DNA of 32,000 bases from Candidatus Saccharimonadota bacterium (GCA_017609205.1 JAFCEL010000001.1:120001-152000), one strand, 5' to 3'; positions 1-32,000 are shown, counted from the first letter of the stretch. The notes: generated by a model not told the origin, from the sequence alone. Translations and numbers: made by a program.

Positions 1-1
1 C

Positions 2-367
2 AAAAGCACTGCTAGAGAAGCAGTTACAAAATTTGGAGATAAAAATATTGAACTTGTATGCGACGATGTTGAATTTGATGCAAGTTATTCCAATAGGGTT
101 CTATATGTTTCAAATCTAGGAAATGTCCCAATTTACAGCCTTAACTTAAAGGAATATCAGCAAGATGGTTATGTAACCGAAGATATAAGAGATATTAGCG
201 AAAGCTGGCCTGCAGCAGGTTTATCACAAGGAGGGACTTTCTCAGAGAAAATAGATTTTAGCAGAGCCACAAGAGTAATATTAATCCCTATCCTTGCTGG
301 AAACTCTGAATCAGGACAAAAGACAGTTCCATGCGAAGAAAAAGACGGTATAGAAATTGCAATCTAA
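2..367 (+). CDS. C-terminal fragment of a hypothetical protein from the pilus locus; the 5' end lies outside the window
   Basis: Frame 2 is open from the window edge to TAA at 365-367 (translation ...VLYVSNLGNVPIYSLNLKEYQQDGY...GIEIAI*). It is absent from the ORF track because it has no start in the window. It ends 1 nt before the ATG of the next pilin gene, and no TATA-like box lies between them. Confidence 0.5.
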   Translation, partial: KSTAREAVTKFGDKNIELVCDDVEFDASYSNRVLYVSNLGNVPIYSLNLKEYQQDGYVTEDIRDISESWPAAGLSQGGTFSEKIDFSRATRVILIPILAGNSESGQKTVPCEEKDGIEIAI

Positions 368-368
368 A

Positions 369-863
369 ATGAAATTTAAAAGAGGTATTTCTGGTGTAAT
401 TGCAATGGTTCTTATGATCGCGATTACATTAGTTGCAACAGGGATTGTCTGGGGAGTCGTAAATAATCTAATAAATAGTAAGACAAAAAGCTCAGAATGT
501 ATTGATGTGTTTGAGAAGGTTCTCATAAACAACTATTACACTTGTTATAATTCAAGTTCAAAAGAGTTAAACGTCGCTGTTGAATTAAAAAATGTCAATA
601 TAGATAGTGTTCTCATAGGAATTTATGGAGAAAGTCAGTCCACAAATTTTGAATTGCCTTCTTCTGGATATTCCCATGTCAGACCATATAATGGAAGTTA
701 TGGAGACAGTCTTACACTTCCTTCGCAAAATTCTGCAGTAACCTATATAGTAGACATAAACAGTTTAGGAATAGGAAACCCTTCAATTATAAAAATCTCA
801 CCAAAAATAAGAGATTACCAATGTGAAGTTTCTGATACAATTATGAATATTGAAGAATGTTAG
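369..863 (+). CDS. Archaeal type IV pilin-like protein with a class III signal peptide
   Basis: The N-terminus MKFKRG/ISGVIAMVLMIAITLVATGIVW has a short basic leader, a Gly, then about 20 hydrophobic residues, as in archaeal Pilin_N (DUF1628-type) proteins. I prefer the ATG at 369 over the TTG at 357 used by the ORF track. Confidence 0.75.
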   Translation: MKFKRGISGVIAMVLMIAITLVATGIVWGVVNNLINSKTKSSECIDVFEKVLINNYYTCYNSSSKELNVAVELKNVNIDSVLIGIYGESQSTNFELPSSGYSHVRPYNGSYGDSLTLPSQNSAVTYIVDINSLGIGNPSIIKISPKIRDYQCEVSDTIMNIEEC

Positions 864-870
864 TCAAAAC

Positions 871-880
871 ATTAATAAAG
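871..880 (+). promoter_or_regulatory. TATA-like box upstream of the pilin-like gene at 901
   Basis: attaataaag is centred about 26 nt upstream of the ATG, and no Shine-Dalgarno-like sequence is present. Confidence 0.4.
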
Positions 881-900
881 TTATTTGAGATATTTCTAAT

Positions 901-1449
901 ATGAAAAGAGGTATCAATGAGAAATCCATTAAAAACAAACTAGGTCAAATATGGATTGAAACAGTTATTTACACACTGATAGCAATGGTTCTAATCGGAT
1001 TAGTGCTGTCGTTTGCAAAGCCAAAAATAGAAGAGTTTCGCGATAGATCTTCTATTGAAAGAACAATCAACATTATCAAAGAGATTGATAATTCTATAGA
1101 AGAAATAAGAAAAGAAGGATTTGGAAATAAAAGGGTTATTGAGTTCTCATTAGTAGATGGAGAGATACAGATTAATGGAGTAAATGACTCAATTATTTTT
1201 GAGATTGATAGTCGCTACGAATATAGTGAACCAGGAAAAACCTTCAGCAAAAATGGGATGAATATTACTACTGAAAATTTCGGTAAATACAAAAAGGTAA
1301 AAATAATAAAACCCTATTCATATAATATTACATATAATGGAGGTGACTTATCAAAAATCTTTAGTAAAGCGTCAACACCCTATAAGATATCCTTGACAAA
1401 CAAAGGTTTTACAGAAGATAAATTAGTAATTGATATATCCTTAATTTAA
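901..1449 (+). CDS. Pilin-like protein with a longer leader and a G/QIWIE motif
   Basis: The N-terminus MKRGINEKSIKNKLG/QIWIETVIYTLIAMVLIGLVLSFA has a basic leader, a Gly, a Glu at +5, and a hydrophobic helix. It lies in the pilus locus and has its own TATA-like box at 871-880. Confidence 0.55.
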   Translation: MKRGINEKSIKNKLGQIWIETVIYTLIAMVLIGLVLSFAKPKIEEFRDRSSIERTINIIKEIDNSIEEIRKEGFGNKRVIEFSLVDGEIQINGVNDSIIFEIDSRYEYSEPGKTFSKNGMNITTENFGKYKKVKIIKPYSYNITYNGGDLSKIFSKASTPYKISLTNKGFTEDKLVIDISLI

Positions 1450-1450
1450 A

Positions 1451-3013
1451 ATGTTCACAAAAAAGACAACAAACCAGATAAAGAATTATCAGAGAGTACC
1501 TATAAACTTCTATCCTAAGATTCCTGATCTAAAAAAAATAAGTGACAAAACAAAGATTAATATTCGTTATCCCTTAATAGAGCCATTTGCTTTTGCGCAT
1601 ATTTACTGGAACCCAAAAGTCTATGAATTAAATTATGAAATCGAAGAGCCTGTTATGACAATTGAAGAAAGTGAGATAAAAGACAAAATAGTGGCTGTTA
1701 TGAAAGAAATAATTGATTTTGAGGAAGTTATTGAAAAAAATGAAGAAAAATTAATGGAATATATTGATGAAAGATTCAAATTCCTTGCAACAGAAATGGG
1801 GATGGACATCCCTTATGACAGTTATAAAAAAATATATTATTATCTATGCAGGGATTTTATTGGATTTAATGAACTTGACCCTTTGTTAAGAGATTTTTTT
1901 GTGGAAGATGTTGAATGCAACGGTATCAATACTCCTGTTTATGTCGTGCATCGTATTTACAGAAATCTAAAAACAAACTTGGTTTATAAGAATACAGACA
2001 TATTAGAAGCATTTGTAGAGAAACTAGCTCAGAGATGTGGAAAATACATTTCTTATTCAAAACCGATTTTAGACGGAACTTTGCCAGACGGAAGCCGTGT
2101 TAATGCTACTTATACAAAAGATATAACTTCGCGAGGACCTACATTTACTATAAGAAAATTCACAAAAGTTCCATGGACACCTCCTCACCTAATATTATTT
2201 GAAACTCTAAGTCCTGAAGCCCTTGCTTATTTATGGCTTCTTATCCAATATAAGATGAGTTTACTAATCGTAGGTGGGACATCTTCAGGTAAAACGACTC
2301 TTCTGAATGCTCTTGCTTTTTTTATTCCCCCTGAAATGAGAGTTGTAAGCATTGAAGATACAAGAGAAGTAAATCTCCCAAGAGAAAATTGGTTGCCGAG
2401 TGTTACAAGAAGTGCAACAGGTTTAGACAAAAGCGGAGAAATTGATTTATTTGAATTGTTAAAAACTTCTTTTCGACAAAACCCCGAGTATGTTATTGTT
2501 GGAGAAGTCAGAGGTAAAGAAGCTTATGTTCTATTTCAGGGTATGGCGTCTGGACACGCCTCAATCTCCACCATGCACGCTGATTCTGTTGAGACTGTTA
2601 TAAAGAGATTGCAGACACCTCCTATTGAACTTTCACCCACCTTGCTTGATGTTCTCGACTGTGTATGTGTAATGACTCATGCAACAGTTAATAAACAGGA
2701 AACAAGAAAGTTAAAAGAAATAGTTGAGATTGTAAATGTCGACGATGAGGGAATTGCAAATACAAATACTCCTTTTATGTGGAATCCTGCAGATAATCAA
2801 TTTTATTTTAAAACAAATAGCAGAATAATAGATAAAATACGCCAAAGATATGGCCTTGGTCAAGGAGAACTTGAAAAAGAATTCAGAAGAAGAATTCAAT
2901 TGATTTACCAATTATATAAGAGAAAAATCCTCGATTTTAGAGAGGTTCAAAACATAATCAATGAATACTATAAAAAACCAGATAATGTATTAAAAAGGTT
3001 CGGAATTAAATAA
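1451..3013 (+). CDS. Type IV pilus/archaellum-family secretion ATPase (FlaI/PilB/VirB11 superfamily)
   Basis: Walker A is VGGTSSGKTTLLNAL, Walker B/Asp box is RVVSIEDTREVNL, and the His box is GHASISTMHADS. The VECNGINTPVYVVHRIY region is typical of FlaI-like ATPases. Confidence 0.93.
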   Translation: MFTKKTTNQIKNYQRVPINFYPKIPDLKKISDKTKINIRYPLIEPFAFAHIYWNPKVYELNYEIEEPVMTIEESEIKDKIVAVMKEIIDFEEVIEKNEEKLMEYIDERFKFLATEMGMDIPYDSYKKIYYYLCRDFIGFNELDPLLRDFFVEDVECNGINTPVYVVHRIYRNLKTNLVYKNTDILEAFVEKLAQRCGKYISYSKPILDGTLPDGSRVNATYTKDITSRGPTFTIRKFTKVPWTPPHLILFETLSPEALAYLWLLIQYKMSLLIVGGTSSGKTTLLNALAFFIPPEMRVVSIEDTREVNLPRENWLPSVTRSATGLDKSGEIDLFELLKTSFRQNPEYVIVGEVRGKEAYVLFQGMASGHASISTMHADSVETVIKRLQTPPIELSPTLLDVLDCVCVMTHATVNKQETRKLKEIVEIVNVDDEGIANTNTPFMWNPADNQFYFKTNSRIIDKIRQRYGLGQGELEKEFRRRIQLIYQLYKRKILDFREVQNIINEYYKKPDNVLKRFGIK

Positions 3014-3026
3014 AATTCCTTAGCAA

Positions 3027-3040
3027 AATATTTAATAAAG
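3027..3040 (+). promoter_or_regulatory. TATA-like box upstream of the 54-aa ORF and platform genes
   Basis: atatttaataaag is centred about 25 nt upstream of the ATG at 3059. Confidence 0.4.
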
Positions 3041-3058
3041 TGTTTTTCTTTTGATTAT

Positions 3059-3223
3059 ATGGAAAAAGAGCGTGGTTTGATTCTTAATCAATTAGCAAGG
3101 TCTCTTGAAGAAGCAGAAATAAAACTTGAAGAAGCATACAAAAAAGAGGATTATGATAGATTTAACAAATTAAAAAAAATGATTACTGAAATACAGGCAA
3201 GAATTTTAGAAGAAATAAAATGA
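3059..3223 (+). CDS. Small (54 aa) charged coiled-coil protein of unknown function
   Basis: The ATG at 3059 gives MEKERGLILNQLARSLEEAEIKLEEAYKKEDYDRFNKLKKMITEIQARILEEIK*. The stop TGA (3221-3223) overlaps the ATG (3220) of the platform gene in an ATGA junction. A TATA-like box at 3027-3040 sits about 25 nt upstream. The ORF is below the 60-aa cutoff of the ORF track. Confidence 0.45.
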   Translation: MEKERGLILNQLARSLEEAEIKLEEAYKKEDYDRFNKLKKMITEIQARILEEIK

Positions 3224-4488
3224 TTTCTCCCAGTAAGGACATATTCATTGAACTTAAAAAAACAGGTTCAAAAGAGAGAAGAATTCTGAAAGAGATAATA
3301 ACTCTTCTCAAAGAATTTGAAAATTCAAAAGGAGAAGAAAAAAATATGATTTCTTCTGAATTAACCTCATTAAAAAAAAGGATAGAGGAGTATATAAAAG
3401 AATACACAAGAAAATTAGAAAGTTTAAAGTTAATAAAAAAATTAGAGAAAAAAAGCAGTTTGGAATTGACAAAACAAGAAAAAAAACAGAAAGAAAGAAA
3501 GAGTCTTCCTTTAGAAAGAGAAATTATAAAAAGATTTGGAAAGAAAGAGAGAAAAGACGCATTTAGAAAGTCCAATAAACCAAGAGTCTATGTTGAATTT
3601 GCAAACAGATTATTTTTTAGATTCTCAGAGAGGCTTATTCAAAAATACCATCTTAAAAACCTCAAGAAGAATCTTGTCAAAGCAAATATGCAATTTATTC
3701 CTGAAAATTATGTTTCAGTTATAATTCTTACAACAATTATTACAATATTTGTAGGGTTCTTTATCTCTCTTTTCTTAATTTTATTTGATGTTAGTCTTAG
3801 ATTTCCTTTTATTTCTTTCACCAAAGAATCCCTCTTAATAAGAATTGCAAAGTATTCCTGGATATTTTTTGTTCTTCCTACAGCAACAGGTCTCTTACTT
3901 TATTTCTACCCATCACTAGAAAGAAAATCAATTGCAAGTAAAATTGATCAAGAACTGCCCTTTGCAACTATCCATATGGCTGCGATTTGCGAAGCAATAT
4001 TAAATCCAAAAAGAATATTTCAGATTTTAATAAAGACAGGAGAATATGAGGAATTAAGAAAAGAGTTTACAAAATTATTAAATGAAATAAATCTCCACGG
4101 AATGAATCTCGTGGCTGCTCTTAGAAATAGCGCTATTAAAAGCCCTAGTTCTAATCTTACAGATTTATTTAATGGGCTTGCAACAACTATAACTTCTGGT
4201 GGGGAATTAAAAGAATTTTTTGAAAAGCGTTCACAAACCCTCTTATTCGAGCATAAGATAGAAAGAGAAAAAAGCACAAAAGTTGCTGAAACATTTATGG
4301 ACATATATATAAGCATTGTTATTGCGGCTCCAATGATATTCATGCTTTTATTAATGATAATGAATATAAGTGGAATCGGATTAAACCTAACACCCAATGC
4401 AATAAGCCTAATAATAATCCTTGGCGTGATAGTAGTTAATATAATCTTCTTAATGTTTATGCAATTAAAACAACCTTCAGAACAATAA
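3220..4488 (+). CDS. Pilus platform protein, N-terminal half (single T2SSF domain, FlaJ/TadC-like) with a Lys/Glu-rich N-terminal extension
   Basis: About 140 aa of KE-rich predicted coiled coil come first, followed by TM segments. A T2SSF-like cytoplasmic domain follows (ELPFATIHMAAICEAILNP...LFNGLATTITSGGELKEFFEKRS), then C-terminal TM helices. Confidence 0.8.
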   Translation: MISPSKDIFIELKKTGSKERRILKEIITLLKEFENSKGEEKNMISSELTSLKKRIEEYIKEYTRKLESLKLIKKLEKKSSLELTKQEKKQKERKSLPLEREIIKRFGKKERKDAFRKSNKPRVYVEFANRLFFRFSERLIQKYHLKNLKKNLVKANMQFIPENYVSVIILTTIITIFVGFFISLFLILFDVSLRFPFISFTKESLLIRIAKYSWIFFVLPTATGLLLYFYPSLERKSIASKIDQELPFATIHMAAICEAILNPKRIFQILIKTGEYEELRKEFTKLLNEINLHGMNLVAALRNSAIKSPSSNLTDLFNGLATTITSGGELKEFFEKRSQTLLFEHKIEREKSTKVAETFMDIYISIVIAAPMIFMLLLMIMNISGIGLNLTPNAISLIIILGVIVVNIIFLMFMQLKQPSEQ

Positions 4489-5304
4489 ATGGAAATCAAA
4501 AAGATAAACATAATAGGAATAGTGACAGGAATAGTCCTCTTGGGATGTTCCTTTTTTCTTTTTGGAACCAAATGGTTCTTTCTTATAATTGGTATAGGAA
4601 TAATTTCAGGAGTCAGTCCTTTTGTTTATTCTATCATAAAGAGGAATGTAATTGCTTCTGAAAAAGAAGAGATGTTTCTCGAGTTTATGAGGAATCTTGC
4701 AGAGAGTGTCAAAATAGGAACTCCTATCAGCAAGAGTATAGTCAATGTTAGAAAAAAACCATATGGTGTATTAAGCGAAAACGTAAGAAAAATGGCAAAT
4801 CAAATCTTAATTGGAATTCCTCTTAATAAAGCATTAGAAACTTTTGCAAAAGATGTCAAGAATAAAAATATTTCAAGAGCATTAAAATTAATTGGGCAAG
4901 CAGAGAGAGCTGGAGGAGATATTGGACAAATATTAGAGTCAGTCACGAATGCTGTAACAATCTCTGACAAATTAAGAAAAGAAAGAAAAGCAGCAATATC
5001 TAATCTTGTTGTGCAAGGATATATTATTTTTCTTATTTTTATAGTAATTGTTCTTGTTATGCAATTTAAAATATTCCCGATGATAGCGGGAATTACTGGT
5101 GCTGGAAACACAGGGGGAGCACAAATAAATGCACAGGAAATTGGAAATTCATTTATTTATCTTATGTTGGTTCAGGGTTTTTTCAGTGGATTAACAATAG
5201 GTAAACTTTCAGAAGGAGATTTTAAGAAAGGAATAAAACATTCATTTGCTCTGATGGTATTAGCATTTATGATATCTACAGCAGCAAATGTCGTCTTGGG
5301 ATAA
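4489..5304 (+). CDS. Pilus platform protein, C-terminal half (single T2SSF domain, FlaJ/TadB-like)
   Basis: Two N-terminal TM helices are followed by a T2SSF-like domain (FLEFMRNLAESVKIGTPISKSI...LIGQAERAGGDIGQILESV) and three TM helices. The ATG directly abuts the TAA of the preceding gene. Confidence 0.8.
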   Translation: MEIKKINIIGIVTGIVLLGCSFFLFGTKWFFLIIGIGIISGVSPFVYSIIKRNVIASEKEEMFLEFMRNLAESVKIGTPISKSIVNVRKKPYGVLSENVRKMANQILIGIPLNKALETFAKDVKNKNISRALKLIGQAERAGGDIGQILESVTNAVTISDKLRKERKAAISNLVVQGYIIFLIFIVIVLVMQFKIFPMIAGITGAGNTGGAQINAQEIGNSFIYLMLVQGFFSGLTIGKLSEGDFKKGIKHSFALMVLAFMISTAANVVLG

Positions 5305-5306
5305 GA

Positions 5307-5990
5307 ATGTTAGATAAAAAAGGATCACATATCGGATTTATGCTGTCTTTTTCTATTTTTGTTGTATTTCTAATTTTTGCATATGGAGCAATTAATTATG
5401 GACTAAAAAGCCACGAGAATAAAAAGTATGTATTAGAAAACCTTAAGAAAAAATTTATAGATAAAATAGAATCTTCACTAATAATCGTCACGCTTTTTGA
5501 GAATTCTTCAGGATATAACTGCATCAGTTTAGATGCAAGTAATTTTTCGCAATATAATTATATTGCAAGAAAAGGTGAAAGTGTAGTTCCATCTTATAAA
5601 AACGGAGACATATTAAGAATAGAATATGATGGAAATCCTGCCTTGTTCAAAGTCTATTTTTCAAAAGAAAGATTCAATAATTATCCAACGGAAAACTCAG
5701 GTTGCACTATCTCTTCTATAAGAAAAATTAGCAAGAAAAAAGAGATTTTTGAAACAAAAATTATCTCCTTGAAAAATAATTATAGTATTTTTTATGATAA
5801 GTTAAAAGAAGATATGGAATTCCCTTCTGAAAAAGATTTTGGGTTTTCATTTGAATATGAAAATGGAACCACAATAGAAACACCAGAAAGAAAGATAACA
5901 GGAGAAATTTATATAGAAGAAATTCCAATAAACTATATTGATTTAAATGGTAATTTTTCCAGAGGGAAAATTAAATTAAAAGTATGGTGA
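5307..5990 (+). CDS. Hypothetical N-terminally anchored protein, possibly a minor pilin or pilus accessory protein
   Basis: The N-terminus MLDKKG/SHIGFMLSFSIFVVFLIFAYGAI resembles a class III signal peptide. The gene starts 2 nt after the platform gene. Confidence 0.45.
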   Translation: MLDKKGSHIGFMLSFSIFVVFLIFAYGAINYGLKSHENKKYVLENLKKKFIDKIESSLIIVTLFENSSGYNCISLDASNFSQYNYIARKGESVVPSYKNGDILRIEYDGNPALFKVYFSKERFNNYPTENSGCTISSIRKISKKKEIFETKIISLKNNYSIFYDKLKEDMEFPSEKDFGFSFEYENGTTIETPERKITGEIYIEEIPINYIDLNGNFSRGKIKLKVW

Positions 5991-6463
5991 CGAAAGACAG
6001 AGAAAATAAAAGAAGGTTTCTTTTTAATACTCTTTCAGAAGATCGTAGAGCATGGATAAGAATGGTTGAAGCAGTTATTGCCATCTCATTAATATCTACC
6101 ATGCTGATAGTATTTGTCACAGAAGAGAATGTTAAAAAAGATTTTAACTCAAATATTTATAAACTTGAAGTAAATTTGCTAAGATCTATCGAAAATAATG
6201 ACGAAATAAGGAATGATATAATCAATATAGAGAATCTTCCTTCTGAATGGAATGATGGAGACTTCCCAACAGGTATTAAAAATATGATAAATAACAGCAA
6301 ACCTAATTACCTAAATTGTAATGCAAAGATTTGTGATATTAGAGATAAATGTGATATTAATGAAGACCAAAAGAAAGATATTTATTCACGTTCTGTTGGT
6401 ATTTTTACAAATGAAAGAGAATACAATCCAAGGCAATTGAGGTTATTTTGTTGGGAAGAATAA
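5984..6463 (+). CDS. Hypothetical pilin-like protein
   Basis: A 23-aa basic leader is followed by AWIRMVEAVIAISLISTMLIVFV, a hydrophobic helix with an early Glu similar to that in the 901-1449 protein. The gene overlaps the upstream gene by 7 nt (ATGGTGA). Confidence 0.45.
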   Translation: MVTKDRENKRRFLFNTLSEDRRAWIRMVEAVIAISLISTMLIVFVTEENVKKDFNSNIYKLEVNLLRSIENNDEIRNDIINIENLPSEWNDGDFPTGIKNMINNSKPNYLNCNAKICDIRDKCDINEDQKKDIYSRSVGIFTNEREYNPRQLRLFCWEE

Positions 6464-6489
6464 AACAGAAGTTGGATATAGATTTACTT

Positions 6490-8703
6490 TCAACATCCAT
6501 TCTTCCATTCGGTAATTGCTATTATTAAATCTCTGATAGTGATACTTCCATTTTTCCATTTAGAGATATATCTCACAAGTTCCCCAATTTCTATAATACC
6601 ATCCCCATTAATATCAGCGGATGAGCATGAACTTGTATTCCCACAATCAATAGAACAAGCTACAGAAGTTTCTCCACCTTCACAAACCCCATCACCACAA
6701 TTGCTTTCATCATTATCCACTGAATTTGAACAACCTAAATCAGCCAAATCAATCTGTCCATCCCCATCATTGTCAATTTCATCGTTGCATTCATATTTCA
6801 GTGTTGGAATATTTTCATATGCTCCAATGTCCCAGCCAGAGCCTTGAGGACGGGTTACTCCATCATAATCCTCAAAAACCAAAGACAGATTCTCCCCTCT
6901 ATCAATTGCAGGAGAACTCTGGTGAAGATGAAAATCATGCCCCCCAGGATTTACAAATTCAGGATCCACATTTATACTCCCCTTATCATTTCCAGCAATT
7001 ATCCACTCACTTGCATTAGAATAGGTAGTCCCATTCTTACTAAAGCCACTCCCAGAATTCCCATAATAAAGATTATTCGAAAAGTATAGATTACTCGAAT
7101 TAGCAACGTCTATAACATAATCCCTATTGCCAACAACAATATTATTCTGGAAATACACATCACTTATTCTCCCCTCTGTTATATGAAAAACCCCTCCACT
7201 ATTATTATAAAAAACATTATTTACTATGTGAAGATTTTTAGTATATTGATCTTCCTCTGTAGCAGAGATACCCATAACAGGGGCTTGTTGATCATAATTT
7301 GCATTATCATAAACGAGATTATTTCTAAAAACAAGGTTATGTACGCTGTCAATTTGTGAGACATAATATAACATATCATAAAATTTATTTTGTTCAATAA
7401 TAACATTATTAAATTTCTCATACCAACCATATCCTCCTTCATCTATTCCAAATCCATAACCATTATGATGGATATTATTTCCTCTAAGAACAACATTGTC
7501 AAAATCCCCATGAATAGTAAATCCATCCCTCCTCATTTGAATATCTTGAATTCCACAATTATATAATTCACTATTTTCCATAAGGATATTTTTACCATAA
7601 CCTGCTAAATAAACACAATGACTATAAGCATTTTTTACTGTAAGATTATTAATGTAAAAAAGATTCATTGCAGGGATTTTCAGAGATGAGATGTTTCCTT
7701 CAGCATAACTACCAAATCCTATATGGCGTATATGATTACGGGCATCTACATAAGTATTTTCAACAACACAACCAGAACTAGCCCAGAATAGAATTTTTCC
7801 CATACTATCAATACTGAGATTCCTAATAATAACCTGAACTCCAGGATATCTAAATCCAACAGGATCACCTGATGAATAATAACGGGGACTAGCAAAGAGC
7901 ATTCCTTTCTCAATGTCCAAATCCTCAATGATTATCCCTTTTCCTTCTGCTGTTCCTTCAGTTGTAAAAGAAATATTATTCTCTTTATTGAGAACTTTCA
8001 TAAGAGGCTTTTTCCCGATACCATAAGCTCCAATCTTAATATAGTATGGCCCCTCCCTCATCAAACCGTTCAATCTCCATTCCTTATCATATTCAAATAT
8101 ATCCCCCCTCTTAAATAAAATTTGACTGCCTGACACAATATTAGAAGATTCGTTAATTACTTTTGAAATTGTTCTCCACGGGGTGTCCTCACTCAATCCA
8201 TCATTACTATCGTTCCCACTATTTGAGATATAATAGGTTTCTGACATTGCGGGATAATTGAGAACTTCTATATTAATTGAAGCAAAACCAGTATTCCCTT
8301 TATCATCTCTTACAACTAATGTGACATTATATATCCCGGGATTATCAAACCGATGTCCTACCATTATTCCCTTATCTGTCTGGGGATATTGAGAATTAAA
8401 ATCCCCAAAATCCCAATCATAACTTACAATTCTTCCAACACTAGATGAACTATTGATAGCATTAAAGAGAACTGTATATGGAGCTAATCCTTGATTACTG
8501 AAAACATCTATTTTAGCATTTATTTTCATTGTTGTTAAATTATACCTTATATCCCCCCCATCTTCTAATTTAGATAAATTTCCTAACTTATTCCAAACTA
8601 AATATCCTGCGAAAAAGCCATCTAGAGCTGCCTCATTTGCAAAAACAAAAATTGCTCCAACCAATAAAAAGATTAAAATCGCAAAGATAAAACCCTTCCT
8701 CAT
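6490..8703 (-). CDS. Secreted protein with a PKD domain, a right-handed parallel beta-helix and a Cys-rich/dockerin-like C-terminus
   Basis: The signal peptide is MRKGFIFAILIFLLVGAIFVFA. The PKD signature is YDWDFGD...GIYNVTLVVRDDKGN. Beta-helix turns repeat (NNIHHNG, RNNLVYDN, VNNVFYNN, QNNIVVGN, SNNLYYGN), and the end motif DFHLHQSSPAIDRG...DYDGVTRPQGSGWDIGAYE is present. The C-terminus carries EIDNDGDGQIDLADLGC and DINGDGIIEIGEL Ca-binding-like loops. Confidence 0.8.
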   Translation of the reverse strand: MRKGFIFAILIFLLVGAIFVFANEAALDGFFAGYLVWNKLGNLSKLEDGGDIRYNLTTMKINAKIDVFSNQGLAPYTVLFNAINSSSSVGRIVSYDWDFGDFNSQYPQTDKGIMVGHRFDNPGIYNVTLVVRDDKGNTGFASINIEVLNYPAMSETYYISNSGNDSNDGLSEDTPWRTISKVINESSNIVSGSQILFKRGDIFEYDKEWRLNGLMREGPYYIKIGAYGIGKKPLMKVLNKENNISFTTEGTAEGKGIIIEDLDIEKGMLFASPRYYSSGDPVGFRYPGVQVIIRNLSIDSMGKILFWASSGCVVENTYVDARNHIRHIGFGSYAEGNISSLKIPAMNLFYINNLTVKNAYSHCVYLAGYGKNILMENSELYNCGIQDIQMRRDGFTIHGDFDNVVLRGNNIHHNGYGFGIDEGGYGWYEKFNNVIIEQNKFYDMLYYVSQIDSVHNLVFRNNLVYDNANYDQQAPVMGISATEEDQYTKNLHIVNNVFYNNSGGVFHITEGRISDVYFQNNIVVGNRDYVIDVANSSNLYFSNNLYYGNSGSGFSKNGTTYSNASEWIIAGNDKGSINVDPEFVNPGGHDFHLHQSSPAIDRGENLSLVFEDYDGVTRPQGSGWDIGAYENIPTLKYECNDEIDNDGDGQIDLADLGCSNSVDNDESNCGDGVCEGGETSVACSIDCGNTSSCSSADINGDGIIEIGELVRYISKWKNGSITIRDLIIAITEWKNGC

Positions 8704-8722
8704 AGGCCAAAAAGAAAGATAC

Positions 8723-8736
8723 CTTTAAATAAATTT
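8723..8736 (-). promoter_or_regulatory. TATA-like box for the beta-helix protein gene (start at 8703)
   Basis: The minus-strand sequence aaatttatttaaag is centred about 26 nt upstream of the ATG. Confidence 0.4.
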
Positions 8737-8759
8737 TTAAGTATTTCTGATACAGAAAG

Positions 8760-8769
8760 TTATTAAATT
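8760..8769 (+). promoter_or_regulatory. TATA-like box for the archease/rtcB unit
   Basis: ttattaaatt is centred about 24 nt upstream of the ATG at 8788. Confidence 0.4.
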
Positions 8770-8787
8770 CTATTATCATAAAAGATT

Positions 8788-9192
8788 ATGAGATTTAAAT
8801 TCCTAGAACATACAGCAGACATAAAATTCCAAGCATTTGGCAAGAATCTTGAAGAAGTTTTTAAGAATTCTGCTTTAGCTATGTTTAATGCAATGTTCAG
8901 CGGAAAAGTTAAAGAGAAAATTAGAAAAAAAATAACAGCAGAAGGCAAGGATAACGAGAGTTTGCTTTATAATTTTCTAGAAGAATTATTGGTCTTATTT
9001 GATAGTGAGGGATTCTTCCTTTCGAAGGTTATTAAAGTAAAAATTAAAAAAAGAAAAATAGAAGCAGAAGTTATAGGGGACTACGCAGAAAATTACAAAA
9101 TTCACGTCGATGTAAAAGCGATAACCTACAATGATATGTTCGTTACAAAAATTGGAAATAAATTTGTTGCACAAGTTGTGCTGGATGTGTAA
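8788..9192 (+). CDS. Archease (RtcB activator)
   Basis: The N-terminus MRFKFLEHTADIKFQAFG, the C-terminal VKAITYNDMFV...AQVVLDV and the size of about 134 aa are typical of archease. The gene is adjacent to rtcB. Confidence 0.9.
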   Translation: MRFKFLEHTADIKFQAFGKNLEEVFKNSALAMFNAMFSGKVKEKIRKKITAEGKDNESLLYNFLEELLVLFDSEGFFLSKVIKVKIKKRKIEAEVIGDYAENYKIHVDVKAITYNDMFVTKIGNKFVAQVVLDV

Positions 9193-9193
9193 A

Positions 9194-9307
9194 ATGAGAG
9201 CTTTATCAGTAAAACAGCCACTAGCAAAGTTGATTGTTTTAGTAAAGGTAAAAGATATAAAAATAAAAAAGAGCTTGCTCAATTTTGGGAATTTAACTTT
9301 TAATTAA
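9194..9307 (+). pseudogene. Possible 5' remnant of an ASCH-domain gene (37-codon ORF)
   Basis: The translation is MRALSVKQPLAKLIVLVKVKDIKIKKSLLNFGNLTFN*. The first 15 aa resemble the M-K-A-L-S-I-K-Q-P-W-A-x-L-I N-terminus that I recall for ASCH-domain proteins, and the rest is degenerate. The ORF fills the archease-rtcB gap exactly. Confidence 0.3.
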
Positions 9308-9308
9308 A

Positions 9309-10727
9309 ATGGTAGGACTAAAAAAAATCTCTAAGAACGAGTGGGAAATTCCTAAAGAAGGAAAAATGCTTGCTCCTGCACGAATTTTTGCGAGTGAAAA
9401 ACTTCTTAAAAAAATCAAAGAAGACAAAACAATAGAGCAGATTAAAAATGTCGCACAACTTCCTGGGATTTTAAAAATATCAATTGCGCTTCCTGACGCA
9501 CACCAAGGTTATGGATTCCCAATAGGAGGGGTTGCTGCCTTTGATTTAGAAAAAGGAATAATTTCTCCAGGGGGGGTTGGCTATGATATAAATTGCTCTG
9601 TAAGATTACTAAAAACAAACCTAACAAAAAGGGATATCGTTAATCAACAGAAGAAAATTGTCGAGGGACTCTTTAGAAAAATTCCATCAGGAGTTGGAAG
9701 AGGAAGTAAATTTCAGATTACAAGAAAGGAACTGAATAAAGTTCTAGAACAAGGTGCAAAATACATAGTAGAAAAAGGTTATGGAGTTAAAGAAGACTAT
9801 TTGCATACTGAAGAAGAAGGTTGTATTAAAGGTGCAGATGCGACAAAAGTTTCTGAGAGAGCAATTAAAAGAGGAATCGGACAATTAGGGACACTTGGAG
9901 CAGGCAATCATTTTTTAGAAGTTCAATTCGTCGATGAGATTTATGACGAAGAGATTGCCAAAGTTTTTGGATTAAAAAAAGGCGATATTACAATAATGAT
10001 TCATTGTGGTTCAAGAGGATTGGGTCATCAAGTTGCTTCAGACTACATTAAGTTAATGGAAGATAAATATGGTTTTAAGAATTTACCTGACAGAGAACTA
10101 GTTAATGCACCAATAAAAAGCGAATTAGGAAAAAACTATTTTGCGGCAATGGCATGTGCTGCGAATTTTGCTTTTGCGAACAAACAAATAATCACTCACT
10201 GGGTTAGAGAAGAAATGAAATATTTATTCCCAAATATAAAGATTGATGTTATTTACGACGTATGCCATAATATCGCGAAGTTTGAGAATTTTATTATCGA
10301 CGGAAAAGAACAAAAAGTCTGCGTTCATAGAAAAGGTGCGACAAGAAGTTTTGGTCCTGGAAGAAAGGAGGTTCCGGAGAGATATAGGGAAATAGGACAA
10401 CCAGTAATTATTCCGGGTTCTATGGGAACAGCATCATACTTATTAGTTGGAACAAAAAAAGCAGAAGAATTAACTTTTGGTTCAACTGCACATGGTGCTG
10501 GACGCATCTCTTCTAGAAGCAAAGCAATGAGAGATTTACGAGGAGAAGAAGTGAAGAAGAACTTAAGTAAAAAAGGAATTGAAGTAAAGTCAGGAAGTTG
10601 GAAAGCCCTTGCTCAAGAAGCACCTGAGGTATACAAAGATATTGATGAAGTAATAAAAGTTGTTGATGAAATTGGAATCAGCAAGAAGATTGCAAAATTA
10701 AGGCCTTTAACAGTCATCAAGGGTTAA
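9309..10727 (+). CDS. rtcB: RNA 3'-phosphate/tRNA-splicing ligase RtcB
   Basis: The conserved motifs GVGYDINCSVRLL, GAGNHFLEVQ, HCGSRGLGHQV and STAHGAGR are all present. The protein is 472 aa with no intein-sized insertion. Confidence 0.97.
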   Translation: MVGLKKISKNEWEIPKEGKMLAPARIFASEKLLKKIKEDKTIEQIKNVAQLPGILKISIALPDAHQGYGFPIGGVAAFDLEKGIISPGGVGYDINCSVRLLKTNLTKRDIVNQQKKIVEGLFRKIPSGVGRGSKFQITRKELNKVLEQGAKYIVEKGYGVKEDYLHTEEEGCIKGADATKVSERAIKRGIGQLGTLGAGNHFLEVQFVDEIYDEEIAKVFGLKKGDITIMIHCGSRGLGHQVASDYIKLMEDKYGFKNLPDRELVNAPIKSELGKNYFAAMACAANFAFANKQIITHWVREEMKYLFPNIKIDVIYDVCHNIAKFENFIIDGKEQKVCVHRKGATRSFGPGRKEVPERYREIGQPVIIPGSMGTASYLLVGTKKAEELTFGSTAHGAGRISSRSKAMRDLRGEEVKKNLSKKGIEVKSGSWKALAQEAPEVYKDIDEVIKVVDEIGISKKIAKLRPLTVIKG

Positions 10728-10734
10728 ATTTAAG
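10724..10734 (+). promoter_or_regulatory. TATA-like box for Cys-rich paralogue A
   Basis: ttaaatttaag overlaps the rtcB stop codon and is centred about 28 nt upstream of the ATG at 10757. Confidence 0.35.
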
Positions 10735-10756
10735 AATCTCAAATACTAGATAAACC

Positions 10757-11638
10757 ATGGAATCAAAGGAGTCAGGGGGATTGTTAACAAAACCTCTTAT
10801 TCTTATAGGCATTATTTTTATTTCTGCAATTGCAGTCAGTGCTTATATAAGCAATCAAAAACATAATTCTGGGAATATTTTAATGAATGTTAATGGCCAT
10901 AAAATGACATTGAAGGAGGCAATTGAAAACAATTTTATTTCTAAAGAAGCAACTCCAGATAAAGATTATACTACCTCGGTTTTAGTGGGTCATAATGCAA
11001 ATGAGATTTGGGTTTCTGTCGACGGTAATGAGTCTACATTAGAACAAGCCATCAATGGTGCAGGTCTGTGTGGAAGTTCTATTATTACATCTTATTCAAA
11101 TCCAAAACCAAACCCAGGACATTATGCAGATGAAGTCGAGATTACTATTAATGGGGACACAAAAACATTGCAACAGGCAATTGACGATGGGGATTTTTGT
11201 AATAATTTTGTAAAAGATTGCAAAGCAGATGGCGGCGAAATTGCAGATTGTGGAGGAACTCTGTGTTGTAAATTTAGTGGTAGTTCTTGTCCAACAGGTC
11301 TTGGATGGATTTCAAATGGTTGGAGTGAAAGTTCTGCTCAAACGGTATGTGGATTAGCTAACGTTTATCCAAGTTGCACAAAATTCACAGGTAGTTGTCC
11401 TACAAGTTGTTGCACAACTAGTTATCATACATGGAGTCATACTATGGTTAGAGAATATTGTTATGCAAGTGGGATGGCAAAAGGAAATTTACCAAATTGT
11501 TGTGAATGCAGTGGTTGTTCGAGTTCTCCTTACAGCTGTGGGGGCGACTGTCATGATGGCACCGCAATTTATCAATGTTGTTCAGGAACCTTAAGATTAA
11601 GTAATAAGCTAGTAAATGTCGGTTGCATAAAATCTTAA
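10757..11638 (+). CDS. Membrane-anchored Cys-rich surface protein (paralogue A) of an uncharacterised family
   Basis: It has an N-terminal signal-anchor (LILIGIIFISAIAVSAYI). Three repeats of about 43 aa begin with His (HNSGNILMNVNGHKMTLKEAIE / HNANEIWVSVDGNESTLEQAIN / HYADEVEITINGDTKTLQQAID). The C-terminal domain of about 145 aa has roughly 20 Cys. It is a paralogue of 21435-22280. Confidence 0.7.
   Translation: MESKESGGLLTKPLILIGIIFISAIAVSAYISNQKHNSGNILMNVNGHKMTLKEAIENNFISKEATPDKDYTTSVLVGHNANEIWVSVDGNESTLEQAINGAGLCGSSIITSYSNPKPNPGHYADEVEITINGDTKTLQQAIDDGDFCNNFVKDCKADGGEIADCGGTLCCKFSGSSCPTGLGWISNGWSESSAQTVCGLANVYPSCTKFTGSCPTSCCTTSYHTWSHTMVREYCYASGMAKGNLPNCCECSGCSSSPYSCGGDCHDGTAIYQCCSGTLRLSNKLVNVGCIKS
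11090..11199 (+). repeat. 110-nt block, 109/110 identical to the reverse complement of 21841-21950
   Basis: Hand alignment shows tcttattcaaatccaaaaccaaacccaggacattatgcagatgaagtcgagattactattaatggGgacacaaaaacattgcaacaggcaattgacgatggggatttttg with a single G/A mismatch. It encodes SYSNPKPNPGHYADEVEITINGDTKTLQQAIDDGDF(C). Confidence 0.9.
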
Positions 11639-11872
11639 TCTGTATAAAAATAGTTTTACAATACACAACTTTACAGAACTAATGGTTTATCTTGGAATTG
11701 TAGTAATTTTTATGCCTTTACCTAATCCATTTACATTTTTTCTTTTTCTTATTTAATTTCCCTTTATGATATATAGGCCCTATTTGGCATTCAGGAATAA
11801 TGCAAAAAATGACACAATATAAACAAGGGGCATGAACTTCAAATCAATGTACTGATTATGGAACGTATGAAA

Positions 11873-11882
11873 CTTTAAAAAC
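11873..11882 (+). promoter_or_regulatory. TATA-like box for the presenilin-homologue gene
   Basis: ctttaaaaac is centred about 25 nt upstream of the ATG at 11903. Confidence 0.4.
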
Positions 11883-11902
11883 CATTTTTTCTTTTTATAC
11901 TT

Positions 11903-12835
11903 ATGAAACATAAACCAAAGATAACAATAATTCTTCTGGCAATGTTTGTTATTACGCAGTTTATCGGGCTTTATGTTGTGGATCATTATTCTAAAACAAA
12001 AATTATCGACGGAAAAGTACAGAATGTGTCTGCTCCAGAATTGCCTTTTGGAATGGATACTCCTAGGATAGAGAAAGAAAGAGACTATTACTCTTTGTTC
12101 CCTTTTTTGATAATTGCGTTTGTTATTGCAATATCTTTGTTTATTATCTTTACTAAGTTTAATTTTGATTTTATAATCAAACTATGGTTTTTTATTGTGG
12201 TGGCTATGGCACTAGGAATTTCATTTAATTCTTTTTTACCTGGAACTCATTATTCATCAATAATTGTCCTAGCAATGGCTATTCCTCTTGCATTCATTAA
12301 AATATATCAGAAGAGCCTCTTGGTTCATAATCTAACTGAATTGTTTATTTATCCTGGGATTGCAGCGGTTTTTGTTCCAATTCTAAATATCTACACTGTC
12401 ATTGTACTTCTTATCTTAATCTCACTTTATGACATGTGGGCTGTATGGAAGTCAGGGATAATGCAGAAGATGGTAAAATACCAAACAGAAAAATTAAACC
12501 TTATGGCTGGGTTTTTTATTCCCCATATTGACAAAAAAACAAAAGAAAAAATAAAAAAGATGAAAAAAACCTTGAGTAAGGAGAAATTAAAGAAGAAAAG
12601 AATAAAAATTAACGTGGCTCTTTTAGGCGGAGGAGATGTGATTTTTCCAATAATAACTGCTGGAGTCATGATGAAAACATTTGGGTTTTTATCGTCAATC
12701 TTTGTTGTAGCAGGAGCGACTCTTGGCTTGGGATATTTATTCTTTTTCTCTGAAAAAAAGAAATTCTATCCTGCAATGCCTTTTATAACAGCAGGGATCT
12801 TTTTAGGAATAATCCTAGGTTGGTTTGTAAGTTAA
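11903..12835 (+). CDS. Presenilin/signal-peptide-peptidase homologue (GxGD intramembrane aspartyl protease, A22-like)
   Basis: About nine predicted TM helices are present. There is a YD motif in TM6 (LISLYDMWAVW), a GxGD motif in TM7 (LLGGGDVIFP) and a PAL-like motif in TM9 (FYPAMPFITAG). A Lys-rich cytoplasmic loop lies between the two catalytic helices. Confidence 0.85.
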   Translation: MKHKPKITIILLAMFVITQFIGLYVVDHYSKTKIIDGKVQNVSAPELPFGMDTPRIEKERDYYSLFPFLIIAFVIAISLFIIFTKFNFDFIIKLWFFIVVAMALGISFNSFLPGTHYSSIIVLAMAIPLAFIKIYQKSLLVHNLTELFIYPGIAAVFVPILNIYTVIVLLILISLYDMWAVWKSGIMQKMVKYQTEKLNLMAGFFIPHIDKKTKEKIKKMKKTLSKEKLKKKRIKINVALLGGGDVIFPIITAGVMMKTFGFLSSIFVVAGATLGLGYLFFFSEKKKFYPAMPFITAGIFLGIILGWFVS

Positions 12836-12885
12836 TATCTCAGACCCATAATGTTCTCACTTTATAAAAGTAACAAATAGAAAGA

Positions 12886-12895
12886 TTTATAAAAG
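12886..12895 (+). promoter_or_regulatory. TATA-like box for the 89-aa ORF/TrmB unit
   Basis: tttataaaag is centred about 25 nt upstream of the ATG at 12915. An identical 10-mer lies 25 nt further upstream at 12861-12870. Confidence 0.4.
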
Positions 12896-12914
12896 AGTAT
12901 TTCTGTGAATTATT

Positions 12915-13184
12915 ATGAGATATGAATTAAGAGTTTCACATAAGAAAGGAATAACTTATGATACTACTAATTTAGTGAAGCATATAGAAAAATCTGTACC
13001 TGGTGTTAAATCAGGAGATATTGAATTCAAGGTGATATATCCAATTATGGGATTTGAGGACGGACCAAGAAAGGCAACTAAAGCTAAATTATCTTTTTTT
13101 GGAAATTCTTTTAATCCAGCAGAAATTATGAGTGAAATCTGCGAAAGAGGGTATTACATAGAAGCTTCTAAATTAACCAAATGA
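12915..13184 (+). CDS. Hypothetical protein (89 aa)
   Basis: The ORF has a TATA-like box about 25 nt upstream and its stop lies 1 nt before the TrmB-family gene start. I recognise no motif. Confidence 0.5.
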   Translation: MRYELRVSHKKGITYDTTNLVKHIEKSVPGVKSGDIEFKVIYPIMGFEDGPRKATKAKLSFFGNSFNPAEIMSEICERGYYIEASKLTK

Positions 13185-13185
13185 A

Positions 13186-13965
13186 ATGTTAATCCATAAA
13201 GAATTAATCAATAAGATTAAAGATTATTTTGATTTGAATTTATATGAGACGAAAGTCTGGTTAGCTCTGCTTGGAAAAGGCATGGCATCTGCTGGTGAAA
13301 TTGCAGAAATATCAGGAGTCCCTCGCTCAAGAACATATGATGTGCTTGAGAGTTTAGAGAAAAAAGGATTTGCAATCGTTAGATTAGGAAAGCCTGTAAG
13401 ATATATTGGTATAAAACCAAAGATAGTCTTAGAGAAATTAAAAAACAATATAAAAAAAGATGCAGAAAACAAAATTAAAGACTTATCGAATATAAAAGAA
13501 AAAAATGAATTTATTGAACTTGAAAAATTATACAAGGGAGGGATTTCTCCTGTGAAAAGAGAAGATCTTTCTGCTTCATTAAAAGGAAAATCGAATATTA
13601 CCTCTTATCTTAGAGATATTTTGCAAAATGCAAATAAAGAGGTTATAATATGCACAAATGCTGAAGAAATAAAATCAAAATTTAAGCTATTCGAACAAAC
13701 ATTTAATCTCCTCAGTAAATCAGGTATAAAAATAAGAATCGCTCTATATGGTGATGAAAAAGCAATAAAGGAATTATCAAAGAAATTTAAAATCAAGATA
13801 AAAAAAATAGATATTGATACAAAATTCTTCATAATTGACAGAAAAGAAATTCTGTTTTATCTCTCAAAAAGTTCAACTAACGACGATACTGCAATCTGGC
13901 TTAATTCTGAGTTCTTTATTCAAGCATTTATATCTATGTTTGAAAGAGCGTTTAAGAATAAATAA
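13186..13965 (+). CDS. TrmB-family transcriptional regulator
   Basis: The N-terminal winged HTH LYETKVWLALLGKGMASAGEIAEISGVPRSRTYDVLESLEKKGFA is typical of TrmB (PF01978-type) regulators. Confidence 0.85.
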   Translation: MLIHKELINKIKDYFDLNLYETKVWLALLGKGMASAGEIAEISGVPRSRTYDVLESLEKKGFAIVRLGKPVRYIGIKPKIVLEKLKNNIKKDAENKIKDLSNIKEKNEFIELEKLYKGGISPVKREDLSASLKGKSNITSYLRDILQNANKEVIICTNAEEIKSKFKLFEQTFNLLSKSGIKIRIALYGDEKAIKELSKKFKIKIKKIDIDTKFFIIDRKEILFYLSKSSTNDDTAIWLNSEFFIQAFISMFERAFKNK

Positions 13966-13967
13966 AA

Positions 13968-15251
13968 TTATTTAATAATAATCTTAGAAATACCCATGTC
14001 ATTAATCTTCTTTTTATTATCCTGTTTCCAGAGATTAAGAAATTTTCTGATTGTAAAATTAATTTTTTCTCGTGCATGAATTCTTCCTCCTCTAATAAAA
14101 GTATTCCTATGTTTATGTCTGAATAAATTGAGGTTAATCTTATCTTCTATAAAAGGTCCGACATAAACAATTTCTTTCTTTGCTTTAATAACAAAAATAT
14201 ATCTCGCAGACTTCTTTTTAGAATACTCAAAATATTTTTCTTTTATTTCAAAATATTTTTCAATTTCTTTTGCTAAATGTCTATAGAATTTAAATAATTT
14301 GCTTCCTGCAACATCTCCTTCTTGCAATTTTGTTTTAACCTCAAGAATTATTATCTCGTAGTTATTTTTTTTGTTCTCTGAGTAAATCTTCTCAAGATCG
14401 ATTTTTTCTACTTCAAAGGACCTTATTGAAGGATTTTCTAAGAATTTTTTACACTGATCCTTGAACTTCTCAAATGTTTCTTGAGAAAGGGCAGCCAAAA
14501 CATTCCTTTGTTTATAAGTTGGATCGATTAAGATTATAGGGGATTGGAGTTTAGAACTATTCAAATCAAGCAAGATATTCTTCTTATTCTTGTGTTGCTT
14601 TTCAATATCAATGATTATTTTCTCACCCTTCCTAGAAGTTGCAATTGCCTTAATGAATTTTAAAAAACTCTTATAGTAACAGATTAATAATTCCAGCCCA
14701 TAGCCAGAAAAACCCCTTATATAGGATTCTGCTCCATAGCAGTTTTTTGCGTAACAGAATGCTTTCGCAAGCATAACTTCGTTTAAAATTTTCTCATTTT
14801 TTATCTTTTTATTTATGTATTTAACATGAGAATATGACAAATCAGTTATATTTTCTGCTTGTTCTGATTTTGTTATTTTTTTTACAGGAACAATCTCAAA
14901 GAATAATAAAGGAGAAACATTAACTTGGAAATAATCCCTTGACCCATGGACTTTTATAAAATTCCCAACGCCTTTCAGAATCTCTTCAGTCATCCCAGAG
15001 ATTTCTTTGTTATTGTATTTTTTATCAAATCTAAGAAAGATATCAATATCATATCTGTCTTTCTTTATCATAGTTTTCTTAGAATAACTTCCCCCAACAA
15101 ATATCTCTGCTTTTATATCGAGTGATTTGATCCTTATCTTAACTTTTTTCAAGAACTCTTTCAAATTCTTATCAATGAATTCCAAATCTTCTTTTGGAGG
15201 CCTAACCTTCTTTAAGGCTTCTTTTAGAATAGATTCTCTTTTTTTATCCAT
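13968..15251 (-). CDS. cca: CCA-adding enzyme (archaeal class I tRNA nucleotidyltransferase)
   Basis: The nucleotidyltransferase motif is FVGGSYSKKT...DIDIFLRF. The archaeal CCA signature is GAESYIRGFSGYGLELLICYY. The protein is 427 aa. Confidence 0.9.
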   Translation of the reverse strand: MDKKRESILKEALKKVRPPKEDLEFIDKNLKEFLKKVKIRIKSLDIKAEIFVGGSYSKKTMIKKDRYDIDIFLRFDKKYNNKEISGMTEEILKGVGNFIKVHGSRDYFQVNVSPLLFFEIVPVKKITKSEQAENITDLSYSHVKYINKKIKNEKILNEVMLAKAFCYAKNCYGAESYIRGFSGYGLELLICYYKSFLKFIKAIATSRKGEKIIIDIEKQHKNKKNILLDLNSSKLQSPIILIDPTYKQRNVLAALSQETFEKFKDQCKKFLENPSIRSFEVEKIDLEKIYSENKKNNYEIIILEVKTKLQEGDVAGSKLFKFYRHLAKEIEKYFEIKEKYFEYSKKKSARYIFVIKAKKEIVYVGPFIEDKINLNLFRHKHRNTFIRGGRIHAREKINFTIRKFLNLWKQDNKKKINDMGISKIIIK

Positions 15252-15270
15252 AAAATATATATCAAAAAGG

Positions 15271-15286
15271 CTTTTTATATTTTTAA
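15271..15286 (-). promoter_or_regulatory. TATA-like box for cca
   Basis: The minus-strand sequence ttaaaaatataaaaag is centred about 27 nt upstream of the ATG at 15251. Confidence 0.35.
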
Positions 15287-15313
15287 CAATAGTTGAGAAA
15301 ATTTATTTGGGGT

Positions 15314-15730
15314 CTAGTCTTTTTTCTGAGGATCTCTAATTTCCTTTATATCATTAATATTTCTTTTCAGTGTCGACGCTAAATCAATAATATACTTTCC
15401 TTCTTCCATCTTGTATATTAATGGCCTATCTTTTCTAAATAAATTTACCAAGTCAATCTCAAATTTTCCTGAACCAATCGCTCTGACTGACTCCAAATCA
15501 AGAATAACAGGTGCTTCCTGATCTGTAATCCCTGCAATCTCCCTTACATCTCTTTCAATTTTTATCTTTTCTTTTTCAGGAATTTCAATAATCGGTTCTT
15601 CTTTTATTCTCTCTAATTGCTCATCCCTAATATAAAAAAAGAATTTTCCTCCGCATTCTCCACATCCTTCTAAAAGCTCCCTACTTCCTAAAGGGATAAT
15701 TTTTTTGCAATGAACACACTGGTGTGGCAT
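15314..15730 (-). CDS. Zn-ribbon protein, DUF2072/COG3364-like (archaea-specific, function unknown)
   Basis: MPHQCVHCKK...GCGECGGKFFFY forms an N-terminal CxxC...CxxC ribbon, followed by an acidic linker and a C-terminal domain (GSGKFEIDLVNLF...EEGKYIIDL). The family assignment is from memory and is not a search result. Confidence 0.6.
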   Translation of the reverse strand: MPHQCVHCKKIIPLGSRELLEGCGECGGKFFFYIRDEQLERIKEEPIIEIPEKEKIKIERDVREIAGITDQEAPVILDLESVRAIGSGKFEIDLVNLFRKDRPLIYKMEEGKYIIDLASTLKRNINDIKEIRDPQKKD

Positions 15731-15759
15731 AGAAAGAGAATTTCCTAAAGTTAATAAAT

Positions 15760-16098
15760 TTATCTGTGTTTTTGACGATAATAACTTTCCAAACTATTCC
15801 AAATATTTTCTTCTATCCTTTGATTATCTCTATCACAAAAAGGGTCATCACAGCACGCGAGCTCTTCTAAACAACTAATACAATAATGATAATTTGATTG
15901 TTCTTCCTTAAATTTATAACCACAATTAGAACAAAAGTTTCCTTCCTCATATCTCAAAACTTTAGCATTAAATCCGAACAAAGGTCTTAATCTTTCTAAA
16001 TTCATAGAGACAAAAGCTTCAAGAATTTCTTCATTAGGAATTAAAGAGATAATACCTTCTATCTGTTTTTGATTCTTAAATATATTAAGTAATTCCAT
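15760..16098 (-). CDS. Hypothetical Cys-rich zinc-finger protein (112 aa)
   Basis: The Cys pattern is CSNCGYKF...YHYCISCLEELACCDDPFCDRD (CxxC...CxxC plus an extra Cys cluster). It is embedded in the GTPase module. Confidence 0.5.
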   Translation of the reverse strand: MELLNIFKNQKQIEGIISLIPNEEILEAFVSMNLERLRPLFGFNAKVLRYEEGNFCSNCGYKFKEEQSNYHYCISCLEELACCDDPFCDRDNQRIEENIWNSLESYYRQKHR

Positions 16099-16121
16099 TT
16101 TAATAAATCAAGAAGGTCCTA

Positions 16122-16529
16122 CTATTTATTCAACATTAATTCTATTTTTTTAGGATTTCTCTTAATCTCTTTAACTACTGTTGCTGGCCCTATTATGGTT
16201 ATCGCACTTAGATCCCCTCCAGAAAGAATATTTACAAATTTTCTTCTGAACTTTGAAAAGAGTTTATCATCTCCATTTCCAGCAATAACTGCGAGTTCGA
16301 TTCCCTTAAAACCTTTTACATGCCCAATCATAGCCATTGTATCTCCTATTAGCCTAGTTTCTTCTTCGGGCAACAATCTTCCTTGTAACAATAAAATATT
16401 ATTCCCTAAAACAATCCCCAAGATTTTCCTTATTCTTTCATCGCTGTTTAAAATCCTTATCTCAGAATAAGGCATAAATTGAATTGAAAAACCTTTTATT
16501 CTTCCTAAACTCTTTCTCTTTTTCTTCAT
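16122..16529 (-). CDS. DUF2073/COG3365-like archaeal protein (function unknown)
   Basis: The 135-aa protein has the core ILLLQGRLLPEEETRLIGDTMAMI, as I recall for DUF2073. It lies between the GTPase and the Zn-ribbon genes. The family assignment is from memory. Confidence 0.55.
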   Translation of the reverse strand: MKKKRKSLGRIKGFSIQFMPYSEIRILNSDERIRKILGIVLGNNILLLQGRLLPEEETRLIGDTMAMIGHVKGFKGIELAVIAGNGDDKLFSKFRRKFVNILSGGDLSAITIIGPATVVKEIKRNPKKIELMLNK

Positions 16530-16572
16530 TTTATATTCTATTATATATTTTGGAAAATATACTTTTAAAATC

Positions 16573-17217
16573 TTACTTTATTTTCTTTGAAAGTTTAAAA
16601 ATGGACTCATAAAATTCTTCAAGGTTTTTACCATATTTTGCACTTATTCCAATGACCTCGTATTCAGGGAATGCAGATTCTATTTTCTTAATATTCGCTT
16701 TTTTTAAGTCTATTTTATTTGCAACTATCAAAACAGGAATCTTTCTTGCAATAAGATTTCCAATTATAGTAATATTTACCTGATTATAAGGATTCTCGCA
16801 TGCATCTAACACAACCACAACAATATTCATATCATCAAGCCATTTTATGCTCTCAACAACGCCTTGTGTTGCTTCTTTTGCTCTTGCTTTTGCATCACGT
16901 TTTTTCATTTTAAATTTTAGAAACTCTTCATAGTCAATTTTAGTTGCTATCCCAGGAGTATCAATCATTTTGAACACTAGTTTTTTTCCTTTATATTCGA
17001 TTTCAACTTTCTCTTTAAACTGAACATTTCTCGTCTCGTGAGGTATCTTACTCACACTTCCAATTTCTTCCCCTGTGAAATCCTTACAGATTCGATTAGC
17101 AAGACTTGTTTTTCCTGCGTTTGGAGGTCCATAAAAACCCAATTTTATCTCTTTCTTATTTCTGAAGATATTCAGAAAAATTCTTTTGAAAAAATTCTTT
17201 ACAATTCTTATTGCCAT
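16573..17217 (-). CDS. Small GTP-binding protein (Era/EngB-like P-loop GTPase)
   Basis: G1 is GPPNAGKTS, G3 is DTPGI, G4 is ANKID and G5 is SAK. Confidence 0.9.
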   Translation of the reverse strand: MAIRIVKNFFKRIFLNIFRNKKEIKLGFYGPPNAGKTSLANRICKDFTGEEIGSVSKIPHETRNVQFKEKVEIEYKGKKLVFKMIDTPGIATKIDYEEFLKFKMKKRDAKARAKEATQGVVESIKWLDDMNIVVVVLDACENPYNQVNITIIGNLIARKIPVLIVANKIDLKKANIKKIESAFPEYEVIGISAKYGKNLEEFYESIFKLSKKIK

Positions 17218-17236
17218 AAATTATCTTAAAATCAAT

Positions 17237-17249
17237 CTTTATTAAATTT
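17237..17249 (-). promoter_or_regulatory. TATA-like box for the GTPase gene
   Basis: The minus-strand sequence aaatttaataaag is centred about 26 nt upstream of the ATG at 17217. It overlaps the stop codon of the upstream 886-aa gene. Confidence 0.35.
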
Positions 17250-19902
17250 TTCGTGCTGGAGTTACTCTTTTTATAGAAGGGTTCTTCTGAGAAACCTTAT
17301 TTACATCCTTCTTTGGAACCAAATTCTTTACTTTATCAACGAACTTCATTACAGGTATCTCAACCATCCCTGTCCTTTTTCCGAGATATTTTTTGATAAC
17401 ATAATCAATTTGTTCTGACCTCCATCCTTGTTCTTTTAACTTGGCTTTTATTTTCTCATCACTTTCTCCTCTCTCTTTTGCATTTTTAATATAAACAATA
17501 AGATTATACAAATCGTTTCTTTCTCTGAAGAGATAGTTTTCATATTTTCTCTTATACCACTCTTGTAAGAAAATATATGTCCCAAATCCTAGTAATAAAA
17601 TAATCATTATAATCGCTACCAACCACCCCCATTTCATATTTTCTAATACCCTTGAAGGAGGCCTGAGAAGTTCTAATCTTTCAATCCCAGGAGATATAAA
17701 AACAGGGAGTTCAAAAAAATCAACATCCTCTGTAGTAGAAAATTCAATTATTTTCTCAGGAGAATTCATATCAATAACAAAATATCCAGAACTTTCAGTT
17801 TCAAGATAGTTTTCTTTAAACATTAAATTTTCCATTTTTTTTATTATAATATAAGGGTCAGCATCCATTCCTTCTTTTGCTTTTAGGCTCAATTTGAATA
17901 AATTTACAATATCCTCCTGCATCCCACCATCATAAACTCCAGAGAGTTTTTCAGAACTTAATCTAACCTCAACATTTTTTTGTTCCCACATAAGAACAGC
18001 TTTTAGATAATCATCTTTTTCTTCAATAGGATAATTCCCATTACTTAAATTTCCCAATACCTCAAGATTGATATTCTCCTCCAAAGGGTAGAAGAGAAGG
18101 TTTTCTGTTTTTTTACTTGTAATAATTCTAGAGGGTATCTTTAAATCCAAAATTCTTTCAACAATCTGATTATACTCTTCTTCTGTGCTTGCAGAGGCAT
18201 AATCTCTCTGAATTTGTTTGAATTCTTCAGTAACTTTATCAAGATTAATAACAGACTTTATTGCTTGTTGGTAAAAAACGTCTTTTGAGTTGATTTGCTC
18301 TTCGAGATTGGACAGGTCTTGTTGCATTTGCTCAATCTTTTCCTTTAGAAGTTCCTTTGGTGAAACTACAACAACATCAAATTCTCTTGAAGAAATTCTT
18401 CCCAAAGTATCTTCAATAGTCACTCTCAAAATAAAAGTTCCTGTATCAGAATAAGTATGAGAGACTTTATTCGTTTGTGTTGTTTCAGTACTGTTATCTC
18501 CGAAGTCCCATTTATAACTTCTTATTTCAACATCAGAATCAAGAAGGATTCTAAAAGAAGTGGGAAACGCCGAAGCTGTTTTTGTAGGAATTAAATATTT
18601 TGGCTGAGGAATATCTTCTACAAAAATGTTCTCAGATAAAACATTCTCCCCATTTAATTTAAGGTCGAAAGTGTAATTACCATATTCTGAAGGAGTCTTA
18701 AATCCAGCATAATCAAGGCGTATTTTTTGACTATCTGCTGTAACTTTTGCAGGAGATTCCTCTAATTCATAAAACTTATCCTCAACTATGTTCCCAAGAG
18801 AGGTTTCGTATTTAAGTTTGAGAGACTTAAGAATTATTCTTTGCTGTTCTCCTGATAAAATCTTAAATGGAATAATGCAACCTCCAGAGCAATTAAGCCC
18901 CTCATACCTGCTTGTTAAATAATCATTCATTTCTCCAGAGAGAGTGTTTCCATAAGAAATTGAGTTTGTTATATTCAAAATACCGACGCTGTCAAATTTT
19001 CTCCCTTCAGCAAATATTCTAAAAGAAGCATCTTCATCCTGGATTCCCTCACCATAAAAACCACAACCATTTGCATCAGAGTAACCTTTTATCTTGGATG
19101 TCCCCTCTTCCTCAGAATAGACACAAACATAATACTCTTCTTTTTCCAAAAGAGGATGCTCAATCTCACAAGAGTATTCTTTTGCTGTTGTTAGATTTGT
19201 TATTTCACACACGCCACCTTCAACTGGCTCTCCGTCGGGCTTATAGAGAGCAATTTTTATACTCCGTGAATCCCCTTCTGGGTTTATCCATGCTCCCAGA
19301 TTAAATCCTGCTGATGCAGACAGATTAATTCTTTGACAATGTTTATTTGGAAGTCTTCCTATAATATACTCATTTGAAGTAATATTCTCATCAAAACATC
19401 CATAATCTCTCATAGAATCGCATGCCTCTAGAGAAGACTTTGAATTACCTGTTTCAATTGTTCCATCTAATCCAAAATCTATTCTTATTTGATTATAACA
19501 GGATTTTCCTGCGTCACTTTCAACCACAAAATCAATAGAGTTAATAGCAATTATGTCTCCCTCTAATAAAAAACCAAAGATTTTCTCAGAGTCAATACCT
19601 ATATCAAAACTTTTTTCAGTTTCTCCATTTAAAGGAGAATAATCAGAACTGCAATTTTTTATATTGCACGAATACTGAAGATTTTTATTAGATTCTAAAA
19701 GATTAATCAAAGTTACTTTATTTCCAAAAGAATCAGAAAACAAAGAATTCGCTGGCTCTTTTTGAAAACTTAGATTAACCCAGCCCTTTATATTTCCTGA
19801 AGGCTTATAGTATTTATCAATTGAATAATCTCCAATCTTATAATCTGCACAAACAAAATTTACTAAGACGATGAATAGTAAAAAAATAACCTCTCTTTTC
19901 AT
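17242..19902 (-). CDS. Large type I membrane surface protein with a PKD domain, a coiled coil, a C-terminal TM helix and a cytoplasmic tail of about 100 aa
   Basis: The signal peptide is MKREVIFLLFIVLVNFVCA and the N-terminal region is Cys-containing. The PKD signature is YKWDFGDNS...GTFILRVTIEDTLG. The TM helix is WGWLVAIIMIILLLGFGTYIFL, followed by a basic tail. Confidence 0.75.
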   Translation of the reverse strand: MKREVIFLLFIVLVNFVCADYKIGDYSIDKYYKPSGNIKGWVNLSFQKEPANSLFSDSFGNKVTLINLLESNKNLQYSCNIKNCSSDYSPLNGETEKSFDIGIDSEKIFGFLLEGDIIAINSIDFVVESDAGKSCYNQIRIDFGLDGTIETGNSKSSLEACDSMRDYGCFDENITSNEYIIGRLPNKHCQRINLSASAGFNLGAWINPEGDSRSIKIALYKPDGEPVEGGVCEITNLTTAKEYSCEIEHPLLEKEEYYVCVYSEEEGTSKIKGYSDANGCGFYGEGIQDEDASFRIFAEGRKFDSVGILNITNSISYGNTLSGEMNDYLTSRYEGLNCSGGCIIPFKILSGEQQRIILKSLKLKYETSLGNIVEDKFYELEESPAKVTADSQKIRLDYAGFKTPSEYGNYTFDLKLNGENVLSENIFVEDIPQPKYLIPTKTASAFPTSFRILLDSDVEIRSYKWDFGDNSTETTQTNKVSHTYSDTGTFILRVTIEDTLGRISSREFDVVVVSPKELLKEKIEQMQQDLSNLEEQINSKDVFYQQAIKSVINLDKVTEEFKQIQRDYASASTEEEYNQIVERILDLKIPSRIITSKKTENLLFYPLEENINLEVLGNLSNGNYPIEEKDDYLKAVLMWEQKNVEVRLSSEKLSGVYDGGMQEDIVNLFKLSLKAKEGMDADPYIIIKKMENLMFKENYLETESSGYFVIDMNSPEKIIEFSTTEDVDFFELPVFISPGIERLELLRPPSRVLENMKWGWLVAIIMIILLLGFGTYIFLQEWYKRKYENYLFRERNDLYNLIVYIKNAKERGESDEKIKAKLKEQGWRSEQIDYVIKKYLGKRTGMVEIPVMKFVDKVKNLVPKKDVNKVSQKNPSIKRVTPARKI

Positions 19903-19920
19903 CTCTAAAAATAGTAATTC

Positions 19921-19932
19921 TCTTTTATAAAA
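19921..19932 (-). promoter_or_regulatory. TATA-like box for the 886-aa surface protein gene
   Basis: The minus-strand sequence ttttataaaaga is centred about 25 nt upstream of the ATG at 19902, inside a 35-nt intergenic gap. Confidence 0.4.
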
Positions 19933-19937
19933 TTATC

Positions 19938-21353
19938 TCATCTTTTTGTTTTAGATTTCTTTTTCTTAGACAAAAGATAATAAATAATTACAATAATCCC
20001 CAAGGCTATTAAAATACTAATAATAGAAAACAAAGGAAGTAATGCTGCAACAGGACAAGGAATCCTATTAGTCCCTTCTTGCTCACATGCTCCGAAATTA
20101 TCATTAGGATCATAATGCCAATTCCCAGAACCATTAGGCTCTTCAATCCATCCTGGCTCTCCTTGTTTTTCACTTCCGAAAATATTTCCAGAATCCCATG
20201 TGTAAATGCCCAACCAGGAATACTCTAAAAACCCATCTTCACAATCATCAGTAGTATTCTCCTTATAAAAACAACTTCCAATTACAACAGGATTTTCATC
20301 ACTACAATTTAAATTATCTGTTTTAGATGGTCCACAATAACCATCAACCCACTCACACGAGCAAGTATACCATATCTGGCAATTTCCATCAGTAAAAACT
20401 TCTCCGCAAGAATCTCCTCCATCATTGTTTTCAATACTTATGCTCGCAACACTGCAGATATCTGCTTCACAATCTTCTTCTGAAGTGTAATCTCTACATA
20501 TTCCAATTGAACTACAAAAACTATCTCGATTTATTAAATTGAACTGAATATTATTGCTTGAAAAATCCAAAACATTAAAATAAAAATTATCAAGTTCTCC
20601 TTCTAAAGGGCTCTCTAATGCTTTATCTATATCCTCTTGAGTTACAGTCCATAAGGCTTTTGCATTTCCTTCTGAATCAACAGTTGCATTAATAGTCCTC
20701 AGATATCCATAACCCATAAGATCTTCTTCATAGATATCAAAACCAACTATTGTCCCTTCAGACAATCCAGAATTCTTTAAAACCATCATTAATTGAGTAG
20801 AACCAACAACAACATCATAAGTTCCATCTATCATACCCTCATCACTATCTGCCCAATAAGCAATTGCTTCATCTACACATTGTCCGTCTATAAATTCTTG
20901 TGCTGTACCGCATACCCCTTCACAACATATTTTCACAGGATAATCTCCTGCTTCTCCAATATGGGCATCTGTTAGATTTGTCAAAGACAAGACTTCTAAT
21001 TCTGTAGGATTACAAGAATCTCTGTTTGTACAAACCAGATTCTCATAACAAATAGGATTATCATAGTTATTATAATCAGGGATTTCAGCGTGAGAATTTG
21101 TTCTATTCTCAAGTTTTATTATCACATTCCCTAATGAACAGTCAGTACTTCCTGTTCCAAAATTACAGCACAAAACATAATCATAATTCCCTTCACTAAG
21201 AAGCTCTCCATGTGCATTTGTCGGCGCAGATAATCCCATAATTTCATTATAAGCACAAGAGACTTTTGGAACAATTGTACAATTTTCAGCAGAAATATTC
21301 GCAAGTAGCAAGATTGTTAAATAAATAAAAAACATCACCCCTATCTTCTTCAT
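19938..21353 (-). CDS. Cys-rich surface protein with a triple TNAH...CC repeat and a C-terminal TM anchor with a polybasic tail
   Basis: The signal peptide is MKKIGVMFFIYLTILLLANISA. Three repeats are present (LSAPTNAHGELLSEGNYDYVLCC / LENRTNSHAEIPDYNNYDNPICY / LTNLTDAHIGEAGDYPVKICC). The C-terminus is PVAALLPLFSIISILIALGIIVIIYYLLSKKKKSKTKR. Confidence 0.75.
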   Translation of the reverse strand: MKKIGVMFFIYLTILLLANISAENCTIVPKVSCAYNEIMGLSAPTNAHGELLSEGNYDYVLCCNFGTGSTDCSLGNVIIKLENRTNSHAEIPDYNNYDNPICYENLVCTNRDSCNPTELEVLSLTNLTDAHIGEAGDYPVKICCEGVCGTAQEFIDGQCVDEAIAYWADSDEGMIDGTYDVVVGSTQLMMVLKNSGLSEGTIVGFDIYEEDLMGYGYLRTINATVDSEGNAKALWTVTQEDIDKALESPLEGELDNFYFNVLDFSSNNIQFNLINRDSFCSSIGICRDYTSEEDCEADICSVASISIENNDGGDSCGEVFTDGNCQIWYTCSCEWVDGYCGPSKTDNLNCSDENPVVIGSCFYKENTTDDCEDGFLEYSWLGIYTWDSGNIFGSEKQGEPGWIEEPNGSGNWHYDPNDNFGACEQEGTNRIPCPVAALLPLFSIISILIALGIIVIIYYLLSKKKKSKTKR

Positions 21354-21373
21354 GTTTGTTTTAAGAAAATATG

Positions 21374-21385
21374 TTTTATAAATTT
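21374..21385 (-). promoter_or_regulatory. TATA-like box for the 471-aa Cys-rich protein gene
   Basis: The minus-strand sequence aaatttataaaa is centred about 26 nt upstream of the ATG at 21353. Confidence 0.4.
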
Positions 21386-21434
21386 AATTGTATCTTTGAA
21401 GAGAATATATAATTAATCAATAGAGATTAATAAA

Positions 21435-22280
21435 TTATAATTTGCAAAGTACAACACCAGGTCCTCCAGTTATAGGGTCTCTTAAACAAGCACCACTACT
21501 ACTTGTGCAAACATAAGAGGAGGGGGTTTCCCAATAACAGCCAACACATAATTGGGCATCTGTTCCAAAATTATCTTGGCAACATTGTTGCCCTGTAATT
21601 CCAATACAATCCTCCATATATACACATTGGTAATTATATGTACAATCTTGTGTTTTTGAACAAACTCCTCCACAAAAACTACAATCAACATTCTCTACAA
21701 ATGTTCCATCCAAATACTTTCCACAAGTTCTAGTAATTGTTTGAGTTCTTCCAGATTCCAAGTTCTGACAATAACCACACTGGCTTCTTGTATTATAATT
21801 CCAATCAGAATATTGATAAGTGTAAGTATAAACAGGCTGGCAAAAATCCCCATCGTCAATTGCCTGTTGCAATGTTTTTGTGTCTCCATTAATAGTAATC
21901 TCGACTTCATCTGCATAATGTCCTGGGTTTGGTTTTGGATTTGAATAAGAAGTTGTGGGTGTGCTTCCGCATAGATTATTTGATGCAATTGCATCTGCTA
22001 AAGTCATTTCATTTCCATCAACAGAAACCCAAATCTCATCAGGATTATGTCCAAAACTAACAGAAGTTGTTCCAGAGCTTGTCGGTGCACTTGCATTTAC
22101 CCTTAAATAATCTCCTTCAATTGCTTCCTTTAAAGTCATTGTTTTTCCATCGATGTTAACAAGAATATCGCTTGAAGAATGTTTTTTTCCATAAATCCCT
22201 GCGTAAATAATCATTAATGTAAAAACTATGCTAAGAAGAAATGCAGCAACTATTCTCAGTTTTTCTGTCTCTAACTTCAT
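21435..22280 (-). CDS. Membrane-anchored Cys-rich surface protein (paralogue B of 10757-11638)
   Basis: It has the same architecture as paralogue A, namely a signal-anchor and three His-initiated repeats (HSSSDILVNIDGKTMTLKEAIE / HNPDEIWVSVDGNEMTLADAIA / HYADEVEITINGDTKTLQQAID). Its Cys-rich C-terminal domain (about 18 Cys) is unrelated to that of A. Confidence 0.7.
   Translation of the reverse strand: MKLETEKLRIVAAFLLSIVFTLMIIYAGIYGKKHSSSDILVNIDGKTMTLKEAIEGDYLRVNASAPTSSGTTSVSFGHNPDEIWVSVDGNEMTLADAIASNNLCGSTPTTSYSNPKPNPGHYADEVEITINGDTKTLQQAIDDGDFCQPVYTYTYQYSDWNYNTRSQCGYCQNLESGRTQTITRTCGKYLDGTFVENVDCSFCGGVCSKTQDCTYNYQCVYMEDCIGITGQQCCQDNFGTDAQLCVGCYWETPSSYVCTSSSGACLRDPITGGPGVVLCKL
21841..21950 (-). 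repeat. Inverted copy of the 110-nt block at 11090-11199
   Basis: The reverse complement matches 11090-11199 at 109/110 positions by hand alignment. The flanking conserved codons differ at many synonymous sites. Confidence 0.9.
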
Positions 22281-22301
22281 AGTTATAACACTTATTTGGG
22301 G

Positions 22302-22312
22302 TTTTTAAATTT
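22302..22312 (-). promoter_or_regulatory. TATA-like box for Cys-rich paralogue B
   Basis: The minus-strand sequence aaatttaaaaa is centred about 27 nt upstream of the ATG at 22280 and overlaps the secG stop codon. Confidence 0.4.
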
Positions 22313-22469
22313 AATGCAAAAATATTGCTAAGAATATTCTGAATAAAATAATAAAGATAACAAACAAAATTACATGCATTGGTTTTAAATTGAATTTGCT
22401 CGGATATTCTTCTCCAAACCTCATCAATCCCCCAAATCCTCCGGGAAGATTTACTCCTGTATTTGCCAT
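22311..22469 (-). CDS. secG: Preprotein translocase subunit Sec61-beta (archaeal SecG), 52 aa
   Basis: The minus-strand ORF gives MANTGVNLPGGFGGLMRFGEEYPSKFNLKPMHVILFVIFIILFRIFLAIFLH*. The G-L-x-R-[FY]-x-E...K-[IL/V]-K-P-x-x-V motif followed by a single C-terminal TM helix matches archaeal Sec61-beta. It is below the ORF-track cutoff. Confidence 0.7.
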   Translation of the reverse strand: MANTGVNLPGGFGGLMRFGEEYPSKFNLKPMHVILFVIFIILFRIFLAIFLH

Positions 22470-22489
22470 ATTCTCAAAAAGAGCAATAG

Positions 22490-22499
22490 TTTTTAAAAG
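22490..22499. promoter_or_regulatory. Palindromic TATA-like box shared by divergent secG (-) and valS (+)
   Basis: The core TTTTAAAA (22491-22498) is its own reverse complement. It sits exactly at the centre of the 50-nt intergenic region 22470-22519, about 25.5 nt from each start codon. Confidence 0.45.
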
Positions 22500-22519
22500 T
22501 TTCTTGATTGGATTAATCT

Positions 22520-24901
22520 ATGAGTAAAAATATGACTGATTTTAAGCCAATTGAAAGAAAATGGAAAGAATTTTGGGAAAAAGAGAATATCTATAAATTT
22601 GAGCCCAATTCAAATAAGAAAATTTTTTCAGTTGATATTCCCCCACCAACAATTTCAGGACGATTGCACATGGGGCATGCATTTGGAGATGCACAACAGG
22701 ATTTTTTTGTAAGATTCAAACGAATGAGAGGATTTAATGTTCTTGTTCCTTTTGGCACAGATGATAATGGACTTCCAACTCTGAGATTAATTGAAAAAGA
22801 GAAGAAAATCGACTCAAGAAAAATGAAAAGAAGTGATTTTATTAACATCTGTTTAAAAACGATTAAGGAAGAATTTATTCCACAATTTCTAGAAGATGAA
22901 AAAAAACTGGGAATTTCAAATGATTGGGATATATTTTATTCAACAATAGACGAGAGATCAAGAAAAATTTCGCAATGGAGTTTTATTGATTTATATAAAA
23001 AAGGGCGTGCTTATAGATTAAATTCTCCTGCTCTTTGGTGTACAGAATGTCAAACAACAATTGCACAAGTAGAGTTAGAAGATAAAGAAGAAGAAAGCAC
23101 ATTTAATGATATAATCTTTAAAGCAGAAGATGGAAGTGATTTAATAATTGCTACGACAAGACCTGAATTCTTGCCTGCCACTGTAGCATTGTTTTTTAAT
23201 CCAAAAGATAAGAGATATAAGCATTTAATTGGAAAAAAAGCCAAAGTCCCCTTGTTTAATTATGAAGTTCCAATCTTAACTGATAAAAGTTGCGACCCTG
23301 AAAAAGGAACAGGGCTTATGATGGTCTGTACTTTTGGAGATCAAGAAGACGTTGAGAAATATTTAACTCATAAACTACCCTTGAAAGAACTTATCACAAA
23401 AGATGGAAAACTTTCATCAATTGCTGGAAAATATAAAGGTATGAATATAAAAGACGCAAGAAAAGCTATTATTGCAGACTTGAAAAAAGAAAAACTATTA
23501 GTAAATCAAAAGAAAATTACTCATGTTGTAAATACTCATGAAAGATGCGGGAGAGAAATTGAATTCCTTCCCCACAACCAGTGGTTTATTAAATACCTCG
23601 ATTTAAAAGATGGTCTGATAAAATGGGGTAAGGAAATAAAATGGCATCCTTCTTATATGATTCATAGATATATTAACTGGGTTAGAGGGCTAAAATGGGA
23701 TTGGTGCATCTCAAGACAGATTCCCTTTGGAATTCCTTTTCCTGTCTGGTATTGCAAAAAGTGTGGGGATGTTATCCTTGCAGATGAAAAAGACCTTCCG
23801 GTTAATCCTCTCGAAGACAAACCTCCTGTTAAAACCTGTCCAAAATGTAATTCAAAAGAATTCGTTCCTGAAACAGACATTATGAACACATGGGCAACTT
23901 CTGCTTTAACTCCTACAATTATTAAAGATCTTCTTAAGGGAACAAAAGCTTATGAGAAAATCAAGAATAAACCAATGACAATTAGAAGAAACGGGCACGA
24001 CATTATAACTTTTTGGGATTTTAATACAATTGTAAAATCAAGATTACATTATGGTTACAATCCCTGGGAAGAACTTTTTATTAATGGATGGATTCTTGAC
24101 GGAAAAGGAAAAAAGATGTCAAAATCAAAAGGAAATGATATTCCTCCTCAAAAAATATTAGAGCAGTGGGGAGCAGATGTCTTGAGATACTTATCCGCAG
24201 CAGCAAAACTTGGAGAAGACCTGAGTTTCCCAGAAAAAGAATTAACTGCAGGAAAGAAATTCATCACTAAACTAACTAATGCTACAAAATTTGTTCTAGC
24301 AAATCTTAAAGATTACGACGGAAAAAAACCTAAAAAACTAGAGAGGCTTGATGAATTATTTCTAAATCAACTCAATAAATCCATAAAAACCTGCACACAA
24401 AACTTTGAATCTTATGAATACTCAAAAGCAAAATTTGAAGCAGAAAATTTCTTTTGGAAAAATTTTTGCGATAATTATCTCGAAATTATAAAGAAGAGAA
24501 TTTATAATGAAAAAGGCGATAAGAAAAAATCAGCACAATACACCCTCTACCATTCCCTGCTAACAATAATTAAACTAATGGCTCCTATTACTCCATTTAT
24601 TACAGAGGAGATTTATCAAAATTACTTTAGGAAATTTGAAAAAGATAAAAGCATCCATATATCTCCTTGGCCAGAAGAAATAAAAATTAGGGAAGTGGAT
24701 GAAGAAGAATTTAACTTAATGATAGACATAATCTCAAGAGTTCGTCAGGAAAAAACAAAAGCAAAAAAGCCTATGAATGCTGAGATTGTTTTGGTGCTAA
24801 ATAAAAAAGACCAAGAAAAATTAAAAGATATTCTAGAAGATTTAAAAAATGTCGTTAATGCTAAAGAAATAAAACAGGGAAGTTTTAAAGTAGAATTCTG
24901 A
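22520..24901 (+). CDS. valS: Valyl-tRNA synthetase (compact archaeal type)
   Basis: The class I HIGH region is PPPTISGRLHMGHAF and the KMSKS motif is GKKMSKSKGN. ValRS-typical segments are FGTDDNGLPT, WCTECQTTIAQVELE, TTRPEFLPATVALFFNP and GTGLMMVCTFGDQEDV. Confidence 0.93.
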   Translation: MSKNMTDFKPIERKWKEFWEKENIYKFEPNSNKKIFSVDIPPPTISGRLHMGHAFGDAQQDFFVRFKRMRGFNVLVPFGTDDNGLPTLRLIEKEKKIDSRKMKRSDFINICLKTIKEEFIPQFLEDEKKLGISNDWDIFYSTIDERSRKISQWSFIDLYKKGRAYRLNSPALWCTECQTTIAQVELEDKEEESTFNDIIFKAEDGSDLIIATTRPEFLPATVALFFNPKDKRYKHLIGKKAKVPLFNYEVPILTDKSCDPEKGTGLMMVCTFGDQEDVEKYLTHKLPLKELITKDGKLSSIAGKYKGMNIKDARKAIIADLKKEKLLVNQKKITHVVNTHERCGREIEFLPHNQWFIKYLDLKDGLIKWGKEIKWHPSYMIHRYINWVRGLKWDWCISRQIPFGIPFPVWYCKKCGDVILADEKDLPVNPLEDKPPVKTCPKCNSKEFVPETDIMNTWATSALTPTIIKDLLKGTKAYEKIKNKPMTIRRNGHDIITFWDFNTIVKSRLHYGYNPWEELFINGWILDGKGKKMSKSKGNDIPPQKILEQWGADVLRYLSAAAKLGEDLSFPEKELTAGKKFITKLTNATKFVLANLKDYDGKKPKKLERLDELFLNQLNKSIKTCTQNFESYEYSKAKFEAENFFWKNFCDNYLEIIKKRIYNEKGDKKKSAQYTLYHSLLTIIKLMAPITPFITEEIYQNYFRKFEKDKSIHISPWPEEIKIREVDEEEFNLMIDIISRVRQEKTKAKKPMNAEIVLVLNKKDQEKLKDILEDLKNVVNAKEIKQGSFKVEF

Positions 24902-24935
24902 TTTTGTTAAAATTGGGAGGTTATTTATTCACCAA

Positions 24936-24944
24936 TTTTATAAA
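24936..24944 (+). promoter_or_regulatory. TATA-like box for aRF1
   Basis: ttttataaa is centred about 26 nt upstream of the ATG at 24966. Confidence 0.4.
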
Positions 24945-24965
24945 CCCTTTTTCTTTGTCTAAATT

Positions 24966-26051
24966 ATGCCATTAACAAAATCAGAACTTAAAGAAATTAT
25001 TGAAGAGTTGAGAGAACATAAAGGAAGACATACAGAATTAATCAGCGTCTATATTTCAGAAGGATATGATGTAAATTCTGTCCAGAAACAACTTGAAGCA
25101 GAGAAATCAACAGCGAAAAATATTAAGTCTACAGCCACGAGGAAAAATGTTATTGATGCTTTAGAAAAAATTGTTAGATATCTTAAAACTTTAAAAAAAA
25201 CACCTGAAAATGGGCTGGCTCTATTTGCGGGGAATGTTTCAAAAGTTGAGGGACAAAATGATTTGCAATTATGGGCAATTGAACCTCCAAAACCCATTAA
25301 AGTTCGTCTTTATAGATGCGACAAAGAATTTGTATTAGAGCCTTTGGAAAGCCAGTTAGAAGTTGATGAAGTTTTTGGACTTCTTGTTATGGACAGAAAA
25401 GAAGCAACTATTGGGCTACTTGAAGGAAAAAGAATCGAAGTTTTGCATAAAATGACCTCTGGAATTCCGTCGCAGATTAGAGCAGGAGGTCAATCCTCTC
25501 AGAGATTTCATAGAATCACAGAAGGTTTAACAAAAGAATTCTACAAAAGAATTGCAGAAGAAATGAAAAAATGCTTTTTTAACATGCCCAGATTAAAAGG
25601 AATCCTCATTGGAGGACCAATTCCAACAAAAGATGAGTTTATCGAGGGAGAGTACATGGTTACAAAACTAAGAGAGAAAATTATTGGAAGACTTGACATT
25701 GGCGGCTCTGATGAATCTGGATTAAAAGAACTCGTAGAAAAATCCCAAGACATTCTCGCTCAACAAGAGATTATTCATGAAAAAAGAATTCTAGAAAAAT
25801 TCTTCAATACCCTTGGAAAAACTCCTGATCTCTCAACCCTAAAAGAATCAGCGACGAGGAAAGCTCTTGAATTAGGTGCAGTTGATACTCTGCTTTTATC
25901 TGAAAATACAAACAAGAAAACAATAAAAGAACTCAAGAAATTGGCAGAGAATATCGGTTCTACAGTTGAGATTATCTCTAATGAGACTGAAGAAGGCCAG
26001 CAATTCTCAAATCTTGGAGGTATAGGTGCTATTCTCAGATTTTCTGTTTAA
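24966..26051 (+). CDS. prf1: Peptide chain release factor aRF1
   Basis: The NIKS motif (TAKNIKSTATRKNV), the YxCxxxF motif (YRCDKEF), the GGQ motif (RAGGQSSQRFHR) and the C-terminal GGIGAILRF are all present. Confidence 0.93.
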   Translation: MPLTKSELKEIIEELREHKGRHTELISVYISEGYDVNSVQKQLEAEKSTAKNIKSTATRKNVIDALEKIVRYLKTLKKTPENGLALFAGNVSKVEGQNDLQLWAIEPPKPIKVRLYRCDKEFVLEPLESQLEVDEVFGLLVMDRKEATIGLLEGKRIEVLHKMTSGIPSQIRAGGQSSQRFHRITEGLTKEFYKRIAEEMKKCFFNMPRLKGILIGGPIPTKDEFIEGEYMVTKLREKIIGRLDIGGSDESGLKELVEKSQDILAQQEIIHEKRILEKFFNTLGKTPDLSTLKESATRKALELGAVDTLLLSENTNKKTIKELKKLAENIGSTVEIISNETEEGQQFSNLGGIGAILRFSV

Positions 26052-26062
26052 GGTTTAATAAC

Positions 26063-26073
26063 TCTTTTAAACA
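26063..26073 (+). promoter_or_regulatory. TATA-like box for the scpB/GT2 unit
   Basis: tcttttaaaca is centred about 25 nt upstream of the ATG at 26093. Confidence 0.4.
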
Positions 26074-26092
26074 TTAATTCTTTTTCTAAATA

Positions 26093-26617
26093 ATGGTTAT
26101 ATCTTCAAAGACTGCATCAGAAATAGATGAATCAAAAGAGACTGAAAATTTAAAACTCCTTGAAGCAATTCTTTTTGTCTCAGGAAGATTTTTGCCAATG
26201 AGTGAAATCATCTCACTTTCTGATTTGAATCCAATTCTCATTGAGAATCTAATGGGAAAATTAAGGGATAAGTACGAAAAAGAAAATTCTGCTTTAGAAA
26301 TTGTTGAAAAAAATGGCTCTTGGAAAATGGATGTGAAAAAAGAGTATTCTTATATTATAAATAAGCTTGCTACAGGCTCTGCTGAATTTTCAAAAGCAGA
26401 ACAAGAAACCCTTGCTATAATAGCCTTCAAACAACCGATAAAACAATCAGTAATAATAAAAATAAGAGGTAATAAAGCCTATGACCATATTAAGAAATTC
26501 TCAGAATTGAATCTAATCAAAAAGAAAAAAATCGGACACACGTATGAACTCTCACTCAGCGACGAATTTTACGATTATTTTAATGTAAACGACTCTCAAG
26601 ACCCCTTAAAAGAATAA
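26093..26617 (+). CDS. scpB: Segregation and condensation protein B (ScpB)
   Basis: The segments LLEAILFVSGRFLPMSEI and SKAEQETLAIIAFKQPIKQSVIIKIRG are typical of the ScpB tandem winged-helix protein. Confidence 0.8.
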   Translation: MVISSKTASEIDESKETENLKLLEAILFVSGRFLPMSEIISLSDLNPILIENLMGKLRDKYEKENSALEIVEKNGSWKMDVKKEYSYIINKLATGSAEFSKAEQETLAIIAFKQPIKQSVIIKIRGNKAYDHIKKFSELNLIKKKKIGHTYELSLSDEFYDYFNVNDSQDPLKE

Positions 26618-26618
26618 A

Positions 26619-27857
26619 ATGGATTTATTAACAATAACTTACTTATTATTCACCTTTTTAGGATTTTACTATTTATCAATATTCATTCTTATTTATCTTC
26701 AGAACAAAAGATATATGTTTGAATCTTTTGAATCAGACAAAGAATATTCATTAAGTATAGTTATTCCCTGCTTTAACGGAGAAGACGTAATTGAAGAAAC
26801 AATTGAAAATCTTGTAAAATCAGACTATAAGGGATTAAAAAAGATAATTGTTGTTGACCATGCAAGTACAGACAATTCTTATGAAGTGATTAAAAAATGC
26901 GCTGAAAAATATTCAAATGTCGTCGCAATAAGAAAGCCAAAGAATCTTACAGGATTATCTGCAGAAGCTAAAAATTATGGAGCACGGTTTGTAAAAACAG
27001 AACTTATAGGATTTACAGACGATGACTCCTATCCCTCAAAAGACTCTATTTCAAAAATGATCGGAGCTTTTGATGATGAGAAAGTTGGGGCAATAACCTC
27101 AAGAGTTTTAGTAAGAAATAGAGAAAAATTCTTAGCAAAAGTCCAGTCAATAGAATATAAAATCATTGCTTTTACAAGAAAACTCTTTGGATTTGTAGAT
27201 TCAATTTATGTTACTAATGGACCTCTAAGTATTTACAGAAAAAAGGCATTTGATGAAGTAGGGGGATTTGATGAAAAAAACCTAACAGAAGATATTGAAC
27301 TAACATGGCATCTGATTCATAATAACTGGAAGGTTCATATGTCTCTTAACTCCATCGTCTATACAAAAGTTCCTGAAAAATTCAAAGATTGGCTAAAACA
27401 AAGATTGAGATGGAATGTTGGAGGAATTCAAACACTCGTTAAATATAAGAAAACAATTTTTAAAAGAGGTATGCTTGGAATGTTTATAATCCCCTATTTT
27501 GCTTTTGCATGGACGCTCGCTATTTTTGGTTTGTGTCTTCTAACATACAGGGTTTCAAAGTATCTTTTTGTTAAATACCTTGCAGCTTCGTATTCCATTG
27601 AGATTCAAACAGCAATCCTTAGATTCAATGAAATAAACCTCTCTCCTTCAGTCTTGTTCTTATTTGGATTAACTCTCCTTGGACTAGGAATTTTTTATAA
27701 TCTAACAGCACTTTCCCATTCTGGAAAAAATGAAAAAGGATTTAAAAAAGAAGGAATATTCAATATTATGATTTATATGTTTGTATATCTGCTACTATAC
27801 CCTGTAGTACTGATAACATCAATATATAAATTTTTAAGAAAAGATTTCAAATGGTAA
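26619..27857 (+). CDS. Family 2 glycosyltransferase, membrane-integrated processive synthase type (QxxRW)
   Basis: An N-terminal TM helix is followed by a GT-A core (LSIVIPCFNGEDVIEETI), a DxD motif (FTDDDSYP), TEDIELT and QRLRWNVGG. Four to five C-terminal TM helices follow, as in PgaC/IcaA/NodC/chitin-synthase-like enzymes. Confidence 0.9.
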   Translation: MDLLTITYLLFTFLGFYYLSIFILIYLQNKRYMFESFESDKEYSLSIVIPCFNGEDVIEETIENLVKSDYKGLKKIIVVDHASTDNSYEVIKKCAEKYSNVVAIRKPKNLTGLSAEAKNYGARFVKTELIGFTDDDSYPSKDSISKMIGAFDDEKVGAITSRVLVRNREKFLAKVQSIEYKIIAFTRKLFGFVDSIYVTNGPLSIYRKKAFDEVGGFDEKNLTEDIELTWHLIHNNWKVHMSLNSIVYTKVPEKFKDWLKQRLRWNVGGIQTLVKYKKTIFKRGMLGMFIIPYFAFAWTLAIFGLCLLTYRVSKYLFVKYLAASYSIEIQTAILRFNEINLSPSVLFLFGLTLLGLGIFYNLTALSHSGKNEKGFKKEGIFNIMIYMFVYLLLYPVVLITSIYKFLRKDFKW

Positions 27858-28510
27858 GGTGGTTAAAAAGTCAAAAGCATGTTTTTTGGGAAGCTTTTTT
27901 TGTAGCAGTTGTAATCTTTCTCCTGGGCCTTTTACTTGGGATAAATATTGAAAAAAGTAGAATAGATCTTGTTGAGAATTATTATGCACAATCTGAAGTT
28001 TCTTTTTTAGATATGATTGCTTTGGACAAATTATCTGGAATTAAAAACTCTGACTGCAATACTTTAACAGAAGCCAATATTGCTTTTGCAGACAGAATCT
28101 ATAATGAAGCACTTATTCTTGAAAGATATGACTCTTCAAATACCATAACAGAAGACCTCAAGATTTCGCACAAAAAGTACGATTTGTTGAGAGCATTTGT
28201 CTGGATGAATTCCTTAGAAATTCTTGATAAATGCGGAAAATCGTTCACGCCTGTAGTATATCTCTATGAATATGAAACAGAAGACCTAGAAAAAAAAGCA
28301 AAACAAACTGTATGGTCAAACATACTAAAAGACTTAAAAGAAGAACAAGGAAATAACATCATCCTTATCCCTATTGCAGTTGACAGCAATCTTTCTTCGA
28401 TAAATGGATTAGTATCTCGATTTAATATAGACTCTTTCCCTGTGGTAATTATAAATAATAAACCAATTTATGAATTAAAAAGTGTTGAAGAACTAAAAAA
28501 CTACCTATAA
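27851..28510 (+). CDS. Hypothetical N-terminally anchored membrane protein, translationally coupled to the GT2 gene
   Basis: It overlaps the GT2 gene by 7 nt (ATGGTAA). It has one N-terminal TM helix (FWEAFFVAVVIFLLGLLLGI) and an extracytoplasmic domain of about 185 aa. Confidence 0.5.
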   Translation: MVRWLKSQKHVFWEAFFVAVVIFLLGLLLGINIEKSRIDLVENYYAQSEVSFLDMIALDKLSGIKNSDCNTLTEANIAFADRIYNEALILERYDSSNTITEDLKISHKKYDLLRAFVWMNSLEILDKCGKSFTPVVYLYEYETEDLEKKAKQTVWSNILKDLKEEQGNNIILIPIAVDSNLSSINGLVSRFNIDSFPVVIINNKPIYELKSVEELKNYL

Positions 28511-28524
28511 ACTCTATCACAGCA

Positions 28525-28535
28525 ATATTAAAAAA
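28525..28535 (+). promoter_or_regulatory. TATA-like box for the MBF1-like gene
   Basis: atattaaaaaa is centred about 27 nt upstream of the ATG at 28557. Confidence 0.35.
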
Positions 28536-28556
28536 CAAAAGAGAAGATTCTCCTTT

Positions 28557-29285
28557 ATGGAATGTGCAAATTGTGAAAAAAACATTGACAGACAAGTTTC
28601 TTTTAATGTTATTTCAAAGAAAGGCATAATAAGGGTGTGTAAAGAATGTTTTGAAAAAGAAGATTTTCCATTATTAAAAGAAAAAAACATAGACCCTGAG
28701 TCATTATATTCCAGAAAGTTTATTTTTCAAAGAAAACCCCTCAAGAAAAAAGAAAACCCCGAATTAAAGGAACAGGAGCAAGAATTAAAAAAAGTAGCGA
28801 GCAAGATTTATCTTTCTCAGATCTCTAAGTCCCAACCAGAAGACCTCATAGATAATTTTCACTGGATTATAATGCGTACTAGAAGAATGAAAAAATTAAC
28901 CCAAAAACAATTTGCTGAAAAGATAAAAGAGCCAGAGATTGCAATAAAGACTCTTGAAGAAGGGAAGACTCCTGCAAGATATAAAGAAATAATAAAGAAA
29001 ATTGAAACATATCTGGGAATTAATCTTATTAAGAAAAAACAAGAAGACAGCTCTAACAAAGAAGAAAAAAGATTAAAATTCGATGACATAACTACAAGAG
29101 AACTTACAATCGACGATCTCAGGCAAATGAAAAAGAATAAGGAAGAAAAGATATTTGAAAGGAACATCATGCCACGAGAGAAACCAAAAGAAGATGAATC
29201 AGAATTTATTCCTACTAAGGAGAAAAAGAAAGAAGGAAGAGGATTAACTCAAGAAGAGATTAATAAAATCATCTTTGGAAAGTAG
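28557..29285 (+). CDS. MBF1-like protein with an N-terminal Zn-ribbon, an XRE-type HTH and a long Lys/Glu-rich tail
   Basis: The four-Cys ribbon is MECANCEK...RVCKECF. The HTH is MRTRRMKKLTQKQFAEKIKEPEIAIKTLEEGKTP...KIETYLGINL, as in archaeal multiprotein bridging factor 1. The linker and C-terminal tail are extended. Confidence 0.6.
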   Translation: MECANCEKNIDRQVSFNVISKKGIIRVCKECFEKEDFPLLKEKNIDPESLYSRKFIFQRKPLKKKENPELKEQEQELKKVASKIYLSQISKSQPEDLIDNFHWIIMRTRRMKKLTQKQFAEKIKEPEIAIKTLEEGKTPARYKEIIKKIETYLGINLIKKKQEDSSNKEEKRLKFDDITTRELTIDDLRQMKKNKEEKIFERNIMPREKPKEDESEFIPTKEKKKEGRGLTQEEINKIIFGK

Positions 29286-29301
29286 ACCTTACCAACAGAA
29301 A

Positions 29302-29311
29302 CTTTTTAAAC
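29302..29311 (+). promoter_or_regulatory. TATA-like box for rpoL
   Basis: ctttttaaac is centred about 25 nt upstream of the ATG at 29332. Confidence 0.4.
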
Positions 29312-29331
29312 CAAAATTGTTCTAATTTATA

Positions 29332-29595
29332 ATGGATATTAAAATTCTAAAGAATTCCAAAGATGAAATAGAAGTCGAGGTAGGGGATTTAACAATTGCA
29401 GAAATCCTGAGGGTTTACCTCAATAAAGACCCTTCTGTAATTTTTGCTGCATGGAAAAAAGAGCATCCTACAAAAAACCCTGTATTGAGGATTAAAACAA
29501 AAGGAAAGACTGTGAAGAAATCTATCAACGATGCTATTAACTCTATAACAAAAGAATTAGGCAGAATAGACAATGATTTTAAAAAATTAAAATAA
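29332..29595 (+). CDS. rpoL: DNA-directed RNA polymerase subunit L (Rpo11)
   Basis: The 87-aa protein has MDIKILKNSKDEIEVEV...IAEILRVYL...VIFAAWKKEHPTKNPVLRIKTKG, which matches the RpoL/Rpb11 pattern. Confidence 0.85.
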   Translation: MDIKILKNSKDEIEVEVGDLTIAEILRVYLNKDPSVIFAAWKKEHPTKNPVLRIKTKGKTVKKSINDAINSITKELGRIDNDFKKLK

Positions 29596-29631
29596 TACAA
29601 ATTCTTATTAATTCTCTATTCTTAACCCAAT

Positions 29632-30360
29632 ATGCCTGAAAAAATCTCAACTGGAAGCTATGACCTGAATAGGTGGCTTAGAGGAGGTTATGAAAAGGAC
29701 GTAATAACAATGATCGCTGGTCCTCCTGGAAGCGGCAAAACTAATTTTGTAATTTTGACTGCATGCAGTCAGATAAAAAAAGGGAAGAAAGTTTTATTTA
29801 TTGATACAGAGGGTGGTTTTTCAATTGAAAGAATTAAGCAAATCATAGGGGAAGGATATGAAAAAATAATAGAGAACATCCTTTTATTAGAACCTACGAA
29901 CTTTGAAGAACAAAAAAAATGTTTCTCAAATCTTGTGAAAAAAATGAAAAAAGAGCATATTGGACTACTTATTATCGACGGTATGGCTATGCTTTATCGG
30001 CTTGAATTGGGTGATGCAATAAAATCCAGAGATGATGAAAAAATTAAACAAGTAAATAGAGAGGTTGCTAAACAAATGAGGGATTTGGCTGAAATTGCAA
30101 GGAAAAAAAAGATTCCTGTAATAATAACAAATCAAGTTTATTCAGAATTTATAAAAGAAGATGAATGGGGAAACAAAACCGAAAGAGCTACAACCATTGT
30201 AGGAGGAGATTTATTTAAATATTGGAGTAAATGTATAATTGAATTAAAATATGAAAAAGGGAAAAGAAAAGCTATTTTATTGAAACACAGAAGTTTACCT
30301 GAAAAAGAGATTAATTTTGAAATAACCCACAAAGGGATAAAAAAAAGAGGCTTATTCTAA
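29632..30360 (+). CDS. radB: DNA repair and recombination protein RadB
   Basis: The segment ISTGSYDLNRWLRGGYEKDVITMIAGPPGSGKT contains Walker A. FIDTEGGFSIERI, the Walker B segment LLIIDG and the size of about 240 aa are typical of RadB rather than RadA. Confidence 0.85.
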   Translation: MPEKISTGSYDLNRWLRGGYEKDVITMIAGPPGSGKTNFVILTACSQIKKGKKVLFIDTEGGFSIERIKQIIGEGYEKIIENILLLEPTNFEEQKKCFSNLVKKMKKEHIGLLIIDGMAMLYRLELGDAIKSRDDEKIKQVNREVAKQMRDLAEIARKKKIPVIITNQVYSEFIKEDEWGNKTERATTIVGGDLFKYWSKCIIELKYEKGKRKAILLKHRSLPEKEINFEITHKGIKKRGLF

Positions 30361-30384
30361 AATATACTTTGAATCAAACTAATT

Positions 30385-30393
30385 CTTTTAAAC
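30385..30393 (+). promoter_or_regulatory. TATA-like box for the PIN-like gene
   Basis: cttttaaac is centred about 24 nt upstream of the ATG at 30413. Confidence 0.35.
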
Positions 30394-30412
30394 CATTCTT
30401 TCAAATAAAACT

Positions 30413-30985
30413 ATGATTGAAATATTAGGAGACTTTAAAAAAATCTCAGGAAATTCCGCAATAATCTTTGATACAAGTTCATTAGTAAAACACTCTTCCT
30501 GCTCTAATGGAGGTAACGGAAATAGATGCCATAAGAGAAAATTTCTTCATGAATTAATTGATTCTCTTAATGACGGAAGAGAGATATTTATAACTGAAGA
30601 GGTCTTAAAAGAATATCTCAGATTTTTAAAAGGAAAATCAAAATGGATGAGACCCTATAGAAAACTAATAGATTCTTTCAATTCTAATGGAAGAATTTTT
30701 AATTACAACAAACTCCAGTATAGTGAACAAAAAGAATACAAAAGAATAGAGCAGACATATTACCATCTTGCAAAAAGACACAAACTCCATGGAGCAGATT
30801 TTGGATTATTTGTTACAGGAGTTATTTTCTCAAAAACATTCCCAGATGGTGCAGGATTAATCACCAATGATAAAGGAATTCGAAAGACAATAAAGGATTT
30901 TCTAGATTACTCTCCGAGTTATTCCAGCAAACTATGGACTGCTGAAAGAGAGGATATAAATTTATTCAAAAAAGTTGTCTATTAA
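30413..30985 (+). CDS. Hypothetical protein, possibly a PIN-domain nuclease
   Basis: Acidic residues are spaced as in PIN domains, in IIFDTSSL, FITEEVLKEY, HGADFGLF and LITNDKGI. The assignment rests on motif spacing only. Confidence 0.45.
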   Translation: MIEILGDFKKISGNSAIIFDTSSLVKHSSCSNGGNGNRCHKRKFLHELIDSLNDGREIFITEEVLKEYLRFLKGKSKWMRPYRKLIDSFNSNGRIFNYNKLQYSEQKEYKRIEQTYYHLAKRHKLHGADFGLFVTGVIFSKTFPDGAGLITNDKGIRKTIKDFLDYSPSYSSKLWTAEREDINLFKKVVY

Positions 30986-31038
30986 TTTACCTTTAAGTTG
31001 TAATAAATAAATATAAACAATTTTCTCTTGCTTATCTT

Positions 31039-32000
31039 ATGTCAGATGTCAAATTCGAGGTTATCAGAAAGATTGCAGAGGTGAAGTTCAAGTATAAAAA
31101 TCTTGGGGAAATCTCAAGAGTTGATTCAATATCTCCACCAAGTGTTTTTATTGGTTCTGGATTAAAATATCCCCAAGTTAATGTCGGAATTCTCTCACCA
31201 ATTGAAAAAGACAAGAATGCCTGGCTTTATGATGATGAAAGATATTGGGCAGAAAATGATTTTGAAATAAAAGAGGTTCTTCAACTAAGAAACAATCTTT
31301 TAAACTCAAGATTTCGGTCAAATGTCCAGGATTCCAGGCTCAATAAAAAATTTGTAGAAATTGCAAAAGAAGTAGCTATCTCTTACAGACCTGTAGATAT
31401 TGAAATAGAATTGAAAAACAGAATGAGATTTCAAAGAGAAAAAGACAGGATTGCAACACCTAATGGAATACGTGCTAGCCTTAAACAAGCAAGAATAACA
31501 GGGAATGTGAAAATTCACCGAAAGGTGGACAAAGTCATTAATGATGAGATAAGAGCATCAGAAGGGATCGAATACCTCTATAAAAGCAAGTTTGATGAAT
31601 ATGCCCTAAATCAAATTTTAAGTGTTGGTGTTCTTGGGATGAAAAAAGACAGAAAACTTGTTCCAACAAGGTGGAGCATCACAGCTACAGATGATATGAT
31701 TGGAAAATTTCTCATCAAAAAAATTAAAGAATATAAATGGATGGAAGATTATGAATTATTTTTTGGGGAATTTTTAGGTAATCAATATTTAATTCTATTT
31801 TTCCCTGATATATGGAGTTATGAATTATTTGAGTTATATCTTCCCAAAAGCTCATGGAATCCTTCTGGAGAGATAAAAGCCTCGACGGATTTTGAGGGAT
31901 ATTCTGGAAGAAAAGGATATGCTTTTGCAACTGCAGGTGGCTATTATGCAACTCGCCTTCCAATTTTAGAATACCTAAAAAGAATAAAGAGACAGGCAAG
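31039..32000 (+). CDS. nreA: NreA-like DNA repair protein (DUF650/DUF651, COG1602); the 3' end lies outside the window
   Basis: The ATG at 31039 opens a frame that runs to the window end and is not in the ORF track. The motifs ISPPSVFIGSGLKYPQVNVGILSP, KLVPTRWSITATDD and ATAGGYYATRL match my recollection of the Nre family. Confidence 0.65.
   Translation, partial: MSDVKFEVIRKIAEVKFKYKNLGEISRVDSISPPSVFIGSGLKYPQVNVGILSPIEKDKNAWLYDDERYWAENDFEIKEVLQLRNNLLNSRFRSNVQDSRLNKKFVEIAKEVAISYRPVDIEIELKNRMRFQREKDRIATPNGIRASLKQARITGNVKIHRKVDKVINDEIRASEGIEYLYKSKFDEYALNQILSVGVLGMKKDRKLVPTRWSITATDDMIGKFLIKKIKEYKWMEDYELFFGEFLGNQYLILFFPDIWSYELFELYLPKSSWNPSGEIKASTDFEGYSGRKGYAFATAGGYYATRLPILEYLKRIKRQA

What the first reader, a model, noticed from the sequence alone, without database searches (positions are those of the whole stretch)
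11090..21950. A 110-nt near-identical inverted block links two diverged Cys-rich surface-protein paralogues at the conserved/variable domain junction
Genes 10757-11638 (+) and 21435-22280 (-) are paralogues with clearly diverged N-terminal halves. In the MTLKEAIE and IWVSVDGNE segments I count several synonymous differences per about 25 nt. In contrast, 11090-11199 and the reverse complement of 21841-21950 match at 109/110 nt. The block encodes SYSNPKPNPGHYADEVEITINGDTKTLQQAIDDGDFC and stops at the Cys codon, after which the two proteins have unrelated Cys-rich C-terminal domains. This pattern suggests recent gene conversion or a recombination hot spot. Because the copies are inverted and in the same reading frame, reciprocal recombination would invert the intervening 10.6 kb (11200-21840) and swap the C-terminal heads between the two N-terminal anchors and promoters. 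That would be a recombinase-independent domain-shuffling or phase-variation arrangement. The layout recalls polymorphic toxin or adhesin families with a conserved demarcation motif. No recombinase gene is visible in the window.
Basis: partly seen in the sequence, partly recalled or inferred. Interest (0 to 1): 0.8.

Follow-up and report, generated by a model that had tools for sequence, protein, structure and literature searches.

The report
Gene-conversion tract between two archaeal surface-protein paralogues
Two inverted, otherwise strongly diverged surface-protein genes of an uncultivated small-genome (DPANN-type) archaeon share a 110-base stretch that is virtually identical, most likely because one gene recently copied that stretch from the other by ordinary homologous recombination; I found no evidence that it acts as a DNA-flipping switch.

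Summary
Window 11090-11199 and the reverse complement of 21841-21950 match at 109/110 nt. The rest of the two aligned N-terminal coding regions is 55% identical. Synonymous differences occur at 27/48 conserved codons outside the block and 1/36 inside (p=7e-8). None of 200,000 shuffles gave a comparable run.

Both genes belong to a large, unannotated DPANN-archaeal family of about 1000 cluster representatives. Members have a signal anchor, one to three 'GH.A.E(I/V)...TLQQAIDDGDF' modules, and unrelated C-terminal heads that start right after that motif.

The closest relatives vary freely at synonymous sites in this segment, and the block has no RNA-structure signal. Three other assemblies confirm the block sequence. 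The best explanation is a short gene-conversion tract, or residual concerted evolution, in the junction-proximal module.

The proposed inversion switch is geometrically possible but unsupported:
- all four assemblies carry only the parental junctions;
- no chimeric protein exists in 5.8 billion clusters;
- both genes have their own start codon and TATA-like element, so there are no silent cassettes;
- no recombinase or reverse transcriptase is in the window.

This is a new example of a known process, in a poorly known family. Interest is moderate to low.

The parts
10724..10745 (+). Conserved upstream element TTAAATTTAAGAATCTCAAATA of gene A. The TATA-like box TTAAATTTAA lies 24-33 nt before the ATG and overlaps the RtcB stop codon.
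   Evidence: It aligns with the equivalent element upstream of gene B (columns 26-47; sequence). Promoter function is inferred from position and archaeal TATA consensus and was not tested.
10757..11638 (+). Gene A, 293 aa: a TM/signal anchor, three 'beta-hairpin + short helix' modules each ending TL..AI, and Cys-rich head A.
   Evidence: The AF2 model has pLDDT>90 for residues ~20-150 and <50 for the head. There is no Pfam or NCBIfam hit. An identical copy occurs in JGI contig L001.
11090..11199 (+). Block A: the 110-nt near-identical tract (module 3 plus its preceding linker, codons 112-147 and two bases of Cys148).
11200..11638 (+). Head A: a Cys-rich C-terminal domain, unrelated to head B, with no detectable homologue.
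11200..21840 (.). The 10,641-nt segment between the inverted blocks. Besides heads A and B, it carries SPP, an 89-aa ORF, TrmB, the CCA-adding enzyme, OapC, a 112-aa ORF, OapB, a GTPase, an 886-aa PKD protein and a 471-aa surface protein. It contains no recombinase.
   Evidence: The orientation is the same in L002 and L021.
21435..21840 (-). Head B: a Cys-rich C-terminal domain beginning with a degenerate TSP1-like repeat, as in relatives P0003, L003 and P0092.
   Evidence: The TSP1 resemblance of head B itself comes from my inspection only; there is no Pfam hit.
21841..21950 (-). Block B: the inverted copy of the 110-nt tract.
   Evidence: It has the same sequence in L002 and L021, except for their 20/22-nt deletions at its 5' edge.
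21435..22280 (-). Gene B, 281 aa (= P0093), with the same architecture as gene A.
22293..22314 (-). Conserved upstream element TTAAATTTAAAAACCCCAAATA of gene B. It overlaps the stop codon of the Sec61-beta gene (22320-22478, -).

Best explanation
The block is a short gene-conversion tract between two inverted paralogues of a DPANN-archaeal secreted or membrane-anchored protein family.

The two genes descend from an old duplication, and synonymous sites outside the block are close to saturation. At some point a break or gap in the module-3 coding region of one copy was repaired by the cell's general homologous-recombination machinery (RadA-type strand exchange). The other copy, 10.6 kb away and inverted, served as template, and the event resolved without crossover. 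That overwrote about 70-110 nt.

The 3' limit is set by the end of homology, because the heads are unrelated. The conserved KTLQQAIDDGDF-coding stretch provided a ready-made run of near-identity for pairing. Alternatively, module 3 may be the last island in which such conversions have kept recurring since the duplication.

What is shown: the tract, its statistics, the absence of nucleotide-level constraint in relatives, reproducibility across assemblies, and a single orientation in all assemblies.

What is inferred: the enzymology (RadA-dependent, non-crossover), the direction of transfer, and the timing. The tract is at least as old as the split of the two sampled strains, because both carry the same block B.
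For: - Synonymous differences occur at 1/36 aa-identical codons inside the block and 27/48 outside (p=7e-8). The run of 110 nt with 1 mismatch was never reached in 2 x 200,000 shuffles.
- At protein level, module 3 is 100% identical between A and B, while module 2 is only 18/28 identical.
- In the closest relatives, the same segment differs at 12/26, 12/26 and 6/22 aa-identical codons. Selection on the DNA or on codon choice therefore does not explain the identity.
- The block RNA fold has z=+0.65, and the window has no Rfam or tRNA hit.
- The block, including its one diagnostic mismatch, is reproduced in L001, L002 and L021.
- Other family pairs show even identity rather than an island: L009/L012 at 75%, L016/L018 at 85%, and the L023 tandem pair at 76% over 59 nt. 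The island is therefore a specific event in this genome.
- A Rad51/RadB-family ATPase lies in the window at 29632-30360, so the lineage carries at least part of a homologous-recombination toolkit.
- Precedent: conversion between inverted tuf paralogues, with tracts bounded by the ends of homology (PMC5485169), and efficient gene conversion in the archaeon Haloferax (PMC11276520, title and abstract only).
Against: - The flanks are only ~55% identical, so pairing had to start from very short homology unless module 3 was already similar. This makes a single recent event between fully diverged copies somewhat hard and favours the 'residual island of concerted evolution' variant.
- Donor and recipient cannot be determined.
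- No close orthologue (>65% aa identity) exists in any searched collection, so there is no phylogenetic proof of incongruence.
- Part of the identity (the last ~38 nt) would be expected anyway.
Confidence: 0.78

Rival explanations
1. The two blocks are the crossover sites of a functional, recombinase-independent invertible segment. Reciprocal exchange flips 11200-21840 and swaps heads A and B between the two N-terminal stalks and promoters, giving population heterogeneity. The near-identity is maintained because it is needed for switching.
For: The copies are inverted, in the same frame, and end exactly at the stalk/head junction, so both products of an inversion would be intact genes. A 110-nt identity is enough for general recombination. 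Inversions at 85- and 333-bp repeats inside hsdS genes occur without CreX and without RecA in pneumococcus (PMC6620402). Assemblies show disturbances at the 5' edge of block B: 20- and 22-nt deletions in L002 and L021.
Against: Four assemblies from at least two strains carry only the parental junctions, and none breaks at a block. No chimeric N-A/C-B or N-B/C-A protein appeared among the hits to either gene. Both genes have their own ATG and the same TATA-like element, there are no promoterless cassettes, and the motif occurs only in these two genes in the window. An inversion would therefore create no new head and no on/off change. The diagnostic G/A mismatch is fixed in each copy across assemblies. 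The flipped segment would carry housekeeping genes. The same JGI assembly also has a frameshifting 26-nt deletion in RtcB, so the deletions are probably assembly artefacts.
Confidence: 0.07
2. The identity reflects purifying selection plus codon bias on a functionally critical module, or on an embedded nucleotide signal, with no recombination involved.
For: The KTLQQAIDDGDF motif is nearly invariant across the family. Its coding DNA is 85-95% identical even between distant members.
Against: Relatives differ at 27-46% of aa-identical codons in the same segment. The 5' part of the block (SYSNPKPNPGHYADEVEITINGD) is not conserved across the family, yet it is identical here. There is no RNA structure. 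Module 2 is equally conserved in the family but diverged between A and B.
Confidence: 0.03
3. The block is an assembly or polishing artefact, with reads of one copy imposed on the other, or the contig is mis-joined at the repeat.
For: This is a metagenome-derived genome. The repeat length (110 nt) is near typical k-mer and read sizes. Two other assemblies have small deletions at the block edge.
Against: Both copies, each with its own flanks on both sides and its own diagnostic base, are recovered in other assemblies: gene A in L001, and gene B in L002 and L021. L002 comes from a strain with 74 SNPs over 20 kb.
Confidence: 0.03
4. The block marks a head-replacement event. One gene acquired its present head, with part of module 3, from another family member or another strain by recombination anchored in the conserved module. 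This would be C-terminal displacement as in polymorphic toxin or adhesin loci, and the donor happened to be, or to resemble, the other copy.
For: Across the family, homology ends at the same codon and the heads are of many unrelated kinds: TSP1, InlB-B-like, Lcl_C, tail-fibre-like, and various Cys-rich types. Head A has no homologue, while head B is of the common TSP1-like type.
Against: The identical tract does not extend into either head, so neither head was copied from the other gene. No orphan cassette was seen in the window. No donor was identified.
Confidence: 0.09

Closest known systems
Gene conversion / concerted evolution between inverted paralogues, e.g. tufA/tufB of Salmonella (PMC5485169)
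   Same: Two paralogues in inverted orientation on one chromosome. There is non-reciprocal transfer of a continuous tract, bounded by the end of homology. No dedicated recombinase is involved.
   Different: The tuf genes are ~99% identical over their whole length and about 700 kb apart (the distance is from my own knowledge). Here only one 110-nt island is homogenised in otherwise ~55%-identical sequence. The organism is an archaeon and the genes encode variable surface proteins.
Phase-variable type I R-M hsdS invertons, e.g. the pneumococcal spnIII locus (PMC6620402)
   Same: In-frame inverted repeats of about 85-333 bp inside paralogous coding sequences, sitting at a domain junction. Exchange swaps domains and can occur without the dedicated recombinase and without RecA.
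   Different: spnIII has one expressed hsdS and silent partial copies in a compact ~5-kb locus, and all variants are seen in every culture. Here there are two complete expressed genes 10.6 kb apart with housekeeping genes between them, and only one arrangement is observed.
Shufflons and Din-type invertase systems for tail-fibre or pilus-tip C-termini (R64 Rci; Mu Gin, P1 Cin). From my own knowledge.
   Same: Alternative C-terminal heads are joined to a constant N-terminal part by DNA inversion.
   Different: Those systems use short specific sites (about 19-34 bp) and an adjacent site-specific recombinase, with promoterless alternative cassettes. None of these features is present here.
Polymorphic toxin / adhesin families with a demarcation motif (Rhs PxxxxDPxGL, CdiA VENN). 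From my own knowledge.
   Same: A conserved N-terminal part, a sharp conserved junction motif (here TLQQAIDDGDF/C), and unrelated C-terminal modules across family members.
   Different: No toxin or immunity domains, no orphan cassettes and no delivery-system repeats were found. The proteins are small (190-660 aa), and the heads look like disulfide-rich binding modules.
Gene conversion in multigene antigen families, e.g. M. tuberculosis PE/PPE (PMC13061034, title and abstract only) and Neisseria pilE/pilS (own knowledge)
   Same: Short conversion tracts between diverged members of a surface-protein gene family.
   Different: In those systems conversion diversifies the variable part. Here it homogenises a constant part next to the variable part.

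Membership tests
Gene-conversion tract between paralogues | A contiguous stretch with identity significantly above that of the flanking homologous sequence. | tested here: met
   109/110 nt against 55.4% in the flanks; 0 of 200,000 shuffles reached the run.
Gene-conversion tract between paralogues | Synonymous sites are homogenised inside the tract but not outside. | tested here: met
   1/36 inside against 27/48 outside, Fisher p=7e-8.
Gene-conversion tract between paralogues | The identity is not explained by constraint on the nucleotide sequence: orthologues or relatives vary at those sites. | tested here: met
   12/26, 12/26 and 6/22 aa-identical codons differ in L022, L023 and L026. RNA fold z=+0.65.
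Gene-conversion tract between paralogues | Phylogenetic incongruence: the tract groups paralogues within the genome, while the flanks group orthologues across genomes. | not testable with these tools
   No relative above ~63% aa identity was found in any collection.
Site-specific invertible shufflon / Din-invertase head switch | A site-specific recombinase (serine invertase or tyrosine Rci/Xer-like) is encoded next to the invertible DNA. | tested here: not met
   Pfam scans of the main predicted genes of the window (the longest ORFs of 89 aa or more; short and overlapping ORFs not scanned) found none. The only related hit is a Rad51/RadB-family ATPase at 29632-30360.
Site-specific invertible shufflon / Din-invertase head switch | One expressed constant 5' part plus promoterless alternative 3' cassettes. 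| tested here: not met
   There are two complete genes, each with an ATG and the same TATA-like element. No further motif copies occur in the six frames of the window.
Site-specific invertible shufflon / Din-invertase head switch | Both orientations coexist in a population. | tested here: not met
   The window, L001, L002 and L021 have parental junctions only. No chimeric proteins were found. Reads were not available, so rare variants are untested.
Recombinase-independent inverton (spnIII-like) | In-frame inverted repeats of tens to hundreds of bp at a domain junction of paralogous coding sequences. | tested here: met
   A 110-nt inverted repeat, in the same frame, ending at the stalk/head junction.
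Recombinase-independent inverton (spnIII-like) | Observable switching that changes which domain combination is expressed. | tested here: not met
   A single arrangement is seen in all assemblies, and both genes appear expressible in either arrangement.
Diversity-generating retroelement (TR/VR pair) | A reverse transcriptase nearby, and TR/VR differences confined to adenines of the template. | tested here: not met
   No RT is in the window. There is only one mismatch (G/A), and both copies are in frame and code for the same peptide.
Polymorphic toxin/adhesin family with demarcation motif | A conserved N-terminal region, a conserved junction motif, and unrelated C-terminal modules among members. 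| tested here: met
   Homology stops at ...DDGDF in A/B, L009/L012 and L016/L018, and the heads are of many types.
Polymorphic toxin/adhesin family with demarcation motif | Orphan C-terminal cassettes and/or cognate immunity genes downstream. | tested here: not met
   No extra motif copies occur in the window. The downstream genes are SPP and a 471-aa surface protein. Only 32 kb of the genome could be examined.
Polymorphic toxin/adhesin family with demarcation motif | A recognisable toxin domain in the C-terminal module. | tested here: not met
   Heads A and B have no Pfam or NCBIfam hit. Family heads that do hit are TSP1, Flg_new_2 and Lcl_C, which are binding-type domains.

The most novel reading that the evidence does not exclude
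The junction-proximal module of this ~1000-member DPANN surface-protein family is a recombination anchor. Because its coding DNA is kept similar by amino-acid constraint, codon bias and occasional conversion, family members within and between genomes can exchange C-terminal heads by homologous or homology-facilitated recombination at the ...TLQQAIDDGDF junction. On this reading, the 110-nt tract in this window is the first direct footprint of such exchange. The inverted A/B pair could also flip at low frequency, re-pairing stalks and heads without any dedicated recombinase.
Probability: 0.25. Interest if true: 0.6.

Novelty: new member of a known kind. Interest (0 to 1): 0.33.

Why it matters
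DPANN archaea are mostly episymbionts that depend on contact with host cells, and their surface proteins are almost entirely uncharacterised. The finding matters in two modest ways.

First, it is a clean, assembly-verified footprint of intragenomic homologous recombination between paralogues in a lineage known only from metagenomes.

Second, it draws attention to a large family, 997 cluster representatives, that has no Pfam or NCBIfam model and no match in the PDB. The family has a confidently predicted three-module stalk and interchangeable disulfide-rich heads joined at an almost invariant motif.

If head exchange at that motif is a general mechanism, it would be an archaeal counterpart of bacterial polymorphic adhesin/toxin loci. 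The tract by itself is an ordinary population-genetic phenomenon.

Tried and rejected
- **Diversity-generating retroelement.** Rejected: no RT, one mismatch, and both copies coding.
- **Structured RNA or other nucleotide-level element in the block.** Rejected: fold z=+0.65, and no Rfam or tRNA hit in the window.
- **Site-specific recombinase, transposase or integrase in the window.** None found.
- **Strict degenerate scan of JGI metagenome contigs for any DNA encoding the 33-aa block peptide.** Zero hits. A looser scan for KTLQQAIDDGDF gave 6 loci, all distant family members and none a close relative or chimera.
- **Scan of GTDB species-representative genomes.** The source genome is absent. 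Twelve distant family loci were found in Pacearchaeota, Woesearchaeota and Iainarchaeum MAGs.
- **Scan of viral contigs for the family.** None found.
- **Block-limited identity in other paralogue pairs** (L009/L012, L016/L018, L023 tandem). Not found; identity in those pairs is even.
- **Positional orthology of P0002, P0092 and P0039 with gene A** (downstream of RtcB). Rejected: their upstream genes are not RtcB.
- **Fold search of the AF2 model against the PDB.** No significant match.
- **Literature search for the motif strings.** Nothing relevant.
- **A claimed 8-fold excess of strain SNPs between the blocks.** My first count was based on a truncated list. The correct contrast is 2.4-fold (5.2 against 2.2 per kb), it is patchy, and it is not tied to the block edges.
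- **Link between the deletions and repair from gene A.** I considered that the 20/22-nt deletions at the block edge could be connected to repair using gene A as template. Rejected: the 7-8 nt upstream of the block in intact gene B do not match gene A.


Full report
**1. The observation**

The window contains two ORFs of the stated coordinates, gene A (10757-11638, +, 293 aa) and gene B (21435-22280, -, 281 aa). The repeat finder reports inverted arms 11065-11199 / 21841-21975 (135 nt, 91%) and a weaker continuation 10970-11052 / 21988-22070 (83 nt, 71%). No other copy occurs in the 32 kb.

Codon-by-codon comparison shows that 11090-11199 equals the reverse complement of 21841-21950 except at one synonymous site (GGG/GGA, window 11152). 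The next difference is the third base of the Cys codon (TGT/TGC), and after that the sequences are unrelated. Upstream of 11090, identity falls at once to about 56%.

Over the rest of the aligned N-terminal halves, 146 of 327 nt differ, which is 55.4% identity. Among codons for identical, degenerate amino acids, 27/48 differ outside the block and 1/36 inside (Fisher p=7e-8). A run of 110 nt with at most one mismatch was never approached in 200,000 site shuffles (maximum 45) or 200,000 codon shuffles (maximum 64). The two C-terminal domains have no significant similarity (E=0.84).

**2. The block is not an assembly artefact**

Four assemblies cover parts of the region.
- L001 (JGI sample 3300033141, 2.9 kb) equals window 9027-11926 and carries intact gene A with the G variant.
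- L021 (same sample, 42,995 nt) equals window 11813-31735 with 0 SNPs.
- L002 (GCA_017608185.1, 43,000 nt) covers the same span and differs by 74 SNPs, so it comes from another strain.
- L021 and L002 both carry block B with the A variant, flanked by N-B and C-B.

The sequence of both copies and the diagnostic mismatch are therefore reproducible.

Both 43-kb contigs have a small frameshifting deletion straddling the 5' edge of block B: 22 nt in L021 and 20 nt in L002, within window 21936-21957. L001, from the same assembly as L021, has a comparable frameshifting 26-nt deletion inside RtcB, an enzyme that archaea can hardly do without. I therefore regard these deletions as probable local assembly errors, but I could not check reads.

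**3. What the genes are**

The window is from a ~31% G+C archaeon. It carries archease, RtcB, the archaeal CCA-adding enzyme, TrmB, a presenilin-type signal-peptide peptidase, OapB/OapC, aRF1, ScpB, a Rad51/RadB-family ATPase and an archaeal type IV pilus locus.

Genes A and B have no Pfam or NCBIfam match. Each has an N-terminal hydrophobic anchor, three repeats of a ~28-aa module (GH.A.E[IV].[VI]...G...TL..AI...), and a Cys-rich head.

AlphaFold2 with a 55-sequence alignment models residues ~20-150 at pLDDT>90. The model has a TM helix followed by three units of beta-hairpin plus short helix. The head is not modelled (pLDDT<50). Foldseek finds nothing similar in the PDB.

Profile searches show a large family: 89 clusters in the word-indexed search, and 997 / 546 / 250 representatives at E<=1e-3 / 1e-10 / 1e-30 in the exhaustive search. 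All are 'hypothetical'. Where a source organism is named, they come from Pacearchaeota, Woesearchaeota, Iainarchaeum or 'archaeon' MAGs.

Members have one to three modules. The last module almost always ends KTLQQAIDDG(D/E)F, often followed by C. After that come very different heads: TSP1 repeats, InlB-B-like, Lcl_C, tail-fibre-like 'GNVGIGTSSP' repeats, Gly-rich, or various Cys-rich domains.

In other pairs, nucleotide homology also stops exactly at the GDF codons. This holds for two genes on one Iainarchaeum contig (L009/L012) and for two contigs of one metagenome (L016/L018). In L016/L018, homology starts ~30 nt upstream of the ATG. The family is thus modular, with a conserved junction motif.

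No family member was found on viral contigs, and the motif is not mentioned in the searchable literature.

**4. Why gene conversion is the best explanation**

Four alternatives to recombination were tested.
- Constraint on the DNA itself. In the three closest relatives whose DNA I could fetch (L022, L023, L026), codons for the same amino acids in this segment differ at 12/26, 12/26 and 6/22 positions. Synonymous sites are therefore free.
- RNA structure. The block folds no better than shuffles (z=+0.65), and the window has no Rfam hit.
- Stronger protein constraint on module 3. Across the family, module 2 and module 3 are similarly conserved. Between A and B, however, module 2 is 18/28 identical and module 3 plus its linker is 37/37 identical.
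- Assembly artefact. See section 2.

What remains is non-reciprocal homologous recombination between the two copies. The process is well described for inverted paralogues such as tufA/tufB, where tracts are continuous and limited by the bounds of homology (PMC5485169). It is also known to be efficient in at least one archaeon (PMC11276520, abstract).

Two refinements follow from the data. First, the 3'-most ~38 nt are 85-95% identical even to distant family members. The sharp 3' edge is therefore the family-wide end of homology, and that stretch could have provided the pairing anchor. The conversion signal proper sits in 11090-11161.

Second, the flanks are so diverged that module 3 may be the last island of a once larger region of concerted evolution, rather than the product of one isolated event.

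Both sampled strains (0.37% apart) share the same block B, and the copies differ at 1/110. The last conversion is therefore not younger than the strain split. This last point is inference.

**5. The inversion / domain-shuffling idea**

The copies are inverted and in the same frame, so a crossover would invert 11200-21840 and yield two intact chimeric genes. Recombination at repeats of this size without a dedicated recombinase has precedent (PMC6620402). Several results nevertheless argue against a working switch.
- No assembly breaks at a block or carries a non-parental junction.
- Searches with either full-length protein in 5.8 billion clusters returned only the parental proteins, their truncated versions and distant relatives, with no N-A/C-B or N-B/C-A chimera.
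- Both genes carry the same TATA-like element (TTAAATTTAA) 24-34 nt upstream of their ATG. Both are therefore probably expressed.
- There are no silent cassettes, and no further copies of the motif occur in any frame of the window.
- An inversion would neither create a new head nor change which heads are made. It would only exchange two equivalent stalks.
- The window has no recombinase, transposase or reverse transcriptase.

I therefore rate a functional switch at below 10%. Sporadic, selectively near-neutral inversions remain possible and untested.

**6. Comparison with known systems and novelty**

In mechanism, the finding is a new example of gene conversion between paralogues. In architecture, the family resembles polymorphic adhesin/toxin families with a demarcation motif. 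It lacks their defining accessories (toxin domains, immunity genes, orphan cassettes), as far as 32 kb allow one to see.

It is not a shufflon, not a Din-type inversion system and not a DGR; the defining features were tested and not met (see the membership table). The family itself, with its confidently folding but structurally unmatched stalk module, appears undescribed. That is the more interesting by-product.

**7. Verdict**

Novelty: a new member of a known kind. Interest: about 0.33.

Noticed in passing
window 21936-21957 (L002:~10035, L021:~9780): Two other assemblies of this locus have frameshifting deletions of 20 nt (L002, a different strain) and 22 nt (L021, identical strain). Both straddle the 5' edge of block B and split gene B into two ORFs. 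This is probably a local assembly error at the repeat boundary, but a real fragile site at the homology/heterology junction is not excluded.
   Followed up: partly
window 9488-9513 (L001:~488): JGI contig L001 has a 26-nt frameshifting deletion inside RtcB and is otherwise 100% identical to the window. This suggests that this metagenome assembly is prone to ~20-26-nt deletion artefacts.
   Followed up: no
window 11813-11926 and 9027: Both 43-kb contigs (L002, L021) start at exactly window 11813, and L001 (same sample as L021) ends at 11926, giving a 114-nt overlap in the gene A-SPP intergenic region. L001 also starts at 9027, inside the archease gene. The archease-RtcB-gene A stretch therefore assembles as a separate 2.9-kb contig. 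That hints at a repeat elsewhere in the genome or at strain-level structural variation around gene A.
   Followed up: no
window 11813-31988 vs L002: The 74 SNPs between the two strains are patchy: 5.2 per kb between the blocks and 2.2 per kb to the right of block B (binomial p=4e-4). SNP-free tracts occur at 20989-23190 (all of gene B) and ~24901-27800. This looks like an ordinary recombination mosaic, and its boundaries do not coincide with the blocks.
   Followed up: partly
window 15314-16529 (-): The genes for origin-associated proteins OapC and OapB lie almost exactly at the midpoint (16520) of the segment bounded by the inverted blocks. No orc1/cdc6 gene and no origin-like repeats were seen in the window, so proximity to a replication origin is unproven.
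   Followed up: no
window 10757-11200 and family members (A5, P0001-P0210): The N-terminal stalk is three units of beta-hairpin plus short helix, modelled by AF2 at pLDDT>90. It belongs to a family of ~1000 cluster representatives with no Pfam or NCBIfam model and no PDB structural match, and appears to be an undescribed DPANN extracellular module.
   Followed up: partly
window 19938-21353 (-) and L022:1-756: The 471-aa protein downstream of gene B has no Pfam hit and only a weak C-terminal anchor-like match. It has a homologue (33% over 106 aa) directly upstream of the family gene P0092 on an unrelated contig, which hints at a functional association between the two families.
   Followed up: no
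L023:2-1454: Two family genes lie in tandem, 31 nt apart. One has a TSP1-type head and the other a Cys-rich head. They share only 76% identity over 59 nt, so there is no conversion island in that pair.
   Followed up: yes
window 357-6463 (+): An archaeal type IV pilus-like locus: a Pilin_N protein, a PilB-type ATPase, two T2SSF/PilC-like membrane proteins and three small unannotated ORFs. It is followed by a 737-aa beta-helix/PKD surface protein on the opposite strand (6490-8703).
   Followed up: no
window 22320-22478 (-): A small unlisted ORF (52 aa) upstream of gene B matches Sec61-beta below Pfam's cut-off (E=2.9e-4; 21.3 bits against 27), so the assignment is tentative. Its stop codon overlaps gene B's TATA-like element, just as the RtcB stop codon overlaps gene A's.
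   Followed up: partly
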